Shown here: piece after piece, positions 1-64,000 of the stretch
Layout of the letters: each line of letters begins with the position of its first letter
How positions within the stretch are numbered: the stretch's first letter is position 1
Origin: Bacteroidota bacterium
GTDB lineage: Bacteria > Bacteroidota > Bacteroidia > Bacteroidales > CAIXZF01
Assembly: GCA_022709385.1 (NCBI GenBank)
Contig: JAKLIX010000008.1
Coordinates: 90,654-154,653, forward strand
DNA length: 64,000 nucleotides
Direction of reading: 5' to 3'
Made by a program: the position numbers and the translations under genes
Notes under the pieces: model-generated
The model's input: only the letters and a program-made list of their open reading frames with translations
Told to the model about the DNA's origin: nothing
Database searches by the model: none

Positions 1-1476
1 CGGAAGTATAGTGATGGTAAGCTGATTTTTTTTTACCTGGGAGACGTCATATCTGAGGTAAAAACAAATGAGGTCTCCAATCAAGAGAATGCGACAATTA
101 TTATCAGGAACACAGAACTGAACGTTCCCTTCAACTCGAAGACAGACAGATTTGAGACTCTATCGAAGATTCTCGTTCATGATAGCAACAGGAATAAATT
201 GATACTGGATGATGTGATTGCGGAAGTAAATTCGGGGAGGAAATCAGTTATTATCACAGAAAGGAAGGAGCACATGGATGCTTTGTACCAGTTTCTCAAA
301 CAAAAGTTTGAAGTTATTACCCTTTCCGGAGATGATAACGAAGCGGCCACTAAGGCAAAATGGCAAAGTCTCAGGAATGGCGACTACCAGGTACTGATCA
401 CTACGGGTCAGTATTTTGGGGAAGGCACTGATCTGAAAAACGCCCAAAGCCTTTTCCTGGCCTATCCGTTTTCTTTTGAAGGAAAACTCATACAATACAT
501 CGGCCGTATTCAGCGCGGAGAAATATCCCCGGTGGTTTACGATTACAGGGATATCCAGATCGAATATCTGAACCGATTGTTCCTGAAAAGAAATGCCTAT
601 TACCGGAAACTTGAACACCAGGCCACTCTTTTTGATGACGTTGGAACGGCGGTTACGACCAATCGGACAACAATCAAATTTGATGAGTGGATTAAAGTCC
701 CGATCGAGGAACTTGAATTCCGATATGGCTCGGTTTCGTTCAGGTACACCCTTGAAAAAATGAACACTGCCCTGGAGTTTGAAATTGAGAACGATCATAT
801 AAGGCCCGAGCTTGACGTCCTGAAGCCTTATTTTATCAAGGTTTTGAAGGCAAAACTCATCAACATTCACATCCAGGCTGAATATCATGGGGGCCGGTTG
901 ATTTCTCAGATTGCCTGGTCAAATGATCTGGAAAGGATAAATAAAGAGGTCGTGGACACGGTGAGGTTTCGGTTTGTTGAAAAACGATTCTTCGGAAATC
1001 CTCAATCCAAAGATCAGGGTTTGATGGGATTACCAGATATTCAGAGTGAAAATGAAAAGCTATTCGATTCAGAAGAAGAGTTTCTGGAAGCAATTCTCAA
1101 CAACAAAAGGGTTAAACATTACAGGCAGTTACGTTATCTGGCTGATCAGCATGAATCCTCAATCTTGAAAATCCGCTTTGTTCTTGATCCATTTTCATTT
1201 GTGTTCCTTATGGAAGGCGAGGAACAATACCACATTATAATGGAGACCCTGGACACAGAAGAGGCCACCTACATTTGGCATGTTGACAAATCTGTATCCG
1301 ACCTTAAGCGACGATTAAAAGAGATTGATGCGGACCTGCTTGCCATCCGTACCGAAGGAAGAAAGTCGTTTCTTGAAAAGCTACCGGCTAACTTCACCAG
1401 GGTACTGCATGATTACACGGACGAAATGAAGGGGTTCATTATTTGGAAATCGGCGCTGGAGGAAAAGATTGTCTGA
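1..1476 (+). CDS. SF2 helicase, C-terminal portion (5' end lies off-window) with an uncharacterised ~280-aa C-terminal extension
   Basis: Frame 1 is open from nt 1, with no stop before the listed ATG at 199, so the gene begins upstream of the window. Helicase C-terminal motifs are present: 'VLITTGQYFGEGTDL' and 'QYIGRIQRG' (motif VI arginines). I do not recognise the sequence after about 'YYRKLEHQ'. Confidence 0.75.
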   Translation, partial: RKYSDGKLIFFYLGDVISEVKTNEVSNQENATIIIRNTELNVPFNSKTDRFETLSKILVHDSNRNKLILDDVIAEVNSGRKSVIITERKEHMDALYQFLKQKFEVITLSGDDNEAATKAKWQSLRNGDYQVLITTGQYFGEGTDLKNAQSLFLAYPFSFEGKLIQYIGRIQRGEISPVVYDYRDIQIEYLNRLFLKRNAYYRKLEHQATLFDDVGTAVTTNRTTIKFDEWIKVPIEELEFRYGSVSFRYTLEKMNTALEFEIENDHIRPELDVLKPYFIKVLKAKLINIHIQAEYHGGRLISQIAWSNDLERINKEVVDTVRFRFVEKRFFGNPQSKDQGLMGLPDIQSENEKLFDSEEEFLEAILNNKRVKHYRQLRYLADQHESSILKIRFVLDPFSFVFLMEGEEQYHIIMETLDTEEATYIWHVDKSVSDLKRRLKEIDADLLAIRTEGRKSFLEKLPANFTRVLHDYTDEMKGFIIWKSALEEKIV

Positions 1477-2132
1477 ACCTGAATTGAAGAGTTTTTCTTT
1501 AAGAAGAGTACGCTATATACTGACTTCGAGGGCAAGGAAATTTTATCACTTTAGCGGTTAACATAAAAACATGAGACCATAGGATCTTCAAAATTCCCGT
1601 GAAAAGGGTTCAAAAATTGGCATCGTTAACTCCCAAAACGCCGATTTTCCCTCCGAAAAACCCGATTTTTGACCCTCCAGGAAATCGATTATTTGTCAAA
1701 TAGCTGATTTTGTGCCTTTTAAACTTCTGGCCCTTTGTTGTCAGAAAATTTGTCTCAGACAAAACGCCGACCCGCTCTGCGGAATCAATGCAATTGCCTT
1801 GCTCCAAAAAACGGATATATGACGGGGCGAAATTCTAACCAATATGCCATAATACACATAATCAACCATATAGATCAAGCCTGATGATCCTCTTAGAACC
1901 AGAAAAACATCAAACCAGCCAGATTCTAACCATTTAGCGGTGTCACCGAATCGGGGCGGATTTTGCTTTTCAAAGGATCGTATTCTTCAACCTTCTCTCC
2001 CGCTCACTCCAACCAGTTTACCGTTTCATCCGATATGGAACCAGAACCAGCAACTTTGGCTTCACTTTCAACCTCTGCCAGGTAGCCCCGAATATGAGCA
2101 TCTTTTCAAGAACCTTGTTCACTCAAAATCAA

Positions 2133-2151
2133 TGTTCATTGACAATGAACA
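2133..2151. promoter_or_regulatory. 19-bp perfect palindrome TGTTCATTG-A-CAATGAACA, candidate operator
   Basis: Read directly from the sequence. Extra TGTTCA/TGAACA half-sites lie at 2116-2121 and 2163-2168. It sits about 85 nt upstream of a TAnnTTTG box and about 120 nt upstream of the ATG at 2270. Confidence 0.35.
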
Positions 2152-2236
2152 GAGGGTAAAAATGAACAAAATAATGAGAATTTGTTATATTTTGTGATTT
2201 TTTCTCATTTTTTGATTGTTTTTAATAATTTTTTAT

Positions 2237-2244
2237 TATATTTG
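2237..2244 (+). promoter_or_regulatory. Bacteroidota-type -7 promoter box (TATATTTG, consensus TAnnTTTG)
   Basis: Matches the Bacteroides sigma-A -7 consensus. It lies 26 nt upstream of the ATG at 2270 in a very AT-rich leader. Confidence 0.4.
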
Positions 2245-2269
2245 CGAATATTTCACAATATTATAAGCC

Positions 2270-3562
2270 ATGTTATCAGAGTTCACAGTAGGTAACTTCT
2301 TGTCCTTCAAGGAGAAGAAAACGCTAAGCCTTGCAGCTACCAGCATCAAAGAACATAAGGATACGAATCTTATCCCAACGGAAAGACTGGACCTTTTAAA
2401 AGGCGCTGTCGTCTACGGTGCGAATGCTAGTGGAAAGTCTAACCTTATCCGGGCAATGTCCACCATGAGGCGACTTGTCCTTAAGTCAGTCGAGCTCTCC
2501 TCAACCTCAGAACTTAAGGTCACTCCCTTCTTACTGAACACAGTCCATGCCGATGAACCTTCCTTCTTCGAGGTGGTATTTTTCCTTGGCCAGGTCAGGT
2601 ACCGTTACGGGTTTGAAGTGACCAATACCCTGGTCCATTCTGAATGGCTGTTTGAATCAAGAAAAAACACTGAAAAACAGCTGTTTATCCGTGAAAAGGA
2701 TGGGATCCAGATTTGGAAGGGTTTTCCGGAAGGACAGGGACTTGAGGAGAAAACACGTGAGAACGCCTTGTTCCTTTCTGTGGTTGACCAGTTTAACGGA
2801 GCCCTGGCAAGAAGAATCATCCAATGGTTCACCAATTTTATTGCCGTCTCTGGACTTAGCCATGAACAATATAAGCTGGTCACGTTTAAAATGCTCGAGG
2901 ACCCGGAGACCAAGCCCCTGCTTCAGGATTTTTTCAACAACCTGGATCTGGGCTTCGATCAAATCGAAGTGACAAAGGAGCTGTTTAATCCGGATCAGCT
3001 GCCGAAGGAAATGCCGGAGGAGCTCATTAAGCAATTGGGCACTGACTTGGTGGGGAAAACCATGCTTAATTTCAGGACATCCCATACACGGTACGACGAA
3101 AATAACAGCCCCACCGGTACAGTTACTTTCGATATGCGTTCCCAGGAATCTGCGGGATCTAATAAAATTTTCAACATTTCAGGCCCTGTCTTCGACACCA
3201 TAAAAAATGGAGGGGTTTTGATGATCGATGAGCTGGATTCAAGCCTTCACCCCTTACTAACACTGGCAATCACCCGTCTTTTTAACTCAAAAGAACACAA
3301 TCCTAAAAATGCGCAATTGATTTTTGCCACCCATGACACGAATCTGCTCCGGCTTGGAAGGTTCCGGCGGGACCAGATTTATTTTGTCGAGAAGAACAAC
3401 TACGGCGCTTCTGATTTATATTCACTGGTTGAATATAAGGAAGAATCCAAAACGGTCAGAAAGGACCGCTCTTTTGAAAAGGACTACATCCAGGGGAGAT
3501 ATGGCGCCATCCCGTTTATCGGCAACATGGATAAGATTACTTCGAGATGGCTGGAAAAGTAA
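2270..3562 (+). CDS. AAA_21/ABC-type ATPase (AbiLi-like)
   Basis: Walker A 'GANASGKSNL', Walker B 'VLMIDELDSSLHP', and H-loop-like 'IFATHDTNLL'. The 3' end overlaps the downstream RloB gene by 16 nt. Confidence 0.85.
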   Translation: MLSEFTVGNFLSFKEKKTLSLAATSIKEHKDTNLIPTERLDLLKGAVVYGANASGKSNLIRAMSTMRRLVLKSVELSSTSELKVTPFLLNTVHADEPSFFEVVFFLGQVRYRYGFEVTNTLVHSEWLFESRKNTEKQLFIREKDGIQIWKGFPEGQGLEEKTRENALFLSVVDQFNGALARRIIQWFTNFIAVSGLSHEQYKLVTFKMLEDPETKPLLQDFFNNLDLGFDQIEVTKELFNPDQLPKEMPEELIKQLGTDLVGKTMLNFRTSHTRYDENNSPTGTVTFDMRSQESAGSNKIFNISGPVFDTIKNGGVLMIDELDSSLHPLLTLAITRLFNSKEHNPKNAQLIFATHDTNLLRLGRFRRDQIYFVEKNNYGASDLYSLVEYKEESKTVRKDRSFEKDYIQGRYGAIPFIGNMDKITSRWLEK

Positions 3563-4248
3563 AAATTGACAACGCTGTATTGAAACGGCATCAAGCCAGG
3601 CAGACAGAAAGGAAACTTGATGTCCGGGCAAAAAGGACCTACTATGTCATTGTTTGTGAAGGTGAAAAGACCGAGCCGAATTACTTTGAAGGCCTGAAAA
3701 AAGCGCTGCCGCCCGGGGTATTACAGACCTGCCAGATCGACATCCACGGCATTGGTGATAATACCCTTTCACTTGTCAGGAAAGCAAAAAAAATAAAAAA
3801 GTCTATAGAAGAGGATTCCGGCAGAGTGGTTGACAAATTATGGGTGGTGTTCGACAGGGACAGCTTTACCCCGGAATCCTTCAATAACGCCATCCTTAGC
3901 TGTCAGCATTCACGACCGAAGATCCATTGTGCCTGGTCAAACGAAGCTTTTGAACTTTGGTATTTGCTTCATTTCCATTTCTTTAACACAGCGATCAGCC
4001 GGGGTGACTATAAAAGCCTTATCGAAAAAGCCTTGCGGCCACATTTAGGCAAAGCCTACCGTTACCGTAAAAACAGCGAGGAAATGTATTCAATCCTGGA
4101 GAAATATGGCAATCAGGAGCAGGCTATTCAATGGGCCGGGAACCTGGTCAATCAACACGCCGGGAATAAGAATTTTGCGACACATAACCCCTGTACCATG
4201 ATTTATCAATTGGTTGAGGAACTCATCGTAATGCAAAAAACCAAGTAA
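3547..4248 (+). CDS. RloB-family (Toprim/OLD-like) protein (AbiLii-like)
   Basis: The hallmark RloB N-terminal motif 'YYVIVCEGEKTEPNYF' is at nt 3655-3687, with 'VVFDRD' further downstream. The gene is translationally coupled to the upstream ATPase. Confidence 0.85.
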   Translation: MAGKVKIDNAVLKRHQARQTERKLDVRAKRTYYVIVCEGEKTEPNYFEGLKKALPPGVLQTCQIDIHGIGDNTLSLVRKAKKIKKSIEEDSGRVVDKLWVVFDRDSFTPESFNNAILSCQHSRPKIHCAWSNEAFELWYLLHFHFFNTAISRGDYKSLIEKALRPHLGKAYRYRKNSEEMYSILEKYGNQEQAIQWAGNLVNQHAGNKNFATHNPCTMIYQLVEELIVMQKTK

Positions 4249-4395
4249 TGATATATCTGCAAGGCTTTACGGCAACATAGCCAACGGAATATGGTTTGTG
4301 TCAAATTTCTTTATACATTAGGCTAAGAAATCGAACCTCATGCTCCGATAAGATATCCTTCACAAAATCTGCACTTTAACTAATAGAATATATTT

Positions 4396-7300
4396 ATGAA
4401 GTCCCTCTCCCAACAACTCACAGTCCGCCCGTCTGTTTTTGACAAAAACCGAAGAGATGTGGTGCTCGACATTACCAACCTTATTGCTGGTCAGGTCGAT
4501 CCCGATGACTTTTTTAAAGAAAACTACATCACCAGGGGAATGCAGGATTTATACAGGGCAGTCTTTAAAAGACTTGAAGGCAACTCTGATGACGGATTGT
4601 TCCGACTCACTCAATCCATGGGAGGAGGCAAGACGCATAACATGATTGCCATAGGACTGCTGGCAAAATTTCCTGAATACCGTGAAAAGGTTATGGGTCA
4701 TATTTACAACACCACGCTGAAAGGCGGGGTCAATGTGATAGGATTCAGTGGAAGGGAAAAACCCGAGCTGGGAATCTGGGGCTACCTGGCAGAACAGCTG
4801 GGTAAAAAGGACATTTTTAAGAAGCGCTATGCTCCCCTGGAAGCTCCCGGACAGGAGGAATGGGAAGCCCTGCTTGCCAATGAGAAGCTGGTAATCATAC
4901 TGGATGAGTTGCCTCCTTACCTGGAAGGGGCCTATGGTAAAACTATCGGGGATTCAAACCTGGCCACAATTACCACCCAAGCCCTGAGTAACCTCTTTGT
5001 GGCCCTGGGGAAAAAGGAACTCAAGCAAGTAGTTGTCATTATCTCCGACCTGACTGCCAATTGGACACAGGGAAGTGAACTTATCGGTCAGATCGTTAAA
5101 AATCTGGAGGATGAAACCCACCGCGGGGCCAAACCCTTTACTCCTGTGGAGCAAACCGGTGATGAGATTTACAATATACTCAGGACCAGGATTTTTGACA
5201 ATCAGCCCAGCACTGAAGAGATTGAACCCATCGCCCTGGCATACGCTGCAATGATCAAGGAAGCCAAACAGATGGACATTACCACTGAAACTCCCGAACG
5301 CTTTGCCCAGGCAGTCAAAGACTCCTACCCTTTTCATCCTGCCATTAAAGACCTTTTCGCCCGCTTCAAGGAAAATCCGGGATTCCAGCAAACCCGTGGC
5401 CTGATCCGCTTAATGAGGACGATCGTATCCAGGATGTTTGATCCGGAAGAGGGCTGGGCAGGCAACAGTTACCTTATTGCTCCGTATGATCTTGATTTCA
5501 ATGATTCAGACACCCTGACTGAAATCGCCGGCATTAATTCTAAACTTACCAATGCCATCTCGCATGATATTTATGGAAACCCTTCTGCCGTAGCACAGAT
5601 ACTCGATGAGAAGTTTGATAACTCCCTGGCTTCTGATGCGGCCAAACTCATCCTTGTGTCTTCTCTGTCCGTGGTACAAAACGCCGTCAGGGGGCTTCAT
5701 GACTGGGAAATAATCCGCAACCTCTGCAAGCCGGGTGTTGAAATTTCGAAAGTAGCAGCAGAAATTCTGCCCGAACTCAAGAATACTTCCTGGTACCTTC
5801 ATATTGACAATACAGGGAAATTCCTTTACAAGGATGTCCAGAACGTCGTTGCCAAACTCAATGATTATATCAAAGGGTACAACCAGGAAAGCATCAAACT
5901 GGAAATCAAAGCCAAGCTACAAAGGATCTTCGAGCCAAAACTGAAGGATTGTTATCAAAAGGTATATGCATTACCAGCTCTCGACGAAATCGAGCCGGAA
6001 CAGTTTAAAACATCGCTCATTATCTATCAACCTTTTGCAGGCTCTGAGCTGCACCCCGACCTTGAAACTTTATTCAAAGATACCCAATGGCAGAACAGGG
6101 TTCTGTTTTTGACCGGCGATGCCCATTCTATGGCTTCTATTTTTGAGAATGCGGCAGGTCTGAAAGCCATTGATGCCATCCTGGGAGAATTTCGTTCAGA
6201 GAAGGTTCAACCCAATGATCCTCAGTTTATTGAAGCGGAAAAACTCAAAGAAACCTTCCTCTTCAAATTCAACAGTGCTGTCCGGGAAACTTTCGTCAAG
6301 ATATTCTACCCGACGAAAAACGGTCTCATGCCGGCAAATTTCCAGATGCAATTCAAGGATAATAATTTCGACGGCGAGGATCAGATCAAAAAGACACTGG
6401 TTGACAAAAGGAAATTCACAGAAGATATAAACTCTGATACCTTCCAGAAATATGTGGAAGGTAAATTATTCCACCCGCAGAAGACCCTGCCATGGAATGA
6501 GATCAAGAAAAAAGCAGCCACCAATACCGACTGGATCTGGCATAAGATGAATGCCCTGGACCAGTTGAAAGATGAATTAATCCTGAAAGATCTCTGGAGG
6601 GCCAACGGTGACTGGATTGAGATCGGTCCCTTTGAACCACCTAAAACCAGTGTGACTTACAGGATCATGAGCAGAAATGATGATACCGGCGAGGTTGCCC
6701 TGAAAATCATCCCCTCTCATGGTGACCGGGTACATTTTGAGATTGGTGACAAAGTTTCCACTGCCTCTCAGCAACTTGACCTGGCCCTACCCTTTAAGAC
6801 TTCCGAACTTAAAGCCACCTTCCTGTGTACCGACAGCAAAAATGTACACGAAACGGGTGACCCGCTGACGTTTAACAATACCATTACCCTTAAACACCGG
6901 TTTTTCCAGGATGATGACCGTCTGATGCTGGAATTGAAAGCAGCTCCGAAAGCTGACATCAGGTTCACGACCAACGGAAGTGACCCTTCCAATTCCGGAA
7001 AGCACTATGAAGGACCGGTGGCCATCCCCACTGGCGTCAGTTTCATTATTGCACTGGCGGAAAAGGATGGTATCAAGTCGGAGAAGAAGGAATACAAAGT
7101 CCCGGCAAGGGACCAGGGACCCTATGAGCCGATTAAAACAAAACCGGCCATCCTGAAAAGAAAGATCACCCGGCAGAGTACTTCAGAAACTTACGAATGG
7201 CTGAAGATGGTTAGCAAACACCGGATCATTCTGTCCGGGGTGACCTTTTCGATAAACGGGAAAAAATGGGCCAGCATTGATGTTTACCCTGAAATGCAGT

Positions 7301-7470
7301 TCGATCATGACAAGTTGAACACAGTACTGAGTTTCCTGAGGAATGAAATCCTCAACGAAGGAGAAATTGAACTATCGGCCCAGCAACTGCATTTTGAAAC
7401 AGGCCAGCTGTTATTGGATTATATCAGGGATACAAGAGACCAGTTAAAACCGAATGAAGTCGAACAATAA
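4396..7470 (+). CDS. DUF499-type P-loop ATPase (1024 aa)
   Basis: P-loop 'SMGGGKTHN' at nt 4621-4635 and Walker B-like 'VIILDELPPY'. The N-terminal layout and large size are typical of DUF499 proteins. It is the first gene of an overlapping gene chain. Confidence 0.8.
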   Translation: MKSLSQQLTVRPSVFDKNRRDVVLDITNLIAGQVDPDDFFKENYITRGMQDLYRAVFKRLEGNSDDGLFRLTQSMGGGKTHNMIAIGLLAKFPEYREKVMGHIYNTTLKGGVNVIGFSGREKPELGIWGYLAEQLGKKDIFKKRYAPLEAPGQEEWEALLANEKLVIILDELPPYLEGAYGKTIGDSNLATITTQALSNLFVALGKKELKQVVVIISDLTANWTQGSELIGQIVKNLEDETHRGAKPFTPVEQTGDEIYNILRTRIFDNQPSTEEIEPIALAYAAMIKEAKQMDITTETPERFAQAVKDSYPFHPAIKDLFARFKENPGFQQTRGLIRLMRTIVSRMFDPEEGWAGNSYLIAPYDLDFNDSDTLTEIAGINSKLTNAISHDIYGNPSAVAQILDEKFDNSLASDAAKLILVSSLSVVQNAVRGLHDWEIIRNLCKPGVEISKVAAEILPELKNTSWYLHIDNTGKFLYKDVQNVVAKLNDYIKGYNQESIKLEIKAKLQRIFEPKLKDCYQKVYALPALDEIEPEQFKTSLIIYQPFAGSELHPDLETLFKDTQWQNRVLFLTGDAHSMASIFENAAGLKAIDAILGEFRSEKVQPNDPQFIEAEKLKETFLFKFNSAVRETFVKIFYPTKNGLMPANFQMQFKDNNFDGEDQIKKTLVDKRKFTEDINSDTFQKYVEGKLFHPQKTLPWNEIKKKAATNTDWIWHKMNALDQLKDELILKDLWRANGDWIEIGPFEPPKTSVTYRIMSRNDDTGEVALKIIPSHGDRVHFEIGDKVSTASQQLDLALPFKTSELKATFLCTDSKNVHETGDPLTFNNTITLKHRFFQDDDRLMLELKAAPKADIRFTTNGSDPSNSGKHYEGPVAIPTGVSFIIALAEKDGIKSEKKEYKVPARDQGPYEPIKTKPAILKRKITRQSTSETYEWLKMVSKHRIILSGVTFSINGKKWASIDVYPEMQFDHDKLNTVLSFLRNEILNEGEIELSAQQLHFETGQLLLDYIRDTRDQLKPNEVEQ

Positions 7471-8086
7471 AAAAGGCCCCGTTCTTGACTTTGGTTTTAA
7501 CCCAAAGGACACGGAACATCATTTCCTGGTTTACATCAAACCCGGAGACAAAGAAGTGTATTTCTTTGAACAATTCTCCTTCACCGAGGATCAGGACTTT
7601 AGTGTACTCGCCTATACCATCAGCGGTCAGGGATCCACCTGCAAGTGCCTTCTGAATCATTCAAGATGGGATTTGATAAAAGCGGATGTAAGGGCCGAGT
7701 TCAACCGCAGGTTGAAAGAAATGGAGATCCCTTCATCCCAGTGGAAATCGAAGTACAACTATCTTCACCGCCTGCTGGGGAAAGAACTCCTGGTGCTGGC
7801 CTGGGCCATAGAGGAGGCAGATCCGGCCACCGTACCCCTGGCCATCCAAAACTGGCTTGGTTTAAAACCGGAAGAGCGCTGGTGGCTGTATACCATTACC
7901 AATGCTGCCACCGGGCATGCCATTAACGGCCGGGGCAAGGGATGGCGCAAGGCTTTACGCTTTGCCCTGACTGAAAACCCCGTCACACACGAGAAAATTG
8001 ACATGAACATCTACAAAGAATCCAATATTCTCAGCCTTTTTAAGGAAGACCCGGATTCTGAAACCCTCGGAAGCAAACATGAATAA
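7454..8086 (+). CDS. small protein in the DUF3780 position of DUF499/DUF1156 loci (DUF3780-like)
   Basis: The ORF is 210 aa. It overlaps the upstream gene by 17 nt and the downstream gene by 8 nt. The family call rests mainly on size and position, so the coding call is firmer than the family call. Confidence 0.6.
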   Translation: MKSNNKKGPVLDFGFNPKDTEHHFLVYIKPGDKEVYFFEQFSFTEDQDFSVLAYTISGQGSTCKCLLNHSRWDLIKADVRAEFNRRLKEMEIPSSQWKSKYNYLHRLLGKELLVLAWAIEEADPATVPLAIQNWLGLKPEERWWLYTITNAATGHAINGRGKGWRKALRFALTENPVTHEKIDMNIYKESNILSLFKEDPDSETLGSKHE

Positions 8087-10964
8087 ATCCTTCATAGAAA
8101 CCCAGTTCCCGGTTTCCAAAATATCAAAAGAGAGTTATAAAGAAAGAAAGGCCGGAGCCAGCCAGACGCTCACAGGACTGGGAAAATGGTGGGGACGAAA
8201 ACCCCTGGTGCTTGTACGTGCAACTATTCTGGGCCTCTTGATGCCATCTTCCGAAGACCCCAAAAAGGACAGGGAAATCTTCCTCAAACTGCTTACCATG
8301 GATGAAGAGGGTTTGCTCAGTAGAAAAGACAAAACCCTCTCTGCAAAGGAGTTGTTCCTTCATTCCCCGCAAAGCCTCAGAATCAGATATTTTGATCCTT
8401 CCTCCACAGTAGAAAAGGTAATCTGGCGAGATAACATCGGCAAAGAGGATACGGATGAACTTCAGGATAAGGTGTTTAAGGCTTTGAGCTATGACGACAA
8501 ACTGAAGTATTGCCTGAGGCCGGAGCATCTGGAAGGTCCTTCATCAGATACATGGGAAGAAATCAATGCCCATCTGAATACCTCAGCCCACTCCCTGCAA
8601 GAACTGGTCAACGAGCTGGGAATCCGGATTTTTGGTCACACACCAAGAATCGGGGATGCCTTCTGCGGCGGGGGATCCATACCTTTTGAAGCAGCCCGCC
8701 TGGGTTGTGACGTTTACGCCAGTGACCTGAACCCGGCTGCTGCACTGCTTACCTGGGCTTCCCTGAATATCATCGGCGGCGGCGAAAAAGTCCAGAAAGA
8801 AGTGCGTGAAGCTCAGGAAGAAGCCTTCCGGCTTGCCGACGGACAGATCACCGAATTGGGCATCGAACACAATGACAAGGGCTGGAGAGCTGATGCCTAC
8901 CTCTATTGCATAGAAGCAAGAAGCCCGAACAGCGGCTATTGGGTGCCACTTGCCCCGAGTTGGATCATATCAGAAAAATACAAGGTTTGTGCAGTTTTAC
9001 GGCCCGACCATGCCAATAAACGCTACCATATTGATATAGTTACTGATGCCGACAGTCAAACGTTCGCGAAGGCCAAACAGGGAACCATCCGGAATGGCGA
9101 ACTCATATGCCCGGAAGATCCCACAAAATCTTATGACATTTCCACCATCCGGGGTGACCGGAGAATGGATGGGGAAACCCGTTACGGTTTGAGACAATGG
9201 GAAAACGAAGATATAGTCCCTCGGCCCGAAGATGTCTTCCAGGAAAGGCTTTATTGCGTAAGGTACATAGGTCCTGATGGAAATCGCTATTATGTGGCAC
9301 CCGGCCCACGGGAATGGCAAAATGAAGAAAAGGTCCTTAATCTCATCCAAGAGAGATTTGAGGAATGGCAAGAGAAAGGATATATTCCCAGCTCGCTGAT
9401 TCCAGAAGGTGATAAAACAGAAGAACCAAAAAGAACCCGTGGTTGGACCCATTGGCATCATCTCTTTAATCCGAGGCAGTTGATTTACCATGGGCTTTTC
9501 ATGCAAAGCCTGATGGGAAAAGGCAACAATGAAAGACATCAAAAAGTCGGTGGCTGCATTTCTATTGGGGCTGCAATTGACAACCAATCAAGATTATGCG
9601 GATGGAATCCACATTTTTCAAAAGGCCCAGGTACCACAAGGAATGTATTTTTCAATCAGGCTTTGAACACACAGTATTATTATGGCACAAGAAGTTTTGG
9701 AGGAGTCCTCGATTTTTACCTCTCGGATCTACCGTATGAAAAAAAACTCACCCCTGAAATAAAAGTAGTGACATCTGATGCCCGGGAGAATCAGGACACT
9801 AATGAATTTTGGATCACTGACCCGCCCTATGCTGATGCAATCAATTATCATGAGCTTGGTGATTTCTTTTTAAGCTGGTATGAAAAGCATATAGGGAATA
9901 CTTTCCCAGAATGGTATTCGGAATCAAAAGCAGCATTAGCTGTCAAGGGGACGGGAAGTTCCTTTAACCAGAGTATGGTAGATTGCTACCAGAATTTCAC
10001 CCGGCATATGCCTGACAATGGTGCCCAGGTGGTCATGTTCACCCACCAGGACAGTCGGGTCTGGGCCGACCTGGCATTAATTTTATGGGCCTCGGGCCTC
10101 CAGGTCACAGCCGCCTGGACTATACAAACCGAGACCGATTCTGTAGGGATAAAATCAGGTAATTATGTGCAGGGTACCGTAATTATGGTCCTCAGGAAAC
10201 AGCAGACCAGCAATATTGCTTTTTTAAGCGACATCCAGGCGGATGTGGAATATGAGGTCAAGCAGGAACTCCGGAGCATGCTGGCCCTGGATGACCGGGA
10301 TGATCCCAATTTCGGGGATACGGATTACCAGCTTGCAGCCTATGTGGCTGCCTTGCGGGTAATTACGAGGTATAAAAAGATAGAAGACATTGATGTTCAC
10401 TACGAATTGAGCAGGGAAAGGCAGGCCGGGGAGGTCAGTGAGATCCAGGAGATCATCAAAAGTGCCGTGAAGGTTGCCTGTGAATACCTGGTACCCGGTG
10501 GCTTTGACGCTTCCGTGTGGAGACAACTCAGCGGCGAAGAACGCTTTTATCTCAAGGGCCTTGAAATCCAAAGCCATGGGGAATACCGGAATGGTGTATT
10601 CCAGGAACTTGCCCGTGGGTTCGGCCTGAGGGATTACAAACTGTTTCTGCAAACAGGTTCGGCCAATGAAACCCGGCTGGCCTCAGCTGTAGAGTTTAAC
10701 AATAAGGAGCTTCAAACCGAGGGATTCGGCAGTACGCTGGTCAGGCATGTTTTATTCGCCGTCAGGGAAACGCACAAGAACCAGTCTGCACGTTCCGGCC
10801 GGCAGTGGCTGTACAACGAGTTGCCCGATTATTGGGGGAGCCGCCTGCGGATCATCCATATTCTGGCCTACCTGCAAAGACTGGGCATCTATCTGGACAA
10901 CTGGCAGGATGATGTTTATGCAGCCCGGCTGTTGCAGGGCTATCTTGAAAATGATACGATATGA
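8079..10964 (+). CDS. DUF1156-domain DNA amino-methyltransferase (N6-adenine or N4-cytosine class)
   Basis: N-terminal DUF1156 signature 'ETQFPVSKISKESYKER...LTGLGKWWGRKPLVLVRA'. SAM motif I 'DAFCGGGSIPFEAARLG' starts at nt 8655. Catalytic motif IV 'DPPY' is at nt 9819-9830. Confidence 0.88.
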   Translation: MNKSFIETQFPVSKISKESYKERKAGASQTLTGLGKWWGRKPLVLVRATILGLLMPSSEDPKKDREIFLKLLTMDEEGLLSRKDKTLSAKELFLHSPQSLRIRYFDPSSTVEKVIWRDNIGKEDTDELQDKVFKALSYDDKLKYCLRPEHLEGPSSDTWEEINAHLNTSAHSLQELVNELGIRIFGHTPRIGDAFCGGGSIPFEAARLGCDVYASDLNPAAALLTWASLNIIGGGEKVQKEVREAQEEAFRLADGQITELGIEHNDKGWRADAYLYCIEARSPNSGYWVPLAPSWIISEKYKVCAVLRPDHANKRYHIDIVTDADSQTFAKAKQGTIRNGELICPEDPTKSYDISTIRGDRRMDGETRYGLRQWENEDIVPRPEDVFQERLYCVRYIGPDGNRYYVAPGPREWQNEEKVLNLIQERFEEWQEKGYIPSSLIPEGDKTEEPKRTRGWTHWHHLFNPRQLIYHGLFMQSLMGKGNNERHQKVGGCISIGAAIDNQSRLCGWNPHFSKGPGTTRNVFFNQALNTQYYYGTRSFGGVLDFYLSDLPYEKKLTPEIKVVTSDARENQDTNEFWITDPPYADAINYHELGDFFLSWYEKHIGNTFPEWYSESKAALAVKGTGSSFNQSMVDCYQNFTRHMPDNGAQVVMFTHQDSRVWADLALILWASGLQVTAAWTIQTETDSVGIKSGNYVQGTVIMVLRKQQTSNIAFLSDIQADVEYEVKQELRSMLALDDRDDPNFGDTDYQLAAYVAALRVITRYKKIEDIDVHYELSRERQAGEVSEIQEIIKSAVKVACEYLVPGGFDASVWRQLSGEERFYLKGLEIQSHGEYRNGVFQELARGFGLRDYKLFLQTGSANETRLASAVEFNNKELQTEGFGSTLVRHVLFAVRETHKNQSARSGRQWLYNELPDYWGSRLRIIHILAYLQRLGIYLDNWQDDVYAARLLQGYLENDTI

Positions 10965-12649
10965 CAGAAGCTCAGATTAGAACATATCTTTCTCAAGGCG
11001 AGGGACTCAGAATTGAATTCAAAAAATCAAGGCTGGCCTTACCTGGCAACTTGTTTGAGAGTGTTTGCTCATTTCTGAACCATAGTGGAGGGACAATCTT
11101 GCTTGGCGTTGATAATGATGGCAGCTTTGAAGGTGTAGATAGAACTACGCTTGACAAACTGATGGACAACGTTGCAACCCTATCCAATAATCCTGAATTT
11201 CTTGACCCGCCGTTCCTCCTGTTCCCGATCAAACATGAAATTGACGGGGAGAATATTATTGTTATTCAAGTCCCGGAAAGCTCACAAGTACACAAGTTTA
11301 AAGGTATAGTTTTTGACAGAAGCAGGGACGGGGATTTTAAAGTGATTAAGCCTGAAAGAATCGCTGAAATTGCAAACCGGAAAAGAAACCTGTTTACTGA
11401 AGGCAGAATATTGCCTTTCCTTGAATATAAACATTTCAGGGAAGACCTGTTTGAAAAAGCCAGGGCACTGATTCGTTCAAGAAAACCAGATCATCCATGG
11501 CTTTTGTTTGATAACCCGACATTACTCGAAAAAGCGGGCCTTTATAAAACTGACCTTCAGACCGGCGAAGTGGGCTATACCCTTGCTGCTTTGTTATTGT
11601 TTGGAAGAAATGAATTCATTGAAAGCACACTTCCGGCGCTAAAAATTGATGCACTTGTCAGAATAGAAAATACTGATCGCTATGACGACCGGGATGAAAT
11701 CAGGCATACTAACCTGATAGAAGCATATGAAAGGTTAATGGCGTTTGTCGGCAAACACCTCCCGGATAAGTTCCACCTGGAAAACGGGCAAAATGTAAGT
11801 TTAAGGGACATTATCTTCAGGGAAGTTATTGCAAATATCCTGGTGCACAGGGAATATACCCATGCGATGCCAACCACATTTGTCATTTATCAGGATAGGG
11901 TTGAAACTCTCAATCCGAATAATCCACATTTCCATGGGTTAATTCTACCCGAAAAAGTGGTTCCCTTCCCTAAGAATCCTGCCATATCAAAATTCTTTAT
12001 TCAATTGGGCAGGGTTGAAGAATTAGGATCAGGGGTTATGAATGTCAGTAAGTACCTACCCCATTACACCCAGGGTGCATTACCACAGTTTATTGAAAAT
12101 GATGTATTTACGACGATTATACCGCTTAAGGTGCACACACTTGGGGCGTTAGCAAAGGAATTTTTGAGGGCCATTCTGCCCGGGCACATACAAGCAGAAG
12201 AGGTGCTTACATTGCTTACAAGTCTCCAGATCACATCAGAAATTGCAAAAGAAGCCCACGATCCTGGCCTGTTGTTTTATCGATTGGGAGTATGCTGGAT
12301 GGAAAAAGGGCTTAAGCTGCTTAGAGATAAAGATCATGATATCAGCAAACTAACAAAAGAAGAAGAAATAAAGGGACTAAGCTGGGAGGAAAAAGGGACT
12401 AAGCTGATCGAAAAAGGACTGTTAAACATGGTTCAGATTCTGATACTATGTTTAAGGGAAAAAAGTTTACAGGAACTGGCTGATATCACGGGGTATTCAA
12501 ACAGATCGAAATATAAATCCTCCTATATTGACCCGTTAGTTAACTATAGGTTAATAGAATTAACCATTCCGGACAAACCAAAGTCCCCTGCCCAAAAATA
12601 TAAAACAACCGTTGCAGGAAGGTATTTCCTTGGAGGTGGACAAATTTAA
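10961..12649 (+). CDS. Schlafen/AlbA_2 (divergent AAA_4) + HATPase_c_4-like + C-terminal wHTH protein
   Basis: N-terminal 'YLSQGEGLRIEFKKS...ESVCSFLNHSGGTILLGVDNDG' is typical of AlbA_2. Mid-protein 'REVIANILVHREY' is the HATPase-like part. C-terminal 'PDKPKSPAQKYKTTVAGRYFL' is a typical wHTH tail. The start overlaps the methylase stop (ATGA). Confidence 0.8.
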   Translation: MTEAQIRTYLSQGEGLRIEFKKSRLALPGNLFESVCSFLNHSGGTILLGVDNDGSFEGVDRTTLDKLMDNVATLSNNPEFLDPPFLLFPIKHEIDGENIIVIQVPESSQVHKFKGIVFDRSRDGDFKVIKPERIAEIANRKRNLFTEGRILPFLEYKHFREDLFEKARALIRSRKPDHPWLLFDNPTLLEKAGLYKTDLQTGEVGYTLAALLLFGRNEFIESTLPALKIDALVRIENTDRYDDRDEIRHTNLIEAYERLMAFVGKHLPDKFHLENGQNVSLRDIIFREVIANILVHREYTHAMPTTFVIYQDRVETLNPNNPHFHGLILPEKVVPFPKNPAISKFFIQLGRVEELGSGVMNVSKYLPHYTQGALPQFIENDVFTTIIPLKVHTLGALAKEFLRAILPGHIQAEEVLTLLTSLQITSEIAKEAHDPGLLFYRLGVCWMEKGLKLLRDKDHDISKLTKEEEIKGLSWEEKGTKLIEKGLLNMVQILILCLREKSLQELADITGYSNRSKYKSSYIDPLVNYRLIELTIPDKPKSPAQKYKTTVAGRYFLGGGQI

Positions 12650-12660
12650 ATGACTCATTA

Positions 12661-15378
12661 ATGATCAACCGATATTCTTCAAGGACACTGCCGCTGGATG
12701 AGAGCTTATTAAATGCTAGGCTTCTCAATGCGAAATCTTATGACCGGGTGGCTGGGTACTTCAGCTCTTCTATCCTTGAAATTGCCGGTGAATCCATCAA
12801 CTCCATTCAAGGGACCGTCAGGATCATCTGTAATTCCGAGATGGAGGAAGCAGATGTGGTCACGGCACGGGCTGCGGAAATGTCGATGAAACGGGAATGG
12901 TGCAACAGTATAGACACCAGGCTGAATTACACCGGAACCGACCGGTTTTCAAAACTATACTCCTTACTTACCTCCAATAAAATTGAAGTGAGGGTTCTGC
13001 CCTCCACTACTTTCGGGCTGATTCACGGGAAAATAGGCGTTGTCACAGGATCTGACGGAAAAAAGATGGCTTTTATCGGCAGCACCAATGAAACTTATGC
13101 TGCCTGGCGGATGAACTACGAGGTTGTTTGGGAAGACGATTCCCCGGAGGCAGTGGAATGGGCACAATCAGAATTTGATGCGTTGTGGCAGCATCCTCAT
13201 GTTACCCGATTATCTGATTTTATTATACAGGACATCGGCAGGATCGCAAAAAGAAAGATCATAAACCTGGATTCCTGGCAGGCCATTAAGCAACCGGCCA
13301 GTGTCGTAGTGGAGAGCCCTGTTTACAGATCCGAATACGGTTTATGGGCACACCAGAAGTATTTTGTAAAAAAGGCTTTTGACGATCATCTTTCAGGAAA
13401 GGGAGCCCGTTACTTATTAGCCGACCAGGTTGGACTTGGAAAGACCGTTCAACTTGCCTTATCGGCTCAACTCATGGCCCTGACCGGAAGCAAGCCGGTA
13501 CTGATTATTGTACCCCGCACCCTGCTATTTCAATGGCAGGATGAAATGAATAATCTCCTTGCCATGCCATCAGCTGTTTGGGACGGCAAACAATGGAATG
13601 ATGAGAACGGGGTAAAATATCCTTCAATCGGACCGGAATCCATCAGCAAATGTCCGCGCCGCGTTGGTATTGTAAGCCAGGGATTGATTACCCGGAAAAG
13701 CGAAGCTGCCTCCGCCCTTTTGAATATTGAATATGAATGTATTATCCTGGATGAATGTCACCGGGCCAGGAGAAAGAACCTAAAGGCAGATGCAGAGAAT
13801 GAACCTGTCAATCCGAACAACCTGTTGGCATTCTTATTCAAAATTGCTTCGCAAACGAAGAACCTTCTCATAGCCACGGCAACGCCTGTACAGTTATTTC
13901 CCATTGAGGCGTATGATTTGCTCGATGCCCTCAGCCGAAGCAATGACCACGTACTTGGTAACGTATTTTCCCTCTGGAAGAAAGACAAAAAACTTATCCT
14001 CGATCTGGTAACGGAGAAACAGGATCCTCCAATGAGCTTCAGTTCAATGTGGGAATGGGTAAGGAATCCTTTTCCGGCTACATCAGAAAATGACCAGTTA
14101 TTTGGCTCAATCCGTCGTAGATTGAATATGTCAGATAAAGACGCTGTCGTTGAAGGAAACAGGGAAATCGAAATGAAACCGGCCGATAAAAACAAGATTG
14201 AACGGCTGGGTAAGGAATTCTTCACTCTGTACAACCCCTTTATCAGGCATATTGTGAGAAGGACAAGGGAATTTCTGGAAAATGAAAACGATCCTTCGAC
14301 CGGTGAACCCTACCTGAAAAAGGTTGAAGTTACCCTCTTTGGTGAGGATAGCAAAGACGCTATCCTCTTACCAGGCTACCTGAGAGATGCCTACGAATCA
14401 GCGGAAGAGTTTTGCAGACTTCTTGGAGAACGAATGAAATCGGCGGGATTTATGAAGACCATGCTTCTCAGGCGGATGGGAAGTTCCCTCGAAGCCGGCA
14501 AAAATACAACCATGAAGATCCTTGGGAACTTGTCAGAGGAAATCTTCCAGGAAGAAGATGATAATGAATCAAGTGAAGAGGAAAATATGGTGCTGGAACA
14601 GGAGGTTTCTTCCCTCACGGCATCCCTGACCAATAAGGAAAAAGAAGTCCTTCAATTATTGCTCAGGCAATTAGAAAAACACCAGGATAAAGATCCTAAA
14701 TACTTCAAGATCAAAGAATTCTTGTTCGACCGGGGCTGGATGGAGTCGGGTTGTATCCTGTTTTCTCAATATTTCGACACCTGCTGGTATATGGCAAACC
14801 AGCTTTCATCTGAACTGAAAGACATTTCAATCGGCGTGTATGCAGGGGGGAATAAATCAGGACTGCTGATTAAAGGCATATTTACGCCCTACACCCGGGA
14901 AGACTTGAAAAAGATGGTCCAGGCAGGCAAGATCAGACTCCTGTTCGGAACAGATGCTGCAAGTGAAGGTTTAAACTTACAGAAACTCGGAACATTGATC
15001 AATATTGACCTTCCCTGGAACCCAACCCGTCTGGAACAACGCAAGGGCCGGATTCAACGCATCGGACAAATCAGGGATAAAGTGCTTATTTACAACATGC
15101 GCTATAAAGACTCCATTGAAGACAAGGTGCATGGGATACTATCGAGCCGGTTAAAGAAGATCTACGATATGTTCGGGCAATTACCAGATGTGCTGGAGGA
15201 TGTTTGGATTGAGGCAGCACAGGGGCATATCGAGAAGGCCAACGAGATCATTGATGCCATCCCCAACCAGCATCCGTTTGAGATGAAATACAACAAAGTC
15301 GAGCAAATCGACTGGGAGAGCTGCTCGGAGGTTTTGAATGAGGTGGAGAGAAGAGAAATACTAAATAAATCCTGGTAA
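12661..15378 (+). CDS. PLD-family (HKD) nuclease domain fused to an SNF2-type helicase
   Basis: N-terminal 'GLIHGKIGVV...FIGSTNET' (H-x-K ... G-S-x-N) at nt 13024-13095. SNF2 motif I 'DQVGLGKT' at nt 13432-13446. Motif II 'LDECH' at nt 13750-13761. Motif VI 'EQRKGRIQRIGQ'. Confidence 0.88.
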   Translation: MINRYSSRTLPLDESLLNARLLNAKSYDRVAGYFSSSILEIAGESINSIQGTVRIICNSEMEEADVVTARAAEMSMKREWCNSIDTRLNYTGTDRFSKLYSLLTSNKIEVRVLPSTTFGLIHGKIGVVTGSDGKKMAFIGSTNETYAAWRMNYEVVWEDDSPEAVEWAQSEFDALWQHPHVTRLSDFIIQDIGRIAKRKIINLDSWQAIKQPASVVVESPVYRSEYGLWAHQKYFVKKAFDDHLSGKGARYLLADQVGLGKTVQLALSAQLMALTGSKPVLIIVPRTLLFQWQDEMNNLLAMPSAVWDGKQWNDENGVKYPSIGPESISKCPRRVGIVSQGLITRKSEAASALLNIEYECIILDECHRARRKNLKADAENEPVNPNNLLAFLFKIASQTKNLLIATATPVQLFPIEAYDLLDALSRSNDHVLGNVFSLWKKDKKLILDLVTEKQDPPMSFSSMWEWVRNPFPATSENDQLFGSIRRRLNMSDKDAVVEGNREIEMKPADKNKIERLGKEFFTLYNPFIRHIVRRTREFLENENDPSTGEPYLKKVEVTLFGEDSKDAILLPGYLRDAYESAEEFCRLLGERMKSAGFMKTMLLRRMGSSLEAGKNTTMKILGNLSEEIFQEEDDNESSEEENMVLEQEVSSLTASLTNKEKEVLQLLLRQLEKHQDKDPKYFKIKEFLFDRGWMESGCILFSQYFDTCWYMANQLSSELKDISIGVYAGGNKSGLLIKGIFTPYTREDLKKMVQAGKIRLLFGTDAASEGLNLQKLGTLINIDLPWNPTRLEQRKGRIQRIGQIRDKVLIYNMRYKDSIEDKVHGILSSRLKKIYDMFGQLPDVLEDVWIEAAQGHIEKANEIIDAIPNQHPFEMKYNKVEQIDWESCSEVLNEVERREILNKSW

Positions 15379-15418
15379 ATAATAATTTTAAGTAAACATC
15401 ATCACAAAATACATCATT

Positions 15419-16366
15419 ATGAGCAAGATAATATTTATGAGAATTGCCTGGATGAAATTCTATAAGGGGAATACCAAGCAAGATAAACCTATAGGTGCAG
15501 GAGCATATGTTCAAGAAAATGAAGATGGCGGTGAAGTTTGCAATTTCCTTGATATAAATGGCTTGTGCTATGGATATGCAAGAATGCCCCCAGGCAGGAA
15601 TATTGATATTAAGCGAGAAGGAGCCAGCCCATTTGACACATCAGTAAATGATGTAGATGTAATCTTTATTGCGACAAATCCGAAAGATGGTGGTCAGTAT
15701 ATTGTTGGATTTTACAATAATGCTATTGTTTATAAGAAACCTCAAACAATAAAAAACAAGAAACGTGGAAACCACAATAACTATGTTTGCTTATGTCCTT
15801 CAAAATCAGCATTTCTTGTATCTGAAAAAGATAGGGTATATGATATCACCGGTGCTGGGCAAGCTAATATCTGGCATGCCAGTGAGTACTTAACTAACAC
15901 TGAGTTACGAAGATTGACAACTTATCTTCTCAAAGTTAAAGGATCATTGCAAACGGCACGTAAATCTTCAGGTAGCTTTAATTCGAATATAAAAGCTAAC
16001 GCTGAAGCTGAGATGAAGGCGATGGAGTATGTAAAGCAATATTTCGAAAGCAATGAATTTAAGGTAATAGATATTCACAAGGATAATTTAGGTTGGGATT
16101 TTACTGCTATCAAAAATACAGTTGAGTACCAACTCGAGGTCAAAGGATTGTCTGGGAACTTCACCTCAATTGATCTGACACCCAATGAATTTGATAAGAT
16201 GGAAAACAAAAAATCAACCTATCTAGTTTGTATTGTTTCAAATCTTGGAACCGGGGAGGCACCAAAATTGGATTTAATTTCCTATTATGGTAGTACTCTC
16301 AAATCGGACAGTGGCATCGAAATGAAGATTACTAAAATTATTGGTGCAAGAATTTCAAGAAAATAA
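15419..16366 (+). CDS. two-domain protein: unknown N-terminal domain + DUF3883-type (restriction-endonuclease-fold) C-terminal domain
   Basis: C-terminal 'EAEMKAMEYVKQYF...GWDFTAI...YQLEVKGLSG...IDLTPNEF...YLVCIV' fits the DUF3883/NOV_C nuclease-fold pattern. I do not recognise the first ~190 aa. The gene is very AT-rich. Confidence 0.65.
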   Translation: MSKIIFMRIAWMKFYKGNTKQDKPIGAGAYVQENEDGGEVCNFLDINGLCYGYARMPPGRNIDIKREGASPFDTSVNDVDVIFIATNPKDGGQYIVGFYNNAIVYKKPQTIKNKKRGNHNNYVCLCPSKSAFLVSEKDRVYDITGAGQANIWHASEYLTNTELRRLTTYLLKVKGSLQTARKSSGSFNSNIKANAEAEMKAMEYVKQYFESNEFKVIDIHKDNLGWDFTAIKNTVEYQLEVKGLSGNFTSIDLTPNEFDKMENKKSTYLVCIVSNLGTGEAPKLDLISYYGSTLKSDSGIEMKITKIIGARISRK

Positions 16367-16389
16367 TCATATCAATTTCAAGGACTTTT

Positions 16390-18351
16390 ATGAAAATTTC
16401 AACTGTACTTGACCATATCGATAATGGGCACATGGCCCTCCCGGAATTTCAACGAGGATATGTTTGGAACCGGGAACAGGTCAGAGGCCTCTTCGACTCA
16501 CTTTATAGACGACATCCAATCGGTGGCTTACTTGTGTGGGCAACTGAATCACAAAGTGCTGAACACAGAGGGGATGGAGAGCTGGCAGCTGGTATTGTAA
16601 AATTACTGCTCGATGGTCAACAGCGGATGACTACATTATATGGGGTTATAAGGGGAAAAGCACCAAAGTTCTTTGATGGAAATGCAGCAACTTTCACAGG
16701 ACTTTTCTTTCATCTTGAAAATGAAATATTTGAATTTTATCAACCTTTGAAGATGAAGGATGATAAGTTGTGGATAGATGTCACGCAATTGATGAAAAAA
16801 GGAGATGAAGGCCTGGGCGAAATAATTGCAAGATTGTCCCAACAAGCGGAATTTGTTGCAAAAACAGGTGAGCATGTTGGAAAGTTAGCTAAGTTACTTG
16901 GTATAAGGGAAGTAGATCTTCATGTTGAAGAAGTGACCGGATCGGACAAAACCATTGATATAGTGGTAGAAATTTTTAATAGAGTTAACAGCGGTGGAAC
17001 AAAATTATCGAAAGGAGATCTGGCTCTTGCCAAGATTTGTGCAGAGTGGCCGGATGCCCGGGAGAAAATGAAAGAGAAATTAAAAGTTTGGGAGAACATT
17101 GGTTATCACTTTAGTCTGGATTGGCTATTGCGTTCTGTTAATACAGTTATCACAGGTGAAGCTAAGTTCCTGTACCTGCATGATAAAAATCCAGCAGAGG
17201 TGCAAAATGGATTAGAAAGAGCAGGTAGGCACCTGGATTCATGCCTGAATATGATCAGTGGAAGACTCGGTTTGGATCACGACCAGGTATTGTTCAGCCG
17301 GTATTCTTTGCCAGTCATGGTGCGGTATCTTGACAAACGAAATGGCCTGCTTGATGCAAAAGAAAGAGATAAACTGCTATTCTGGTTTGTTCAGGCAGGA
17401 ATGTGGGGGCGATTTTCGGGTTCGACTGAATCAATAATCGACAAGGATCTGGAAGTTCTAGAATATGGTGATAACATGCTGGATAATTTATTGGAGAATT
17501 TGCGGATGTGGCACTCCGGATTAAGAATTGAACCGTATCATTTCACCGGTTGGAGCTTGGGTGCGAGGTTTTATCCGGTTTTGTATATGCTCACCAGGAT
17601 GGGAGAAGCAAGGGACTGGGGGAATGGACTTCCGCTAAAAGCACATCTTCACGGTAAAATGAGCAAACTGGAAGTTCATCACATTTTTCCTAAAGCAAAG
17701 CTTTACAAACATAACAATACTGGTTACAAACGACCCGAGGTAAACGCTTTAGCAAACTATTGTTTCCTGACTAAAGAGACCAATCTACTAATTAGTGATA
17801 GATTTCCTGAAGAATATTTCCCGGAAATTGAGCAGAACCACCCAGGAGCTCTTGCCTCTCAATGGATCCCACAAGACCCAAATCTTTGGAAAACAGATAA
17901 CTACCTTGAATTCCTTGAAGCACGGAAAATCCTGATTGCAAATGAAGCCAATAGACAAATGGAAGATCTTCTTCATGGTGAATTACATTGGATGGATACA
18001 TCCGCCCCAGCAATTTCATTAACTGAGACCATTGGTGGTGGAATAACGACTGAGAAAGAAGAAGAAGAACTAAATGAAGTCAATAATTGGATCGCTGCAT
18101 TAGGATTGCCTCGCGGCACTTTACTTTTCGAATATTATGATCCTATGGGAAATCAATTGAAGGCAGTTTTTGATCTGGCCTGGCCTTCAGGATTACAGGA
18201 AGAACTTAGTCAACCAGTTGCAATACTACTGAATGAAAACGATGAACTTGTAAAATTTGCCCTCGAATCCGGTTATAAGTGCTTCACTAACATTTCAGAT
18301 TTCAAGCGATATATCAACAGTGACATTCTTGTCATGGAAATTGAATTGTAA
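16390..18351 (+). CDS. GmrSD-family protein (DUF262 N-terminal + DUF1524 HNH-like C-terminal), type IV restriction-like
   Basis: DUF262 motifs 'LPEFQRGYVW' (nt 16441-16467) and 'DGQQR' (nt 16612-16626). DUF1524 His-Me motif 'LEVHHIFPK...NALANYCFLTKETN' starts near nt 17671. About 150 extra C-terminal residues follow. Confidence 0.85.
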   Translation: MKISTVLDHIDNGHMALPEFQRGYVWNREQVRGLFDSLYRRHPIGGLLVWATESQSAEHRGDGELAAGIVKLLLDGQQRMTTLYGVIRGKAPKFFDGNAATFTGLFFHLENEIFEFYQPLKMKDDKLWIDVTQLMKKGDEGLGEIIARLSQQAEFVAKTGEHVGKLAKLLGIREVDLHVEEVTGSDKTIDIVVEIFNRVNSGGTKLSKGDLALAKICAEWPDAREKMKEKLKVWENIGYHFSLDWLLRSVNTVITGEAKFLYLHDKNPAEVQNGLERAGRHLDSCLNMISGRLGLDHDQVLFSRYSLPVMVRYLDKRNGLLDAKERDKLLFWFVQAGMWGRFSGSTESIIDKDLEVLEYGDNMLDNLLENLRMWHSGLRIEPYHFTGWSLGARFYPVLYMLTRMGEARDWGNGLPLKAHLHGKMSKLEVHHIFPKAKLYKHNNTGYKRPEVNALANYCFLTKETNLLISDRFPEEYFPEIEQNHPGALASQWIPQDPNLWKTDNYLEFLEARKILIANEANRQMEDLLHGELHWMDTSAPAISLTETIGGGITTEKEEEELNEVNNWIAALGLPRGTLLFEYYDPMGNQLKAVFDLAWPSGLQEELSQPVAILLNENDELVKFALESGYKCFTNISDFKRYINSDILVMEIEL

Positions 18352-18393
18352 TTATGGGTCACATATTGCCATCAAAGGTCTTTTCGTGAATAG

Positions 18394-18627
18394 ATCCACG
18401 CTGCCTACCAAAGCCAGTGGTCACGCTATGCTGCATTCGACGCAAACATCCCCGGCATCAACCCTGATTACCATACCTCCGTCCGGAAAGATGTTCTTGA
18501 AGAAATTGACGGACCCATGCTCAAATACGGCATATAATCACTGGATAAACAAAGGATCATTCTTCCAGGGAGAAAAGCCGACTGGCCGGATAGAAACCGC
18601 CTGAAACCAGGTTCTCAGAATTCCTGA
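18394..18627 (+). pseudogene. possible start-less gene remnant with one in-frame stop
   Basis: This frame reads protein-like: 'IHAAYQSQWSRYAAFDANIPGINPDYHTSVRKDVLEEIDGPMLKYGI*SLDKQRIILPGRKADWPDRNRLKPGSQNS*'. It has no start codon and an in-frame TAA at 18535. It lies between the last island gene and tRNA-Val. I do not recognise the family. Confidence 0.25.
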
Positions 18628-18664
18628 ATAGAATATAACTCACACCCTCACTCTCACCCGCTTG

Positions 18665-18739
18665 TGGGTTGTACTGGACTCGAACCAGTGGCCCCCGCCC
18701 TGTCAAGGCGATGCTCTGAACCAACTGAGCTAACAACCC
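18665..18739 (-). tRNA. tRNA-Val (anticodon GAC)
   Basis: The reverse complement folds as a cloverleaf. Acceptor stem is GGGTTGT/ACAACCC, the D-arm is GCTC..GAGC, the anticodon loop is TTGACAG, the T-arm is ACTGG-TTCGAGT-CCAGT, and the discriminator is A. Confidence 0.9.
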
Positions 18740-18810
18740 CTATTTTAATTTCCAATTAGCAACACGCTCACGCTCAATCTCGCTCTCACTCTCACTCTCA
18801 CTCTGTTTCT

Positions 18811-18865
18811 CCCCCGCCCTGTCATCCCGCACGTGCGGGACTGAACCAACTGAGCTAACAACCCC
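18811..18865 (-). pseudogene. truncated tRNA-Val-like fragment with a 16-nt palindromic replacement
   Basis: It keeps the tRNA 5' acceptor strand, the D-arm 5' half, and the anticodon-loop/3' stem segment. 10 nt of the tRNA (AGCATCGCCT) are replaced by TCCCGCACGTGCGGGA (nt 18825-18840). The T-arm and 3' acceptor strand are missing. Confidence 0.7.
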
Positions 18866-18929
18866 TATTTTAATTTCCAATTAGCAACACGCTCACGCTC
18901 GCTCTCACTCTCGCTCTCACTCTGCTTCC

Positions 18930-18984
18930 CCCCCGCCCTGTCATCCCGCACGTGCGGGACTGAACCAACTGAGCTAACAACCCC
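18930..18984 (-). pseudogene. second truncated tRNA-Val-like fragment, same structure
   Basis: Nearly identical to 18811-18865. The palindrome is at nt 18944-18959. Confidence 0.7.
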
Positions 18985-19195
18985 TTATTTTAACCTCCCC
19001 GCTGCCAACTTCCCGTCTCAGTGCTGCAAAATTAATATTAAAATTTGAATTTCAAAACAGCAGCAGATTACATTCGGTTCGCATGCTTCTCACCCGCCTA
19101 CGGCTTCGTGCAAACAAGATTCCTTGCCTGCAATATCCCGTTTCCACGCTGCCATGGAAGGTCGTATCTTTAAGCCTTCATTCAATCAAAATGCC

Positions 19196-19594
19196 ATGGA
19201 AAAACAAAACAAAATCCCGATGCTGTACGGCTATGCCGTATGCCTGACGGCAGTGATCACCCTGATCATCGCTGTCGCTTCCCTGGTCAACAGCCTGATC
19301 GACCGCCAGGCTCCCCTCTACGCCGAACGCGACTATCAGAAAACCGCCAGCCTGGCTTCCTTCGAAAACTACAAAGCGGATATCCTGAAAACAGGAGACA
19401 AGGAAAACACCCTGACCCTCGACGATGCCACCCTGAGGTCAATGTTCGAGGCGGCGCGCACAGAAAAGATACAGTCGGTCCTGCACCGCAGCAACCGCAC
19501 GATAATTACCAACGGCATCCTCATCGTCATCTGTCTTGCCTTGTTCTTTACTCACTGGAGCTGGATGGGGAAGATCAGGAAAACAACGGAATAG
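19196..19594 (+). CDS. small membrane protein (two predicted TM helices), function unknown
   Basis: Hydrophobic segments 'LYGYAVCLTAVITLIIAVASLV' and 'IITNGILIVICLALFF'. I chose the internal ATG at 19196 over the non-ATG start at 19124; the start remains uncertain. Confidence 0.5.
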   Translation: MEKQNKIPMLYGYAVCLTAVITLIIAVASLVNSLIDRQAPLYAERDYQKTASLASFENYKADILKTGDKENTLTLDDATLRSMFEAARTEKIQSVLHRSNRTIITNGILIVICLALFFTHWSWMGKIRKTTE

Positions 19595-19686
19595 CCTTTC
19601 CCTTTCCTTTTGTGGACTGATTAATTAGTGGGTAGACATTTGCTATCCAATGTGATATGTTGTACCTTTATGGGAAATTCCTTCCA

Positions 19687-20889
19687 ATGTATAAGATATT
19701 CATTATCAGCCTGTTTTTGACGCCATGCTGTTTAAGTGCACAAATTGGTCCCGCATTCATGATCGACAGCGTTCCGGCATGCCCGGCTCCCAGCCAGGTG
19801 ACAGTGCCGGTGCGGGTGAGCAATTTCGTGGATGAGGAAGTTTTATCATTAAAAATGAGTTATCTATCCAGTTGTCTGACGTATCAACACTGCACCAGCA
19901 CGCTCAATTGGCCCGTCTTCATCTGTGCACCGATCTCTAACCCAAATCCCGGGTATCTCTCCCTGGGGGTTGCGGCTTTTGGCCCGGTGCTGTTCACCCT
20001 GCCCGACAACGCCGTGCTGTTCACGGTCACCTTCTCCTACCACGGTGGTTCCACCGACCTGATTTGGGATACGATAGGATTGGGAGGCAATCCCAATAGC
20101 TGCAACGGTTATGTGGGACCCGGCCAGACAGGGATCCTCAGTCAGCCCGCATCTCAGCAGGTGATGAGCGGCGATACAGCCCTTTTCAGCGTACAGGTCA
20201 TCAATGCAATCCTGATGCAATATCAGTGGCAGGAAAGTGCGGATGGCGGCATCAGTTGGACGAACCTCACGGATACACTGCCCTTCTCCGGAACAGCCAC
20301 GGCCAGCCTGAGCATTGCCGGGGTGGTTTCCCAGCTCGACCAGCACCGTTACCGTTGCACAGTCACGGGTTGTGACACATCCGTTTCCCAGGATGCCACG
20401 CTCAGTGTTTATATTCCACCCTCATTGCTGGCCAGTCTTCACTATCAGAATGCAGGGTATAGCCCGCTTCAAAACGCCACCATCGTGCTTTTCGACAACT
20501 GGATACCGGTTTATACTGTTTACAGCGGTTTATCGGGCGATTTCGGCATACCGAACATCCAGCCGGGAACCTATACCCTGGCCATTTACTGTCAGGAAGC
20601 CTGGGGCGGAGCCAATGCGCTGGACGGCCTGATGATCCTGCAGCATTTCACCGGGATGATCAACCTGGGCGGCCTGGCTGCAAAGGCAGCAGACGTGAAT
20701 GCCGACGGAGCCGTCAACAGCCTGGATGCCCTGATGGTATTGCAGCGCTTTGTGGGCAGCATCAGTACTTTTTCTTCCGGCGACTGGCAATTCAGTACAG
20801 AAATACTGACCATTCCGGTATCAGGACCCGTCACCCTCTCCATTGAGGCCCTCTGCACGGGTGATGTGAACGGAAGCCACCTTCCTTAG
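19687..20889 (+). CDS. secreted protein: cohesin-like N-domain, Ig-like domain, CarboxypepD_reg-like domain, dockerin-like C-terminal tail
   Basis: Signal peptide 'MYKIFIISLFLTPCCLSAQ'. Ig-like 'YQWQESADGGISWTNL...YRCTV'. Dockerin-like duplicated Ca-loop segment 'GGANALDGLMILQHF...DVNADGAVNSLDALMVLQRF' at nt 20605-20757. Confidence 0.7.
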   Translation: MYKIFIISLFLTPCCLSAQIGPAFMIDSVPACPAPSQVTVPVRVSNFVDEEVLSLKMSYLSSCLTYQHCTSTLNWPVFICAPISNPNPGYLSLGVAAFGPVLFTLPDNAVLFTVTFSYHGGSTDLIWDTIGLGGNPNSCNGYVGPGQTGILSQPASQQVMSGDTALFSVQVINAILMQYQWQESADGGISWTNLTDTLPFSGTATASLSIAGVVSQLDQHRYRCTVTGCDTSVSQDATLSVYIPPSLLASLHYQNAGYSPLQNATIVLFDNWIPVYTVYSGLSGDFGIPNIQPGTYTLAIYCQEAWGGANALDGLMILQHFTGMINLGGLAAKAADVNADGAVNSLDALMVLQRFVGSISTFSSGDWQFSTEILTIPVSGPVTLSIEALCTGDVNGSHLP

Positions 20890-21791
20890 CGCAATACGAA
20901 CTTCATGGTCTTTTTGATGTCTCCGGATTCGAAGACGGCGATATAGAGTCCGGGAACGAGTTTGGGCAATGCCTGGCTGATCCTTCCCCTGCCGGATGAA
21001 ACAAACTCCTCCCTGAGCATGCTTTGCCCGGTAATGCTCAACACGCTGAGGCTGATCCCGTTGCCGGCCGGCAGGTCGTAGTCTGCCTTCAGTGAACGGG
21101 AAACATCTGAGAAAATCAGACTGACCTTATGCTCAGGCTTGCTGACGGAAACCACAGGCGTGTTATAATCAAAGAAGAGGTCATCCACCAGCAGCACACT
21201 GCCGGCTGTAGCCGTAAAACTTGCGGAAGAACTGATCAGGATGTTCATGGTGTCGGGAGTGTCGCTCGTGTACCAGTCCACAACTGCCTCAAACTGCGTC
21301 CACTGGCTGACCGTGCTGTTCCCGATGAACCAGGCCAGTCCGACAGTATCCTGCCACCCGCCGGGATTGTGCTTATAAAACAAGGCGGCCACCGCACAAC
21401 TGTCGTTTCCCTGTTGGGTATATTTGTAATAACCCTTCAGCTTAACCGGCCGCTGGTTGAAAGCAACCCCTCCGCGAAGTCCGAAGTTCATGTTCACCAG
21501 GTCGATGTCGAGCTGACCAAGGGTTAAAAGTCCGGGTACAGTAAAGGCAATGAAACTCTTATTCTCGAGCCGTGCACTCCACGATCCGGAAAAGGCATCA
21601 TTGCTTTTGCTCACCACGGCCGCCCCGATAAACGGAATGGCGGTGGTTTGCTGGTTGGGAGAATCCCAGAACTGAGGATCAGACCAGGAACCGCTGCTGA
21701 TCCAGTTCTCCATGCCGGCGTTGGGAATGTTTTGTCCCTTGGTAATAAAAGCGCTGACAAACAGTATTATAATTAAAAGTAAAGGTTTCAT
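20886..21791 (-). CDS. secreted PCMD-like beta-sandwich protein with T9SS C-terminal sorting domain
   Basis: Signal peptide 'MKPLLLIIILFVSAFITKGQ'. C-terminal 'SLSVLSITGQSMLREEF...LVPGLYIAVFESGDIKKTMKFVL' is typical of a type-A T9SS CTD. Start moved to the internal Met at 21791. Confidence 0.7.
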   Translation of the reverse strand: MKPLLLIIILFVSAFITKGQNIPNAGMENWISSGSWSDPQFWDSPNQQTTAIPFIGAAVVSKSNDAFSGSWSARLENKSFIAFTVPGLLTLGQLDIDLVNMNFGLRGGVAFNQRPVKLKGYYKYTQQGNDSCAVAALFYKHNPGGWQDTVGLAWFIGNSTVSQWTQFEAVVDWYTSDTPDTMNILISSSASFTATAGSVLLVDDLFFDYNTPVVSVSKPEHKVSLIFSDVSRSLKADYDLPAGNGISLSVLSITGQSMLREEFVSSGRGRISQALPKLVPGLYIAVFESGDIKKTMKFVLR

Positions 21792-21909
21792 AGGAAAGAT
21801 GTTACTCAATGAATATGTCAGTTTTTATGATGCTGTTACTCAAATATCGTGCAATTTTTTCAGCCTGACATCTCAACCTTATATACCTTTGCAGTTTATC
21901 TTCAAAACG

Positions 21910-24090
21910 ATGAACAGGAAATCCTTTGCCCTCCTGCTGCTGACAGGATTGTCGGCTCTCTGCGCCTTCGGCCAGAACAACAAAGAAATCACACTGAAAG
22001 ACATCTGGGGGTCGAGGCAGTTTCTGCCAAAACGTCCGCCCGCCCTGACCTCCCTCAGCGACGGAGTCCGCTATTACCAGGAAAAAGGGGATTCGGTGAA
22101 TGTTTACTTCTATGAAAGCGGGCAATATTCGGCTACCCTTTTCCTGAATTCTGAGCTTGTTTTGCAGGACAGCAGGGATACCCTCCAGATGGATGACTTC
22201 ACCCTGAGCGCAGATGAAAAGAAAGTACTGATCAGTACCGGGACGGAACCCATTTACCGCCGTTCAAGCAAATCGGAGTTTTATATATTTGATCTGACGA
22301 CCCGGCAGCTCAGCCGCTTGTGTGACAGGGGCAAGCAAAGGCTGGCTGATTTTTCCCCGGATGCGACTAAAGTTGCTTACTTCCTTAACAATGATTTGTA
22401 TATCAGAGATTTGACTGGCGGAAAGGAAATCCGTATCTCCCATGACGGGAAAATCAACAACATCATCAACGGGGCTGCAGACTGGGTTTATGAAGAAGAA
22501 TTTGAATTCTCAAAGGCATTTTTCTGGTCACCTGATGGCCGTTACTTGGCTTATTACCGCTTCGATGAAAGCAAGGTCAGGGAGTTTTCCTATACTGTCT
22601 GGGGCACTCTCTACCCTGAGGAATACCGCTATAAATACCCCAAGGCGGGTGAGGACAATTCAGTGGTCAGCATTCACATCTATGAGGTGGCCACAGGGAA
22701 GACCCTGCAGGTGGATCCTGGAAGGGACAAAGACAGTTACATTCCCCGTATCCGCTGGACAGCAGATCCGGGCAAGCTCTGCATTTACTGGATGAACAGG
22801 CTTCAGAACAGGCTTGAACTGCACCTTGCCGATGCCGCCACAGGAAAGACCACCATGCTGTATGAAGAGGATAATCCTGCCTATATCGAGATCAACGACC
22901 ACCTGACCTTCACCGACGACAGGAAGTATTTCTTCCTGAGCAGTGAAAAGGGCGGTTCCCGCCACCTCTACCTTTATGGTATGGACGGCAGGCTGATCAG
23001 GCAGATCACGCATGGCAACTGGGAAGTGACGGATGTGTTGGGGTACGATCAAAAAAAGAAAGTGATCTATTTCTCGACCACCGAAAGCGGGCCCCTGAAC
23101 AGGGATATCTCCAGGATCAACCTCGACGGAACCAGGATGAAACGCCTGTCGCATCAAACCGGCTGGAATGACGCGGAATTCAGCGAACAATTCCAATATT
23201 TCAGACTCACGTTTTCCGATGCCAACACCCCGCCTGTCAGTGGTTTATACGATCAGAAGGGGAAAGCACTCAGAATCCTTGAAGACAATGCCGCTCTTTC
23301 ACAAAAAGTATCGGAATATCAGTTCGGCAGGGTAGAATTTATGAGCATCCCGGGAGCCGACGGAACCCTGCTCAATGCATATATGATTAAACCCGCCGGT
23401 TTTGACCAGTCGAAGAAATATCCCGTGCTGATGAACGTCTATGGTGGTCCGGGTTCCCAGAGCGTGGAAAACCGCTGGGGATACTATGATTTCATCTGGT
23501 ACCAGATGCTTGCCCGGAAAGGCTATATCCCGGTATCGGTCGACAACCGCGGCACCGGATTCAGAGGGGAGCAGTTTAAGAAATGTACTTACGGACAACT
23601 CGGGAAACTGGAAACGGAAGATCAGATTGCAGCCGCCAGATACCTTGCCTCACAGCCCTATGTGGATGGCGGACGCATCGGGATCTGGGGCTGGTCGTAT
23701 GGCGGCTATATGACGGCCCTCTGCATGACCAAAGGAGCGGATGTTTTCAAGACAGGGATTGCCGTTGCCCCTGTCATGAACTGGAGATATTATGACAATA
23801 TTTATACGGAAAGGTTCATGGGCCTTCCCAGGGATAATGCCGCGGGTTACGACGACAATTCACCCATCCATTTTGCAAAGGAATTGAAAGGGAATTTCCT
23901 GATGGTACACGGAACAGCCGACGATAATGTCCACCTGCAGAATGCCATTGAGTTCTCCAATGCCCTGATAAGGGAAAACAAGCAATTCACCGAATTCTTC
24001 TACCCGAACCGCAACCATGGCATTTACGGGGGAAACACCCGGCTGCATCTTTACAGGATGATGACGGATTTCCTGCTGGATAAGTTGTAG
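21910..24090 (+). CDS. dipeptidyl-peptidase IV (S9B serine peptidase)
   Basis: Signal peptide 'MNRKSFALLLLTGLSALCAFGQ'. DPP-IV N-terminal propeller region 'ADWVYEEEF'. Catalytic serine in 'GWSYGGYMT', then 'HGTADDNVH'. The upstream 66 codons of the listed ORF overlap the minus-strand gene and were trimmed. Confidence 0.9.
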   Translation: MNRKSFALLLLTGLSALCAFGQNNKEITLKDIWGSRQFLPKRPPALTSLSDGVRYYQEKGDSVNVYFYESGQYSATLFLNSELVLQDSRDTLQMDDFTLSADEKKVLISTGTEPIYRRSSKSEFYIFDLTTRQLSRLCDRGKQRLADFSPDATKVAYFLNNDLYIRDLTGGKEIRISHDGKINNIINGAADWVYEEEFEFSKAFFWSPDGRYLAYYRFDESKVREFSYTVWGTLYPEEYRYKYPKAGEDNSVVSIHIYEVATGKTLQVDPGRDKDSYIPRIRWTADPGKLCIYWMNRLQNRLELHLADAATGKTTMLYEEDNPAYIEINDHLTFTDDRKYFFLSSEKGGSRHLYLYGMDGRLIRQITHGNWEVTDVLGYDQKKKVIYFSTTESGPLNRDISRINLDGTRMKRLSHQTGWNDAEFSEQFQYFRLTFSDANTPPVSGLYDQKGKALRILEDNAALSQKVSEYQFGRVEFMSIPGADGTLLNAYMIKPAGFDQSKKYPVLMNVYGGPGSQSVENRWGYYDFIWYQMLARKGYIPVSVDNRGTGFRGEQFKKCTYGQLGKLETEDQIAAARYLASQPYVDGGRIGIWGWSYGGYMTALCMTKGADVFKTGIAVAPVMNWRYYDNIYTERFMGLPRDNAAGYDDNSPIHFAKELKGNFLMVHGTADDNVHLQNAIEFSNALIRENKQFTEFFYPNRNHGIYGGNTRLHLYRMMTDFLLDKL

Positions 24091-24250
24091 CGAAATGCCG
24101 GTCTGGCAACATGATCCTCACTGGCTTAATCCATTATTGTGAGGTTCTGTATACTCCGTGTTTAACTCCGTGGCCACTCCGTGTTTAAATTCCAAGTCAG
24201 CTGCAAGGGAATGACCTACTCCGGTAGGCCTGGCTTTTAAAAACACGGAG

Positions 24251-25606
24251 TTATTTTACCAGGAAACCGCAAAGCAACATCAGGGATGCTGCTGCTTCCC
24301 GTGCTTTGAACTCCGCTTCTGCAAGATCTGCCCTGACCAGGTAAAGGTCTTCCTGAGACTCCCTGAACTGTAAAGAAGAATACAGTCCCGCCTGAAAAGC
24401 CTCCCGGCTGATTTCCATGTTTCGCTGCGCTGCAGCCAGGGCTTTACGCTGCAGCCCCACCACTTCGAGAGTCGCAGTATATTCATTGAACAGCTTCATC
24501 ACACTGAGCCTGATTTCCTGCTTCAGATCTTCGTACCGCAACAACTCATTTTCCCTGTCTATCCTGGCATTTTTAATCTGCCGGTCGAGCCTGTTGCCAT
24601 CCCATAACCTGATTCCCGCCGAAATGCCAAACTGGGGACCGAAGAGCCTGGTATAACGGATAAAAGAAGCATCGGTTTCATTTTCGTACCATGACCATGC
24701 CCCATTGAGGATAAGCTTGGGATAGCGGCCGGATCGCAGCGACCGGATTTCGGTCTGCTGCAGCCTGATCTTAGCCTCCTGGTACCTGATGCCGGTATTG
24801 TTGTCCAGCGCTTCTTTGAGGCAAGCTCCCACGCCTGGCAAGGGATCCGGCGGAATCGTGTCGGGCAGCTGATAATCTGAACCCGGCTCGCGAAGCAGCA
24901 AACGGTCCATGTCGAGCATCGCATTCTGCATCCTGATCTGTTGTATCTTAAATGCGGCAGAATCAGCCTGGCACCTGACCATGGCCTGCATATACTCAAG
25001 CTCCGACAATTGGGCAAACCTGCTTTTTTCACCAGCCACACGGTAGCGAAAGTCACTGATGGCCATCCTTTCAGCCGCGGCATCCAGCAGCTGCCTTTCC
25101 AGCAGCAGCCGGTAATATGCCATGGTGATCCGGTGAACGGTGGTTTCGGCGGTTTGCAGTAAGCTGCTTTGCTCCAGATCGGCCGATTCCTGCAGCAAAC
25201 GGTACTGATAATACATCCCTCCCCCGTCGAACAACGTCCACCGTGCATGCAGCCCGGCCTGCCTGATGGTACCGTGAGCCGCATCATTCTTCATGACGGC
25301 ACCCGTGCTCACCTCCACATCTGCATCATAGACGCTTTTATCCAGCGAGGCCGAAGCTTCGATGACCGGAAAAAAACCGGCATTCCCGTAATGTATGTCC
25401 TGCTGCACCATGCTGAGCCTGTTCCTGGCAATTTTAAGCCCGAGATTCTTACTGATGCCCTCTTTCACCGCATCATCAAGCGTAAACACCGTCTGAGCCC
25501 CGGCTGAAAAGCTTAGACCAAGCTGGAGTATCCACAGGCAAAGGCAGCCCTTAACCAGAACGTATCTACCTGAAAATCGGTTCATAAGGTTCTGTTTCTT
25601 CTTCAT
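24251..25606 (-). CDS. TolC-family outer-membrane efflux protein
   Basis: Two-repeat TolC-like sequence ('FTLDDAVKEGISKNLGLKIARNRL...', 'RYPKLILNGAWSW'). It is the last gene of the MFP-RND-OMF operon. The start (25630, 25606 or 25585) is uncertain. Confidence 0.85.
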   Translation of the reverse strand: MKKKQNLMNRFSGRYVLVKGCLCLWILQLGLSFSAGAQTVFTLDDAVKEGISKNLGLKIARNRLSMVQQDIHYGNAGFFPVIEASASLDKSVYDADVEVSTGAVMKNDAAHGTIRQAGLHARWTLFDGGGMYYQYRLLQESADLEQSSLLQTAETTVHRITMAYYRLLLERQLLDAAAERMAISDFRYRVAGEKSRFAQLSELEYMQAMVRCQADSAAFKIQQIRMQNAMLDMDRLLLREPGSDYQLPDTIPPDPLPGVGACLKEALDNNTGIRYQEAKIRLQQTEIRSLRSGRYPKLILNGAWSWYENETDASFIRYTRLFGPQFGISAGIRLWDGNRLDRQIKNARIDRENELLRYEDLKQEIRLSVMKLFNEYTATLEVVGLQRKALAAAQRNMEISREAFQAGLYSSLQFRESQEDLYLVRADLAEAEFKAREAAASLMLLCGFLVK

Positions 25607-28600
25607 CTTCGACGGGGGTTTTATATTCACGGGAAAGATATGTGTACAGCACCGGCACGAAAAAAAGTGAGAGGAAGGTGGCGAAGATCATGCCCCCGAC
25701 CACGGCGATACCCAACGACTGCCTGCTTCCGGATGAAGATCCGAGGGCCAGCGCGATCGGCAGAATGCCAAAGATGGTGGCCAGGGCCGTCATCAGGATG
25801 GGACGAAGCCGCGACACTGCTGCTTTGAGCACTGCTTCCTGTTTGTTCATGCCATGGCGCTTTTTCTGGTTCGCAAATTCAACGATCAGGATCCCATTTT
25901 TGGTGACCAGGCCAATGAGCATGATCAGTCCGATCTGACTGAAAATATTCAGTGTCTGTCCAAACACCCAAAGGGATAACAATGCGCCAAACAAGGCCAG
26001 CGGCACTGTCACCAGGATGACAAGGGGATCCACAAAGCTGTCGAACTGGGCTGCCAGCACAAGAAAGATAATGACAAGGGCAAGCAGGAAAACGATCATC
26101 AGGCTGGAGGAACTTTCTGCATAATCGCGGCTCTGGCCTGCAAGTGCGGTACGGAATGAAGGCGTCAGTATGCGGGATGCGATGGTTTTCATCTCCTCAA
26201 TGCCGTCGCCCATGGCATAACCCGGGTTCAGTCCGGCCGATATGGTCGCGGCATAATACCGGTCGAAGGAAAAAATGGTGGAAGGACCCACACTTTCCTT
26301 CCAGTTGACCACATTGGACAATGGGATCAATGTCCCCTTACTGCTTCTGACTTCAAGCATCTCAAGATTGGCAGGCGTGTTTCTGTGCCTCCGGCTCAGC
26401 TGGCCGATCACCTCGTATTGCTGGCCGTTCATGATAAAGTAGCCGTACCGCTGCCCGCTGAGAGCAAGCTGAAGCGTTTTCCCTATGTCTTCAGCTGAAA
26501 CACCATACAAAGCAGCCTTCTCCCTGTCGATAAAAATATGAAGCTCCGGCTTATTGACCTTCAGATTGGCATCTGTAAAACGCAAGACCTCGCTCCTGCC
26601 AGCTTCCTCAAGAAAACGCGGAACGATGGATTTCAGGGAATCAAAACTCCCCGCCTGGATTACAAACTGAATGGGCTGCCCGGCAAAACGGCTTCCGATG
26701 GTCGGCGGTTCGAAAGGATAAATGCCTATCCCCGTAATATGCTGAATATCCCTGGTAAACTTCTGAAAAATTTCATGCTGGCTTCGTTCCCGTTCTCCCG
26801 GTTCAGTGAGGTATATCAGATGCATGCCCTTATTGACGGGATCGATGCTGCTCAGGCTGGGAGAGATGACGGAAACATTCCGGGTGGCCTCCGGAATGGA
26901 ATCGATCACATACTGGCTCAGCTGATCCATATACTTTTCCATAAATTCGTAACTGGCACCCTCCGGCCCGAGAATACCGATCCTGATGTTGGATCTGTCC
27001 TCCAGGGGAGCCAGCTCTGAGTGAAGCCCGCGGTATATCAGGTAAATCAGGACAACTAACAGAAGAAGTACCGGCCATATCACAAAACGGATTCTAATCA
27101 GTGCCGACAATGAATACCGGTACACCCTGTTCAGGTTGACAAAAAAGGGTTCAGTCTTCCTGTAGAACCAGTTAAAATTAAGATGATGCTGACTGACAAG
27201 CATTCTGGATCCCATCATGGGCGAAAGACTGAGGGCAATAAAGGCAGATATCATCACCGATCCTGCCACCACGATGACGAACTCGCTGAAAAGCTTTCCT
27301 GTCAAGCCCTGCAGGAAAAGTATCGGCAGGAATACCATGGCCAGGGTGATGGTAGTGGAAATGATGGCTGTAAAAATCTCACTGCTGCCTTCAATGGCTG
27401 CTGCTACGGGCTTCATACCGGAATCAACCTTGGTGTAAATGATCTCCAGCACCACGATGGCATCGTCACAAACAAGCCCGATCGCCAATACCAGTCCCAT
27501 CAGGGTCAGTACGTTGATCGAAAGGCCCGCTGCCCACATCAGGAAAAAAGTGGCAATGATGGAAACCGGAATGGCCACCACCGGAATGATGGTCGAACGC
27601 CAGTCTCTCAGAAACACGAAGATGATCAGTACCACCAGGAAAAACGCCAGGAACAGGGTTTCTTTCACCTCGGCAATGGACCGCCTTTCGAAAATGGTGA
27701 AATCGTATCCGATTTCTGCATGATATCCTGCCGGTAGCTCCTTTTGGATGAGATCGACCCTTTTGTAGAATTCATCTGCAATGTCAATGGTATTAGCCCC
27801 TGGCTGGGGAACCACTCCCATCACCACCACAGGCTTCAGGTTATTCTTCAGGATACGTTTTTCAGCTTCACAACCCAGGCTGGCATTTCCTATATCACTA
27901 AACCTTAATAAGGTACCATCTTCCGACTTGATGATCAGGTTATTAAATGCTGAATCCGTAGTAAGCAGGCCCAGGGTCCGGATGCCAAGTTCGGCAAGAT
28001 TCCCATCTATTCTGCCCGAAGGAAGTTCCTGGTTTTCCCTGTTTACCGCCCTGTTGACGTCGAGGGAGGTGATGCCCCTTGCCTTCATTTTTTCCGGATC
28101 CAGCCAAAGGCGCATGGCAAATTTTTTCTCCCCGAAAATGGTGATCCCCGCAATGCCGGGTATGGTCTGAAGGCGATCCTTGACAAAACGGTCAACCACG
28201 TCGTTCACTTCGAGGATGTCGTGTTCGTCGCTTTCAACGATCACAAAGATGACAGGACTGGCGTTTGCATCAAGCTTTTCGACGATGGGAGGATCCACGT
28301 CTTTCGGAAGATAGCGGACCGCGCGGGAAACACGGTCTCTGACATCGTTGGCGGCTCTCTCGAGATCTTCACCAAGCCCGAACTCCACACTGATCTGGCT
28401 GACCTGCTCCGCAGAGGAAGACGTGATCACCCTGATCCCTTCAATACCGCTGAGTTCTTCTTCAATAGGTTCGGTGACCTGAGTCTGTATGATTTCAGGG
28501 TTGGCTCCGGTATAGGTGGTGGTAACATTCACCACCGGGGGGTCCATGTTCGGGTACTCTCTGTCGGGCAACGAATAAAACCCGACCATCCCGGCTATCA

Positions 28601-28664
28601 GCAGCAGCAGGGAGAAGACGACAGGCAATACCGGCCGTTTGATGCAAGTGGTGGAAAGGTTCAT
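25566..28664 (-). CDS. RND (AcrB/HAE1-type) efflux transporter permease
   Basis: 1032 aa, with a 12-TM RND layout and motifs such as 'GLVCDDAIVVLE' and 'GILIVEFANQ'. Confidence 0.92.
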   Translation of the reverse strand: MNLSTTCIKRPVLPVVFSLLLLIAGMVGFYSLPDREYPNMDPPVVNVTTTYTGANPEIIQTQVTEPIEEELSGIEGIRVITSSSAEQVSQISVEFGLGEDLERAANDVRDRVSRAVRYLPKDVDPPIVEKLDANASPVIFVIVESDEHDILEVNDVVDRFVKDRLQTIPGIAGITIFGEKKFAMRLWLDPEKMKARGITSLDVNRAVNRENQELPSGRIDGNLAELGIRTLGLLTTDSAFNNLIIKSEDGTLLRFSDIGNASLGCEAEKRILKNNLKPVVVMGVVPQPGANTIDIADEFYKRVDLIQKELPAGYHAEIGYDFTIFERRSIAEVKETLFLAFFLVVLIIFVFLRDWRSTIIPVVAIPVSIIATFFLMWAAGLSINVLTLMGLVLAIGLVCDDAIVVLEIIYTKVDSGMKPVAAAIEGSSEIFTAIISTTITLAMVFLPILFLQGLTGKLFSEFVIVVAGSVMISAFIALSLSPMMGSRMLVSQHHLNFNWFYRKTEPFFVNLNRVYRYSLSALIRIRFVIWPVLLLLVVLIYLIYRGLHSELAPLEDRSNIRIGILGPEGASYEFMEKYMDQLSQYVIDSIPEATRNVSVISPSLSSIDPVNKGMHLIYLTEPGERERSQHEIFQKFTRDIQHITGIGIYPFEPPTIGSRFAGQPIQFVIQAGSFDSLKSIVPRFLEEAGRSEVLRFTDANLKVNKPELHIFIDREKAALYGVSAEDIGKTLQLALSGQRYGYFIMNGQQYEVIGQLSRRHRNTPANLEMLEVRSSKGTLIPLSNVVNWKESVGPSTIFSFDRYYAATISAGLNPGYAMGDGIEEMKTIASRILTPSFRTALAGQSRDYAESSSSLMIVFLLALVIIFLVLAAQFDSFVDPLVILVTVPLALFGALLSLWVFGQTLNIFSQIGLIMLIGLVTKNGILIVEFANQKKRHGMNKQEAVLKAAVSRLRPILMTALATIFGILPIALALGSSSGSRQSLGIAVVGGMIFATFLSLFFVPVLYTYLSREYKTPVEDEEETEPYEPIFR

Positions 28665-28665
28665 C

Positions 28666-29724
28666 TTACAACATTTGAATGACTTTGACCGGTGAACCCG
28701 GCTTCACCTTCATTAACCCGGTAAGAAGGATGGTATCCCCGGCCTGCAATCCTGCGGTTGCTTCAACCATCCCGGCTGATCTAAGTCCTGTTATTATTGT
28801 CACCGCCCGGGCCTTTCCGTTTTCGATCCGGTAGACCGTGCTGCCGGAAGGATAGGCCTGTATGGCGTTAGCCGGAATATACAGGGCCGGTGCAACAGTC
28901 CTGCTCCTGACCGACACACTGACGATTCTCCCGGGAACGGCACCGGGAACAGTGCCGGAAATTACCGCCCTGACCTTCAGGTTACCTGTACCTGGCTCAA
29001 GGGATGGAGCAACGGCTTCTATCCCGGCCTGAAATGTACCCGGAATCCCTTCAAGCCGGAAACTGAGCTGATCACCCTGCCCGACGGAGGCTGCCATGGA
29101 TTCCGGAATGCCGATATCGATCTTTAATACACTAAGATCTTCTATATGTGTGAGCACCAGCCCGGGACTGACATAAGCCCCCACACTGACGTTTCTCAGG
29201 CCGGCCTTCCCGCTGAATGGTGCCCGGATAATCGTTTTTTCCAACCTGAGCTCCAGTTGCCTCACCTCGGCTTCCAGTGCCTTCATCCGGCTGAAAGATT
29301 CATCATAGGATTGCTGGCTCACACCTCCCCCCGTAAGCAACTGTCTGTATCGTTTCTCGGTTTCGACGGCAAGTCCGTGTTCTGTTCTGACCCTGTCGAG
29401 AGAAGCTTTCAGTTCTGCTCCGTCAAGCTCGAACAGCACATCCCCCTTCCTGACCATGCTGCCCTCACGAAACGGAATGGACACCACCTTCAGTGATAAC
29501 TCACTCACAATATCCACGGCCTCATTGGCCCGGATCACACCCACCCCTGTAAAGGGAAATTCAAGGACACTGTCACGGACAAGGTAACACTCGGCCTGAA
29601 CCGGCATCAACTTTGGCCCGGATTTGCTTACTGCATGCGAAGCGTTCTTTTTGACGGCCTTCACGGCAAAAAAAACTGCTACTAGCAGTATCGGCAGTAA
29701 TAACAGGTAATACTTCTTATTCAT
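28666..29724 (-). CDS. efflux RND periplasmic adaptor (membrane fusion protein)
   Basis: N-terminal anchor, coiled-coil hairpin and beta-barrel pattern ('IIRAPFSGKAGLRNVSVGAYVSPG'). The stop lies 1 nt from the RND start. Confidence 0.88.
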   Translation of the reverse strand: MNKKYYLLLLPILLVAVFFAVKAVKKNASHAVSKSGPKLMPVQAECYLVRDSVLEFPFTGVGVIRANEAVDIVSELSLKVVSIPFREGSMVRKGDVLFELDGAELKASLDRVRTEHGLAVETEKRYRQLLTGGGVSQQSYDESFSRMKALEAEVRQLELRLEKTIIRAPFSGKAGLRNVSVGAYVSPGLVLTHIEDLSVLKIDIGIPESMAASVGQGDQLSFRLEGIPGTFQAGIEAVAPSLEPGTGNLKVRAVISGTVPGAVPGRIVSVSVRSRTVAPALYIPANAIQAYPSGSTVYRIENGKARAVTIITGLRSAGMVEATAGLQAGDTILLTGLMKVKPGSPVKVIQML

Positions 29725-29968
29725 AGGAAAGTGATAATGATGAGGTAAACATACAGAAATTTTCTGATTGTAGCCGGGCAGCAGCAGAAATTCAACTTTT
29801 CGATGAGCCTGGTCAGCCTAAACACAAAAATTCATCATCATGCTGCCTGGTGAAAGCCACCAGGGAAATGATCCTGCAGGGAATGAAATGCCGGTGATAA
29901 CCCAATACAAAAGCCCCCGGGTAATATTTTCTGAACAAAACCCGAAACGCCGGTATTCTCAGAATAAG

Positions 29969-31762
29969 TTACTGAGGTGTGAAAGAGGCATCTACATCAC
30001 CAGTGCAAAGCCCTTTAACCGGAATATTTTTCGTCAGATTGGCAATGATCTGAAATGAAGGAGAGAGGAATTGCCAGTCTCCCGGTACAAAACCACCAAG
30101 CAGACCGACAAAACGGCGCATGACCACCAGTGCATCCACAGCATTGATAAACTGGCTGCCATCCGTATCGGCTGCTTTCAGCCTGACCCCCGAAAGCAGG
30201 GATAAACCCACAAAATGTCGCATGATCAGCAGGGCATCAATTGAATTCCCCCCGCCCCAGTCAGCCATTGAACCAAAAGACAGTGAATAAGAGCCTGTGA
30301 CAAGGTTATTGAATGCGTAATGCCCGGCGGCGTCGGTGATCAGCGTATCGATAACCGCCTGCCCCTGGTCTCTGAGATAAACCGATACCCCAGCCAGCGG
30401 AGTCTGTGCCACGTTATCGTAAGTTACAATCCCCTCAACCGATCCGTAAGCCTGTCCCCCGCCGGTAATCACAATATCATCGATGATCCAGAAAAAGAAA
30501 GCACTCAGATCGCCTTCCAGTACAAAAGCTACATAAGTATGCAAGCCAAGATTATAAACAATCTCTGTTTCAACCAGTTCAGGTCCAAGATCCCCACTTC
30601 CGGACTGGTAAAAAAATTCCTCATCTGTCCAGTGAACGGCATCGGCACTGCTTTGTACCTTCAGTGTAAGGCCCGGGAAGTCATCCCAATAATTATGGTT
30701 AAAACTCAGGTAAAGAATGCCCTGTCCGTTCGTTTGAAGCGGCGGTGACACAAACCTCGCGACCCCGGTCGATGACTGGAAATCGAACTCCAGTTCGTTG
30801 GGACTTCCTCCCGCGTAGTCGTATGGTGAAATATACCAGCCGGGATTGACGGCGGAATCCTGTTCAAACCATCCGAAAGGGATACTGAGTGCATTGAAAT
30901 GTTCTTCAAAAGGCAGTGGCTGAGCCGGCATGGTGGAGAATGACCAGATGGCACATCCGGGAGGCTGGCCGAAAAGGTTGAATGGAATGACCTTCCAATA
31001 GTATTGTGTCTGGGGAGTAAGGCTTTGCAAATTGAAATGGGTGGCTCCTCCGGTGGCGACACCGTTCAGAATATTGGTCGGCGGATTGTCTGTTCCCAGG
31101 TAGAGATAATAATCAGATGCATAAGGTGAGGTTTCCCATTGAAGGTTTACACTCGTCATAACGGACTGGCTTCCGTTAAGCGGGCTTTCCCCGCCTGAAC
31201 AGGTCGGAAGATAGATGAGCGGACTGATCTCCACATTATCGATATGCCATGCCAGAAAATAGTAAAGGTTGCCTTCAATGGTGAAGGCGATGTAAGTGGT
31301 ATCCTGCAGGTTACCGGAAACCACGGTACTCACCAGTTCAGGACCCAGGTTGCCATTTCCCGACTGCCGGCTCCAGCTTTCATCCGTCCAGTTGATCCCA
31401 TCGGGGCTGGATTGGATTTTGAATGTTAGCCCGAAAGAGTAATCATTCATCCAATGCCTGAACTCGAGGAAAATCGCCTGAACATCTGCATTATAGACAG
31501 GCGGCATGACCAGCCTCGAATAGCCGGTACCCACAACCCAACTTGCTTTTGCTTCATAGGGTGTGCCACCGGCCTGATTCTGGTTGACAATACTCCAGTT
31601 ATTCACCTGCACATCTCCGCCATGCTGCTGCGTCCAGCCGGCCGGCATCGCAGCCGTGTTGAAATGTTCAGAATGCGGAAGCGTTACCGTCTGTGCATTG
31701 GAAACTGATCCATTTACAATAGTCAGGAGAAACAGAAGCAATCGCGGGAATGATTTAATCAT
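29969..31762 (-). CDS. secreted protein: two 'choice-of-anchor J'/MAM-like domains, Fn3-like domain, CarboxypepD_reg-like domain, dockerin-like tail
   Basis: Signal peptide 'MIKSFPRLLLFLLTIVNGSVSNAQ'. Duplicated 'EHFN....P.GW' modules. 'GIVTYDNVAQTPLAGVSVYL...' is CarboxypepD_reg-like. Dockerin-like 'GGGNSIDALLIMRHF...DTDGSQFINAVDALVVMRRF' at nt 30107-30256. Confidence 0.7.
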   Translation of the reverse strand: MIKSFPRLLLFLLTIVNGSVSNAQTVTLPHSEHFNTAAMPAGWTQQHGGDVQVNNWSIVNQNQAGGTPYEAKASWVVGTGYSRLVMPPVYNADVQAIFLEFRHWMNDYSFGLTFKIQSSPDGINWTDESWSRQSGNGNLGPELVSTVVSGNLQDTTYIAFTIEGNLYYFLAWHIDNVEISPLIYLPTCSGGESPLNGSQSVMTSVNLQWETSPYASDYYLYLGTDNPPTNILNGVATGGATHFNLQSLTPQTQYYWKVIPFNLFGQPPGCAIWSFSTMPAQPLPFEEHFNALSIPFGWFEQDSAVNPGWYISPYDYAGGSPNELEFDFQSSTGVARFVSPPLQTNGQGILYLSFNHNYWDDFPGLTLKVQSSADAVHWTDEEFFYQSGSGDLGPELVETEIVYNLGLHTYVAFVLEGDLSAFFFWIIDDIVITGGGQAYGSVEGIVTYDNVAQTPLAGVSVYLRDQGQAVIDTLITDAAGHYAFNNLVTGSYSLSFGSMADWGGGNSIDALLIMRHFVGLSLLSGVRLKAADTDGSQFINAVDALVVMRRFVGLLGGFVPGDWQFLSPSFQIIANLTKNIPVKGLCTGDVDASFTPQ

Positions 31763-31789
31763 TGTACTGCAGTATAAGAGTGGAGGTCA

Positions 31790-32845
31790 CTATTGTTTGA
31801 TGATTTTCACCATGGCTCCTTCAGGGGTCCGCAGAAAATATAAACCGGCGTGCAAACCCCTGACATCCATAACCGATCCGGTCTCTGCGGAAATGACTTC
31901 AGCGGCTCTCCGTCCCGTATGATCATATAATACATACAATCCGCAAGGGGAGTCCCCCGGGGACAGAAAAAGTATATCCTGAACGGGATTGGGACTCGCA
32001 ATCGGGATACTGCCCTTGCCGCAGGTAACGTACCTGATCCATTGGGCATCGAATACCGTCTCCGTGCCATCAGTATCCGTCTGAGAAAGCCTGTAATAGC
32101 TAATGGTTTCATATGGCGGATGATCCACAATACTGTACTGAATTCTCCCTGAACTGTTTAACTGCCCGGGCACCGTTTGTACCACCTCCCAATCATCCAG
32201 ATCCCTGCTTCGATGCACCGTAAAATGATGATTATTTGATTCATTCTCGGTGATCCAGGTAAGCTTTACACTCTTACCCTCACAGGCAGCAGTGAAACTA
32301 AGCAGGTCGATACCAAGCGGTCCGGTACTGATGTAACACTGATCATATTCGGCATGCATATGCAACTGCACGCCAACACCGGTAGGCTCGTCCCCTTTCC
32401 AAAGGTTTTCCCAGCAAATGGTGCCCCCGTGGAGGTTGATTTCCCCGCCATCTTTAGTGGTGACTTTGTTATCCACGAAAACCAGTCCGCCGTAATAAAT
32501 CCGTAATAATCCGCCCGGATCCATCCACAAATTATTGTGGATGATCATATAACCCCAGACGATTACCTCGCCCGGATATGCGATCCTGGTTTGGTTAGGC
32601 GTGTAAAGCATTCCGCCTCCCTTTATCAGCATATAAGCGGTTACAATGGAATATTGTCCTGTAGCCGGAATATACATATTATGGCTGATGATGATGGAGT
32701 CGCCGGGAGTATTTACCTGTGGAGGACCTCCCAATGGCAACCAGTTCATTGGATTAAGAAAATCACCATCACTTACCGATTCATAGGTGGTTCCAAAGGT
32801 GTAAGTGATCAGGAAACATAAAATGAGTCCGAAGAAATATTTCAT
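31790..32845 (-). CDS. secreted hypothetical protein with T9SS C-terminal sorting domain
   Basis: Signal peptide 'MKYFFGLILCFLITYTFG'. C-terminal 'PNPVQDILFLS...GLYFLRTPEGAMVKIIK' is a T9SS type-A CTD pattern. Confidence 0.65.
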   Translation of the reverse strand: MKYFFGLILCFLITYTFGTTYESVSDGDFLNPMNWLPLGGPPQVNTPGDSIIISHNMYIPATGQYSIVTAYMLIKGGGMLYTPNQTRIAYPGEVIVWGYMIIHNNLWMDPGGLLRIYYGGLVFVDNKVTTKDGGEINLHGGTICWENLWKGDEPTGVGVQLHMHAEYDQCYISTGPLGIDLLSFTAACEGKSVKLTWITENESNNHHFTVHRSRDLDDWEVVQTVPGQLNSSGRIQYSIVDHPPYETISYYRLSQTDTDGTETVFDAQWIRYVTCGKGSIPIASPNPVQDILFLSPGDSPCGLYVLYDHTGRRAAEVISAETGSVMDVRGLHAGLYFLRTPEGAMVKIIKQ

Positions 32846-33045
32846 GCTTATTGGTTAAAAATTCCAAAATTTGGATATAAAATTAAACTATTAATGGATA
32901 ATATGCAAAAATTTTTTAAAATTTCCAAAATCAGGAATGCTGAATGGAAAATTTCCAGGTATTTACGCCTTCATAGATTAGTGCTTGCATAATATTTGCA
33001 TTTTAACCTAAATGTATGTACGTTTGTCTATCTAAAACCATTCCC

Positions 33046-33819
33046 ATGTCAGAAAAAAAGACTGTAAAAACACAAAAACAGGATCATGTGCTGTTGCTGA
33101 CACTGAACCGTCCGGAGGCACTGAATGCACTTAACCTATTGGTTTACAAAGAAATTAACGAAGTTCTTGATGAAATTGAAGCGGACCCGGATGTGAAAGT
33201 ACTCGTCATCACGGGAGAAGGGAAGGCCTTCGTGGCAGGGGCCGACATTGCAGAGATGTCGGGGATGAATCCTGATGAGGCCTATGCCTTTTCAAAGACG
33301 GGGCAGAACACCTTCGACCGCCTGGAAGCGCTTGATATTCCTGTGATCGCGGCCGTGAACGGATTTGCCCTCGGGGGGGGTTGCGAATTCACCATGGCCT
33401 GCGATTTCAGGATCGCCAGTACCAGGGCAAAATTCGGGCAACCTGAACTCAACCTCGGCCTGATCCCGGGTTATGCCGGCACCCAGCGGCTATCAAGGCT
33501 TAGCGGACTGGGCAATGCGCTTTACCTGATCCTTACCGCCGAGATGATCACCGCCGAAGACGCCTTGCGGATGGGTCTGGTTCAGAAAGTCGTTGAACCC
33601 GAACAACTGCTTGAGGTGACCATGCAACTTGCCCATAGAATTGCAAACAACGGATCAGCCGCGGCAGTAAAGGCAAAACGTACCATCAGGGACGGAATCC
33701 ATATGGATTTCATGATGGCATCGGATATGGAAGCACAGGAGTTTGCTTCACTCTTCGGCGATGCTGCCACCCAGGAAGGAATGAAAGCCTTTCTGGAAAA
33801 ACGCAAACCGGAATGGTAA
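33046..33819 (+). CDS. enoyl-CoA hydratase (crotonase family)
   Basis: 'LTLNRPEALNALN', 'ITGEGKAFVAGADI', 'AAVNGFALGGGCEF'. Start set at the ATG at 33046. Confidence 0.9.
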   Translation: MSEKKTVKTQKQDHVLLLTLNRPEALNALNLLVYKEINEVLDEIEADPDVKVLVITGEGKAFVAGADIAEMSGMNPDEAYAFSKTGQNTFDRLEALDIPVIAAVNGFALGGGCEFTMACDFRIASTRAKFGQPELNLGLIPGYAGTQRLSRLSGLGNALYLILTAEMITAEDALRMGLVQKVVEPEQLLEVTMQLAHRIANNGSAAAVKAKRTIRDGIHMDFMMASDMEAQEFASLFGDAATQEGMKAFLEKRKPEW

Positions 33820-33859
33820 TCTCATTCATGTAAATAATCATTAACCAAAAAATCATCAT

Positions 33860-35194
33860 ATGACTTACGAAGAAAGACTTCAAAATGTCAGTGTGCTGGG
33901 TGCTGCCGGAAAGATGGGCAGCGGTATCATCCTGCTGACCGCACTCGAAATGGCAGATCTCAGCCTGAAACCTGAGCACAAAGGCAAAACCTTTGTGGCC
34001 AACGCCATTGACGTGTCACATGAGGCCCTTGCGGGGCTGGTTAAATACCTCCAGACCCAGGTATTTAAAGCGGCAGAAAAAAAGATGGTCCAACTGAGGC
34101 ATTTTTATTCCGACCGCCCCGAGTTGATCGAAAACTCGCATATTGTGGATGAATATGTCCGCCATGTGCTTGGTTTGATCAGACCATCGGTGAGGCTTGA
34201 ATCAGCTTATGATTCCCTGCTCGTTTTTGAGGCTATCAAGGAAGACCCTGCGGTAAAAAATGCCGTCCTGAGCCAGATCGACCGGAACAACCCGAATAAA
34301 CCATGGTATTTCACCAATACTTCCTCCATCCCCATCAGCGAACTCGACGAAGGAGCCGGCCTGGAAGGAAGAATCATCGGTTTCCATTTTTACAATCCTC
34401 CTGCCATTCAAAAACTGGTGGAGGTGATCAAAGGAAAGCATACCCTGCCCGAACTGGGTGATTTTGCCCTCAAGTATGCGAAAAACATGAAAAAAATCAC
34501 GGTGCCCTCCAATGATATCGCCGGTTTTATCGGTAACGGCCACTTCATGAGAGATCTTTTATTCGGCATCAGCTTGGCGCAGCGCCTCTCTTCGGAAATG
34601 CCGCTGCACGAAGCCATTTTCACAGTCAACAAAGTCACCCAGGATTACCTCGTCAGGCCGATGGGTATCTTCCAGCTGATGGACTATGTCGGACTGGATG
34701 TGTGCCGGTATATTCTCAGTGTGATGAATCCACGTATTGCGGGAGGCAGTCTGCATGCTCCCCTGCTGGAGGAATTTACCGCAAAAGGGGTGAAAGGAGG
34801 ACAACATGCCGACGGCAGCCAGAAAAACGGCATCCTGCAGTATGACAAAGGAAAAATCACGGGGGTTTATTGCCTGACAAGAGACGGATATGCACATCAC
34901 AACGACTTCGAAGAAAGATGTAACCAGCGATTGGGAGCGATGCCCGAAGGAACTCCGGCCTGGAAAAATGCAGTCAGGGTTTCCGATAAAGACAGCCTCT
35001 TCAAACCGCATTTCGAAAAGATGAAAAATCAGGATAGCCTTGGAGCCAGGCTGGCTGTTGAATATGCATCAGAATCAGCCCGTATTGCCCGGCAACTGGT
35101 TACAGACGGAGTCGCAAACCAGGTAGAGGATGTCAATACCGTCTTACTGACCGGCTTCTTCCATGCCTACGGTCCGGTGAATGAGTATCTTTAA
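33860..35194 (+). CDS. 3-hydroxyacyl-CoA dehydrogenase family protein (long form)
   Basis: N-terminal dinucleotide fold 'VSVLGAAGKMGSGI', 'FHFYNPP', and a C-terminal 3HCDH-like region. Confidence 0.8.
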   Translation: MTYEERLQNVSVLGAAGKMGSGIILLTALEMADLSLKPEHKGKTFVANAIDVSHEALAGLVKYLQTQVFKAAEKKMVQLRHFYSDRPELIENSHIVDEYVRHVLGLIRPSVRLESAYDSLLVFEAIKEDPAVKNAVLSQIDRNNPNKPWYFTNTSSIPISELDEGAGLEGRIIGFHFYNPPAIQKLVEVIKGKHTLPELGDFALKYAKNMKKITVPSNDIAGFIGNGHFMRDLLFGISLAQRLSSEMPLHEAIFTVNKVTQDYLVRPMGIFQLMDYVGLDVCRYILSVMNPRIAGGSLHAPLLEEFTAKGVKGGQHADGSQKNGILQYDKGKITGVYCLTRDGYAHHNDFEERCNQRLGAMPEGTPAWKNAVRVSDKDSLFKPHFEKMKNQDSLGARLAVEYASESARIARQLVTDGVANQVEDVNTVLLTGFFHAYGPVNEYL

Positions 35195-35223
35195 TCAATG
35201 TTAAACTTTTTAAGAATCACAAT

Positions 35224-36471
35224 ATGAATGCTTTAAGAAAAAAAGTATACCTGGTTGCCGGATATAATACCATCTCCATGGGGACTGGACGGAAAGAATT
35301 CAATCCGAAGAAAGAACGGCCCGGGCTGGAGCAATACATCACGGAAGCCGGGCAGGCCACGCTGAAGATGATAGGCGGGGCTGACAAGGTTGATGAATGT
35401 GTGATCGGCAATTTCATTGCATCCCGTTTCAACGGGCAGGCGAACATGGCGGCCTTTTTTCCGATGATAGACCCCGGTTTGCGTTACAAGCCTGCCACCA
35501 GGGTGGAAGGGGCCTGTGCGACAGGCAGTCTGGCCGTCCTGGCCGGCGTAAAGAGCGTACTGGCCGAAACAGCCGATGTGGTGCTGGTGATCGGTGTGGA
35601 AGTCCAGAATACGGTGAAAGCCATCTATGGTGCCGATTATCTGGCCGCAGCCGGATGGGCCAAAGACCGGAAGGCAGGGCACGCCTATTTTTTCCCCGGA
35701 CAGTTCAGTGAGCGTGCAGGTGCTTATTTTGAGAAATACGGCAGGGACAGAACGCGCCAGGCATTTGCCCGCTGGTTCAGAAATGCCGTCGAGAATGCAA
35801 GGCTTTGTCCTACCGCCCAGGAATACCACAATACAGCGGCAGAACTTGAAAAACTTGCCCTGATGGAACCCAACGGCAAAGTATTTGTCGATCACCTGAA
35901 CGTTTTCGACTGTTCCAAGGTGAGCGACGGCGCCTCGGCCATTGCAGTCGTATCTGAAGAAGGACTGAAACGCATCGGCATTCCGCTTTCGGAAGCCGTG
36001 GAAGTGGTGTCCTTCGGCCATGTGGAGGAAGATATCACCAAACCTCCGGTCGACCGTACCGCGCTGACCACTTTCGCTGCCGCTGCCAGACAGGCACTCG
36101 ACAGGGCAGGAATCAGCATTCATCAGGTGGCTACAGCAGAAGTGCACGACTGCTTCACCATTGCCGGTATCATGGCCGTGGAAGCCATCGGCCTGGCAGA
36201 AGCAGGAAAAGGGCCCGACTTTGTCTCCGCCGGTCATACCGCCCGCGACGGAAAGTTCCCCATCAACACCACCGGCGGACTGATCGGCTGGGGCCACCCC
36301 ACCGGCGGTACCGGGGTTCATATGGCGGTTACCCTCTGGGAACAGCTGACCGCTAAGGCCGGGGACAACCAGATTACGATTCCCCCTGACAGGCCTTATG
36401 GGCTGTCGGTGAATATGGGCGGCGATGATAAAACCCTGGTAGCTTTTGTAATAAAATCTGCAACTGCCTGA
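35224..36471 (+). CDS. thiolase-domain protein (acetyl-CoA acetyltransferase / SCP-x-type)
   Basis: Active-site-like 'EGACATGSLAV', 'EVHDCFT', and 'GGLIGWGHPTGGTG'. Confidence 0.8.
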   Translation: MNALRKKVYLVAGYNTISMGTGRKEFNPKKERPGLEQYITEAGQATLKMIGGADKVDECVIGNFIASRFNGQANMAAFFPMIDPGLRYKPATRVEGACATGSLAVLAGVKSVLAETADVVLVIGVEVQNTVKAIYGADYLAAAGWAKDRKAGHAYFFPGQFSERAGAYFEKYGRDRTRQAFARWFRNAVENARLCPTAQEYHNTAAELEKLALMEPNGKVFVDHLNVFDCSKVSDGASAIAVVSEEGLKRIGIPLSEAVEVVSFGHVEEDITKPPVDRTALTTFAAAARQALDRAGISIHQVATAEVHDCFTIAGIMAVEAIGLAEAGKGPDFVSAGHTARDGKFPINTTGGLIGWGHPTGGTGVHMAVTLWEQLTAKAGDNQITIPPDRPYGLSVNMGGDDKTLVAFVIKSATA

Positions 36472-36579
36472 TTATTATCATTTAAATCACTACCGGCAAT
36501 CCCTGTGGGGTTGCGGAATCTGAAGCATTGACTGAAAGGCTGCCGGAAAAAGTTCCGGTTTGCCGAAGTGTTTGACCAC

Positions 36580-37542
36580 ATGGGTAATCAAAGTACAAAC
36601 CGCATTAATACACTGTTCGGAATCGATGTTCCCGTCATCCAGGCAGGGATGATCTGGTGTTCAGGCTGGAAGCTGGCATCGGCCGTTTCAGAAGCGGGAG
36701 GACTCGGACTTATCGGTGCCGGTTCGATGCATCCTGATGTGCTCGGGGCCCATATCCGCAAATGCAGGGCAGCCACATCAAAACCTTTCGGAGTGAATCT
36801 TCCGCTCATCTATCCGCAGGTGGAAGAGGCCCTGGATATCATCGTCAGCAATGGCGTAAAAATTATTTTCACTTCGGCAGGAAATCCCGTCCGTTTTACC
36901 GGAATGCTGAAACAACAGGGCATCACAGTGGTTCACGTGGTAGCAAACCTGAAATCAGCCGTCAAATGCGAAGAAGCAGGTGTGGATGCCATTGTGGCGG
37001 AGGGTTTTGAAGCCGGAGGACACAACGGTAAGGAAGAAACCACCACCATGGTGCTGATCCCGCTGATCAGGGAAAACACCGGCCTGCCTTTGATTGCTGC
37101 CGGCGGTATCGCAGGCGGAAGATCCATGCTGGCGGCCATGGTACTCGGAGCAGAGGGTGTTCAGATCGGTTCACTCTTTGCCGCTTCGGAAGAATCTTCG
37201 GCTCACCCCGCCTTTAAAAACAGAATTGTTGCAACCGGGGACGGGGATACCCTGCTGACCATGAAAAAAGTAATCCCCGTGAGGCTGATAAAAAACAGCT
37301 TTTTTGAACGTGTTCACCAGATGGAAAGCCAGGGCGCCACGACAGAGGAAATTAAATCCTTTCTGGGCCGCGGCAGAGCCAAAAAGGGCATGTTTGAAGG
37401 AGATCTGGAAGAAGGAGAACTGGAGATCGGACAGGTGGCAGCCCTGATCAGGGAAATAAAACCGGCTGCCTCCATCCTGAAGGAAATCATTGAAGAATAC
37501 CGGCAGGCAATACAAGAACACTGCATTCAGCAACAGTTTTGA
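36580..37542 (+). CDS. nitronate monooxygenase / FabK-like FMN oxidoreductase
   Basis: 'DVPVIQAGMIWCSGWKLASAVSEAGGLGLIG', 'IVAEGFEAGGHNG', 'IAAGGIAGG'. ATG at 36580 preferred over GTG at 36568. Confidence 0.8.
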   Translation: MGNQSTNRINTLFGIDVPVIQAGMIWCSGWKLASAVSEAGGLGLIGAGSMHPDVLGAHIRKCRAATSKPFGVNLPLIYPQVEEALDIIVSNGVKIIFTSAGNPVRFTGMLKQQGITVVHVVANLKSAVKCEEAGVDAIVAEGFEAGGHNGKEETTTMVLIPLIRENTGLPLIAAGGIAGGRSMLAAMVLGAEGVQIGSLFAASEESSAHPAFKNRIVATGDGDTLLTMKKVIPVRLIKNSFFERVHQMESQGATTEEIKSFLGRGRAKKGMFEGDLEEGELEIGQVAALIREIKPAASILKEIIEEYRQAIQEHCIQQQF

Positions 37543-37586
37543 AAAATATCTGTAAATACTGAACACCAAACCAAAAACAAAAAAAT

Positions 37587-38729
37587 ATGGATTTCAATTT
37601 CACTGAAGAACAGATCATGATCCAGCAAAGTGCACGCGATTACGCACAAAGGGAACTGATCAAAGACGTACTGGAAAGAGATGCCAAGGCTGAGTATCCG
37701 GCACATCATGTCAAAGCACTGGCAGAACTGGGTTTCCTGGGTATGCTGGTCTCTACCGAATGGGACGGAGGCGGAATGGATACCGTCTCTTACGTGCTTG
37801 CCATGGAAGAAATCTCAAAAGTTGACTCCTCGGTTTCCGTGATCATGTCAGTGAACAATTCACTGGTTTGTTACGGTATCGAATCCTTCGGAACAACCGA
37901 ACAAAAAGAAAAATGGCTTCGTCCTCTTGCCAGAGGCGAACAAATCGGGGCATTTCTGCTTTCAGAACCGGAAGCAGGCTCCGATGCCACTTCCCAAAGA
38001 ACACTGGCCACCGACATGGGTGATCATTACCTGGTGAACGGCACCAAAAACTGGATTACCAATGCCAACTCGGCCGAAACTTATCTGCTCATCGCCCAGA
38101 CACACCCGGAGAAAGGACACAAAGGAATCAACGTACTGCTGGTCGACCGCCATGCTCCCGGTATCAGCCTCGGCCCTCACGAAGACAAGATGGGAATGAG
38201 AAGCTCCGACACCCATTCTGTGATGTTTACCGATGTGAAAGTACCCAAGGGAAACCGGATCGGTGAAGACGGATTTGGCTTTAAATTCGCCATGAAGACC
38301 CTGGAAGGCGGACGCATCGGCATCGCCGCACAGGCACTCGGTATCGCACAGGGCGCCTATGAAAGATCCGTCCAGTACGCCAAAGACCGCAAAGCTTTCG
38401 GCACTCAGATCATCAATCACCAGGCCATCGGTTTTAAACTGGCTGAAATGAGAATCAGAATTGAAGCCGCCAGGTATTTCTGCCTGAAGGCCGCCTGGCT
38501 GAAAGACCAGCACCTTCCCTACGGAATCGCCAGCGCCATGGCCAAGTATTACGCAGCAGAAACCGCGATGTATGTCACCACTGAAGCCGTCCAGATACAC
38601 GGTGGCTACGGCTATGTGAAGGAATACCACGTGGAAAGGCTGATGAGGGAGGCAAAACTCACCCAGATCTACGAAGGAACCAGCGAAATCCAGCAAATCA
38701 TCATCTCCAGGGATATCATGGCAGAGTAA
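37587..38729 (+). CDS. acyl-CoA dehydrogenase (short-chain/butyryl-CoA type)
   Basis: 'GAFLLSEPEAGSDA', 'KNWITNA', 'QIHGGYGYVKEYHVERLMREAKLTQIYEGTSEIQ'. Confidence 0.92.
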   Translation: MDFNFTEEQIMIQQSARDYAQRELIKDVLERDAKAEYPAHHVKALAELGFLGMLVSTEWDGGGMDTVSYVLAMEEISKVDSSVSVIMSVNNSLVCYGIESFGTTEQKEKWLRPLARGEQIGAFLLSEPEAGSDATSQRTLATDMGDHYLVNGTKNWITNANSAETYLLIAQTHPEKGHKGINVLLVDRHAPGISLGPHEDKMGMRSSDTHSVMFTDVKVPKGNRIGEDGFGFKFAMKTLEGGRIGIAAQALGIAQGAYERSVQYAKDRKAFGTQIINHQAIGFKLAEMRIRIEAARYFCLKAAWLKDQHLPYGIASAMAKYYAAETAMYVTTEAVQIHGGYGYVKEYHVERLMREAKLTQIYEGTSEIQQIIISRDIMAE

Positions 38730-38780
38730 GGGCGAGCGACCTTTCACCCCTGACCTGCCTTACCATTTAACCCAAGGCCC

Positions 38781-41700
38781 ATGACAGAAGTCGAACCCCA
38801 CAAAGCAAGGCACCATGTCCGTATCGTCACAGCCGCTTCGCTGTTCGACGGACACGATGCAGCAATTAACATCATGAGGAGAATACTCCAGGCAACCGGT
38901 GTGGAGGTGATCCACCTCGGTCACGACCGGTCAGTGCAGGAAATCGTCGATTGCGCCATTCAGGAAGACGTACAGGCAATCGCCATCACCTCATACCAGG
39001 GTGGTCATATGGAGTTTTTTCAATATATGTACGACCTGCTTCAGGAGAAAAACTGCGGCCATATCAAAATCGTGGGCGGCGGAGGCGGTGTGATCCTGCC
39101 GGATGAAATCGACGCATTGCACGCGTATGGCATCTCCCGCATATTCTCACCGGATGACGGAAGAAACATGGGACTCCAGGGAATGATCAACCAGGTGGTG
39201 AAAGAAGCAGATTTTGAAACAGTAACCCCATCACCTGATGTATTCACGCTTCTGCTGAATGAACTCCATGACAACTCCAACGATATCCTGAACATCAGAA
39301 AGATAAGGACAATTGCCCAATGGATCAGCCTTGCCGAAAATTATCAGAAGGAATCAGAACCCTATGTGAGAAAACTCGCGCCACCGCCTGAAAAAATCAC
39401 CCCGGTACTCGGAATCACCGGAACAGGTGGAGCGGGGAAGTCATCCCTGGTGGATGAACTTGTCAGACGCTTTCTTGCAGACTTCGAGGATAAATCACTG
39501 GCAATTATATCAGTAGATCCGACAAAACGAAAAACGGGAGGAGCACTCCTGGGTGACCGCATCCGGATGAACGCGATCTTTAATCCGAGGGTTTATATGC
39601 GTTCGCTGGCTACGCGCCAGTCGAACATCTCCCTGTCAAAATCAGTGAAAGACGCCACCCAGGTTCTGAAAGCGGCCGGATTCGACCTCATCCTGATCGA
39701 GACCTCCGGTATCGGGCAATCCGACTCCGAAATCGTCGATCACAGCGATCTGACCATGTATGTCATGACACCTGAATACGGCGCCGCAAGCCAGCTTGAA
39801 AAAATCGACATGCTGGATTTCGCCGACATCGTGGCGATCAACAAGGCCGATAAAAGAGGTGCAGCGGATGCCATCCGGGATGTAAAAAAGCAATACCAGC
39901 GTAACCACAAGCTGTTTCACCTGGATCCCGCCGATATGCCGGTTTATGCAACAGTTGCGTCCCAATTCAACGACCATGGCGTTAACATCCTTTATAAAGC
40001 CCTGATGGACCTGCTGGAACAAAAAACAGGCGCGGTCTTTCATTCATCTTACCAGCCTCCGGAGGAAGCCAAAGAAAAGATCAACATTATCCCCCCCTCC
40101 AGAACGAGATACCTTGCGGAGATTGCAGAAACAGTGAGGGAGTATAACCGCTATGCAGCGCAGCAGGCGGCAATTGCCGAACAGCTCTGCCACCTGAGGC
40201 AGACCATGGAGGTTCTGAAACAGGAACAGGAAAACAGCACCGGAAGTAAGGATGAAGACTTGCACAGGATCTCCGCCGGCCTCAGCAAGAGGCTCGATGC
40301 GGATAATCTCCTGCAGTTGGAAAAATGGCAACAAAAAGCCGAAGCCTACCGGCAGGAAACATTCTGTTACCAGGTCAGGGATAAGCAAGTTTGCGTGGAA
40401 ACCCACACAGAATCGCTTTCTCATCTGAAGATCCCTAAAATTTGCATGCCGCGCTACTCTTCATGGGGCGATCGCCTGCGGTGGCTCCTGAAGGAAAACG
40501 TGCCTGGAGAATTTCCCTACGCTGCAGGCGTATTCCCGTTCAAAAGGGAGGCAGAAGATCCTACCAGGATGTTCGCCGGTGAGGGTGGACCCGAACGCAC
40601 GAACAAACGCTTTCATTACCTCTCCCTTGGTATGCCTGCCGTAAGGCTTTCCACGGCCTTCGACAGCGTGACCCTTTACGGCAACGACCCCGGACTTCGC
40701 CCCGATATTTACGGAAAAATCGGAAATTCCGGCGTGTCGATCGCCTGCCTCGATGATGCCAAAAAACTGTATTCCGGGTTTAACCTCATGGATCCCAAGA
40801 CTTCAGTTTCAATGACAATCAACGGGCCGGCACCCTCCCTGGTGGGTTATTTTATGAATGCCGCCATCGACCAGCAATGCGAATTGTATATCAGAAAAAA
40901 CGGGCTGCTGTCACAAACCGAATCCCTTATCAACAAAATATATCAGGAAAGAGGAACCGCCAGGCCTGCTTACCAGGGAAACCTGCCGGAGGGTAACGAC
41001 GGGCTCGGGCTGCTCCTCCTCGGTGTAACGGGTGACATGGTTCTTGACAGAGAAACCTACGAGAAAATCAAAGCCGAAACCCTTTCTCAGGTAAGAGGAA
41101 CAGTGCAGGCTGATATCCTGAAGGAGGACCAGGCCCAAAACACCTGTATCTTTTCCACGGATTTCGCGCTCAAGATGATGGGGGATGTGCAGGAGTATTT
41201 CATCAATAATAACGTCAGGAATTTTTACTCTGTCAGCATCTCCGGATACCACATTGCCGAAGCAGGGGCAAATCCGCTCACCCAGCTTGCATTCACCCTT
41301 GCCAACGGCTTCACCTATGTCGAATACTACGCAAGCAGGGGCATGGATGTAAACAAATTCGCACCCAACCTCTCGTTTTTCTTTTCCAATGGCATCGATC
41401 CTGAATATGCCGTCATGGGAAGAGTGGCCAGGCTGATCTGGGCCAAAGCAATGAAATACAAGTATAAAGCGAACGCACGATCGCAGATGCTGAAGTATCA
41501 TATTCAGACATCAGGCCGCTCGCTTCATGCCCAGGAAATCGACTTTAACGATATCCGCACAACCCTGCAGGCCCTGTATGCCATCTATGATAACTGCAAC
41601 TCATTGCATACCAACGCCTACGACGAGGCTATCACCACGCCTACCGAAGAAAGCGTCAGAAGGGCCATGGCTATTCAAATGATCATCAATCATGAACTCG

Positions 41701-42194
41701 GACTGGCAAAAAACCAGAACCCGCTGCAGGGATCGTTTATCATTGAAGAACTGACCGACCTTGTAGAGGAGGCAGTATTAAAAGAATTCGAGCGCATCTC
41801 AGAAAGAGGAGGAGTGCTCGGCGCCATGGAAACCATGTACCAGCGAAGCCGCATCCAGGAAGAATCACTGTACTATGAAACAATGAAACACAGCGGAAAA
41901 CTTCCCATCATGGGCGTCAATACCTTCCTTTCCTCCAAAGGTTCCCCGACAGTGATCCCCGGCGAGGTGATCCGGGCTACCGAAACGGAAAAAAACTACC
42001 AGATCGGAATGCTCGATGCCCTTCATCAGACCTGGCCTGCCGAAGCGGCCAAAAGCCTGGACGAACTGAAACACGCTGCCCTGCAAAACAAAAACATCTT
42101 TGAGAGCCTGATGGATGCGACCAAAGTCTGCTCAATCGGACAAATCACCAATGCCCTCTTCGATGTCGGAGGAAAATACAGGCGGAATATGTAA
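38781..42194 (+). CDS. icmF: fused isobutyryl-CoA mutase (B12-binding + MeaB-like GTPase + mutase domains)
   Basis: N-terminal B12-binding 'DGHDAAINI'. G-protein P-loop '[17 protein letters not shown]' with 'NKADK'. The C-terminal methylmalonyl-CoA-mutase-like TIM barrel region gives the IcmF domain order. Confidence 0.88.
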
Positions 42195-42255
42195 TGCAGG
42201 AAAAATTTCTACCTTAATTTTGTAATCCAACTTACGGGCCAGAAAAAAGCAACGC

Positions 42256-43335
42256 ATGAATACTTTTAACATCCTAGTAGTCAATCCCAAAGACAGGCTG
42301 ACACAAATAGCGGTTTATGACAACCACAAACTGCTTTACCTGATCAACCGCAAACACAGCGGAGACGACCTGGCAGAATTCAGGAAGATCACAGATCAGC
42401 TTGAATATCGCAAGAAGATCATAATGAATGAGTTACAAAACAACGAATTTCACTTTGACAAGCTCAGGATCGTGATATCCAGAGGTGGGCTGATCCGTCC
42501 GGTACAGAGCGGGGTGTTTGCTGTTAACGAAGCCATGAAAAAGGATCTTATGGACAGTCCGGTGGGTGAAGACGTGATCAATCTTGGCGGCCTGCTTGCC
42601 GATGCCATCGCAGCAGATTTTCCGGGCGTACTGGCGCTGGTCGCAGATCCGACTGTGGTTGATGAAATGCAGGATGTGGCAAGGGTTACCGGGTATCCTG
42701 ATGTGAAACGCAAATCGATATTCCACGCACTGAGTCAGAAAGCTGTGGCCAAACAGCATGCCGAAATGAATACGAAGAAGTATGAAGATCTGAACCTGAT
42801 CGTTGCCCATCTCGGTAATGGCACTACTGTTGGCGCTCACCGGAAAGGTCGTGTGGTCGATGTGAACCAGGGATTCGACGGAGACGGACCTTTCTCTAAT
42901 GTCAGAAGCGGCAGCCTGCCCATGGGCGAGATCATCAAACTCTGCTTCGACCGGAACATGACCAGGGAACAGGTCACATGCCTGGTTACCCATTGTGGTG
43001 GCCTGAATGCCCACCTCGGTACATCCAACATCAATGAGATTGATAAAAAAATTGAGGAGGGAGACCATCACTTCATTATGATCATCCGGGCGATGGCTTA
43101 CCAGATCGCCAAATCGATCGGCGAAATGTACGCTGTGCTCAAAACGGATGTAGATGCCATTCTCATCACGGGCGACCAGGCATACAGCAGGCACCTTACC
43201 CATTTCATTCTCGAACATGTGGAAAAAATGGCCCCGGTGTTTATCTATCCGGGCGATAACGACGTACAGGCCATGGCTGCCAACGCCAACAGGATACTCA
43301 AAGGAGAAATGAAGATCCTGGATTATGAAGGCTGA
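42256..43335 (+). CDS. butyrate-kinase-like ASKHA protein with degenerate phosphate-binding motifs
   Basis: Collinear with butyrate kinases ('SRGGLIRPVQSGVFAVN', 'KSIFHALSQKAVAK', 'YEDLNLIVAHLG', 'GPFSNVRSGSLP'). The N-terminal 'NPGSTSTK' motif reads 'NPKDRLTQ' here. Confidence 0.75.
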   Translation: MNTFNILVVNPKDRLTQIAVYDNHKLLYLINRKHSGDDLAEFRKITDQLEYRKKIIMNELQNNEFHFDKLRIVISRGGLIRPVQSGVFAVNEAMKKDLMDSPVGEDVINLGGLLADAIAADFPGVLALVADPTVVDEMQDVARVTGYPDVKRKSIFHALSQKAVAKQHAEMNTKKYEDLNLIVAHLGNGTTVGAHRKGRVVDVNQGFDGDGPFSNVRSGSLPMGEIIKLCFDRNMTREQVTCLVTHCGGLNAHLGTSNINEIDKKIEEGDHHFIMIIRAMAYQIAKSIGEMYAVLKTDVDAILITGDQAYSRHLTHFILEHVEKMAPVFIYPGDNDVQAMAANANRILKGEMKILDYEG

Positions 43336-43404
43336 TTGATCATTTCTCATCCTTATTTGTTTATACTCATACCTGACAGGTTTGGATTTATTTAACCTAT
43401 CGCT

Positions 43405-44247
43405 ATGAAATTGCATGCTATAGAAACCGGAAATTTTAAACTCGACGGAGGCGCCATGTTCGGTTCGGTGCCCAAAGTTATCTGGAACCACCTGTATCCT
43501 GCCGATGAGCACAACCTGATCAACCTGTCGATGCGTTGCCTGCTGATCGAAGACGGCGACAGACTTATCCTTCTCGACAACGGGATTGGTGACAAACAAT
43601 CTGAGAAATTTTTCAGTTTCTACTATCTCAACGGTGATTTCAGCCTGAAAAACTCGCTTCATCAGGCTGGATTTGATTTCAGTGATATCACCGATGTGAT
43701 CCTATCCCATCTGCATTTTGACCATTGCGGCGGCAGTGTGAGTCACAATGCTGACCGCACTGGCTGGGTGCCCGCATTCCCAAATGCTACTTTCTGGGTC
43801 ACCAGGGAACAATGGGAGTGGGCTTGTAATCCAAATCCAAAAGAAAAACCATCCTTCCTGAAAGAGAATATCCTGCCATTGCAGGAAAGCGGACAACTGT
43901 CTTTCCTGACCAGTGACACTGTGATCCATCCTGACCTTTCCTTCAGGATCATGAACGGACATACCGACGGACAGATTATCACCCTGGTCAGGTTTAACAA
44001 GCGTACCCTCGCCTTCTGCGCCGACCTGATTCCCACCTCCGCCCATATTCCGCTTGTTTACGTGATGGGGTATGATACAAGGCCCCTCATTACTGTCGAA
44101 GAAAAAACCGGCTTCCTGGAAGAGGCTTCTCTGAACGATTACATCCTCTTCTACGAACACGATCTCAATACCCAGTGCAGTTCAATCCTGCACACTGAGA
44201 AAGGATACAGGAAAGGCGACACTTTCAGCCTGCAGGAGCTTGTCTGA
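43405..44247 (+). CDS. MBL-fold metallo-hydrolase
   Basis: HxHxDH motif 'SHLHFDHCGG'. Confidence 0.85.
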   Translation: MKLHAIETGNFKLDGGAMFGSVPKVIWNHLYPADEHNLINLSMRCLLIEDGDRLILLDNGIGDKQSEKFFSFYYLNGDFSLKNSLHQAGFDFSDITDVILSHLHFDHCGGSVSHNADRTGWVPAFPNATFWVTREQWEWACNPNPKEKPSFLKENILPLQESGQLSFLTSDTVIHPDLSFRIMNGHTDGQIITLVRFNKRTLAFCADLIPTSAHIPLVYVMGYDTRPLITVEEKTGFLEEASLNDYILFYEHDLNTQCSSILHTEKGYRKGDTFSLQELV

Positions 44248-44314
44248 GGCTGATTTTGTTTGAGTTTCAGCGTAACATTTTTCAAAATTTCCTATATAAT
44301 GTTGAATTAATGGG

Positions 44315-44322
44315 TAACTTTG
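44315..44322 (+). promoter_or_regulatory. TAnnTTTG -7 box (TAACTTTG) upstream of the giant surface-protein gene
   Basis: Consensus match 86 nt upstream of the ATG at 44408. Confidence 0.35.
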
Positions 44323-44407
44323 CGCCCGTTTTTTGTGTCTATGTTTTATTCATTTTGTAATAATATGAATGCAACATATCGCTTATAGTCATTAAATCAT
44401 ATCAAAA

Positions 44408-47400
44408 ATGAAAAGGCAATTTTACTTTTTCCTGTCAGTCCTCGCGTCAGTCATCCTGATTCTCGGGAACAGCAGGCTTCAGGCTACAGAAATCGATTCC
44501 CTTACGGCTGAAATCACGCATATCAGCTGTTTTGGTTACCAGGACGGAGCCATTGATCTTACGGTACATGGTGGTATTGCTCCTTACACCTATTTCTGGA
44601 ATGACGGATATTTCCAGGAAGACAGGATCAACCTTCCTTCCGGTAACTATAGTGTGACCGTACATGACCAGGATGGACACTATGCCTCAGCAGCATTTCA
44701 ACTTGGACAGCCCGGCCCGCTTTTCCTTGAATCGGCAGTTAACCCGGTGACCTGTTACGGTGGCAACAATGGCAGTATCGATGCAACAGTCTTCGGAGGA
44801 ACATCCCCCTACACCTACCTCTGGTCAAACGGCAGTACCGAAGAAGATCCGCAGAACCTGACGGCCGGTGTTTATACCTTTACCCTGACCGATGCCCAGG
44901 GCTGCGAACTCATCGGGAATGTCCTTGTTCCCGGACCCGACCCGAGCTTTACGGTCACGCTTGAAATAAGCGACGTGAATTGCTACAACGGTTCCGACGG
45001 CGCCATCAACCTGAGTATGCAGGGAGGAACCCCTCCTTATACCTTCCTCTGGAATGACGGATTCACAGGTGAAGACAGAACCGGCCTGATCGCAGGAAAC
45101 TATGATGTTTCTGTCTATGATGCCGCTGAAACCTGCTCCGCCGGACAGGCTGTCATCGTGCAACCTGATGAAATTACCTGGACAGACAGCATCATTGATG
45201 TGAATTGCTCCGGTGTCAGTAATGGAAGTATCCTGATTGAAGTGGACGGGGGAACAACCCCATATTCGTTTTTATGGTCGAACGGCTCCACCATGGAAGA
45301 TTTGCTGGGCGCCGGAGCCGGAACCTATTATCTCACCATCACCGATGCCAATAATTGTGCTGTGGTGGCAGGTCCATACACCCTGACCGATCCCACACCC
45401 ATCACCATTTCCTGGGAACAGGGCGAAGTGAGTTGCCACGGCGGGAACGACGGTTTTATTGATATCACGGCCACAGGCGGGTTTCCTCCATATTCCTTCG
45501 CCTGGTCGAACGGAGCCACCTCGGAAGACCTGCAGGATCTGATGGAAGGATACTATTCAGTCACCGTTACCGACAGCGTCGGCTGCACCGTAAGCCAGTT
45601 CTTCCTCATTACCCAACCGGAATCAATCCTGGCCAACGGTTCGGTAACCAATGTCAGTTGCTTCGGACTGCAAAACGGATCCATCGTGCTGAGTACCACC
45701 GGGGGAACACCTCCCTACTCCTACCTCTGGAACACGGGAGCCCTGACCGACGATCTCTTTGCACTGGCCCCCGGGACTTATACCGTTACCATCACCGATG
45801 CCGAAAATTGCACCCTCGTGCAGGATTTCACAGTCACCCAACCTGATTATCTCTGGTGCGGCGGTTTAATCACTGATATCGACTGCCCGGGAGATGACAT
45901 GGGAAATATTGAACTTGGTGTCTTTGGCGGAACACCTCCCTATTCATATTTATGGAACGACGGCGTTACCACCAAGGACCGGGTCAATATCCCGGCCGGC
46001 ATTTACTCCATCACTGTGACAGATGACAATAGCTGTCATTACTCCACCTATTTCGTTGTTTCCGATCCCGATGACATCACCTTTAATCCTTCTATTACCC
46101 ATGTAAGCTGCCTTGGGGAAAGTGATGCAGTGATCGAACTCAACATGGCCGGTGGTACTGCCCCCTTCAGTTTCGAATGGAATACCGGAGCTACCTCCAA
46201 CCTACTCAGCGGTTTGCCCACGGGAATTTATTCGGTCAGTGTCACCGATCAAAACGGCTGTACCGCCGATACCAGCTTCGTTGTTACGGAGCCTCCCCTG
46301 CTCACAATATCCGGATCAGCAAGTCCTGCCCATTGTTTTGGTAATGCAGACGGTCTCATCAACACCCTCACCGAAGGCGGCACCCAGCCCTATGCATGGC
46401 TTTGGAGTGACGGAGGAACAGAAGAATCGAGAGATTCCATAGTTGCCGGAGATTATACGGTTACAGTTACAGATGCCAACGGATGTACTGCTACAGCTGA
46501 CTTCATTGTCAGCCAACCTGAGGCATTCGCCTATAATGAAACCATCACCCATGTTTCCTGCAACGGACTGAGCGATGGTGCCATTGTTACCGCAATGACC
46601 GGCGGAACACAACCTTATTCTTATGCCTGGTCAACCGGAGAGGATACACCGGCCATCGATTCTCTTATCACCGGCGAATACACGCTGACAGTTACAGATC
46701 AGAACAGTTGCGAAACGATAAGGACTTTCACTATTGAACAACCGGACGTGCTTTACGCACTGATTACAGTCGGCGATGTCAGTTGTTTTAACGGATCTGA
46801 CGGACAAATCAGCGTTACAACGATGGGCGGAACCACCCCTTACGCCTGGTTATGGAGCAATGGCGCAGTCAGCGAGGATATCAGCGGTCTTACAACAGGA
46901 ATGTATTACCTGACAATTACCGATGTCAATGGCTGTATTTATACTGACAGTGCGCTCATCGAACAGCCCGCTGCAATTCTTGCCACTGCAAGCACCACTG
47001 ATAATATCTGCTTCGGAGATACGGAAGGCAGCATCACAGTCGAAGTCAATGGCGGTATCTCTCCTTACTCTTACCTCTGGAATGACGGAGAAACAAACCT
47101 AAACAGGACCGGCCTCGCAGCAGGTCTGTATTCCCTGACCATTACGGATGCTAACCTGTGTACTTTCATGCTTGATCCTGTGATCACCGAGCCCCCTCAA
47201 ATTGAAGCGAATCCTGCGCTCCAGCATGTATCATGCAACGGGTTGAGCGATGGCAGCATCACGGTGACGCCGGCAGGCGGAACCCCGGCTTATACCCTGA
47301 TCTGGTCAACCGGATCAGACCAGACCTCCATCGATAACCTGACTGCAGGACTTTACTCCCTTACCATCACTGATGCCAACAACTGTTCCAGAATCTTTGA

Positions 47401-50400
47401 ATTTGAAATCACACAACCGGATATGCTGCTTGTGACCGGAAGTGTTACCAATGTCACCTGCTTCGATGACGGGAACGGACACATCACACTCACTGTTACA
47501 GGAGGAACTCAACCCTTTGAATATCTTTGGAATACAGGAGCAGTCACCGCTGATCCAGGTCTACTCACACCCGGGCTTTACGAAGTAACCGTGACTGATG
47601 CAAACGGATGTACCGACACCGAAAATTTCACCATTACCCAGCCGGATGCCCTCCAGCTGGTCGGATTGATCACGCCCATCAGCTGTGTGGGAGCGGGGAA
47701 CGGCATCATCGACGTGAACGTATTCGGCGGAACCATGGATTATACTTATCTTTGGAATACAGGAGCAGTCAGCCAGGATCTTTCCAACCTCACCCCTGGC
47801 ACCTATCAGATTACTGTTACAGATGCTCAGGCTTGTCAGGCTTTTGGAACCTTTAACCTCGCTGACCCTGCATTGATCGTCACGGTTACCGCAACCCCTT
47901 ATCCCGTAAGCTGTTACGGAGATACAGACGGAGGTATAAATCTCGACGTCAGTGGCGGCAATACACCATATTTATATAGCTGGAATACCGGTTACGATCT
48001 GGAGGACCTGAGTGGCGTCGGGATAGGCACCTACACGGTCACCGTGACAGATAACGATGGTGCATGTACCGTGGTAAGCGGCACAGTCACCCAGCCCGAT
48101 CCCCTCGATTTATCAGGCACCCCCGTTCAAACCCTCTGCTTTGGTTCCTCAGACGGATCCATTGACATCACCGTTACAGGCGGCACCCCCTCCTATACCT
48201 TCCTTTGGAATAACGGGCTGACTGATGAAGATATTACAGGTTTGACAACCGGCACATACAGTGTGACAGTGACTGACAATAATGGATGTGAAATCAATGG
48301 CTCCTACTTTATCGGACAGCCGGATGAACTGATCTATACTGCAACGGTTGCTGACCTCAGCTGCTTTGAGTCCATGGACGGCCAGATCACCGGCAGCACC
48401 ACTGGCGGTACCCCTGCATATAGCTATGTATGGGACAACGGAGCAGGCACTGAAACAATCGCTTCCCTGGCGGCAGGAGATTATACGGTTACCGTGACCG
48501 ATGGAAATCTTTGCGAAACCACGGCAACCTTCACCGTGGGTCAGCCTGCTTTCCTTGAACTTACGGTGGATGCCATTACCGATGTACTTTGCCATAACGG
48601 CAACAACGGCAGTATTGCACTATCCACCTCAGGCGGAACACCTGATTATACCTACCTCTGGAGCGACGGTGCCACCACTGAGGACAGGGAAAACCTCATG
48701 ATGGGAGATTATTCAGTGACGGTTACCGACAGCCATGGCTGTACCTTTAATGCGACCTATACCATTAATGAAACCTTTACCCTGATCATCAGCAGCGTAT
48801 CTGTACCTGTTTCATGCTACCAGGGAAGTGACGGTGAGATTTCCGTCAGTCTCAGCGGCGGGACCGATCCTTATGCCTACCTCTGGAATGACGGGAATAC
48901 AGACCAGAACAGAACAGGACTAACCCAGGGCGATTATTACCTGACTGTTACGGACAACAATGGTTGTTCGGAAACAGCCCAGATTACAGTAGTGCAACCT
49001 GACGAACTGATTATCAGCGGCACGGTGACCAACATCAGTTGTTTCGGCTACCAGGACGGCATCATCACCACTACTGCTGCCGGCGGTAACGGAGGCTACC
49101 TCTACCTCTGGTCCGGAGGCCAGACTGATCCCGTTGTCACAGATCTTGGACCGGGAGTTTTTACCGTTACCGTAACCGACTCCAAAGGCTGCACGGACAC
49201 GGAAGCATTTGAAGTGACCGAACCCGAGCCGACTGCGGGCTACATCACACCACTCGAACAAACCATCAATTGTAACGGAGGAGCTATTTCCCCCATCACT
49301 TTTGTTCCGGAATTCTATACTTCTGCCACGATTACCTATAACTGGACAAGAGACCAGGGTGAAAGTATTACCGGTCTGCCAATGTCGGGAAGCGGACCAG
49401 TGGCCGGTAATCTTACCAATAAAACCAGTAATCCGGTGACTGTCACATTCCTGATTGAAGTTACCCTGAACGGATGTGATGCCGGTACATTTACCGTCAC
49501 AGTCACTGTACTCCCATCCATTGATATTATTTTCACCTACGACGATATTCCGTGTTACGGAGATTCTGTCCTGGTAAGCATACAGGGCCAGGGAGGAACC
49601 CCTCCTTACTTCGGTATCCAGGATGTGTGGCTGACTGCCGGCACCCATGCCTTTACTTTGATTGACGCCAACCTTTGCGAGGTTACCGAATCCGTGGTTC
49701 TTACGCAACCATCTCAGATTCAGATCACCGGAACAACATTCCCTGCGGTATGCTCAAACCAGAACAATGCTGCCATCAATCTGAATGTGAGCGGTGGTAC
49801 TCCACCCTATTCCTATCTCTGGAACGACGGGGTGGTCACCCAGAACCGCAACCAGCTTGAAATCGGCAACTACCAGGTTACCGTAACCGACGCCAATAAC
49901 TGTACCACCACCAAGAGTTTCAATGTCGGAGCATTCTTTACCGCTCCTCTGGCTTATATGGCTGCCTCACCCGCAGGTTGTTACGGCATTACAAATTACA
50001 TTTACGTATATCTTGCAGGATCACCTCCCTTTAACTTTACCTATACGGATGGCACCAATCTGTTCACTGTAACAAATGTGATGACCAATGCATACACGAT
50101 TGAGGTCGTATTGTATGAAACCACCACCTATACACTGCTCACCGTCACAGATATGCATTGCAGCGGAATTGTCACAAGCCAGCCCCAGACCCTCGTACCG
50201 CAAACTCCGCCCACCGCAAGCCTGTCGCCCACCGAACCCATCTGTAAAGGTGAAGTATCTTATATTCAGGTTGACTTTACCGGGACACCACCCTTTAATT
50301 TCACCTGGTTTGATGGAACCCCCCATCCGGTGAGCAATATCCTGTCATCATCCTATATCATTACCTCCACACCCCAGCAAACGAAACAATATTCCATCAC

Positions 50401-52948
50401 GAATATGTCGGATAATTACTGTCCTGCCAGCGATATCGGATTTCCCGTCCTGCAGGTGGTTTATCCGCTGCCAACCGCAACCATTTCCGGCAACCCGACT
50501 ATATGTGCAGGACTGTCTGTACCGCTGCAGGTGACATTTACCGGTCAGCCGCCCTGGCAGTTTACCTATACCGACGGACTGAATGCCACCACCATTGGCA
50601 ATATCATGGTACCCTCCTACCAGTTTAATGTATCTCCTTCTGTCACCACACATTACAGCCTGCTGAATGTTTCCGACAGCCGCTGTGCAGGAACAGTTAG
50701 CGGATTGGCAACGGTGCTGGTGCATCCCAGGCCTACCGCAACCTGGATCGGACCGGATTCAGCCTGTATTGGCGGTGTTGTAACCCTCAATATCGCACTC
50801 ACCGGTACTCCGCCATGGACATTGACCTGGAACGACGGAACACCGCACTATGTTCAGAATATCATGTTCACTCCCTATACCATCAGTGCTGAGATTTCTG
50901 CCACCAAAGTCTTTACCATCACCCAGCTTACGGATGCTTTCTGTCAGGCTGTTAATGCACAACAACTCGGACAACCAAAAACCGTCTCTGTACACCAGTT
51001 GCCGACCGCTGCGCTCACCGGTCCTTCGTCAAGCTGCTTCGGAGTCGGTAGTGCCCTTCAGGTCAGCCTGACAGGTTCACCTCCCTGGACAGTGACATGG
51101 TTCGAAGGTACACAGGTACATTCACAATCAGGGATCAATACCTCCCCCTTTGAAATACTGATCGATCCGGCCACCACAACCACCTACTTCCTCTCTGCAA
51201 TTACCGACAACTTCTGCGTCGGAGAAATCTTAGGCGCACCGGTCACCGTCAGTGTAACACCTTCCCCCGTCATGGTCATAGAAGGACTGAACAACATCAA
51301 TCCGGTGTGCTTCGGCGCCAGTCTCACCTTTACCACCAACTTCTTTGACGGCGTGCCACCTTTCACCGTAAATTACTTCGACCATTCCGGTACCTTCCAC
51401 TCCATTCCCGATCTCTACGACGGAAGCACCCTCACATTCACCGCTCCGGGCGCAACCGGCATATTTAATTATATCCTTGCATCTGTCAGTGGATCTAACG
51501 GCTGTGAACTGGTGATCAATCAGAACTTCTCACTCCAGGTAATTCCGGCACCCATCATTGATGCCGGACCCGATAGCCTGGTGTCGCTCGGAAACTCAAT
51601 CTACCTGAACGGATCCGTGGAGGGAGGTACGGCACCCTTCGATATCCAATGGACACCGGCTACCTACCTGAATGATCCCGACATCCTTAACCCGCTCTGC
51701 ACACCGCTGGCCGACATTACCTATTTCCTGGTGGTCACCGACAGCATCGGCTGTACGGTTTCCGATCATGTGAACATCACCATCGACCTGAGCCGGAATA
51801 TCTGGGGTTATATCCATTACGACAATGCCATCCTCACTCCCATGAATAATGTGCTGGTTAAAGTTAAAAATGCCCAGAACGAAGTGATTGATTCTACCTA
51901 CTCCCAGGCCGACGGTTATTACAACCTCTCTGACCTGCCCAATGGAACATTCACACTTCATACATACACCGACAAACCATTCGGAGGAGTGAATTCAACC
52001 GATGCACTCGTAATCCTCAAGCATTTTGTACAACTCCAGTTGTTGACAGGGATCAGGCTGCATGCTTCCGACGTCGATGCCAGCGGCTTTGTCAATGCCA
52101 TCGATGCGCTTGCCGTTGCAAAACGGTTCACAGGACAGATACCGACATTTGCCATCGGGGACTGGTACTTTGAAAAACCCGTCTTCTCCATTCCTGCATC
52201 CGTTGCCCAGTACGACTACCTGTGTCTCTGTTCAGGGGATGCCAACGGATCCTATTTCCCTCCGGCCAAACAAGCTTCCAATACAAGACTGCTGCCGGGA
52301 GGCGATATGCAGGTAGTTCCGGGACAGGAACTGACCATAGCCGTCACTTCACTACAAAACCTTGAAACAGGGGCAATCTCTCTTGTGATCGATTTCCCTG
52401 CCGACCAGCTCCGGATCCGCGAAATCACGCTTGCCGACGGCAAACCTTTGATATACAATGTTTGCGGCAACCAGGTAAAAATTTCATGGTACGATGTGGA
52501 AGCCCTGGCCGTGAAAATGCTTGAGCCCATCCTGCTGATCCGTGCTGAAGTCCTGCCGGGATTTACCACAGCCGGTTTCAGCCTGGAAAGCGGTTCTGAG
52601 ATAGCTGATCCATCCGGAACACCCTTTGATGAAGTCCAGATTCAGATGCCGCGCCTGATCAAATCTGAAGGCCAGCCAGGCCTTTCCTCGATGAACCAGC
52701 CGAATCCCTTCAGCAGCATGACCGTGATCTCATTCCAGCAGCAGTCAGAAGGACGCATGAGCCTTCATGTGATGGATCTGAGCGGTAAAATCGTTGCCAG
52801 GGTAACTGACCAGTGGCAACCGGCCGGATACCATCAAATACTGTTCGACGGATCATCCCTGCCCGAAGGCATCTATTTCTACCAGATTACATGTCAGCAC
52901 CCGGACGGAGATGAAAAATACACCGGAAAAATGTCCATCGTCCGCTAA
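44408..52948 (+). CDS. 2846-aa cell-surface protein: ~22 SprB repeats, ~6 repeats of a second ~95-aa family, CarboxypepD_reg-like, dockerin-like and cohesin-like modules, T9SS CTD
   Basis: Signal peptide. Recurrent 'C.G...G.I......GG..PY.Y.W..G' units (SprB repeat). The second family has 'G(T/S/Q)PP(F/W).(F/L)T(Y/W).DG'. Dockerin-like segment at nt 51983-52130. C-terminal 'NQPNPFSS...GIYFYQI...GKMSIV' is a T9SS CTD. Confidence 0.9.
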   Translation: MKRQFYFFLSVLASVILILGNSRLQATEIDSLTAEITHISCFGYQDGAIDLTVHGGIAPYTYFWNDGYFQEDRINLPSGNYSVTVHDQDGHYASAAFQLGQPGPLFLESAVNPVTCYGGNNGSIDATVFGGTSPYTYLWSNGSTEEDPQNLTAGVYTFTLTDAQGCELIGNVLVPGPDPSFTVTLEISDVNCYNGSDGAINLSMQGGTPPYTFLWNDGFTGEDRTGLIAGNYDVSVYDAAETCSAGQAVIVQPDEITWTDSIIDVNCSGVSNGSILIEVDGGTTPYSFLWSNGSTMEDLLGAGAGTYYLTITDANNCAVVAGPYTLTDPTPITISWEQGEVSCHGGNDGFIDITATGGFPPYSFAWSNGATSEDLQDLMEGYYSVTVTDSVGCTVSQFFLITQPESILANGSVTNVSCFGLQNGSIVLSTTGGTPPYSYLWNTGALTDDLFALAPGTYTVTITDAENCTLVQDFTVTQPDYLWCGGLITDIDCPGDDMGNIELGVFGGTPPYSYLWNDGVTTKDRVNIPAGIYSITVTDDNSCHYSTYFVVSDPDDITFNPSITHVSCLGESDAVIELNMAGGTAPFSFEWNTGATSNLLSGLPTGIYSVSVTDQNGCTADTSFVVTEPPLLTISGSASPAHCFGNADGLINTLTEGGTQPYAWLWSDGGTEESRDSIVAGDYTVTVTDANGCTATADFIVSQPEAFAYNETITHVSCNGLSDGAIVTAMTGGTQPYSYAWSTGEDTPAIDSLITGEYTLTVTDQNSCETIRTFTIEQPDVLYALITVGDVSCFNGSDGQISVTTMGGTTPYAWLWSNGAVSEDISGLTTGMYYLTITDVNGCIYTDSALIEQPAAILATASTTDNICFGDTEGSITVEVNGGISPYSYLWNDGETNLNRTGLAAGLYSLTITDANLCTFMLDPVITEPPQIEANPALQHVSCNGLSDGSITVTPAGGTPAYTLIWSTGSDQTSIDNLTAGLYSLTITDANNCSRIFEFEITQPDMLLVTGSVTNVTCFDDGNGHITLTVTGGTQPFEYLWNTGAVTADPGLLTPGLYEVTVTDANGCTDTENFTITQPDALQLVGLITPISCVGAGNGIIDVNVFGGTMDYTYLWNTGAVSQDLSNLTPGTYQITVTDAQACQAFGTFNLADPALIVTVTATPYPVSCYGDTDGGINLDVSGGNTPYLYSWNTGYDLEDLSGVGIGTYTVTVTDNDGACTVVSGTVTQPDPLDLSGTPVQTLCFGSSDGSIDITVTGGTPSYTFLWNNGLTDEDITGLTTGTYSVTVTDNNGCEINGSYFIGQPDELIYTATVADLSCFESMDGQITGSTTGGTPAYSYVWDNGAGTETIASLAAGDYTVTVTDGNLCETTATFTVGQPAFLELTVDAITDVLCHNGNNGSIALSTSGGTPDYTYLWSDGATTEDRENLMMGDYSVTVTDSHGCTFNATYTINETFTLIISSVSVPVSCYQGSDGEISVSLSGGTDPYAYLWNDGNTDQNRTGLTQGDYYLTVTDNNGCSETAQITVVQPDELIISGTVTNISCFGYQDGIITTTAAGGNGGYLYLWSGGQTDPVVTDLGPGVFTVTVTDSKGCTDTEAFEVTEPEPTAGYITPLEQTINCNGGAISPITFVPEFYTSATITYNWTRDQGESITGLPMSGSGPVAGNLTNKTSNPVTVTFLIEVTLNGCDAGTFTVTVTVLPSIDIIFTYDDIPCYGDSVLVSIQGQGGTPPYFGIQDVWLTAGTHAFTLIDANLCEVTESVVLTQPSQIQITGTTFPAVCSNQNNAAINLNVSGGTPPYSYLWNDGVVTQNRNQLEIGNYQVTVTDANNCTTTKSFNVGAFFTAPLAYMAASPAGCYGITNYIYVYLAGSPPFNFTYTDGTNLFTVTNVMTNAYTIEVVLYETTTYTLLTVTDMHCSGIVTSQPQTLVPQTPPTASLSPTEPICKGEVSYIQVDFTGTPPFNFTWFDGTPHPVSNILSSSYIITSTPQQTKQYSITNMSDNYCPASDIGFPVLQVVYPLPTATISGNPTICAGLSVPLQVTFTGQPPWQFTYTDGLNATTIGNIMVPSYQFNVSPSVTTHYSLLNVSDSRCAGTVSGLATVLVHPRPTATWIGPDSACIGGVVTLNIALTGTPPWTLTWNDGTPHYVQNIMFTPYTISAEISATKVFTITQLTDAFCQAVNAQQLGQPKTVSVHQLPTAALTGPSSSCFGVGSALQVSLTGSPPWTVTWFEGTQVHSQSGINTSPFEILIDPATTTTYFLSAITDNFCVGEILGAPVTVSVTPSPVMVIEGLNNINPVCFGASLTFTTNFFDGVPPFTVNYFDHSGTFHSIPDLYDGSTLTFTAPGATGIFNYILASVSGSNGCELVINQNFSLQVIPAPIIDAGPDSLVSLGNSIYLNGSVEGGTAPFDIQWTPATYLNDPDILNPLCTPLADITYFLVVTDSIGCTVSDHVNITIDLSRNIWGYIHYDNAILTPMNNVLVKVKNAQNEVIDSTYSQADGYYNLSDLPNGTFTLHTYTDKPFGGVNSTDALVILKHFVQLQLLTGIRLHASDVDASGFVNAIDALAVAKRFTGQIPTFAIGDWYFEKPVFSIPASVAQYDYLCLCSGDANGSYFPPAKQASNTRLLPGGDMQVVPGQELTIAVTSLQNLETGAISLVIDFPADQLRIREITLADGKPLIYNVCGNQVKISWYDVEALAVKMLEPILLIRAEVLPGFTTAGFSLESGSEIADPSGTPFDEVQIQMPRLIKSEGQPGLSSMNQPNPFSSMTVISFQQQSEGRMSLHVMDLSGKIVARVTDQWQPAGYHQILFDGSSLPEGIYFYQITCQHPDGDEKYTGKMSIVR

Positions 52949-52990
52949 ATCCCGTCCTAACGCCTGATAAGGCTCCCGTGACCTTCATCC

Positions 52991-53033
52991 GAATGCCCTG
53001 CCCGGTTTAATCTCCTGGCAGGGCATTCTTTTT
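52991..53033 (+). terminator. rho-independent terminator hairpin
   Basis: A 12-bp stem GAATGCCCTGCC/GGCAGGGCATTC followed by TTTTT, about 45 nt after the stop at 52948. Confidence 0.7.
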
Positions 53034-53055
53034 CGGATGAAAGATATTTAAAAAA

Positions 53056-53086
53056 TTTGTCTCAATAAAAAAAACGCTTACCTTTG
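53056..53086 (+). promoter_or_regulatory. Bacteroidota promoter: -33 TTTG (53056-53059) and -7 TACCTTTG (53079-53086)
   Basis: Both consensus elements are present with 19-nt spacing, upstream of rpsU. Confidence 0.5.
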
Positions 53087-53120
53087 CACCCCTGAAACCA
53101 AAAGAAAGAGAGCATCCTTT

Positions 53121-53318
53121 ATGATCATCGTTCCTGTAAAAGAAGGCGAAAACATCGACAGAGCACTGAAGAAGCTCAAGCGCAAATTCGAAAAAACCGG
53201 TGTGGTAAAAGAATTGCGCGAAAGACAGAAATTCACCAAACCTTCGGTCAAGCGGAGGGATGAGGTGCTCAAAGCTGTCTATATCCAGCAGCTCCAGCAA
53301 CAATCAGACAACAGCTGA
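53121..53318 (+). CDS. rpsU: 30S ribosomal protein S21
   Basis: 'ENIDRALKKLKRKFEKTGVVKELRERQKFTKPSVKRR'. Confidence 0.92.
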   Translation: MIIVPVKEGENIDRALKKLKRKFEKTGVVKELRERQKFTKPSVKRRDEVLKAVYIQQLQQQSDNS

Positions 53319-53432
53319 TTTTCTGCTTGTTGGCAGAAAATCAAGGAGAAATATTTTGAAGAACTTGCTTTCTTCAAAATATTTTTCTATTTTTAAGCGT
53401 TGGTTTGCAGTTGGATGGTTCCCGAGATGCTC

Positions 53433-54326
53433 ATGAATACTACCGAGAGATTTTTACAGTACATCCGATTCGAGAAACGTTATTCGCCTCATACGGTTCT
53501 TGCCTATCAAAAAGACCTGGCGCAGTTTCAGCAATACATAGATCAATGCTATCCGGAGTGTGAAATTTCTCAGGCAGATCACCAGATGATCAGGTCCTGG
53601 CTTGTCGGGATGATGAACAAGAAACTGACAGCCAGGTCAGTAAACCGTAAACTTACCGCACTCAAGTCATTTTACCGTTTTCTGCTCAAAGAGCAGCTAA
53701 TCAGTATCAATCCCATGGTTAAGGTCGTGGCACCCAGGATACCCAGACGGCTGCCGGAATTTGTACCCGAAGACCAGCTTTCGGAGATCCTGTCTGCAAA
53801 CATCGAAACGGAAGACTACGGCCTGTTTCGCGACAGGATGATCGTGGAAGTGTTTTATTCAACGGGAATCCGCAGGATTGAGCTGATCAACCTGAAAGAC
53901 ACCGATGTCAGTTTTTATACCCACAGCATCAAAGTACTGGGTAAAAGAAACAAGGAAAGACTGATACCGATCGGGGGCCACCTCGAATCACTGCTCCAAA
54001 CCTACATGGACAGAAAACAAAAGGAATTTGAACTTGTTACCCAGGCAGAGACATGGTTGTTTCTGAGTAAAAAAGGAAGGAAGCTAAATCCGAGAAGTGT
54101 ATATAAAATTGTGAATGAGTATCTTGATAAACTTAGCCACATGGAAAAAAGAAGTCCGCACGTATTGCGTCACAGTTTTGCCACCCATATGCTGAACCGC
54201 GGGGCAGATCTGAATGCGATCAAAGAACTTCTGGGTCATGCCAACCTGTCCGCCACTCAGGTTTATACACACAATACGATAGAGAAGTTAAAAAAAGTAT
54301 ATGAACAAGCCCATCCAAGGGCATAA
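53433..54326 (+). CDS. xerC: tyrosine recombinase XerC/XerD family
   Basis: SAM-like N-domain 'FLQYIRFEKRYSPHTVLAYQKDL'. Catalytic residues lie in 'GIRRIEL', 'HVLRHSFATHML', and 'LGHANLSATQVYTH'. The start (53415, 53427 or 53433) is uncertain. Confidence 0.85.
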   Translation: MNTTERFLQYIRFEKRYSPHTVLAYQKDLAQFQQYIDQCYPECEISQADHQMIRSWLVGMMNKKLTARSVNRKLTALKSFYRFLLKEQLISINPMVKVVAPRIPRRLPEFVPEDQLSEILSANIETEDYGLFRDRMIVEVFYSTGIRRIELINLKDTDVSFYTHSIKVLGKRNKERLIPIGGHLESLLQTYMDRKQKEFELVTQAETWLFLSKKGRKLNPRSVYKIVNEYLDKLSHMEKRSPHVLRHSFATHMLNRGADLNAIKELLGHANLSATQVYTHNTIEKLKKVYEQAHPRA

Positions 54327-54341
54327 AACCAAGGAGGACCC

Positions 54342-54641
54342 ATGAAAGTCAACATCAACGCCGTCCGCTTTAAAACGGACAAAAAGCTGGAGGATTACAT
54401 CAACGACAAAATCGGTAAACTGAACCAGTATTTTGACGGAGTGATCGGAAGTGAGATTACCCTTCGATTGGACAGTAATGAAAAAGTTAAGGACAAAATA
54501 GTGGAAATCAGGGTGATGATACCGGGTAATGACCTGTATGCGAAAAAGGAAAGCAAATCTTTCGAGGAGGCAACCACCCAGGCTGTGGAAGCCGTGAAGA
54601 AACAACTCACAAAGTACAAAGAAAAGGTCAGGGGTTTATAA
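54342..54641 (+). CDS. hpf: ribosome hibernation factor (HPF/RaiA, short form)
   Basis: 'KLEDYINDKIGKLNQYFD...EIRV..PGNDLYAKKESKSFEEA'. Confidence 0.85.
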   Translation: MKVNINAVRFKTDKKLEDYINDKIGKLNQYFDGVIGSEITLRLDSNEKVKDKIVEIRVMIPGNDLYAKKESKSFEEATTQAVEAVKKQLTKYKEKVRGL

Positions 54642-54688
54642 GTTTTTTGGTATTTTTTTTTGTTTGTAACAGAAACTTTCATATTTTT

Positions 54689-54723
54689 GCAGTCCTTTTT
54701 CAAAAAAGGACTGCTTTTTTTTT
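54689..54723 (+). terminator. rho-independent terminator
   Basis: Hairpin GCAGTCCTTTTT/AAAAAGGACTGC followed by a T9 run. Confidence 0.75.
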
Positions 54724-54729
54724 ATAAAA

Positions 54730-54803
54730 GCCGATGTAGCTCAGCTGGCCAGAGCAGCTGATTTGTAATCAGCTGGTCGGCGGTTCGAATCCGTCCATCG
54801 GCT
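54730..54803 (+). tRNA. tRNA-Thr (anticodon TGT)
   Basis: Acceptor stem GCCGATG/CATCGGC, anticodon arm GCTGA-TTTGTAA-TCAGC, T-loop GGTTCGAATCC. Confidence 0.92.
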
Positions 54804-54825
54804 CGGTTCTTTGAAATAAACATAC

Positions 54826-54907
54826 GGGGAGATACCAGAGCGGTCAAATGGGGCAGACTGTAAATCTGTTGGCGAAGCCTTCGGAGGTTCGAATCCTCCT
54901 CTCCCCA
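54826..54907 (+). tRNA. tRNA-Tyr (anticodon GTA), long variable arm
   Basis: Acceptor stem GGGGAGA/TCTCCCC, anticodon loop CTGTAAA, T-loop GGTTCGAATCC. Confidence 0.92.
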
Positions 54908-54910
54908 CCC

Positions 54911-54935
54911 GGGTGTGGGTGTGTGTGGGTGTGGG
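54911..54935 (+). repeat. G-quadruplex-type motif GGG-TGT-GGG-TGTGTGT-GGG-TGT-GGG
   Basis: Four G3 runs (54911, 54917, 54927, 54933) with loops of 3, 7 and 3 nt, immediately 3' of tRNA-Tyr. Confidence 0.6.
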
Positions 54936-54951
54936 TGTGAACTTCTTTATT

Positions 54952-55024
54952 GCGGAAATAGCTCATTTGGTAGAGCGACAGCCTTCCAAGCTGTAGGTGG
55001 CGGGTTCGAGCCCCGTTTTCCGCT
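54952..55024 (+). tRNA. tRNA-Gly (anticodon TCC)
   Basis: Acceptor stem GCGGAAA/TTTCCGC, anticodon loop CTTCCAA, T-loop GGTTCGAGCCC. Confidence 0.92.
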
Positions 55025-55034
55025 CAACCTCACA

Positions 55035-55095
55035 CCCACACCCGCACCCTAAAACCCACTCCCTCACACCCACACACACACCCACACACACACCC
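55035..55095 (+). repeat. C-rich CA/CCC tract (eight C3 runs; G4 motif on the minus strand)
   Basis: CCC runs start at 55035, 55041, 55047, 55055, 55061, 55069, 55081 and 55093, between tRNA-Gly and tRNA-Thr. Confidence 0.6.
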
Positions 55096-55099
55096 ATTC

Positions 55100-55171
55100 G
55101 CCGATGTAGCTCAGGGGTAGAGCACTTCCTTGGTAAGGAAGGGGTCACGAGTTCAAATCTCGTCATTGGCT
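55100..55171 (+). tRNA. tRNA-Thr (anticodon GGT)
   Basis: Acceptor stem GCCGATG/CATTGGC, anticodon arm CTTCC-TTGGTAA-GGAAG, T-loop AGTTCAAATCT. Confidence 0.92.
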
Positions 55172-55218
55172 CAAAACAGTAAACAGGATCAAATAATTAC
55201 ATTTATAAACAAGGCAAT

Positions 55219-56406
55219 ATGGCAAAAGAAAAATTCGTTCGCAGCAAGCCGCACGTTAACGTAGGAACGATTGGTCACATCGACCACGGCAAAACCACCC
55301 TCACCGCAGCCATCACTCTGGTACTGGCCGACAAGGGACTTTCTGAATTCAGGTCATTCGATTCCATCGACAACGCACCCGAAGAAAAAGAAAGAGGTAT
55401 TACTATCAACACCGCTCACATCGAGTATCAGACAGAAAACAGGCACTATGCGCATGTGGACTGCCCCGGCCATGCCGACTATATTAAGAATATGGTTACC
55501 GGTGCCGCTCAGATGGATGGTGCTATCCTCGTTGTAGCTGCGACAGACGGCCCGATGCCCCAGACTCGTGAGCATATCCTCCTGGCTCGCCAGGTGGGTG
55601 TACCCAAACTCGTGGTATTCATGAACAAGGTCGACCTGGTGGATGACGAAGAATTACTCGACCTGGTAGAAATGGAAGTTCGTGAACTGCTTACCTTTTA
55701 CGGTTTCGACGGTGATTCTGCCCCGGTAATCCGCGGCTCTGCTCTCGGTGGACTGAACAAGGAACCCAAATGGGTCGAAAAAATCATGGAACTGATGGCA
55801 GCAGTGGATTCATACATCCCGCTCCCCATCCGCGATGTGGATAAGGACTTCCTGATGCCGGTTGAAGACGTCTTTTCAATCACAGGCCGTGGTACTGTTG
55901 CCACCGGAAGAATCGAAACCGGTGTGATCAACTCAGGCGACCCGGTGGAAATCATCGGTATGGGTGCAGAAAAACTGAAATCAGTGGTCACCGGTGTGGA
56001 AATGTTCCGCAAAATTCTCGATCGTGGAGAAGCAGGTGATAATACCGGTCTGCTGCTCAGGGGTATCGACAAAGACGAAATCCGCCGTGGGATGGTCATT
56101 GCCAAACCTGGTTCCATAAAACCGCACAAACATTTTAAAGCCGAGGTATACATCCTGAAGAAAGAAGAAGGTGGACGCCACACTCCTTTCCATAACAAGT
56201 ACCGTCCCCAGTTCTACTTCAGAACCACCGACGTTACCGGTGAAATCACCCTGCCTGCAGGCGTTGAAATGATCATGCCGGGAGATAACCTGACCATCGA
56301 AGTTAACCTGATTTCCGAAATCGCCATGAACCTCAACCTGCGCTTCGCCATCCGCGAAGGCGGCAGAACAGTCGGCGCAGGACAGGTGACCGAGATCCTG
56401 GATTAA
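55219..56406 (+). CDS. tuf: elongation factor Tu
   Basis: '[14 protein letters not shown]', 'DCPGHADY', 'NKVDLVDD'; 395 aa. Confidence 0.98.
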
Positions 56407-56484
56407 TCGCGGCTGAAATAATAAACTGTGAAAAAGGTGTCCCGAGCTACGGGATACCTTTCTCATCATAAATAACCCAAACGG

Positions 56485-56557
56485 ACGGGTGTAGCTCAAC
56501 TGGTAGAGTGGCGGTCTCCAAAACCGTAGGCTGTGGGTTCGATTCCTACCACCCGTG
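56485..56557 (+). tRNA. tRNA-Trp (anticodon CCA)
   Basis: Acceptor stem ACGGGTG/CACCCGT, anticodon loop CTCCAAA, T-loop GGTTCGATTCC. Confidence 0.9.
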
Positions 56558-56572
56558 CAAATATTAGATGCT

Positions 56573-56773
56573 ATGGCAGCTTTTCAGAAAGTCAAAGTGT
56601 ATGTAAAGGAAAGTTATGATGAACTCATGCATAAAGTTTCCTGGCCTACCTGGAGCGAATTACAAAGCAGTGCAATTGTAGTGTCCATTGCTTCCCTGAT
56701 AATCGCAATCATCGTTTATCTGATGGACCTCAGCTTCTCCTCACTGCTGACCGAATTCTACAACCTTTTTTAA
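56573..56773 (+). CDS. secE: preprotein translocase subunit SecE
   Basis: A small protein with a single C-terminal TM helix ('VVSIASLIIAIIVYLMDL') in the conserved tRNA-Trp/secE/nusG position. ATG at 56573 was chosen because the GTG at 56555 overlaps the tRNA. Confidence 0.85.
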   Translation: MAAFQKVKVYVKESYDELMHKVSWPTWSELQSSAIVVSIASLIIAIIVYLMDLSFSSLLTEFYNLF

Positions 56774-56838
56774 TGGTTGGGCTTTCATAGTTCTGATATT
56801 GTTGTTTGATATATTCACCTACTCGGGGGTCACGCAGT

Positions 56839-57384
56839 ATGAGCGATCAGCAAATTAAAAAATGGTATGTGATCCGGGCAATCAGCGGGAACGAAAAAAA
56901 GGTAAAACAATACCTCGATAATGAAATTGCCCGTCTGAACCTTAAGGATTTCATCTCGCAAGTACTCATCCCTACTGAAAAAGTCTACCAGATCAGAAAC
57001 GGTAAGAAAGTCAGCAAGGAAAAAAACTTCTTTCCAGGCTACGTGCTTATCGAAGCTGTTCTGACGGGCGAAATCCCTCACATCATCAAGAATATCCCGG
57101 GCGTGCTGGGATTTCTCGGTAACAAAGGGGAACCACACCCGCTCAGACCTTCAGAAGTGAACCGTATCCTCGGGAAAGTGGATGAACTGGCCGAACGCGG
57201 CGAAGAAATGGCAGTCCCTTTCATTGTCGGGGAAACCGTGACAGTGATCGACGGACCCTTCAACAGTTTCAGCGGCGTGATTGAGGAAATCAACGAAGAG
57301 AAAAAGAAACTGAAAGTGATGGTCAAAATCTTCGGCCGGAAAACCCCTCTGGAATTGGGCTTTATGCAGGTTTCAAAGGAGTAG
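56839..57384 (+). CDS. nusG: transcription termination/antitermination factor NusG
   Basis: '[16 protein letters not shown]' (NGN domain) and the KOW motif '[20 protein letters not shown]'. Start at ATG 56839. Confidence 0.93.
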
Positions 57385-57445
57385 GGAAAGCCAGCGCAAT
57401 TAAACAACACAACATGATCACCTTAACGCAAATATTTACTAAACA

Positions 57446-57892
57446 ATGGCAAAAGAAGTTGCTGGATTGATCAAACTGCAGATCAAAGGTGGTGCAGCCA
57501 ATCCATCTCCTCCTGTTGGCCCCGCTCTCGGTGCCAAAGGGGTGAACATCATGGAGTTTTGTAAACAGTTCAATGCCCGTACCCAAGACCAGGCAGGAAA
57601 ACTGATCCCTGTGATCATCACTGTTTACAGAGACAAGTCTTTTGAGTTTATTATCAAAAGTCCCCCCGTGGCTGTTCAATTGATGGAAGCTGCCAATTTA
57701 CAGAAAGGTTCCCCGGAACCCAACCGTAACAAGGTGGGATCGGTGAGCTGGGACCAGGTGAAAAGCATCGCGGAAGTGAAAATGAACGACCTGAATTGCT
57801 TTACCCTGGAATCAGCCATGAAAATGGTAGCCGGTACTGCCCGAAGCATGGGTATCACGGTCGCAGGAACTCCACCCTTCTCCGGCGATTAA
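57446..57892 (+). CDS. rplK: 50S ribosomal protein L11
   Basis: '[35 protein letters not shown]'. Confidence 0.97.
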
Positions 57893-57948
57893 TAATTATC
57901 ATGCGTGATTATTAATCCTTTGTCCCAATTCCTTAAAAATATAAGGCA

Positions 57949-58638
57949 ATGGCAAAAATAACAAAGAAAAGAAAAGAAGTTTTGGCTAAATACGACAGAA
58001 ACCTTGCTTACGGATTAAACGAAGCGGTGAAAATCGTAAAACAGATTACCACGACCAAATTCGATGCTTCGGTCGATCTGGACGTCAGACTGGGCGTTGA
58101 CCCCAGGAAGGCCAACCAGATGGTCCGCGGTACGGTTACCCTTCCCCACGGTACAGGGAAAACCATCAGGGTACTGGTGCTGTGTACTCCCGACAAGGAG
58201 GATGAAGCCAAAGCTGCCGGAGCAGATCATGTCGGGCTCGACGACTATGTACAGAAAATCAAAGATGGCTGGACAGATATCGATGTGGTCATTACCACAC
58301 CGAATGTGATGCCAAAAGTAGGAGCTCTTGGTAAGATATTGGGTCCCAGGGGTTTGATGCCAAATCCCAAGACCGGTACCGTTACCATGGAAGTGGGTAA
58401 AGCCGTGCAGGAGGTAAAAGCCGGTAAAATCGATTTCAAGGTTGACAAATACGGTATCGTGCATACTTCAGTTGCAAAAGTCTCTTTTACCGACGATAAA
58501 ATCGTTGAAAATGCAAAGGAAGTGCTGCAGACCATCGTCAAACTGAAACCGTCCGCTGCCAAAGGCACCTACATTAAAAGCATCTTTGTTTCAAGTACGA
58601 TGAGCCCCGGAGTTCGTGTAGAACAAAAATCAATTTAA
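57949..58638 (+). CDS. rplA: 50S ribosomal protein L1
   Basis: '[34 protein letters not shown]'. Confidence 0.97.
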
Positions 58639-58677
58639 TTGTAAACGAACCCTCACAGGTGAACAGCAAATACGGAT

Positions 58678-59199
58678 ATGAAAAAAGAAGAAAAAGACCA
58701 ATTCATTGCTGACCTCACAGAACAACTGAACAATACCAATTACCTGTACCTCACCGATATTTCGGATTTGAATGTGGAAAACACAGGTAAGTTGCGCAGG
58801 TTGTGCTTCAAAAGGTCGGTACGACTGCAGGTTGTGAAAAACACCCTGCTCCGTAAAGCTATGGAAAGAGCTGACAGGGATTTTGAAGGCCTTTACGGTG
58901 CGCTTAAAGGCGCTACTTCCATCATGATCGCTGAACAGGGCAACCTGCCGGCAAAACTGATCAGGGAATTCCGTAAAACCAGCCCCAAACCCCTGCTCAA
59001 AGGTGCATATATCGAAGAAATGTGCTACGTGGGCGACGACCAGCTCGATAACCTGATCAATATCAAGTCGAAAAATGAACTCATCGCCGACCTGGTATTC
59101 CTCCTCCAGTCACCTGCCCGTAATGTCATCTCGGCATTGCAGTCAGGCGGACATACGCTTTCCGGTGTTCTGAAAACATTATCGGAAAAACCTGAATAA
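58678..59199 (+). CDS. rplJ: 50S ribosomal protein L10
   Basis: Conserved position between rplA and rplL, with an L10-like sequence ('LRRLCFKRSVRLQVVKNTLLRKA'). Confidence 0.93.
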   Translation: MKKEEKDQFIADLTEQLNNTNYLYLTDISDLNVENTGKLRRLCFKRSVRLQVVKNTLLRKAMERADRDFEGLYGALKGATSIMIAEQGNLPAKLIREFRKTSPKPLLKGAYIEEMCYVGDDQLDNLINIKSKNELIADLVFLLQSPARNVISALQSGGHTLSGVLKTLSEKPE

Positions 59200-59243
59200 A
59201 CATTCATAAAAAAATCATTTCAAATCTATAAAACTTAAACAAA

Positions 59244-59633
59244 ATGGCAGACTTACAAGCATTAGCAGAACAAATGGTGAACCTCACAGTAAAAGAGGTT
59301 AACGAACTTGCTAAGATTCTGAAAGACCAATACGGTATCGAACCTGCCGCCGCAGCCCCCGCAATGATGGTTGCCGCCGGCCCTGCCGCAGGTGGCGGAG
59401 CAGAAGTTGCTGAAGAAGTGCAGACTCAATTCGATGTCATCCTTAAACATGCCGGCCAGGCTAAACTCGCAGTGGTGAAACTGGTGAAAGAACTTACCAG
59501 TCTCGGACTCAAAGAAGCAAAAGAACTCGTAGATGCTGCCCCAAAAGCCATCAAGGAAGGAGTGACCAAAGACGAAGCCGACGCATTAAAAAGACAACTC
59601 GAAGAAGCTGGAGCAGAAGTTGAAGTTAAATAG
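59244..59633 (+). CDS. rplL: 50S ribosomal protein L7/L12
   Basis: An Ala/Pro hinge followed by '[24 protein letters not shown]...EAGAEVEVK'. Confidence 0.97.
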
Positions 59634-59663
59634 CAGCTTTCCCGCTTGATACCAATAAGTTAT

Positions 59664-59692
59664 AGACTTCAACCCGCAAGGGGTTGAAGTCT
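59664..59692 (+). terminator. rplL-rpoB intergenic hairpin (attenuator/terminator)
   Basis: A 12-bp stem AGACTTCAACCC/GGGTTGAAGTCT, followed by the T-rich 'GTAGCTTATTTCGTTTTT'. Confidence 0.6.
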
Positions 59693-59768
59693 GTAGCTTA
59701 TTTCGTTTTTAAGATAAAACACCCATATATACCCTATCCATTTCGCTAACGTCTTAAAAACCCTGGCT

Positions 59769-62700
59769 TTGAATAATACCGACAGAATCAGTTTCGCGAA
59801 AACAAAAATACGGGCCGATTATCCCGACTTTCTTGATGTTCAGGTCAAATCCTTCCAGGATTTCTTCCAGCTTGAAACCAATCCCGAAGACCGAATAAAT
59901 GAAGGCCTTTATAAAGTGTTCGCCGAAAATTTCCCCATCACCGATGCAAGGGGAAACTTCGTACTGGAATTTAAAGACTATTTCATCGATCCCCCCAGGT
60001 ATACCATCGATGAGTGCATCGAAAGGGGCCTTACTTACAGCGTGCCCCTGAAAGCCAAACTGAAACTCTATTGTACCGACCCTGAACACGAAGACTTCGA
60101 AACCATCATTCAGGATGTCTACCTGGGTATGATCCCCTACATGACACCCAAAGGAACTTTTATTATCAACGGTGCGGAAAGAGTCGTGGTGTCTCAGCTG
60201 CACCGCTCACCCGGTGTGTTCTTCGGTACAAGCCGACATGCCAACGGCAGCCAGCTGTACTCGGCCAGGATCATCCCCTTCAAAGGCTCCTGGATGGAAT
60301 TTACCACCGACATCAATAATGTCATGTATGCCTATATCGACCGCAAGAAAAAACTGCCGGTCACTACCCTGCTCCGAGCCATCGGCTTCGAGAACGATAA
60401 AGACATACTCGATATCTTTGACCTGTCTGAAGAAATTAAAGTCAATAAAACTGCCCTGAAAAAAGTGACGGGCCGTAAACTCGCAGCCCGCGTCCTCAGA
60501 TCATGGATAGAAGATTTCGTTGACGAAGATACCGGAGAAGTCGTCTCCATCAGTCGTACCGAAGTGATCATCGACAGGGAAACCATACTCGAAAACAAAC
60601 ATATCGACCTGATCGTGGATTCCGGTGTCAAGTCCATCCTCCTGCACAAGGAAGAAAGCTCGAAACTGGATTACTCCATCATCTTCAATACCCTTCAGAA
60701 AGATACCGCAAACTCGGAAAAAGAAGCAGTGGAGTTCATCTACCGCCAACTCAGAAATGCCGAACCACCGGATGAAGAAACCGCAAGGGGTATCATCGAA
60801 AAATTGTTCTTCTCCGATAAGCGATACGACCTGGGCGATGTGGGAAGATACCGTATCAATAAAAAACTGGAAATTGATATTTCGCTCGATATCAGAGTAT
60901 TGACTAAAGAAGATATCATCTCAATCATCAAATACCTCATCGAACTGGTGAACTCTCAGGCCGAAGTCGACGACATCGACCACCTGAGCAACCGCCGCGT
61001 CAGAACCGTGGGCGAACAACTTTACAGCCAGTTCGGTGTCGGCCTCGCACGTATGGCAAGAACCATCAGGGAAAGAATGAATGTGCGTGACAACGAGGTG
61101 TTTACACCCATGGATCTGATCAATGCCAAGACACTGAGCTCAGTCATCAATTCCTTCTTCGGGACCAATCAGCTCAGCCAGTTCATGGACCAGACCAACC
61201 CCCTGGCAGAACTTACCCACAAAAGAAGGGTCTCCGCCCTTGGACCCGGAGGCCTCTCAAGGGAAAGAGCAGGTTTCGAAGTCCGTGACGTACATTACAC
61301 CCACTATGGCAGGCTCTGTACCATTGAAACCCCGGAAGGTCCCAATATCGGTCTGATCTCCTCCCTCTGCGTCTATGCCAAGATCAACAAACTCGGATTC
61401 ATCGAAACTCCCTACAAAAAAGTTGTCAATGGCAATGTGCTCATCCAGGATCCACCGGTGTACCTGAGCGCCGAAGAGGAAGAAAAAAAGATTATCGCCC
61501 AGGCCTCTACTGAACTGAAGGAAGATGGCCAAATCGACCTGGAAAAAGTGAAAGTCAGATACCTGGCCGATTACCCCATCGTGGAAAAAGAGAAAGTCGA
61601 CCTGATCGACATCGCTCCCAATCAGATCGCTTCGATTGCTGCTTCCCTCATTCCATTCCTCGAACACGACGATGCCAACCGTGCCCTGATGGGCTCGAAC
61701 ATGATGCGCCAGGCCGTACCCCTGCTGAACCTGGAGGCACCCCTGGTGGGAACCGGCATCGAAAAACAGGTGGCCCAGGATTCCCGCGTACTGCTCAATG
61801 CGGAAGGAAACGGAACTGTGGTGTATGTGGATGCCAACGAGATCCATATCAAATACAACCGCAGCGAAAACGAAAAACTGGTCAGCTTCGACGATGACCT
61901 GAAAATTCATAACCTGACCAAATTCATGCGGACGAACCAGAATACCTGCGTGAATATGCGTCCGCTGGTGAAAAAAGGCCAGCAGGTTGAAAAAGGCCAG
62001 GTACTGGTGGAAGGTTATGCCACCAAAAACGGTGACCTCGCCCTCGGCCGAAACCTCATGGTTGCCTTCATGCCCTGGAAAGGGTATAACTTCGAAGACG
62101 CCATCGTCATCTCGGAACGCATTGTCAGGGAGGATATCTTCACCTCGGTACATATCGAGGAATTTGTCATGGAAGTGCGTGACACAAAAAGAGGCATCGA
62201 AGAACTCACCAACGACATCCCAAATGTGAGCGCCGATGCTACCAAGGACCTGGATGAAAACGGACTGATCAGAATTGGCGCTGAAGTTAACGAAGGAGAT
62301 ATCCTCATCGGAAAAATCACCCCGAAAGGAGAAAGCGACCCGACCCCGGAAGAAAAACTGCTTCGCGCTATCTTCGGTGATAAGGCAGGCGATGTGAAAG
62401 ACGCCTCCATGAAAGCGCCCCCGTCCATGAAGGGCGTGGTGATCGATAAAAAACTCTTTTCACGCATCATCAAGGATAAAAAAGCCAAAACCAAGGAAAA
62501 AGACATCCTGAAAAAACTGGACGATGATTTCGAAAAAGAAGCCGAAAAGCTGAAATCGAAACTGATCGACAAACTGATGGTGCTGCTCAATGGCCAGGTG
62601 TCGCAGGGAATAGTGAACAACTTCAAGGAAACCCTGATCCCGAAGAAAACCAGATTCACGGCCAAACTGCTTGCCGGCATTGACTACCAGAGTGTAAATC

Positions 62701-63572
62701 CGAACAAATGGACCTCCGATAAAGAGGCAAACATCCTGATCAGCTCGCTGATCAACAATTATGTGATCAAATACAAAGAAATCCTTGGCGTATACAACAG
62801 AGATAAGTTCGTGACCATGGTGGGCGACGAATTACCCAATGGTATCGTCCAGATGGCCAAGGTTTATGTAGCGAAGAAACGCAAACTGAAGGTGGGCGAC
62901 AAAATGGCCGGACGCCACGGAAATAAAGGCATCGTGGCCAGGATCGTCAGGGATGAGGATATGCCTTTCCTGGATGACGGAACCCCGGTCGATATCGTAC
63001 TGAACCCCCTGGGAGTGCCCTCCCGTATGAACCTCGGCCAGATCTATGAAACCGTGCTCGGGTGGGCTGCCCATAAACTCGGACTCACCTTCTCCACCCC
63101 CATCTTCGACGGAGCCTCGCTTGAAACCATCAACGACCTGATGCGGAAAGCCGGACTCCCTGAAAATGGCGTCACTTACCTGCACGACGGACTCACAGGA
63201 GAGAAATTCCACCAGCCGGCCACCGTCGGATTCATCTACATGATGAAACTGCATCACCTGGTCGACGATAAAATGCACGCCAGATCCATCGGTCCATACT
63301 CCCTCATCACCCAGCAGCCCCTCGGCGGTAAAGCCCAGTTCGGAGGACAGCGCTTTGGTGAAATGGAAGTCTGGGCACTCGAAGCCTTCGGCGCTGCCAA
63401 TATCCTCCAGGAAATCCTCACCGTGAAATCGGATGATGTGGTGGGACGCGCCAAAGCCTATGAAGCCATCGTCAAAGGAGATAATATGCCCATCCCCGGC
63501 ATACCGGAATCATTCAACGTGCTTGTCCATGAACTCAGAGGACTGGGATTGAATGTTACCTTTGAAAGATAG
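59769..63572 (+). CDS. rpoB: DNA-directed RNA polymerase beta subunit
   Basis: 1267 aa, with '[17 protein letters not shown]' and '[15 protein letters not shown]'. The listed TTG start is uncertain. Confidence 0.97.
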
Positions 63573-63591
63573 TGTTTTAACTTATTGATAA

Positions 63592-64000
<409 letters not shown>

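Follow-up and report, generated by a model that had tools for sequence, protein, structure and literature searches.

Organization of the Locus and Its Genomic Setting

The window, the whole 64,000-nucleotide stretch of DNA under analysis, derives from a Bacteroidales MAG. Between positions 4396 and 15378, it carries five intact open reading frames on the + strand, and their junctions of −17, −8, −4 and +11 nt are exactly those given in the original prediction. All five are full length when compared with the family models and free of frameshifts and internal stop codons. The first gene, mtsA (4396–7470), encodes a DUF499 AAA+ ATPase of the ORC/Cdc6 type with 1024 amino acids (aa). It is followed by mtsB (7454–8086), which encodes a stand-alone DUF3780 protein of 210 aa, and mtsC (8079–10964), the product of which is a predicted N6-adenine DNA methyltransferase of 961 aa with an N-terminal DUF1156. 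The fourth gene (10961–12649) encodes a pSlfn-HisKinase-like-wHTH protein of the COG2865 type (562 aa). It lies nested ahead of mtsD (12661–15378), the 905-aa product of which joins an N-terminal HKD/PLD nuclease to a Swi2/Snf2-type SF2 ATPase.

Two further + strand genes lie directly upstream of mtsA (2270–4248). AbiLi (2270–3562) is an AAA_21 ABC-type ATPase according to Pfam (PADLOC AbiLi, 6.5e-97), while AbiLii (3547–4248) is an RloB protein (PADLOC AbiLii, 3.4e-27). This pair is a separate defence module of the same island, and homologues with 52–58% identity are found within the mtsC–mtsD slot of two related loci (L002 and L003). Downstream of mtsD, also on the + strand, are a putative nuclease of the NOV_C/DUF3883 type (15419–16366; Pfam NOV_C) and a predicted GmrSD-like type IV restriction enzyme (16390–18351; Pfam GmrSD_N). 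The genes of this segment (15419–18351) give PADLOC matches to the HmaA C-terminus, TmtA and HEC-05. As no NOV_C homologue occurs in 80 related loci, the NOV_C gene is taken as a separate island gene.

The GC content is 40–47% up to approximately 18 kb and about 50% past that point. A tRNA-Val(GAC) gene was located by ARAGORN on the − strand at 18664–18739. Its 3′ end points toward the low-GC defence island, and it is therefore a probable integration or boundary site. The island itself was probably acquired horizontally. A scan for promoters and terminators returned counts similar to those of shuffled sequence; the scan was for sigma-70 promoters, from which the promoter type of a Bacteroidales host differs.

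The ATPase MtsA and the DUF3780 Protein MtsB

MtsA is recognized by Pfam DUF499 (4e-26) and by the PADLOC model PDLC02192 “DUF499” (E = 6.7e-197), with residues 1–1024 of the protein aligned to positions 1–1021 of the 1022 in the model. The Walker A motif GGGKT is encoded at 4621–4635 (K79) and the Walker B residues D170-E171 at 4903–4908. Conservation of both motifs is 0.96 among 71 homologues. A single Fn3-like beta-sandwich match (Pfam Fn3_assoc) covers aa 845–895 (6928–7080). The C-terminal part of the protein is hypervariable at aa ~881–1000 (7036–7395), with an identity of only 0.24–0.28 in the same 71 homologues.

The stand-alone mtsB gene directly follows the ATPase gene and overlaps its stop codon by 17 nt. 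Of 70 related loci, 62 likewise have a tight junction here. MtsB matches Pfam DUF3780 (1.4e-47) and PADLOC PDLC02191 (3.3e-43), has 3988 homologues, and shows 45 invariant columns in an alignment of 14 sequences. Sequence searches of the PDB with MtsA, MtsB and MtsC gave no matches.

The Methyltransferase MtsC and the Helicase-Nuclease MtsD

The N-terminal DUF1156 of MtsC (Pfam, 3e-23) spans aa 9–70 (8103–8288), and the protein is matched by PADLOC PDLC02189 “DUF1156_MTase” (2.4e-284). The catalytic motif IV, DPPY, is encoded at 9819–9830 (D581). The motifs cited in the original prediction are all present in the locus, although motif I of MtsC, FCGGGS, lies at 8661–8678; position 8655, which had been given as its start, begins “DAFCGG” and is 6 nt off. 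The motif residues have a conservation of 0.94–0.98, except for F195, the first residue of FCGGGS, at 0.87. In the conservation profile, the segment that varies most is aa ~481–560 (9519–9758), which is probably part of the target-recognition domain (TRD). TRD swap data for an MtsC homologue have been given by Shaw et al. (bioRxiv 10.64898/2026.09.23.753747).

MtsD begins with a PLDc_2 domain (1.4e-13) at aa 23–176 (12727–13188), followed by SNF2-rel_dom (7.5e-11) and Helicase_C (3e-14). The PADLOC model PDLC02193 “PLD_Helicase” (2.8e-234) aligns residues 1–905 of the protein to positions 2–905 of its 905. The nuclease signature HxK...GSxN is present as HGK...GSTN at 13024–13095 (H122 and K124). 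The motor carries a Walker A motif GLGKT at 13432–13446 (K261), DECH at 13750–13761 (aa 364) and motif VI, QRKGRIQR, at 15037–15060 (aa 793). Among 39 homologues, the conservation of H122, K124, GSxN, GLGKT, DExH and motif VI is 0.97–1.0. In the PDB sequence search, MtsD matched RapA and SNF2 remodellers. These were the only proteins recovered, with no match to SauUSI. Structural similarity between MtsD and SauUSI, the type of a group of ATP-dependent PLD-helicase restriction enzymes, has nevertheless been described by Shaw et al., both being dimeric PLD proteins with SF2 motors. Unlike MtsD, SauUSI is autonomous and aimed at modified DNA.

The Nested Schlafen Gene and the mtsC–mtsD Slot

The domain matches identify the product of the nested gene as a predicted prokaryotic Schlafen RNase (pSlfn) that also contains a domain resembling histidine kinases and a wHTH. 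Its start codon overlaps the stop codon of mtsC (ATGA), and mtsD begins 11 nt past its own stop. The N-terminal nuclease matches Pfam SLFN_AlbA_2 (5.7e-15). The Ex4ExK motif (E14, E19 and K21; 11000–11023) is intact and its residues are invariant among 19 homologues, while the family profile matches the nuclease lobes of the SLFN8/14/11/12/5 structures. The HATPase_c_4-like domain at aa 309–386 (11885–12118) reaches 22.8 bits (8.9e-5) and stays below the Pfam gathering score of 26, whereas nearly all of the Pfam families named in the original prediction were recovered, far beyond chance. PF13749 is recorded in many pSlfn homologues, and N292, N339, G356 and G358 are invariant among homologues. 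The wHTH lies at aa 491–550 (12431–12610) and matches Pfam Fic-like_C (3.6e-13). This domain and the Fn3-like domain of MtsA were absent from the original prediction and were recovered by Pfam.

To our knowledge, there have been no functional tests of the HisKinase-HTH class of pSlfns, or of its embedding in MANTIS. With its HisKinase-like and HTH C-terminal module, the window protein fits this class (the HATPase_c_4 match being below the Pfam cut-off), which makes up 19.2% of pSlfns (Nat Microbiol 2026, PMC13056530). The pSlfn defence nucleases of that study likewise combine an N-terminal Schlafen nuclease, an Ex4ExK-type motif and HisKinase-like and HTH domains. The characterised RorSlfn5 performs phage-triggered, Mn-dependent tRNA cleavage (PMC13056530), but its C-terminal sensor is unlike that of the window pSlfn.

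The mtsC–mtsD slot is visible in 46 of the 80 related loci, and all slot counts refer to these 46. In 28 of them, the gap between the two genes is at least 600 nt and is filled by diverse defence genes, the contents including AbiL, GmrSD, type IIG-like methylases, Fic, PIN and YoeB. A pSlfn gene occupies the slot in only four (L009, L033, L069 and L080), and these proteins share a mere 21–25% identity with that of the window. The closest homologues (49–50% identity) instead adjoin a MADS-like (MAD7) locus, an integrase and CRISPR-cas. As so few of the slots carry a pSlfn gene and its nearest homologues lie in unrelated defence contexts, pSlfn is counted as a passenger, one of the varying contents of the cargo slot that separates mtsC from mtsD. 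This leaves a core of four genes, rather than the five-gene cassette originally proposed. The expected co-occurrence of the gene set is borne out for A-B-C-D, which is conserved in the 80 loci as far as the retrieved sequence includes these genes, but not for pSlfn.

Assignment to the MANTIS System

The gene order and the model matches make it very likely that 4396–15378 is an intact MANTIS operon, mtsA-mtsB-mtsC-mtsD, with an independent single-gene pSlfn system placed between its last two genes. Each core protein is matched over its full length by a dedicated PADLOC model (E values from 1e-43 to 1e-284), and the DUF499, DUF1156_MTase and PLD_Helicase models are covered almost from one end to the other. 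The 80 related loci come from many phyla. In every case in which the retrieved sequence includes the genes, they keep the A-B-C-D order on a single strand, and the identities of their proteins to those of the window are mostly 41–67%.

This type of system has carried several names. Gao_RL was first described by Gao et al. 2020, as cited in Shaw et al. (bioRxiv 10.64898/2026.09.23.753747), where Gao_RL/Gao_29 was renamed MANTIS in September 2026. It is also the “Type-2 BREX-related system” (BR Type-2), reported from 1120 taxa (Rakesh and Krishnan, NAR 2026). The locus fits the definition of BR Type-2 exactly, with no difference in kind. The hallmarks are a stand-alone DUF3780 protein, a helicase with an N-terminal HKD nuclease and a methyltransferase with an N-terminal DUF1156. 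The DUF3780 protein is a marker of BR Type-2/MANTIS and co-activates methylation in the characterised system. A further, probable hallmark lies in MtsA, where one Fn3-like match is followed by the hypervariable C-terminus; in Type-2 systems, FnIII-like domains and then a hypervariable RRM-like MtsA C-terminus are present in 53% of cases (Rakesh and Krishnan, NAR 2026).

The MANTIS of Pseudomonas aeruginosa AZPAE15024 is built from these four proteins, likewise in the order A-B-C-D. The catalytic residues mutated in the MANTIS study all have conserved counterparts in the window at nearly the same positions. Matched by the published residue numbers, MtsA K80/E174 correspond to K79/E171 of the window, MtsC D621/Y624 to D581/Y584 and MtsD H122/K260 to H122/K261. 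The two loci differ in the host, a Bacteroidales MAG in the case of the window, and in the insertion of pSlfn. The identity between the window proteins and proteobacterial homologues (Pseudomonadales MAG sequences) is only ~43–56%. In addition, some MANTIS operons include the Arc/CopG repressor MtsR, whereas the 147 nt that precede mtsA contain no ORF for it.

The locus thus belongs to a kind of anti-phage system, based on methylation, that already has a name and was recently characterised, and it is an intact but routine example. The original prediction could not map the architecture to a named system and held its mechanism and recognition motif to be unknown, a view overturned by its identity with Gao_RL/Gao_29, BR Type-2 and MANTIS. 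It had also allowed that assignment of the complete set to a characterised system would make the set known and not novel. Given the PADLOC models and the published MANTIS work, this is the case.

Alternative Readings

Related parts occur in other systems, but it is barely conceivable that the locus is a Type-1 BR/Hma system, or a BREX or DISARM variant, rather than MANTIS. Its proteins give weaker PADLOC matches to HmaA/B/C, DrmD, BrxHI/HII and PglXI, and the NOV_C/DUF3883 gene just downstream of mtsD resembles the C-terminal domain of HmaA. The Hma/Type-1 BR systems (Payne et al. 2021; Liu et al. 2024, PMC11232893) also contain homologues of the DUF499 ATPase, of the methylase with DUF1156 and of the Snf2 helicase, and share the R-M-like logic. 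However, on the Hma models, the scores of the window proteins fall far behind those on their own, the DUF499, DUF1156_MTase and PLD_Helicase models being ahead of the Hma, Drm and Brx models by more than 500 bits. Hma lacks DUF3780, and its helicase starts with a TUDOR domain and carries an active PD-(D/E)XK nuclease at the C-terminus. In the window, DUF3780 stands alone, the nuclease of MtsD is the N-terminal HKD/PLD domain and no C-terminal REase domain was detected in this protein, and Hma was rejected. BREX (types 1–6), which combines the PglZ phosphatase with BrxC and PglX, was rejected with no Pfam match to PglZ or BrxL (Lon protease) in the large ORFs scanned from 1 to 24 kb. For DISARM, characterised by the DrmA helicase and DrmB (DUF1998) and optionally DrmC, the same ORFs gave no Pfam match to DrmA or DrmB, and only the generic SNF2 region of MtsD matches the DrmD/DrmA models. 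A decaying or silent remnant of a defence island, devoid of current activity, is highly improbable. The sequence is MAG-derived, the island is of low GC and probably horizontally acquired, and there is no obvious regulator gene; yet all five uninterrupted ORFs retain every catalytic motif.

The role of the Schlafen/HATPase/wHTH protein leaves more to be weighed. It is unlikely to be an obligatory fifth part, acting as a sensor, a regulator or a guard set off by the inhibition of MANTIS. Such a role would suit the close packing of its gene against mtsC and mtsD. It would also suit the placing of all five pSlfn insertions (the window and the four related loci) in the C-D slot, and none in the B-C slot, despite their low identity, a preference of roughly p~0.02 under equal slot use with relatedness ignored. 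Close linkage of Schlafen-HisK-wHTH genes to BREX/BR loci has, moreover, been counted in no fewer than 1017 taxa, and the embedded Schlafen-minimal HisK-wHTH genes have been termed “backup effectors” (Rakesh and Krishnan, NAR 2026). On the other hand, 42 of the 46 slots lack the gene, including those of the closest relatives (L001–L003), and the same slot is occupied elsewhere by unrelated defence genes. Its nearest homologues stand alone in other defence islands, and the four-gene Pseudomonas system is enough for both methylation and restriction. The reading of pSlfn as a passenger is thus retained, while the ATGA overlap, the 11-nt spacing and the recurrent slot leave room for some coupling with MANTIS.

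One form of such coupling has a precedent in PrrC, an anticodon nuclease nested in the EcoprrI type I R-M locus, where it is held latent by the EcoprrI enzyme and so guards a restriction system. Both PrrC and, by prediction, pSlfn are tRNA-targeting nucleases nested in an R-M operon, although the nuclease families are unrelated. By analogy, pSlfn might be co-translated with MtsC and MtsD, silenced by intact MANTIS and freed when a phage anti-restriction function disables it. More broadly, the mtsB–mtsC and mtsC–mtsD junctions would serve as dedicated “cargo slots” for the recruitment of second-layer effectors. This combined proposal is a doubtful one.

Proposed Mechanism

Work on MANTIS has reported that the methyltransferase MtsC relies on MtsA and MtsB for its loading and activation and hemimethylates an asymmetric 6-bp site, e.g., CAACAC or CAACAG, in a manner dependent on all three proteins (Shaw et al., bioRxiv 10.64898/2026.09.23.753747). 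In the Pseudomonas system, restriction of phage and plasmid requires all four proteins and both ATPases, with the helicase-nuclease MtsD as the candidate effector, and the four genes suffice for methylation and restriction (Shaw et al., bioRxiv 10.64898/2026.09.23.753747). This agrees with the restriction-like logic of the original prediction, in which self DNA is marked by the DUF1156 methylase, and unmodified DNA is the target of the PLD-SNF2 protein as candidate effector. The placing of the DUF499 ATPase on the restriction side only does not hold, as in MANTIS it is also needed for methyltransferase loading and methylation turnover.

We infer the mechanism at this locus by homology to the characterised Pseudomonas system. 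MtsC would recognize a short asymmetric site, onto which it would be loaded by ATP-bound MtsA, with catalysis stimulated by MtsB. Methylation at adenine N6 would be placed on one strand (hemimethylation), and turnover would be made possible when MtsA hydrolyses its ATP. On unmodified foreign DNA, the site-bound MtsABC complex would recruit or activate the dimeric PLD-SF2 motor MtsD, with restriction most efficient on sites in inverted pairs. For the pSlfn protein, the most probable role is that of an Mn-dependent tRNase with a trigger of its own, working by abortive infection. Its gene is predicted to be co-transcribed with the operon, the protein adding a second layer of defence rather than serving as an obligatory subunit.

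Significance and Annotation

The locus carries little weight as a discovery, since the architecture, including the embedded Schlafen, is catalogued in more than 1000 taxa and the mechanism has been worked out in Pseudomonas. Its value is as an intact and compact Bacteroidales example of MANTIS. It could be used to ask whether the rules of MANTIS, i.e., MtsA/MtsB-dependent hemimethylation and the preference for inverted sites, hold outside of the Proteobacteria, and whether operon-nested effectors such as pSlfn, a predicted tRNase, act independently or as guards of restriction.

The present annotation lists “DUF” proteins and a “putative DNA-binding domain-containing protein”; the five genes should read mtsA, mtsB, mtsC, pSlfn and mtsD. 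Close homologues of the pSlfn gene are mislabelled as “RecG helicase”.

Identity of the cassette

The five plus-strand genes at 4396–15378 include an ordinary member of MANTIS, the MtsA–D system, which as of 2026 is already named, catalogued and mechanistically characterized. The order is mtsA (protein 1; 4396–7470), mtsB (protein 2; 7454–8086), mtsC (protein 3; 8079–10964), a prokaryotic Schlafen gene, pSlfn (protein 4; 10961–12649), and mtsD (protein 5; 12661–15378). Consecutive genes overlap by 17, 8 and 4 nt, with an 11-nt gap before mtsD; an ORF check returned exactly the coordinates and junctions of the original prediction. PADLOC-DB holds dedicated models for these components (PDLC02189-02193), and the matches are to DUF499 for MtsA (E=6.7e-197), DUF3780 for MtsB (E=3.3e-43), DUF1156_MTase for MtsC (E=2.4e-284) and PLD_Helicase for MtsD (E=2.8e-234). 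Those of proteins 1, 3 and 5 span almost the whole length, and their secondary matches to HmaA/B/C, DrmD, BrxH and PglXI fall far below the dedicated models.

Rakesh & Krishnan described, from 1120 taxa, the Type-2 BREX-related system, in which a DUF499 ATPase and a stand-alone DUF3780 protein are combined with a DUF1156 N6-methyltransferase and an HKD-Swi2/Snf2 helicase. In a preprint of 24 Sept 2026, Shaw et al. (bioRxiv 10.64898/2026.09.23.753747) equate it with the former Gao_RL / Gao_29, for which they note that phage restriction was shown in earlier work, and introduce the name MANTIS with components MtsA–D. The recognition of a methylation-linked defense operon was correct, whereas the accompanying view that no mechanism, motif or DUF499 role was known has been overtaken.

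Read from the sequence itself, the P-loop GGGKT of MtsA is at 4621–4635 (lysine K79), the DPPY of MtsC at 9819–9830 (aspartate D581) and the HGK...GSTN of MtsD at 13024–13095 (H122, K124), with GLGKT (K261) and DECH in the helicase part of MtsD. All of these motifs had been predicted; the only slip concerns FCGGGS of mtsC, which is present but begins at 8661 rather than 8655. Pfam recovers the expected DUF499, DUF3780, DUF1156, SLFN_AlbA_2, PLDc_2, SNF2-rel_dom and Helicase_C, while HATPase_c_4, also expected, is found with a score under the Pfam gathering score. Two further domains come up: protein 4 has a Fic-like_C winged helix, and protein 1 an Fn3-like domain towards its C-terminus. In the system of Rakesh & Krishnan, FnIII-like domains of the DUF499 ATPase often precede a hypervariable RRM.

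Conservation among related loci

The DUF3780 protein has 3988 homologues, including a 100%-identical entry from a Bacteroidales MAG. A genome scan seeded with an alignment of this family gave at least 594 loci, and 80 of these (L001–L080) were retained. In the 80, tblastn finds MtsA-MtsB-MtsC-MtsD, in this order and on one strand, in every case where they fall inside the fetched stretch, mostly at 41–67% identity to the window proteins. The hosts are Bacteroidota, Proteobacteria, Cyanobacteria, Chloroflexota, Firmicutes, Planctomycetota, Verrucomicrobiota and one archaeal bin. In this last locus (L004, CAZHNA010000120.1), binned as a Methanosarcinales archaeon, MtsA–D are 51–61% identical to the Bacteroidales proteins and nearer to them than those of most bacterial loci; either a transfer between domains or misbinning accounts for this.

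In alignments of 39–71 homologues, the catalytic residues of the window are the conserved ones. The K80A/E174A (MtsA), D621A/Y624A (MtsC) and H122A/K260A (MtsD) substitutions of the MANTIS study correspond to K79/E171, D581/Y584 and H122/K261 of the window. MtsD has a threonine in place of the "D" of its HKD motif, as is typical of the family (77%). Conservation is lowest at MtsA residues 881–1000 and MtsC residues 481–560, in keeping with the hypervariable sensor and the target-recognition region known from the literature.

Predicted mechanism

Going by its homologues, the cassette would most likely work like Pseudomonas MANTIS (Shaw et al., bioRxiv 10.64898/2026.09.23.753747). There, the target of MtsC is an asymmetric 6-bp site, CAACAC (in a relative, CAACAG), which it hemimethylates, and MtsC is the source of specificity for both methylation and restriction. 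For methylation, MtsA loads MtsC onto DNA and MtsB stimulates it, both being required, and ATP hydrolysis by MtsA is needed for turnover. Restriction requires all four Mts proteins and both ATPase activities, and is strongest where unmodified sites form inverted pairs. MtsD, whose cleavage is putative, resembles the PLD-helicase SauUSI. The general prediction in the original note, that the methylase marks self and that the PLD-SNF2 protein is a candidate effector against unmarked DNA, is therefore right.

Insertion slots and the nested Schlafen gene

Insertions into MANTIS operons recur at two slots, the mtsB-mtsC (B-C) and mtsC-mtsD (C-D) junctions. Among the related loci, 600 nt or more separate mtsB from mtsC in 31 of 64 and mtsC from mtsD in 28 of 46, while A-B is tight. 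The cargo is a mix of defense and toxin ORFs and whole modules: type IIG-like N6-methylases, AAA_21/OLD-type ATPases (AbiL and HEC-01 among them), NsnABC, GmrSD, M78 peptidase/HTH pairs, Fic, PIN and YoeB.

Protein 4 is a prokaryotic Schlafen protein. Its N-terminal EGLRIEFK is the Ex4ExK motif described as catalytic in Schlafen RNases (PMC13056530), with E14, E19 and K21 invariant in 19 homologues, and the family profile matches the nuclease lobes of SLFN5, 8, 11, 12 and 14. The Slfn-HisKinase-like-HTH architecture accounts for 19.2% of pSlfns (PMC13056530).

Four of the related loci carry pSlfn genes. Like that of the window, all of these are in the C-D slot, but they are only 21–25% identical to it. 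The nearest homologues (49–50% identity) instead adjoin a MADS-like (MAD7) locus, an integrase and a type I CRISPR-cas locus. Rakesh & Krishnan report Schlafen-minimal HisK-wHTH genes embedded in BREX and BREX-related (BR) loci of at least 1017 taxa and view them as backup suicide effectors; Schlafen insertion in such an operon is an already published theme. Comparison of the loci places pSlfn outside the conserved core. Given the variable slot contents, the homologues in other contexts and the published embedding, the cassette is therefore read as a four-gene MANTIS with a nested, probably autonomous pSlfn gene. A guard role for pSlfn, functionally coupled to MANTIS in the manner of PrrC/EcoprrI, is unlikely.

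Another nested gene was seen in about 10 loci (L016, L019, L021, L022, L026, L030, L035, L036, L046), for the most part gammaproteobacterial MAGs, with some from other phyla. It encodes an extra ~1000-aa type IIG-like N6-methylase (N6_Mtase/Eco57I/MmeI_Mtase), in most cases followed by a ~210–300-aa partner ORF. This enzyme would be a second methylase or restriction enzyme within the operon, and the arrangement looks like a clade-specific composite.

The surrounding defense island

GC around the cassette is low (40–47%, against ~50% beyond 18 kb), in a stretch that ends at a minus-strand tRNA-Val(GAC) (18664–18739). Directly upstream of mtsA is a plus-strand AbiLi/AbiLii (AAA_21 + RloB) pair (2270–4248). 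Homologues of AbiLi occupy the C-D slot of the Saprospiraceae loci L002 (16756–18722) and L003 (8861–10198) at 57–58% identity, with an AbiLii homologue at 52% in that of L002, and GmrSD is found in the C-D slot of L053; the same accessory modules therefore move into and out of the operon.

On the other side, 40 nt past mtsD, starts a stand-alone NOV_C/DUF3883-type protein (15419–16366, plus strand). Its matches are to TmtA and to the C-terminal region of HmaA, which is the helicase of Hma, the Type-1 BR sister system; none of the 80 related loci yielded a homologue. Since a GmrSD_N / HEC-05-like putative type IV (modification-dependent) restriction enzyme (16390–18351, plus strand) also lies at the tRNA-proximal end, the island holds at least four defense modules in ~18 kb. 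At the left edge, an SF2 helicase gene (Helicase_C; 1–1476) is present by its 3′ part only: its frame is open from base 1 and its start lies outside the window, so the island reaches beyond that edge.

Adjoining the tRNA-Val, a 119-bp unit occurs in 2.3 tandem copies with 93% matches (18716–18993). The unit consists of the 5′ half of the tRNA and its upstream sequence; the extra copies carry a short GC hairpin (tcccgcacgtgcggga) in place of the anticodon-arm region, and CACTCT hexamer runs lie inside the units. The array may represent remnants of repeated integration or excision at tRNA-Val, or tRNA-like pseudo-copies.

Follow-up and report, generated by a model that had tools for sequence, protein, structure and literature searches.

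The seven plus-strand genes examined here most probably make up a mosaic defence island at a Bacteroidales tRNA-Val locus, not the seven-gene system that the initial annotation had suggested. Sequence comparison places four of them (g1, g2, g3, and g5) as the known four-gene "Type-2 BREX-related" (BR) cassette, which is the conserved functional unit, and we conclude that the three accessory genes (g4, g6, and g7) were acquired independently of this core. What suggests that g6 and g7 are also functionally independent of the core is their distribution. Throughout, the window is the whole stretch of 64,000 nucleotides that was analyzed.

Locus layout and the four-gene core

The seven same-strand genes are a genuine and confirmed observation, with the list of open reading frames (ORFs) reproducing the coordinates and strand first assigned to them over 4396-18351, or ~14 kb (Table 1). 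The left edge of the proposed unit at 4396 proved arbitrary, as co-directional ORFs extend back to 199, and all ORFs of at least 200 amino acids within 199-18351 lie on the plus strand. These include an AbiL pair (2270-4248) just upstream of the cassette, which is an accessory module of the island in its own right; in the relatives L006, L175, and L177 the pair is found between the methylase and the PLD-helicase instead.

Table 1. Features of the island and its tRNA-proximal flank, in window coordinates
Feature	Coordinates	Strand	Description
AbiLi-like	2270..3562	+	OLD-family ABC ATPase (AAA_21); Pfam AAA_21 E 8.3e-39; PADLOC AbiLi E 6.5e-97
AbiLii / RloB	3547..4248	+	TOPRIM-like, partner of the AbiLi-like ATPase; Pfam RloB E 1.3e-43; PADLOC AbiLii E 3.4e-27
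g1	4396..7470	+	DUF499 AAA+ ATPase, C-terminal FnIII-like domains; core gene
g2	7454..8086	+	DUF3780 protein; core gene
g3	8079..10964	+	DUF1156 N6-adenine DNA methyltransferase; core gene, predicted self-marking
g4	10961..12649	+	Schlafen/AlbA_2 + HATPase_c_4 + Fic-like_C (wHTH) protein (Pfam)
g5	12661..15378	+	N-terminal HKD (PLD) nuclease fused to SNF2 helicase; predicted core effector
g5-g6 spacer	15379..15418	+	40 nt, AT-rich, unstructured; relaxed Bacteroidota -7-like box TAATTTTA at 15383
g6	15419..16366	+	Putative two-domain nuclease; accessory gene
g6-g7 spacer	16367..16389	+	23 nt, unstructured; also in related contig L172
g7	16390..18351	+	GmrSD/BrxU-like; N-terminal DUF262, C-terminal His-Me finger motif; accessory gene
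tRNA-Val(GAC)	18664..18739	-	ARAGORN; Rfam tRNA, 65 bits
Truncated tRNA-Val copies	18769..18990		Two partial repeats covering the 5' half of tRNA-Val and the sequence upstream of it; repeat length 119-125 nt, families D1, D2

Four PADLOC models match the core genes end to end: DUF499 for g1 (E 6.7e-197; Pfam PF04465, E 4e-26, plus Fn3_assoc), DUF3780 for g2 (PF12635, E 1.4e-47), DUF1156_MTase for g3 (E 2.4e-284; PF06634), and PLD_Helicase for g5 (E 2.8e-234; PLDc_2, SNF2-rel_dom, and Helicase_C), in which H122-x-K124 is invariant. Two of the four exceed their NCBIfam equivalog cutoffs, g3 with 1348 bits against 1000 (NF042963) and g5 with 1257 against 1100 (NF042964), and the other two fall below theirs, g1 with 795 bits against 1200 (NF042962) and g2 with 156 against 200 (NF042961). 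[quoted passage not shown] The DUF3780 protein is a hallmark of these systems (PMC12839542). In homologous loci the DUF499 gene is conserved upstream of DUF3780, and across many phyla the order DUF499-DUF3780-DUF1156-[insert]-PLD-helicase is kept. The PLD-helicase marks the core as the Type-2 variant, in contrast to the Type-1 (Hma) systems, whose helicase carries a C-terminal REase. By analogy with what has been published for related systems, the methylase would label the host's own DNA, and invader DNA without this mark would be attacked by the ATPase and the helicase-nuclease.

The initial annotation had counted g4 as a cassette member. The slot that it occupies between methylase and helicase is variable, with an insert of >400 nt in 29 of 68 loci, and its GC content at third codon positions (GC3) is 0.40 against 0.52-0.59 in the core, which makes g4 an accessory gene in a variable slot. 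By tblastn, 4 of 80 loci (L017, L064, L077, and L084) have a homolog in this slot, and phmmer finds weaker relatives directly ahead of the helicase in two more, L073 and L034. The architecture of g4 is known as that of a BREX/BR auxiliary effector (PMC12839542).

The two downstream nuclease genes

The DUF3883-type nuclease fold first assigned to g6 is borne out by a C-terminal match to PF13020 (NOV_C, formerly DUF3883; aa 197-283, E 1.8e-12) with an intact set of PD-(D/E)xK residues (E198, D227, E240, and K242, invariant among homologs). In the AF2 model (pLDDT 87) this domain is similar to the Hjc, EcoRV, and SPARDA nucleases, and by PADLOC it resembles the C terminus of HmaA (E 1.9e-8). The N-terminal domain (~aa 1-178) is beta-rich and gave neither a Pfam match at E values up to 10 nor a PDB sequence match; to call it a sensor is a guess about a fold without a recognized match. 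Two modification-dependent enzymes, YenY4I (PUA-DUF3427-DUF3883) and McaZI (DUF3427-DUF3883), have DUF3883 as their catalytic domain (Lutz et al. 2019, PMC6765204). Like them, g6 joins an N-terminal noncatalytic domain to a C-terminal DUF3883 domain of PD-(D/E)xK type with an intact D...ExK, but its N-terminal domain matches neither PUA nor DUF3427, and modification dependence of g6 is only putative. The gene is located in a defence island.

For g7, first described as a DUF262/DUF1524 enzyme, the DUF262 half stands (PF03235, GmrSD_N, E 1.1e-27). The DUF1524 (GmrSD_C) model of Pfam does not match g7 itself, yet a His-Me finger motif is present and homologs do match: a Nostoc homolog, 53% identical, hits GmrSD_C (E 9.6e-5), and in another homolog, split by an IS, PGAP gives the C-terminal piece the name "DUF1524." The g7 family profile finds BrxU (7P9K, E 1.9e-25), with which it shares a DH(I)xP...N...N motif, and H430-H431...N452...N456...N465 of g7 lines up with the part of BrxU that contains HVDHIYPK. 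These residues are invariant, as is the DGQQR motif (D75-G-Q-Q-R79). The C-terminal half of g7 diverges from BrxU. The AF2 model of g7 (pLDDT 46.7) was unusable. Homologs across phyla are 69-72% identical. The best PADLOC match is HEC-05 (E 1.9e-45); the HEC models describe candidates embedded in Hma (DUF499-type) loci.

Linkage, composition, and distribution of g6 and g7

The physical chaining of the last two genes to the cassette, without detectable terminators, stands. Both gap lengths were the same when recomputed; a search in and near the two gaps found no terminator-like sites on the plus strand; and the gaps fold at -1.4 and -1.6 kcal/mol, more weakly than shuffled controls (z +1.5 and +2.1). 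The next strong structure past 18351 is, as noted before, the tRNA region. Because the spacers are short and without terminators, read-through from the cassette, itself predicted from these features, probably accounts for at least part of the expression of g6 and g7.

One could take this arrangement to mean a single integrated system of seven genes, in which the terminal nucleases are dedicated, co-regulated, and dependent effectors of the methylation cassette. Co-directional genes and unstructured, terminator-free spacers favor such a reading, as do rare parallels in which a related gene follows a PLD-helicase: a g7 (GmrSD) homolog after 43 nt in L038 (1 of 67 cassettes) and a protein consisting of only the g6 N-terminal domain in 2 of 67, both from Halanaerobium (L068, after 47 nt, and L070). 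Auxiliaries of this kind have also been argued to be functionally integrated (PMC12839542). Since these three related genes directly follow PLD-helicases, with gaps of ~45-55 nt, there is some affinity of g6/g7-type genes for this position. We nevertheless consider integration quite unlikely. Our synteny comparison covered 64 genome loci and the 3 closest relatives (63-64% identity), each with 1.5 kb or more of sequence beyond the PLD-SNF2 gene, and in none of these 67 homologous cassettes does the g6-g7 pair follow that gene. Genes elsewhere at this position are mixed, including a ParA-like ATPase, an OLD-ABC ATPase, a VWA protein, and opposite-strand genes. The pair is thus not a fixed follower of the PLD-SNF2 gene, and homologous cassettes that never carry both genes are essentially what we find. 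The two families reside mostly in unrelated, R-M-like loci, apart from each other: g6 homologs often adjoin type I R-M genes, with no DUF499, DUF1156, or PLD-helicase gene beside them in 83 loci, and g7 homologs are located between hsdS and hsdR or beside DISARM genes. The core, moreover, already has its own HKD nuclease effector in g5.

Composition likewise separates the two genes from the core, as the initial annotation had noted, with both GC and GC3 lower. GC is 0.36 for g6 and 0.41 for g7 against 0.46-0.49 for g1, g2, g3, and g5, and GC3 is 0.31 and 0.36, a large gap from the core, with the host at 0.578±0.036. A later independent insertion, offered then as the alternative, is the better-supported reading and extends to g4.

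The similarly low GC3 of g6 and g7 and their 23-nt distance could also reflect a sensor-nuclease/GmrSD module of their own, brought in by one acquisition and working as a pair independent of the cassette. The related contig L172 inherits both genes as a block, in which g6 and the 5' two thirds of g7 are 95-99% identical in nucleotide sequence to those of the window. It is the only close relative available for these genes, however, and its contig, which ends inside g6, is the same chromosomal locus, so that it provides no independent co-occurrence. Elsewhere, a GmrSD-type protein is just 1 of the 65 immediate neighbors scanned across the 83 g6-homolog loci, and none of seven g7-homolog contexts, L038 included, contains a g6 homolog. 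A paired module is therefore unlikely.

Island setting and layered immunity

The tRNA-Val(GAC) gene is the likely integration site, since its 3' end faces the island. Neither of the truncated tRNA-Val copies beyond it is called a tRNA by ARAGORN or Rfam. Whereas the window has no integrase beside the tRNA, L172 encodes a tyrosine integrase in the interval from its g7 homolog to the same tRNA-Val. The missing integrase, together with a composition atypical for the host, might mark g6 and g7 as decaying and currently functionless passengers of an old integrative element. This is very improbable: both ORFs are full length, with start codons consistent with homolog N termini and invariant catalytic residues; the dN/dS of g7 against L172 (0.088 at dS 0.55) indicates strong purifying selection; and the identical g6 protein occurs on 14 contigs of the collection, with the layout unchanged in the five loci examined.

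The favored reading, a mosaic island, would have the three accessory genes gained at two known soft spots of the cassette. The Schlafen-type g4 would have entered the methylase-helicase slot; g6, with its putative sensor-like N-terminal domain, would have been appended downstream and g7 placed after it. Each is most likely autonomous. As a type IV enzyme, g7 may cleave hypermodified (cytosine-modified) phage DNA that evades the methylation-based core, and g6 would be a second endonuclease, possibly modification-dependent. The outcome would be layered immunity, as shown experimentally for BREX plus BrxU.

The pairing of a methylation-based system with a type IV-like GmrSD enzyme, noted in the initial annotation, is a real and recurrent arrangement, and stacking of defences in this way has been described already. 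PD-(D/E)xK, GmrSD, OLD-ABC/TOPRIM, and Schlafen auxiliaries are cataloged beside BREX and BR systems in a 2026 account of BREX-related auxiliary effectors (PMC12839542), and in the pEFER defence island BrxU, a type IV enzyme of the GmrSD family, is embedded in a type I BREX system (Picton et al. 2021, PMC8565348). Both pEFER and the present locus link a methylation-based multigene system to a type IV-like enzyme with DUF262 and His-Me finger parts. They differ in the partner, which is BREX in pEFER and a PglZ-less BR system here, and in position, BrxU being embedded in its system whereas g7 is appended behind the last core gene.

The conserved core and its accessory genes

The first 18.3 kb of the window carries genes on the + strand only, seven of which, g1 to g7, had been proposed in the initial annotation to form one unit ending in two nuclease genes. 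This 14-kb array is better described as a four-gene Type-2 BREX-related (BR) core with separately acquired accessory genes. The physical observation behind the proposal was sound, with open reading frame (ORF) coordinates in agreement with seven + strand genes and the short gaps after g5 and g6, but the longer unit itself is not supported by comparison with homologous loci.

Features at the left end of the window and around tRNA-Val
Feature	Coordinates	Strand	Assignment
Left-edge ORF	199-1476	+	Helicase_C domain
AbiL-type ATPase	2270-3562	+	AAA_21 OLD-like ABC ATPase
AbiL-type partner	3547-4248	+	RloB
g1	4396-7470	+	DUF499 AAA+ ATPase
g2	7454-8086	+	DUF3780
g3	8079-10964	+	DUF1156 N6-adenine methyltransferase
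g4	10961-12649	+	Schlafen/AlbA_2 + HATPase_c_4 + wHTH
g5	12661-15378	+	HKD (PLD) nuclease + SNF2 helicase
g6	15419-16366	+	Unmatched N-domain + DUF3883/NOV_C PD-(D/E)xK
g7	16390-18351	+	DUF262 + putative His-Me finger, GmrSD/BrxU-like
ORF overlapping the g7 3' end	18257-18604		No family match; set aside
tRNA-Val(GAC)	18664-18739	-	tRNA

The conserved unit of the locus is four genes, g1, g2, g3 and g5. These match end to end the PADLOC models DUF499, DUF3780, DUF1156_MTase and PLD_Helicase, and they also match four NCBIfam "anti-phage-associated" models, NF042961-NF042964. Curated cut-offs are passed by g3 (NF042963, 1348 bits against 1000) and g5 (NF042964, 1257 bits against 1100), whereas g1 scores below its equivalog cut-off (NF042962, 795 bits against 1200). 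The g1 product nevertheless matches PADLOC DUF499 over its full length (E 6.7e-197) and PF04465 (E 4e-26), with Fn3_assoc at aa 846-892, and g2 is a standalone DUF3780 (PF12635, E 1.4e-47) overlapping the end of g1 by 17 nt. The methyltransferase g3 matches PADLOC DUF1156_MTase at E 2.4e-284, and g5 has PLDc_2 at aa 23-176 followed by SNF2 and Helicase_C, with H122-x-K124 invariant. A protein named in NCBI from a "Bacteroidales bacterium" metagenome-assembled genome is identical to the g5 product, and the same locus is present on contig DAOTET010000008 of assembly GCA_035454435.1.

The Type-2 BR name and components come from a 2026 comparative study (PMC12839542), which describes an often FnIII-like DUF499 ATPase, a standalone DUF3780, a DUF1156-headed N6-methyltransferase and a helicase with an N-terminal HKD nuclease. 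All of these features are found in g1, g2, g3 and g5. Canonical BREX, in contrast, has the alkaline-phosphatase-like marker PglZ, and no PglZ domain was found in any ORF scanned (199-18604). By analogy with the model in that study, the core would methylate host adenines, and unmarked DNA would be attacked via the ATPase and the HKD-helicase.

To define what travels with this core, we mapped all window proteins onto 80 genome loci from many phyla that carry PLD-helicase homologs (47-63% identity). The gene order DUF499-DUF3780-DUF1156-[variable insert]-PLD-helicase is conserved across homologous loci, and an insert of more than 400 nt separates methylase and helicase in 29/68. This is the slot that g4 occupies, and its exact architecture is listed as a BREX/BR auxiliary effector (PMC12839542). 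Downstream of the helicase, a tightly appended same-strand gene is present in 17 of 64 loci, with heterogeneous identities. Scanned jointly, slot inserts and tight downstream genes include Schlafen/HATPase_c_4 proteins, OLD-type ABC ATPases with RloB, HEPN, DUF3800, HIRAN and Mrr. Accessory genes recurrently insert at two places, between methylase and helicase and at the helicase gene's 3' end.

The closest cassette, L175, has a third insertion point, with three genes between DUF3780 and methylase (L175:1524-4685) encoding a short DUF262 (GmrSD_N) protein, an AAA_15/DUF3696 ATPase and a YoeB-like product. In the Saprospiraceae cassette L177, a reverse transcriptase of group II intron type (RVT_1 + GIIM) apparently splits the DUF499 gene (L177:1-2397).

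The census that bears on g6 and g7 covered the 64 genome loci in which 1.5 kb or more of sequence follows the PLD-helicase, plus the three closest relatives. The g6-g7 pair follows the PLD-SNF2 gene in 0/64 loci and is absent from all three relatives, and the four closest cassettes (L006, L175, L176 and L177; 62-64% identity) have neither gene. Single relatives are rare among the 64: a g7 homolog follows the helicase only in L038, from Chloroflexota, after a 43-nt gap, and a g6 relative only in L068 and L070, both Halanaerobium, where it is the N-domain alone. Composition agrees with synteny. Third-position GC content (GC3) is 0.52-0.59 in the core genes, near the host value of 0.578±0.036, and 0.40, 0.31 and 0.36 in g4, g6 and g7, the very genes that synteny singles out as accessory. 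Independent addition of the last two genes, which the initial annotation had raised as its alternative, is therefore favored both by composition and by synteny, one of the observations named beforehand as able to refute the longer unit. In annotation terms, the boundary of a system is not defined by close gene spacing without terminators.

The L038 protein is itself unusual. Encoded directly after the PLD-helicase in a Chloroflexota metagenome-assembled genome (L038:12788-14893), it is a g7-like GmrSD fused to a C-terminal Schlafen/AlbA_2, joining in a single protein domains that are separate in the window, in g7 and g4.

Expression and mobility of the downstream pair

The arrangement of g6 and g7 suggests that they are transcribed with the cassette. 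Their start codons agree with the N termini of homologs and leave spacers of 40 nt (15379-15418) between g5 and g6 and 23 nt (16367-16389) between g6 and g7. As had been noted from the sequence, neither gap holds a terminator-like hairpin: a terminator scan found no + strand site in either spacer, both have less structure than shuffled controls, and the next structured element after g7 is tRNA-Val(GAC). Because the spacers are short, unstructured and without a terminator, g6 and g7 are likely expressed by read-through transcription. An internal promoter of their own is conceivable, since promoter models are uninformative for this host; the sigma-70 scan model is not applicable to Bacteroidota and hence not to this Bacteroidales host. 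A relaxed -7-like box, TAATTTTA, lies at 15383 in the g5-g6 gap. It is only a weak hint of a g6-g7 promoter because the Bacteroidota -7 box TAnnTTTG, which cannot be calibrated in the window, occurs within 120 nt upstream of just 1/18 host ORFs.

The related metagenomic contig L172, from SRR31558116, carries the g6-g7 block, with 95-99% identity through g6 and the initial two thirds of g7. Across window positions 17650-18351 (g7 aa ~420-653), nucleotide identity to L172 declines steadily to ~70% and disappears shortly ahead of the stop codon. The variability of this C-terminal stretch may reflect a specificity module or a junction left by recombination. Separate histories for the two genes, considered on the basis of dS against L172 (0.14 for g6, 0.55 for g7), were dropped, as sliding-window identity is high through g6 and two thirds of g7. 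The dN/dS of g7 against L172 is 0.088, indicating strong purifying selection, and g7 is therefore not a decaying remnant.

Beyond the block in L172 come three cargo genes and a tyrosine integrase, then the tRNA-Val seen in the window, and the region is therefore a tRNA-Val island. Unlike L172, the window copy has no integrase. A repeat search of 1-18663 found no att-like direct repeat of the tRNA-Val 3' end, and the far boundary of the island is outside the window. A PAD_porph (peptidyl-arginine deiminase-like) gene, absent from the window, is found downstream of defense genes in L172 (L172:2457-5970), where it adjoins a UDG-like gene and the integrase, and in L176 (L176:14254-15512).

Two putative nucleases that accompany methylation-based systems

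The general idea that a self-methylating system is here chained to a type IV-like enzyme is correct and already published; such linkage is known both experimentally and from comparative genomics. The assignment of g7 as a GmrSD-type DUF262/DUF1524 enzyme held in part. Its N-terminal DUF262 (ParB-like NTPase) is matched at aa 3-216 (PF03235, E 1.1e-27), the DGQQR motif D75-G76-Q77-Q78-R79 is invariant, and the family profile matches BrxU (7P9K) at E 1.9e-25. At the C-terminal end, H430, H431, N452, N456 and N465 are invariant and align with the BrxU nuclease motif (HH...N...N...N), but Pfam GmrSD_C (DUF1524) is not matched directly, with HNH_2 alone appearing at E 0.15. One homolog with 53% identity matches GmrSD_C at E 9.6e-5, narrowly under the cut-off (22.7 bits against 23), and PGAP labels a fragment of a split homolog "DUF1524". 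The AF2 model of g7, from an alignment of 18 sequences, was unusable (pLDDT 46.7). By analogy with BrxU (PMC8565348), g7 would most likely cleave cytosine-hypermodified DNA, which would fit with a partner that marks DNA with m6A.

Homologs of g7 (~650 aa, P0188-P0306) with 69-72% identity occur in Planctomycetota, Rhizobiales (Sinorhizobium, Brucella and Mesorhizobium) and deltaproteobacteria. Identity of this level across phyla is unusually high for a defense gene and suggests recent, wide horizontal spread of the family. These homologs lie between hsdS and hsdR, beside DISARM genes on plasmids, or alone. A candidate second g6-g7 pair, on plasmid pNPM2 of Nostoc, was rejected. There a g7 homolog beside DISARM genes, with DrmB/DrmC and a UvrD helicase upstream, is preceded by a PD-(D/E)xK gene, but the nuclease is a PDDEXK_1 protein unrelated to g6.

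The description of g6 as a DUF3883-type nuclease-fold protein was borne out. Its C-terminal DUF3883/NOV_C PD-(D/E)xK domain is matched by PF13020 (E 1.8e-12), and in the homolog alignment the catalytic residues E198, D227 and E240-x-K242 are invariant. In the AF2 model (pLDDT 87), the C-domain fold resembles Hjc, EcoRV and SPARDA nucleases; a fold search against the PDB matched this domain only, weakly (best E ~6e-3). The N-terminal ~175 aa is conserved, aromatic-rich and beta-rich. At E values up to 10, aa 1-190 matches no Pfam family, including PUA-superfamily and DUF3427 modification readers, and the N-domain profile finds only noise among PDB sequences.

The protein search gave 66 g6 homologs (28-42% identity), and we inspected 83 loci carrying one. 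None of the 83 has a DUF499, DUF1156 or PLD-helicase gene beside it, and a GmrSD-like immediate neighbor was found once among 65 neighbors scanned. Many neighbors are type I restriction-modification (R-M) genes. At two loci the homolog is part of a type I R-M operon, with hsdM on one side and hsdS on the other; in L086 it is immediately 3' of hsdM and in L088 immediately 5' of hsdS. The g6 and g7 families are therefore both promiscuous companions of methylation-based systems. Among the loci examined, the two families were not found together outside this lineage.

With its putative sensor, g6 shares the sensor-plus-DUF3883 layout of the modification-dependent enzymes YenY4I and McaZI (PMC6765204); its N-domain matches none of the known readers. 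Tentatively, and with somewhat less than even confidence, we propose that g6 represents an undescribed accessory-nuclease family in R-M-type operons, with an N-domain that could be a new modified-DNA reader or an anti-restriction sensor. If the domain reads modified DNA, g6 would be a new type IV enzyme; if it senses anti-restriction proteins, g6 would guard methylation-based systems as a backup effector. As the sole new lead at the locus, the g6 N-terminal domain is also the one part of it that could be worth experimental study.

Defense stacking around the core

The locus is a clean natural example of defense stacking around a single Type-2 BR core, with all four recently catalogued classes of BR auxiliaries, OLD-ABC/TOPRIM, Schlafen, PD-(D/E)xK and GmrSD, in one co-directional island. 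The first of these is an AbiL-type pair, an OLD-like ABC ATPase with RloB, encoded on the same strand and ending 147 nt before g1. In L006, L175 and L177, three of the four closest cassettes, the homologous pair is found between methylase and PLD-helicase, at 50-55% identity in L006. Evidently this module has changed position while the core stayed constant. The ORF at the left edge of the window has no PADLOC or NCBIfam match and probably encodes the C-terminal end of a longer protein whose gene starts before the window, and the defense island probably extends beyond the window as well.

At the other end, the intact tRNA-Val is accompanied by two additional truncated copies of its 5' half (18769-18990 and 18716-18798) at 119-125 nt spacing. 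Each carries ~60 nt of the sequence upstream together with short CTCTCAC-type repeats, and in each a GC hairpin (TCCCGCACGTGCGGGA) takes the place of some of the anticodon arm. No tRNA is called at either copy. Repeated integration and excision may have left them as scars, or they may stem from tandem duplication.

What the first reader, a model, noticed from the sequence alone, without database searches (positions are those of the whole stretch)
12661..15378. Single-HKD PLD nuclease fused N-terminally to an SNF2 ATPase
Seen in sequence: one polypeptide carries 'HGKIGVV...GSTNET' at residues 122-145, followed by a complete SNF2 core (GLGKT, DECH, QRKGRIQRIGQ). Only one HKD half-site is present. 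The usual Asp four residues after the Lys reads Thr.

Established knowledge: PLD-family nucleases with a single HKD (Nuc and BfiI types) form the active site by dimerisation. In DISARM the PLD (DrmC) and SNF2 (DrmD) functions are on separate proteins.

Inference: this is a translocase-coupled nuclease whose cleavage requires two converging or dimerising motors.
Basis: partly seen in the sequence, partly recalled or inferred. Interest (0 to 1): 0.6.

Follow-up and report, generated by a model that had tools for sequence, protein, structure and literature searches.

The report
MtsD nuclease-helicase of a MANTIS operon
The gene is an ordinary member of an already described anti-phage family, the PLD-nuclease/SNF2-ATPase effector MtsD of the methylation-based MANTIS (Gao_RL, Type-2 BREX-related) system, and it sits in a complete MANTIS operon inside a defence island of a Bacteroidales genome.

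Summary
ORF 12661-15378 (+) encodes a 905-aa protein with a single HKD half-site (HGK 122-124, GSTN 140-143, Thr129 where Asp is usual) followed by a full SNF2 core.

It is also already published. The protein passes NCBIfam equivalog NF042964, "phospholipase D-like domain-containing anti-phage protein", at 1257 bits against a cut-off of 1100. It matches PADLOC PLD_Helicase end to end.

It is the last core gene of a DUF499 ATPase, DUF3780, DUF1156 N6-methyltransferase, PLD-helicase operon. That operon is Gao_RL (2020), also called the Type-2 BR system (NAR 2026) and MANTIS (bioRxiv, Sept 2026).

The MANTIS preprint reports a 2.2 Å cryo-EM MtsD dimer whose two PLD domains build one active site with catalytic H122, the same residue number as here. 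Restriction is lost in H122A and Walker A mutants, and inverted target sites are preferred.

DISARM is the wrong frame. Thr129 is the family consensus, not a defect.

Two points are local. A Schlafen-type gene is embedded between mtsC and mtsD, and a NOV_C nuclease and a GmrSD-like gene lie downstream. Both kinds of add-on are already described. Interest is low.

The parts
4396..7470 (+). mtsA: DUF499 AAA+ (ORC/Cdc6-type) ATPase, 1024 aa. Walker A GGGKT at residue 76, Walker B ILDE at 168, FnIII-like region near 845-895.
   Evidence: PADLOC DUF499 model 654 bits end to end. Pfam DUF499 plus Fn3_assoc. NCBIfam DUF499_antiphage is the top hit at 795 bits, below its 1200 cut-off. 29% identity, collinear over the full length with the E. 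coli HB-Coli0 homologue. Motif positions.
7454..8086 (+). mtsB: DUF3780 protein, 210 aa. This is the gene that marks the Type-2 BR/MANTIS subtype. It overlaps mtsA by 17 nt.
   Evidence: Pfam DUF3780 E 1.4e-47. PADLOC DUF3780. NCBIfam DUF3780_antiphage 156 bits, below its 200 cut-off. 38% identity to the E. coli homologue.
8079..10964 (+). mtsC: DUF1156 N6-adenine DNA methyltransferase, 961 aa. AdoMet motif FCGGG at residue 195, catalytic DPPY at 581. It overlaps mtsB by 8 nt.
   Evidence: NCBIfam DUF1156_antiphage 1348 bits, above its 1000 cut-off. PADLOC DUF1156_MTase 944 bits. 37% identity, collinear with the E. coli homologue. Motifs.
10961..12649 (+). Embedded accessory gene, 562 aa: Schlafen/AlbA_2 domain, HATPase_c_4 (minimal histidine-kinase-like) domain and a C-terminal wHTH (Fic-like_C). 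It overlaps mtsC by 4 nt and ends 11 nt before mtsD.
   Evidence: Pfam hits. The same architecture is described as a backup effector linked to BREX/BR loci in at least 1017 taxa (PMC12839542 section 35). Homologues occupy the same mtsC-mtsD gap in L014, L015 and L029; in L032 and L035 one lies just upstream of mtsD, but mtsC is off those short contigs. Among the gap-encoded ORFs, 7-8 of 52 carry these domains.
12661..15378 (+). mtsD: PLD-nuclease/SNF2-ATPase effector, 905 aa. This is the finding.
   Evidence: 38% identity end to end with the annotated E. coli HB-Coli0 protein. AF2 full-length model pLDDT 81.2.
12727..13188 (+). PLD (HKD) nuclease domain of MtsD, residues 23-176.
   Evidence: Pfam PLDc_2 E 1.4e-13. 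AF2 N-domain model pLDDT 83.8. Foldseek top hits are all PLD superfamily, with SauUSI giving the best TMq of 0.52.
13024..13095 (+). Single HKD half-site: H122-G-K124 ... T129 ... G140-S-T-N143-E-T.
   Evidence: Positions. H122, K124, G140, S141 and N143 are invariant in 55 family members. E144 is E in 51 and D in 4. Position 129 is T in 33, E in 9, R in 7 and never D.
13342..15195 (+). SNF2/RapA-like SF2 ATPase core of MtsD: motif I GLGKT 258-262, motif II DECH 364-367, motif III TATP 406-409, motif VI QRKGRIQRIGQ 793-803.
   Evidence: Pfam SNF2-rel_dom, ResIII and Helicase_C. Best PDB sequence and fold matches are RapA. The motifs are invariant in alignment A1.
15419..16366 (+). Downstream accessory gene, 315 aa, with a NOV_C (DUF3883, PD-(D/E)xK-type) domain. 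Candidate motif GWDF at residue 225 and EVK at 240. It starts 40 nt after mtsD.
   Evidence: Pfam NOV_C E 1.8e-12. It also matches the C-terminal part (positions 1024-1131) of the PADLOC HmaA model. No homologue was found next to MtsD in the 80 other loci.
16390..18351 (+). Downstream accessory gene, 653 aa: GmrSD-like (DUF262 N-domain with DGQQR at residue 75; HHIFP at 430).
   Evidence: Pfam GmrSD_N E 1.1e-27. PADLOC HEC-05 (Hma-embedded candidate) E 1.9e-45. A 70%-identical copy lies downstream of MtsD in L009.

Best explanation
The 905-aa protein is MtsD, the restriction effector of a MANTIS system (also called Gao_RL or Type-2 DUF499-centred BREX-related system).

The operon is mtsA (AAA+ ATPase), mtsB (DUF3780), mtsC (N6-adenine methyltransferase), an embedded Schlafen-type gene, then mtsD.

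The likely mechanism is taken from the characterised P. aeruginosa system:
1. MtsA and MtsB load MtsC onto a short asymmetric recognition site.
2. Host sites are hemimethylated and so marked as self.
3. On unmodified DNA, the site-bound MtsABC complex recruits a pre-formed MtsD homodimer.
4. The two single-HKD PLD domains of the dimer build one composite, metal-independent active site (His122, Lys124 and Asn143 from each chain).
5. The SNF2-type motors use ATP to move the dimer along DNA.
6. Cleavage follows when it meets another site-bound complex, most efficiently between inverted sites.

What is shown here: identity, architecture, PLD fold, conservation of catalytic and ATPase residues, and operon membership. 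What is taken from the literature for the family: the dimer, loss of restriction in H122A and Walker A mutants, dependence on MtsABC, and the site-orientation preference. What remains inferred even in the literature: translocation and the collision trigger.
For: **Family assignment**
- NCBIfam NF042964 equivalog: 1256.9 bits, above the 1100 cut-off, aligned 1-905.
- PADLOC PLD_Helicase: 778 bits, end to end.
- 38% identity and full collinearity with the E. coli HB-Coli0 protein, annotated in a four-gene DUF499/DUF3780/DUF1156/PLD operon. The three partner proteins are also collinear.

**Operon**
- The four core genes overlap or abut, with gaps of -17, -8, -4 and +11 nt.
- The A-B-C-D order recurs in loci from many bacterial phyla and from Methanosarcina and Methanolobus.

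**PLD fold and residues**
- The N-domain model matches only PLD-superfamily structures, including SauUSI, NgoAVII, Nuc, NucT and Zucchini.
- H122, K124, G140, S141 and N143 are invariant across 55 members.
- The SNF2 motifs are invariant across 50 members.

**Literature**
- MtsD cryo-EM dimer with one PLD site and catalytic H122. Loss of restriction in H122A, Walker A and all MtsA/B/C mutants. Preference for inverted sites (bioRxiv 10.64898/2026.09.23.753747).
- HKD-helicase fusion catalogued in 921 taxa (PMC12839542).
Against: - No one has yet detected nuclease activity of purified MtsD in vitro, and no stable MtsD-MtsABC complex was seen. Cleavage by the PLD site is supported by mutant phenotypes and structure only.
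- Nothing was tested on this particular ortholog, which is only 38% identical to the E. coli protein.
- MtsA and MtsB here score below the NCBIfam equivalog cut-offs (795 against 1200; 156 against 200). The sensing part is therefore more divergent than the effector.
- The dimer could not be modelled with the tools available.
- The extra genes in and after the operon could modify how the system works here.
Confidence: 0.88

Rival explanations
1. It is a DISARM-type module in which DrmC (PLD) and DrmD (SNF2) have fused. This is the frame the first reader used.
For: The helicase half gives partial hits to DrmD models: PADLOC DrmD 139 bits and NCBIfam DISARM_DrmD 161.7 bits. DISARM also combines a PLD protein, an SNF2 protein and a methyltransferase (established knowledge).
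Against: The DrmD score of 161.7 is far below its 610 cut-off and covers only residues 624-866. No DrmA or DrmB (DUF1998) gene is present. The neighbours are DUF499, DUF3780 and a DUF1156 methyltransferase. The dedicated MtsD-family model wins by more than 1000 bits.
Confidence: 0.02
2. It is an autonomous SauUSI-like Type IV enzyme that recognises and cuts modified DNA by itself. The adjacent methyltransferase would belong to something else.
For: SauUSI is the best structural match of the PLD domain by TM-score (7clg, TMq 0.52). It is also the only PDB sequence hit of the N-domain (E 0.04). It has the same PLD-then-SF2-motor order and dimerises through its PLD domains (PMC7913695).
Against: The protein ends at residue 905, after the family's conserved C-terminal region that follows the motor. 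Pfam finds no domain there, and no SauUSI-type target-recognition domain was detected. The motor is SNF2/RapA-like. The gene is tightly linked to mtsA-B-C across phyla. In P. aeruginosa, restriction needs MtsA, B and C, and specificity follows the MtsC TRD.
Confidence: 0.04
3. The PLD domain is a non-catalytic dimerisation or DNA-clamping module, as in FAM83 and TrmBL2. DNA damage would then be done by other nucleases in the locus, such as NOV_C, GmrSD-like or Schlafen.
For: MtsD nuclease activity has not been reconstituted in vitro. Non-catalytic PLD-like domains (FAM83/BJ-TSA-9, TrmBL2) are among the top fold matches. The canonical Asp of HKD is missing. This locus carries three extra nuclease-type genes.
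Against: H122, K124, G140, S141 and N143 are invariant over 55 divergent members, which is hard to explain without catalysis. H122A abolishes restriction in P. aeruginosa. The canonical four-gene system restricts without these extra nucleases: 28 of 64 loci have no insert between mtsC and mtsD, and the E. coli operon has four genes. The NOV_C gene is not conserved next to MtsD.
Confidence: 0.06

Closest known systems
MtsD of MANTIS (P. aeruginosa AZPAE15024), equal to RL_D of Gao_RL (E. coli; Gao et al. 2020 Science 369:1077) and to the HKD-helicase of Type-2 BR systems (PMC12839542)
   Same: Same length class (905 against 907 aa in E. coli). Same order of PLD domain then SNF2/SF2 motor. The catalytic His is at the same number (H122). 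Same Walker A and B motifs. Same operon partners in the same order: DUF499, DUF3780, DUF1156 MTase. It passes the NCBIfam equivalog made for this family.
   Different: Only 38% identical to the E. coli protein. No MtsR (Arc/CopG) repressor gene is visible upstream, where 147 nt separate the preceding gene from mtsA. A Schlafen-type gene is inserted between mtsC and mtsD. NOV_C and GmrSD-like genes follow. The host is a Bacteroidales MAG.
SauUSI, an ATP-dependent Type IV restriction enzyme of S. aureus (PDB 7CLG; PMC7913695)
   Same: N-terminal single-HKD PLD nuclease followed by an SF2 motor. It is a dimer held by the PLD domains. ATP-driven translocation is coupled to cleavage. It is the best TM-score match of the N-domain model.
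   Different: SauUSI carries its own C-terminal target-recognition domain for 5mC and 5hmC and works alone on modified DNA. MtsD has no such domain, is targeted by MtsABC and restricts unmodified DNA. The motor here is SNF2/RapA-like, with family-specific inserts.
HmaA, the helicase of Hma / Type-1 BR systems (PMC11232893)
   Same: A homologous SNF2 motor in a DUF499-ATPase plus N6-methyltransferase defence operon. That operon also tolerates embedded defence genes.
   Different: HmaA carries its nuclease at the C-terminus (PD-(D/E)xK nickase) and an N-terminal TUDOR domain. It has no PLD domain, and its operon has no DUF3780 gene. The HmaA model matches only residues 623-901 here (123 bits).
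DISARM DrmD (SNF2) plus DrmC (PLD)
   Same: It combines an SNF2 ATPase, a PLD nuclease and a methyltransferase in a methylation-based defence.
   Different: The two are separate proteins. The partners differ (DrmA, and DrmB with DUF1998). DrmD models score far below cut-off here.
Nuc, BfiI and NgoAVII single-HKD nucleases
   Same: One HKD half-site per chain, with the active site formed by a homodimer. The chemistry is metal-independent through a covalent His intermediate (established knowledge).
   Different: These are small stand-alone nucleases, or nucleases fused to DNA-binding domains, without a fused motor. NgoAVII uses a separate ATPase subunit.

Membership tests
MtsD (MANTIS / Gao_RL / Type-2 BR HKD-helicase) | Whole-protein score above the curated cut-off of the family's equivalog model (NCBIfam NF042964) | tested here: met
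   1256.9 bits against a cut-off of 1100. Protein residues 1-905 align to model positions 2-895 of 895. PADLOC PLD_Helicase gives 778 bits end to end.
MtsD (MANTIS / Gao_RL / Type-2 BR HKD-helicase) | N-terminal HKD/PLD nuclease domain in place of the TUDOR domain, followed by a Swi2/Snf2-type ATPase | tested here: met
   PLDc_2 at residues 23-176, SNF2-rel_dom at 251-425, Helicase_C at 698-802, and no TUDOR hit. PLD fold confirmed. Motor is RapA-like.
MtsD (MANTIS / Gao_RL / Type-2 BR HKD-helicase) | Encoded with a DUF499 AAA+ ATPase, a standalone DUF3780 protein and a DUF1156 N6-methyltransferase, in that order | tested here: met
   Genes at 4396-7470, 7454-8086 and 8079-10964. All are collinear with the E. 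coli HB-Coli0 operon. The same order is seen in related loci.
MtsD (MANTIS / Gao_RL / Type-2 BR HKD-helicase) | Catalytic His of the PLD motif (H122 in P. aeruginosa MtsD) and Walker A Lys present | tested here: met
   H122 and K261 are present and invariant in the family. H122 is named as catalytic in the preprint.
MtsD (MANTIS / Gao_RL / Type-2 BR HKD-helicase) | Homodimer in which two PLD domains form one active site | not testable with these tools
   Only monomer prediction was available. The full-length monomer model has pLDDT below 50 at residues 142-153, next to the GSxN motif. This is compatible with an interface but does not prove one.
MtsD (MANTIS / Gao_RL / Type-2 BR HKD-helicase) | Restriction of unmodified phage or plasmid DNA that depends on MtsABC, with hemimethylation of an asymmetric 6-bp site | not testable with these tools
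   This needs methylome data or expression experiments.
PLD superfamily, single-HKD nuclease type (Nuc/BfiI) | HxK(x)4D(x)6GSxN motif | tested here: inconclusive
   H122, K124 and GSTN 140-143 are present. The Asp position is Thr129. The whole MtsD family lacks Asp there (T, E or R), and so does the aligned SauUSI sequence. The catalytic His, Lys and Asn are kept.
PLD superfamily, single-HKD nuclease type (Nuc/BfiI) | PLD alpha/beta fold | tested here: met
   Foldseek on the N-domain model gives 33 PDB hits with E <= 1e-3. The named ones are all PLD-superfamily or PLD-like folds: NgoAVII, SauUSI, NucT, Nuc, Zucchini, F13, PLD, Tdp1 and PPK.
SNF2 family ATPase | SNF2-related N-lobe and Helicase_C lobe with motifs I, II, III and VI | tested here: met
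   SNF2-rel_dom scores 42.1 bits (cut-off 24.9) and Helicase_C 53.6 bits (cut-off 23.5). Motifs located. RapA is the top match in the PDB.
DISARM (DrmD / DrmC) | DrmD equivalog score, and DrmA plus DrmB (DUF1998) in the locus | tested here: not met
   DISARM_DrmD scores 161.7 bits against a cut-off of 610, a partial match only. No DrmA or DrmB domain appears among the neighbours.
Hma / Type-1 BR helicase HmaA | C-terminal PD-(D/E)xK nuclease fused to the SNF2 helicase, and an operon without DUF3780 | tested here: not met
   The HmaA model matches only residues 623-901 (123 bits). No C-terminal REase domain is present, and DUF3780 is present in the operon.
SauUSI-type Type IV restriction enzyme | C-terminal target-recognition domain for modified cytosine, and autonomous action | tested here: not met
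   No domain is detected after the motor in Pfam or NCBIfam, and the protein ends at residue 905. The gene is tightly linked to a methyltransferase operon.

The most novel reading that the evidence does not exclude
The Schlafen/mini-histidine-kinase/wHTH gene at 10961-12649 overlaps mtsC by 4 nt and ends 11 nt before mtsD. It may not be passive cargo. It could be a wired-in second effector that reads the state of the MANTIS complex, for example firing tRNA or RNA cleavage when MtsD-mediated restriction is blocked by a phage inhibitor.

More broadly, the mtsC-mtsD junction carries an insert in 36 of 64 loci. It could act as a dedicated docking site for such backup effectors and could be mined for new defence genes.
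Probability: 0.15. Interest if true: 0.45.

Novelty: new member of a known kind. Interest (0 to 1): 0.15.

Why it matters
It matters little as a discovery. The fusion, its operon, its anti-phage role and even the dimeric single-active-site architecture are already in the literature and in NCBI's and PADLOC's annotation models.

The practical value is modest:
- The locus is a clean, complete Bacteroidota example of MANTIS.
- MtsD nuclease activity has not yet been reconstituted in vitro for any member, so divergent orthologs such as this one (38% identical to E. coli) are candidates for biochemistry.
- The locus illustrates that the mtsC-mtsD junction is a frequent insertion point for accessory effectors.

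Tried and rejected
- **Full-length AF2 model against the PDB.** The SNF2 core swamped the result, and only RapA and chromatin remodellers were listed. A separate N-domain model was needed to test the PLD fold.
- **PDB sequence searches with the protein and with a family profile.** No MtsD structure is in the copy. The N-domain gave only weak hits: SauUSI E 0.04, NucT 0.079, Zucchini 0.28.
- **Promoter and terminator scan of 1400-19700.** The counts were close to those of shuffled sequence (promoter-like 45 against 29 +/- 5; terminator-like 27 against 20 +/- 5). The + strand terminator-like sites lie inside genes or in the flanking DNA. The sigma-70 consensus is also not appropriate for Bacteroidota. 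This says nothing about operon boundaries.
- **Search for an MtsR (Arc/CopG) gene upstream of mtsA.** Only 147 nt separate the AbiLii gene from mtsA, which leaves no room for an ORF.
- **DISARM, Hma/Type-1 BR and autonomous SauUSI-like readings.** All were considered and rejected on the membership tests.
- **Dimer modelling.** This was not possible with the single-chain predictor.
- **Identity of the E. coli comparator.** I did not verify that the HB-Coli0 operon is the REBASE entry (EcoHBIV) that the preprint lists among MANTIS systems. The link is inferred from the strain name only.
Full report
**Observation**

The window has one uninterrupted reading frame at 12661-15378 on the + strand, 905 codons from an ATG.
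- HGKIGVV 122-128
- GSTNET 140-145
- GLGKT 258-262
- DECH 364-367
- QRKGRIQRIGQ 793-803

The only other H-x-K string is HQK 231-233, inside the helicase N-lobe. Pfam reports a single PLDc_2 domain at residues 23-176 (E 1.4e-13), followed by SNF2-rel_dom (251-425), ResIII and Helicase_C (698-802). One HKD half-site fused in front of a complete SNF2 core is therefore real and far beyond chance. Thr129 does stand where the canonical HKD motif has Asp.

**What it is**

The protein matches two curated family models over its whole length:
- PADLOC "PLD_Helicase": 778 bits, protein 1-905 against model 2-905.
- NCBIfam equivalog NF042964, "phospholipase D-like domain-containing anti-phage protein": 1256.9 bits, above the curated cut-off of 1100.

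The identical sequence is already in NCBI from a Bacteroidales MAG. It recurs on 17 contigs with the same neighbours.

The three genes directly upstream, on the same strand, overlap one another by 17, 8 and 4 nt:
- a DUF499 AAA+ ATPase (4396-7470)
- a DUF3780 protein (7454-8086)
- a DUF1156 N6-adenine methyltransferase (8079-10964; FCGGG at residue 195, DPPY at 581)

[quoted passage not shown] 2020. It was classified as the Type-2 DUF499-centred BREX-related (BR) system in PMC12839542, where the HKD-helicase fusion is reported in 921 taxa. It was renamed MANTIS (MtsA-D) in bioRxiv 10.64898/2026.09.23.753747.

As a direct check, I retrieved an annotated four-gene operon from E. coli HB-Coli0. 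All four window proteins align end to end with their E. coli counterparts:
- MtsD 38% identity
- MtsC 37%
- MtsA 29%
- MtsB 38%

That this E. coli operon is the REBASE entry (EcoHBIV) listed among MANTIS systems in the preprint is my inference from the strain name only.

**Is the PLD domain a competent nuclease domain?**

An AlphaFold2 model of residues 1-215 has mean pLDDT 83.8. Searched against the PDB, it returned 33 hits at E <= 1e-3, and the named ones are PLD-superfamily or PLD-like folds:
- NgoAVII R-protein
- SauUSI (best TM-score, 0.52)
- NucT, Nuc, Zucchini
- vaccinia F13, PLDs, Tdp1, polyphosphate kinase

I then aligned 55 full-length family members, including 34 representatives from a 50%-clustered library of 1.8 billion proteins, down to about 35% identity. 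His122, Lys124, Gly140, Ser141 and Asn143 are invariant, and Glu144 is Glu or Asp.

Position 129 is Thr in 33 members, Glu in 9, Arg in 7 and never Asp. The "missing Asp" is therefore a family trait, not a lesion in this copy. The aligned SauUSI sequence lacks it too.

The SNF2 motifs I, II, III and VI are invariant in 50 homologues. The motor is closest to RapA in both sequence and fold.

**How it most likely works**

The preprint reports the following for the P. aeruginosa system:
- MtsC hemimethylates an asymmetric 6-bp site, but only when loaded by the AAA+ ATPase MtsA and stimulated by MtsB.
- MtsD H122A and Walker A mutants lose restriction.
- Swapping the MtsC target-recognition region switches specificity.
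- Inverted site pairs give strong restriction. Direct repeats and single sites give weak restriction.
- A 2.2 Å cryo-EM structure shows an MtsD dimer. The motors form the base and the two PLD domains join to form one active site, with the H122 side chains facing a channel.

The authors propose a SauUSI-like model. The dimer is loaded by MtsABC, tracks along DNA and cleaves on meeting another site-bound complex.

Two limits remain:
- Nuclease activity of purified MtsD has not been reconstituted, and no stable MtsD-MtsABC complex was seen.
- Nothing has been measured for this ortholog.

The DISARM comparison is misleading. DrmD models score far below cut-off (161.7 against 610) and cover only part of the motor. 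No DrmA or DrmB is present.

**Context and local peculiarities**

A scan of one genome per species returned 80 loci from many bacterial phyla and from methanogenic archaea. The mtsA-mtsB-mtsC-mtsD order is conserved.

In 28 of 64 informative loci, mtsC and mtsD are at most 81 bp apart. In the other 36 there is a 0.2-3.6 kb insert.

The window belongs to the second class. Its 562-aa insert (10961-12649) has a Schlafen/AlbA_2 domain, a HATPase_c_4 domain and a C-terminal wHTH. PMC12839542 describes exactly this architecture as a backup RNase linked to BREX/BR loci in at least 1017 taxa.

A Pfam census of 51 ORFs from the inserts of 33 loci, plus the window's own insert, found the following:
- the same Schlafen/HATPase_c_4 type most often (7-8 members)
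- AAA_21/RloB pairs
- Mrr
- HEPN-nucleotidyltransferase pairs
- DUF3800
- PIN/DUF5615
- ParE

Nearly all are on the operon strand.

Downstream of mtsD lie a NOV_C (PD-(D/E)xK-type) gene and a GmrSD-like gene that matches PADLOC HEC-05. Upstream is an AbiLi/AbiLii (AAA_21 + RloB) pair. The whole region from about 1 to 18351 is a defence island. It is followed by ordinary Bacteroidota-type genes, including a DPP-IV peptidase and an outer-membrane efflux protein.

**Novelty and verdict**

Observation: confirmed. Interpretation: supported, apart from the DISARM framing and the unrecognised dependence on the upstream operon.

This is an ordinary new member of a known, named and partly structurally characterised family. 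The embedded and flanking accessory genes are of kinds already described. Interest is low.

The most novel reading not excluded is functional coupling between the embedded Schlafen-type effector and the MANTIS core. I rate it unlikely (about 0.15) and of moderate interest if true.

Noticed in passing
window 10961-12661; loci L004-L083: The junction between mtsC and mtsD is an insertion hotspot. 36 of 64 related loci carry a 0.2-3.6 kb insert there. Almost all embedded ORFs are on the operon strand. They encode Schlafen/HATPase_c_4 proteins, AAA_21+RloB pairs, Mrr, HEPN-NTase pairs, DUF3800, PIN/DUF5615 and ParE. Some loci (L004, L006) also have a roughly 3 kb insert between mtsB and mtsC.
   Followed up: partly
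window 2270-4248; L004 7996-10001; L005 2748-4756: The AbiLi/AbiLii (AAA_21 + RloB) pair lies upstream of mtsA in the window. Its 50-56% identical homologues in the two closest Saprospiraceae loci sit between mtsC and mtsD instead. The same cargo therefore occupies different slots around the operon.
   Followed up: partly
window 15419-16366: The standalone 315-aa NOV_C/DUF3883 protein starts 40 nt after mtsD. It also matches the C-terminal nuclease region (positions 1024-1131) of the PADLOC HmaA model. That is the domain fused to the helicase in Type-1 BR/Hma systems. It has a plausible D...ExK motif (GWDF 225, EVK 240). No homologue was found beside MtsD in the 80 other loci.
   Followed up: partly
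window 16390-18351; L009 8243-10183: The GmrSD-like protein (PADLOC HEC-05) has a 70%-identical copy downstream of MtsD in a Terriglobia MAG, where MtsD itself is only 56% identical. This suggests the accessory gene moves between MANTIS loci independently of the core.
   Followed up: no
window 1-1476: The ORF listed as 199-1476 is open in frame from base 1. It is the 3' part of a larger gene cut by the window start. It has a Helicase_C lobe followed by about 320 residues with no family match in Pfam or PADLOC. It may be part of a further defence gene.
   Followed up: partly
window 4396-8086: MtsC and MtsD pass their NCBIfam equivalog cut-offs. MtsA (795 bits against 1200) and MtsB (156 against 200) do not, and MtsA is only 29% identical to the E. 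coli protein. The sensing and loading parts therefore diverge faster than the effector.
   Followed up: no
window 13084-13119 (MtsD residues 142-153): In the full-length monomer AF2 model, the segment right after the GSxN motif has pLDDT below 50, while the rest of the PLD domain is confident. In the isolated N-domain model this block averages 64, with no run below 50. This would fit a loop that is ordered only at the dimer interface or active site.
   Followed up: no
plasmid records H1-H12 (e.g. NZ_CP087953.1, L084): MtsD homologues occur on 27 plasmids, including seven Acinetobacter (baumannii in all those listed) plasmids and conjugative replicons. On the Desulfosarcina plasmid, an 'ATP-binding protein' is again embedded between mtsC and mtsD, and a TIR-domain gene follows mtsD.
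   Followed up: no

Follow-up and report, generated by a model that had tools for sequence, protein, structure and literature searches.

Two neighboring genes in the window, by which the whole analysed stretch of 64,000 nucleotides is meant, are best explained as encoding two type IV-like nucleases, each a single protein acting independently of the other, whose genes would have entered the 3' end of an Hma-like operon beside a tRNA-Val gene in separate insertions, with the N-terminal domain (N-domain) of the first protein, ORF315, reading a feature of foreign DNA. A rough probability of 0.6 is given to this reading. The N-domain of ORF315 is the only novel element of the gene pair, and the second protein is, by its predicted domains, an ordinary member of the very large BrxU/HEC-05-like GmrSD family. 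The two genes comprise:

15419..16366, + strand: ORF315, predicted two-domain restriction-type nuclease of 315 aa (ORF list; 66 full-length homologs share the architecture; AF2 pLDDT 92)
15419..15964, + strand: N-domain of ORF315, aa 1-182 (AF2 model, conservation, profile search)
16007..16267, + strand: predicted NOV_C/DUF3883 PD-(D/E)xK nuclease domain, aa 197-283 of ORF315 (Pfam E 1.8e-12)
16010-16012, 16097-16099, 16136-16138 and 16142-16144, + strand: predicted catalytic residues E198, D227, E240 and K242 of ORF315
16390..18351, + strand: predicted GmrSD-like (BrxU/HEC-05-type) single-protein type IV restriction enzyme of 653 aa (Pfam, PADLOC, BrxU match)
16612..16626, + strand: DGQQR motif of the DUF262 NTPase domain, aa 75-79 of the 653-aa protein (read directly)
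17668..17784, + strand: His-Me finger-like region 'EVHHIFP...NALANY...FLTKETN', aa 427-465, presumed DUF1524 nuclease (read directly)
17887..18348, + strand: acidic C-terminal region of the 653-aa protein, aa 500-653, pI 4.3 (homolog coverage)

Both open reading frames that the sequence-only reading had described are present at these positions. They lie on the same strand, with gaps of 40 nt upstream of ORF315 and 23 nt between ORF315 and the GmrSD gene. Strong homologs were obtained for both (E down to 1e-69 for ORF315 and 0.0 for the GmrSD gene), so neither is a chance ORF. The genes lie between the following features:

4396..15378, + strand: Hma-like four-gene anti-phage system (NCBIfam, PADLOC, Pfam)
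4396-7470, + strand: DUF499 ATPase (NCBIfam full length, below curated cutoff)
7454-8086, + strand: DUF3780 gene (NCBIfam full length, below curated cutoff)
8079-10964, + strand: DUF1156 methyltransferase (NCBIfam full length, passes curated cutoff)
10961-12649, + strand: AlbA_2/HATPase_c_4 gene embedded in the Hma-like system (Pfam)
12661-15378, + strand: PLD-SNF2 helicase (NCBIfam full length, passes curated cutoff)
18664..18739, - strand: tRNA-Val(GAC) (ARAGORN; Rfam tRNA 65 bits)

The four Hma-like proteins correspond to the NCBIfam models NF042961-NF042964, and matches to PADLOC PDLC02189-02193 and to HmaA/B/C were obtained in the same system. Since the 3' end of tRNA-Val(GAC) faces the island, this gene is likely the integration site and the right edge of the low-GC region. 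In contig L067, which is of the same lineage, the same 77 nt of tRNA-Val adjoin an integrase gene.

The sequence-only reading had suggested an acquisition separate from the rest of the island and had given hand counts of GC in three 60-nt lines. Recomputation reproduced these counts exactly (31.7%, 61.7% and 63.3%); the chosen lines lie near the 1st-5th and 95th percentiles among all 60-nt lines of the window, so that the true GC contrast is smaller than the hand counts imply. The suggestion itself agrees with the composition of the complete genes: ORF315 has 35.8% GC and a GC3 of 31%, and the GmrSD gene 41.2% GC and a GC3 of 36%, compared with 46-49% GC and a GC3 of 52-59% in the core of the upstream system and about 50% GC in host DNA. 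The GC3 of both genes is thus much below that of the surrounding defence operon, which supports their later insertion into the Hma-like methylase/helicase system beside tRNA-Val. A promoter/terminator scan of 15000-19200 gave results no better than shuffled sequence and is therefore mute on co-transcription.

In the 653-aa protein, GmrSD_N/DUF262 covers aa 3-216 (Pfam, E 1.1e-27), the PADLOC HEC-05 model matches with E 1.9e-45, and the BrxU structure 7p9k was matched with E 1.1e-12 in two stretches within the N-terminal 243 aa. DUF1524 was not called by Pfam at E<=0.01, and the nuclease half is visible only as the motif 'EVHHIFP...N452...N465', in which 'EVHHIFP' corresponds to 'DHIYP' of BrxU and 'EHICP' of HEC-06 (10.1101/2024.01.29.577857). 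Of the DUF262/DUF1524 assignment made from the sequence alone, DUF262, DGQQR and a His-Me-like motif were thus recovered, and a Pfam match to DUF1524 was not. The role of DGQQR in the DUF262 NTPase domain was described by Payne et al. (2024; 10.1101/2024.01.29.577857), and defence by HEC-05/BrxU, working as a single gene, was shown experimentally in the same preprint. A search returned 7,071 homologs, which cover 99-100% of the query and the best of which reach about 70% identity along their whole length. Within this family, which counts over 7,000 proteins of about 650 aa, the C-terminus is conserved and the full length typical, which speaks against the notion that the GmrSD is unusually extended by about 150 aa. 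The C-terminal 153 aa gave only spurious matches among PDB sequences (a designed repeat protein, LDL receptor and LysR). Within 80 loci, neighbors of this family included HsdS (19) and HsdR (14-15), and the family is normally embedded in type I R-M operons.

NOV_C/DUF3883 (PF13020) matches aa 197-283 of ORF315 with 47.6 bits against a curated cutoff of 22.1, confirming the DUF3883-like C-terminus that had been noticed earlier. In an alignment of 62 family sequences E198, D227 and E240-x-K242 are invariant, and a Foldseek search with the AF2 model of the whole protein found Hjc, RecU, EcoRV and the SPARDA nuclease, which identifies a restriction-endonuclease-like alpha/beta fold (best match of the nuclease domain: E 3.3e-3, prob 1.0; target TM 0.46-0.59). 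PADLOC matches of ORF315 are confined to this domain and correspond to the C-termini of HmaA and TmtA. Judged from sequence, the nuclease half is a NOV_C PD-(D/E)xK domain with intact catalytic residues. Domains of the NOV_C type carry out catalysis in the modification-dependent enzyme YenY4I (PMC6765204) and nick DNA in HmaA (PMC11232893).

For aa 1-190 of ORF315, no match was obtained in Pfam; ORF315 as a whole had none in NCBIfam, and PADLOC matched nothing outside the C-terminal domain, in line with the earlier description of an unrecognised N-terminal domain. The domain is beta-rich and basic (pI 9.2), and modelled alone by AF2 it reached a pLDDT of 92.3 and a pTM of 0.89. Conserved residues are W11, M12, Y15, G17, D22, E39, N42, F43, G97-W98-Y99, R139, G147, Q148, N150, W152 and Y153. 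The top PDB matches in Foldseek are almost all EVE, YTH, VcaM4I or TgMcrB-N readers, but they are non-significant (E 0.06-1, with no TM above 0.39). Alignment of the N-domain profile to the EVE alignment with hhalign, either alone or enlarged with 2gbs and 2eve, gave a probability of 0.1-0.2%, the homolog search behind this EVE profile having returned only 3 proteins. Searched against PDB sequences, the full-length and N-domain profiles gave no relevant match, and the N-domain profile none at all. In a relaxed Pfam scan one of 25 N-domain members matched YTH (E 8e-4), and YTH was absent from the 25 most-matched Pfam families listed for 144 further members. The test for membership of the N-domain in the PUA superfamily (EVE/YTH/ASCH) by sequence profile thus came out negative. 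The fold check proposed with the sequence-only reading hence yielded EVE/YTH readers as top matches, all of them non-significant and unaccompanied by a profile match, and a PUA-like fold is only hinted at by the model.

A profile search with the N-domain returned 2,652 representative proteins (clusters at 50% identity) from bacteria, archaea, plasmids and phages. Among 144 representatives the partner was NOV_C in 83, HNH or HNH_2 in about 9 and McrB-type AAA_5 in 2, with EVE, HSDR_N and DpnI_C found once each; the N-domain precedes the NOV_C, HNH and HSDR_N nucleases. One protein with the domain, P0162, is a true McrB (AAA_5 and McrB_lid, NTADRS motif) which carries the N-domain at the position of the specificity domain. 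Two further proteins (P0139 and L059) contain the N-domain in tandem with EVE, and because a separate, true EVE co-occurs in the same proteins, the N-domain is a family different from EVE. In some proteins the domain stands alone or is fused to TPR repeats, which is compatible also with protein binding or another function. Fusion to several nuclease classes, an N-terminal position in McrB, tandem EVE and DpnI_C are classic for type IV specificity domains, following the principle laid out in PMC11090510, and such a context typically marks the sensor modules of type IV restriction. The proposal that the N-domain reads nucleic acids or modified bases therefore gains by inference, not proof, from its basic charge, its exchange between nucleases, the McrB position and the tandem with EVE, while the fold comparison, in which EVE/YTH match best, remained non-significant.

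ORF315 shows further features of a type IV enzyme, namely separate specificity and nuclease domains, both confidently modelled, and no cognate protective methyltransferase. In the neighbor census of its family no conserved methyltransferase partner was found; N6_N4_Mtase occurred only in the type III R-M group, which is a single mobile lineage. Neighbors of the family comprise R-M genes, Hachiman-like genes (DUF1837 and helicase), AAA ATPase with DUF4435 and other genes of defence islands and mobile elements. In the mechanism we propose, the N-domain would most likely bind DNA and recognise a feature, probably a modified base, that host DNA lacks, and the NOV_C nuclease would then nick or cut the bound DNA. 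In the GmrSD-like protein, the DUF262 NTPase domain with its DGQQR motif would drive the His-Me finger nuclease against DNA with modified bases. The upstream Hma-like system marks host DNA by methylation and presumably attacks unmarked DNA; as modified phages would escape it, the appended ORF315 and GmrSD may complement it by covering phages that evade by DNA modification. The domain identities, the catalytic residues, the distribution and partners of the N-domain and the missing conservation of the pair are shown by the analysis; that the N-domain binds DNA, that modification is required and that the upstream system is complemented is what we infer.

The sequence-only reading had regarded the pair as one type IV-like module, in which ORF315 would act jointly with the GmrSD-like protein and supply a reader or a second nuclease. 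The shared strand, the 23-nt gap, the low GC3 of both genes and the retention of the pair in contig L067 at 89% nucleotide identity speak for such a module. L067, however, is simply the same lineage, and the pair recurs only there. Among the 66 ORF315-family loci (42 lineages at 70% identity) only 2 have a DUF262 gene within 10 kb, which belongs to a different subfamily and in one case lies on the opposite strand, and in 80 loci with a GmrSD of 66-71% identity no relative of ORF315 was found nearby. The co-occurrence survey, set in advance as the refuting check, thus showed no conserved operon of the two genes across lineages. Each family has its own typical contexts, conservation outside the window's own lineage differs sharply (nearest relatives at 42% identity for ORF315 and at about 70% for the GmrSD-like protein), and BrxU/HEC-05 functions as a single gene (10.1101/2024.01.29.577857). 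A joint module is accordingly very improbable, and the two genes are best seen as independent, appended defence genes rather than a conserved pair, although with their tight co-orientation (40- and 23-nt gaps) and the pair in L067 they may be co-expressed or cooperate locally within this lineage. ORF315 could instead be an accessory nuclease or specificity subunit of the ATP-dependent translocase upstream of it, here the PLD-SNF2 helicase and elsewhere type III Res, type I HsdR, SWI2/SNF2 or UvrD-like proteins, mirroring the NOV_C-helicase fusion in HmaA. Helicase-type genes are commonest within two genes upstream (ResIII 13, DEAD 7 and SWI2_SNF2 6 of 92 proteins), and on a Hymenobacter plasmid a family member starts 17 nt after a UvrD helicase; this frequent position directly after a helicase or translocase gene could reflect functional coupling rather than independence. 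Moreover, NOV_C of ORF315 matches the C-terminus of HmaA (PADLOC E 1.9e-8) and the Hma-like helicase of the window is without NOV_C, some N-domains are fused directly to a McrB translocase, and NTPase coupling was proposed for DUF3427-DUF3883 enzymes by Lutz et al. (PMC6765204). Yet the helicase partners come from unrelated families, nine helicase-adjacent loci are one mobile lineage (97.5-100% identical), many loci are without a helicase neighbor, and as restriction subunits normally end R-M operons, a 3'-appended gene follows a helicase by default. We consider such a coupling rather improbable. Its narrower form, in which ORF315 would be a NOV_C nuclease split off from the Hma-like system, was rejected as a general explanation because DUF499 or DUF1156 genes are near none of the 66 family loci. 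ORF315 matches only positions 1024-1131 of HmaA and is without the helicase, and was therefore not counted as an HmaA component.

Instead of reading modified bases, the N-domain might respond to a phage protein or a DNA structure, or have enzymatic activity of its own, with ORF315 acting as an infection-triggered effector nuclease of the abortive-infection type. No reader fold was matched significantly, the TPR fusions and stand-alone forms are compatible with such a role, the polar residues D22, E39, N42, R139, Q148 and N150 could equally well make up a catalytic or a binding site, and the NOV_C nickase of HmaA is Abi-like (PMC11232893). On the other side stand the partner repertoire classic for type IV specificity domains (PMC11090510), the basic nature of the domain and sub-threshold fold matches that are consistently to EVE/YTH readers and not to enzymes. 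This alternative is therefore unlikely, and a DNA-reading N-domain in an independent nuclease is preferred. A relation of ORF315 to the END-nuclease family (inactive EndoIII sensor) was rejected, the architecture being unrelated.

Type IV restriction enzymes are assembled from "reader" and "cutter" modules that can be swapped, and every new reader family has proved useful, both for the study of bacterial defence against phages with modified DNA and as an epigenetic tool (MspJI, AbaSI, EVE-HNH enzymes). The N-domain is common, well folded in prediction and placed exactly where known readers sit. With odds just short of even, it founds an unnamed, widespread family of DNA-modification sensors with at least 2,600 clusters, interchangeable with EVE, YTH, SRA, DUF3427 and ADAM and fused to NOV_C, HNH and Mrr/HSDR_N-type nucleases and McrB GTPases. 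If so, it might have its own modification specificity and serve as the basis of a reader tool or of a new restriction enzyme dependent on modification, and binding to a particular modified base would define a new reader class and a function for thousands of proteins annotated as "DUF3883 domain-containing" or "hypothetical". The GmrSD gene adds a further case of defence genes lying within Hma-like and R-M operons, and otherwise nothing new.

Compared with known systems, the 653-aa protein resembles BrxU/HEC-05 (PDB 7P9K) in its DUF262 domain with DGQQR, helical linker and His-Me motif similar to 'DHIYP'. It differs in belonging to a distinct, highly conserved subfamily of about 650 aa whose acidic C-terminal region spans about 150 aa, and similarity to BrxU is detected only in the N-terminal 240 aa. 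HmaA, an SNF2 helicase with a C-terminal NOV_C nickase, shares the homologous nuclease domain with ORF315, which moreover adjoins an Hma-like DUF499/DUF1156/helicase system, but ORF315 is without the helicase and its family is not associated with DUF499/DUF1156 elsewhere (0/66 loci). The EVE-HNH enzymes VcaM4I and TspA15I are likewise two-domain proteins of reader and nuclease, and the N-domain is also fused to HNH, although its matches to EVE/YTH readers are non-significant (0.2% in hhalign against EVE). With the specificity domains of McrB (ADAM/DUF3578, YTH-like TgMcrB-N, EVE fusions) the N-domain shares its position in P0162 and its company with EVE in P0139, whereas in the window it is fused directly to a nuclease and not to a GTPase, and McrBC genes are absent here. 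In the YenY4I/McaZI group (Lutz et al., 2019; PMC6765204) the sensors are true EVE-type PUA domains and/or DUF3427, neither of which the N-domain matches in Pfam. ORF315 nevertheless resembles this group in having an N-terminal sensor module, as predicted here, followed by a C-terminal DUF3883/NOV_C domain, in the lack of a helicase and a cognate methyltransferase, and in its location in a defence island. Outside the window's own lineage, its nearest relative is 42% identical.

Both genes in which the sequence-only reading saw a type IV-like two-gene module were recovered by the ORF listing. They are co-oriented, separated by 23 nt, and form the end of a long same-strand array followed by a tRNA gene:

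2270-4248, +, AbiLi/AbiLii
4396-7470, +, DUF499 ATPase
7454-8086, +, DUF3780 protein
8079-10964, +, DUF1156 methyltransferase
10961-12649, +, AlbA_2/HATPase_c_4/Fic-like_C protein
12661-15378, +, PLD-SNF2 helicase
15419..16366, +, ORF315, 315 aa
16390..18351, +, GmrSD protein, 653 aa
18664-18739, -, tRNA-Val(GAC), 3' end towards the array

Pfam NOV_C/DUF3883 matches aa 197-283 of ORF315, and E198, D227, E240 and K242, a full PD-(D/E)xK catalytic set, are invariant in the alignment of 62 ORF315-family members. The AF2 model (pLDDT 92) was matched structurally by archaeal Hjc resolvases, RecU, EcoRV/SwaI and the SPARDA nuclease (best E 3.3e-3, prob 1.0). The modification-dependent enzyme YenY4I and the McaZI group use NOV_C/DUF3883 for catalysis (PMC6765204), and in HmaA the same domain is the essential nickase (PMC11232893).

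What is new at this locus is the N-terminal domain of ORF315 (N-domain, aa 1-182), which is unnamed and widespread. No model in Pfam, NCBIfam or PADLOC covers aa 1-190. Modelled alone with AF2 (64 sequences; pLDDT 92.3, pTM 0.89), the N-domain is compact and beta-rich with a long helix as a cap, and it is basic (pI 9.2, versus 5.9 for the nuclease half). Searching 1.84 billion representative proteins with a profile built from 25 N-domains gave 2,652 matches at E<=1e-3, of which 2,030 reach E<=1e-10; the family is a large one. W11, M12, Y15, G17, D22, E39, N42, F43, G97-W98-Y99, R139, G147 and W152 are conserved in every architecture, aromatic and polar residues of the kind that would be expected in a ligand pocket.

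Partner domains were recorded for 144 representatives. NOV_C was present on 83, HNH or HNH_2 on about 9, TPR repeats on about 6, McrB-type AAA_5 on 2, and EVE, HSDR_N and DpnI_C on one each, and roughly one in four is a short form in which the N-domain stands alone. The N-domain is joined to HNH_2 in loci L047 and L053, to HNH in L060 and L066 and to EVE in L059; it is preceded by an HSDR_N nuclease in L045 and P0097, and combined with EVE, DUF8426 and AAA_5 in P0139. In P0162 the N-domain (aa 2-184) is followed by AAA_5 and McrB_lid with an NTADRS signature, and this protein is a genuine McrB with the N-domain as its specificity domain. The partner set fits exactly the rule given by Bell et al. 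In a subset of the N-domain+NOV_C proteins (P0087, P0089, P0099, P0103, P0106, P0123, P0146, P0153, P0171, P0196, P0205), an extra 100-190 aa without Pfam match precede the N-domain, which could be an additional domain or mis-called start codons. A 325-aa N-domain protein is also encoded by Ruminococcus phage NatCom_29429 (L156, 2962-3939), in reverse orientation in the tail module between the tape-measure gene and the remaining tail genes, a typical moron position, which makes the gene a possible defence or exclusion gene carried by the phage.

The proposal that the N-domain reads modified bases is favoured by these architectures, and functionally the domain looks reader-like, but the fold statistics do not bear it out. 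Foldseek against the PDB returned nothing below E 1e-3. The first-ranked structure was the THYN1 EVE domain with 5mC DNA bound (E 0.059, prob 0.54, TM 0.37-0.39), followed almost exclusively by YTH domains, the EVE proteins PH1033, 2EVE, 1ZCE and 2G2X, the EVE-HNH enzyme VcaM4I and the YTH-like N-domain of T. gammatolerans McrB, with TM-scores <0.4. Alignment of the family profile by hhalign to an EVE alignment validated against 2GBS and 2EVE gave 0.1-0.2%, and the profile found no PDB sequence. A Pfam YTH match in one of the 25 N-domains (E 8e-4) was not repeated among the families listed for 144 further members. A PUA-like fold is thus a lead rather than a result.

The reading of the two genes as one module is not supported by their distribution. 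ORF315-family genes were examined at 66 genome loci, which represent 42 lineages at 70% identity. Searches by tblastn, Pfam and an iterative HMM placed a DUF262 gene within 10 kb at just two of these, L002 and L030; the two proteins come from a different GmrSD subfamily, and that of L030 is encoded on the opposite strand. Conversely, none of 80 loci with a 66-71% identical GmrSD, 61 of which have >1 kb of upstream sequence, contained an ORF315 relative. The pair recurs solely in L067, which shares 89% DNA identity with window 15953-18305 and therefore represents the same lineage; the tRNA sequence common to both adjoins an integrase in L067.

The genes upstream of ORF315 relatives are diverse (type III Res/Mod, type I HsdR/HsdS, SWI2/SNF2, BrxL, AbiH, UvrD helicase), and plasmid-borne members adjoin Hachiman-like (DUF1837 + helicase), AAA ATPase+DUF4435, transposase and integrase genes. 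The frequent position behind a helicase gene would suit an ORF315 that is coupled to a translocase or helicase encoded upstream, but it is equally expected for a gene appended at the 3' end of R-M operons, and we consider such coupling unlikely. The neighbour survey revealed no conserved methyltransferase partner. A solitary nuclease must spare host DNA, for which modification dependence would be the simplest way. One 97.5-100% identical lineage (L008, L009, L011, L013, L014, L016, L018-L022, L034; match near 10001-10969 in most), with the ORF315-type gene behind a type III Res or type I HsdR gene, occurs in Clostridia, Bacilli, Erysipelotrichia, Campylobacteraceae and a Nanosyncoccaceae CPR MAG, a pattern suggestive of a mobile element that has been spreading recently or, possibly, of contamination between bins.

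The 653-aa protein is assigned as a GmrSD-like enzyme from its Pfam GmrSD_N match (E 1.1e-27), DGQQR motif (aa 75-79), His-Me-type motif (EVHHIFP...N452...N465) and similarity to PADLOC HEC-05 (E 1.9e-45) and the BrxU structure 7P9K (E 1.1e-12); HEC-05 is reported to be essentially BrxU (Payne et al., bioRxiv 10.1101/2024.01.29.577857). Homologs number 7,071 at E<=1e-10, and the best 120 of these share ~70% identity over 99-100% of the length at ~650 aa and come from groups as distant as Planctomycetota and Alphaproteobacteria. The ~150 C-terminal residues read as an unusual extension are therefore a standard trait of a very mobile subfamily, and the gene is one more member of an already known group. 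This part (aa 500-653, window 17887-18348) is acidic (pI 4.3), conserved throughout the subfamily and without Pfam or PDB sequence match. Immediate neighbours in the 80 metagenome loci are mainly HsdS (19) and HsdR-type proteins (14-15), and the order HsdM-...-HsdS-GmrSD-HsdR was seen directly in L068.

The DUF499, DUF3780, DUF1156 and PLD-SNF2 proteins have full-length matches to the NCBIfam "anti-phage-associated" set NF042961-4, which includes a phospholipase-D member; the DUF1156 and phospholipase-D matches lie above the curated cutoffs, those of DUF499 and DUF3780 below. PADLOC related the four genes to HmaC, HmaB and HmaA, and 4396-15378 is predicted to encode a complete DUF499/DUF3780/DUF1156/PLD-SNF2 helicase system related to Hma, in a tRNA-flanked defence island. 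In Hma, the HmaA helicase carries a C-terminal NOV_C nuclease; the helicase of the window carries an N-terminal PLD nuclease instead. Upstream of it lies a known defence pair, AbiLi (AAA_21 ATPase) and AbiLii (RloB). Between the methyltransferase and PLD-helicase genes, the 562-aa AlbA_2 (Schlafen-like)/HATPase_c_4/Fic-like_C protein, relatives of which adjoin GmrSD genes of the ~650-aa subfamily in 3-5 of the 80 metagenome loci, is a candidate for a third embedded gene with a defence role. Upstream of tRNA-Val(GAC), at + coordinates 18769-18990, two additional ~119-nt units copy the tRNA upstream region and 5' half without the T-arm, each with the perfect 16-nt palindrome TCCCGCACGTGCGGGA (18825-18840, 18944-18959) in place of the 10 nt AGCATCGCCT; (GAGAGY)n tracts follow, and neither ARAGORN nor Rfam called a tRNA in the units.

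GC content is 44.3% in 1-18650 versus 50.0% in the remainder of the window. The three 60-nt counts made by eye were exact (31.7%, 61.7%, 63.3%) and lie near the extremes of the 60-nt-line distribution; per-gene values are more informative. GC and GC3 are 35.8% and 31% for ORF315, 41.2% and 36% for GmrSD, and 41.1% and 40% for the AlbA_2 gene, compared with 46-49% and 52-59% for the four core genes and a GC3 of about 60% for host genes. The three low-GC genes thus seem to have been inserted into the core system at a later stage, in support of the proposed acquisition separate from the rest of the island.

We infer that the basic N-domain would bind DNA and check for a base or feature absent from host DNA, probably a modification, whereupon the NOV_C domain would nick or cleave. 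By analogy to BrxU, GmrSD would cleave modified DNA by its His-Me finger, driven by NTP. With the methylase/helicase system encoded upstream, these enzymes would let the locus attack unmodified and modified invaders alike. Complementarity of this kind has been shown for BREX plus BrxU (as cited via bioRxiv 10.1101/2024.01.29.577857).
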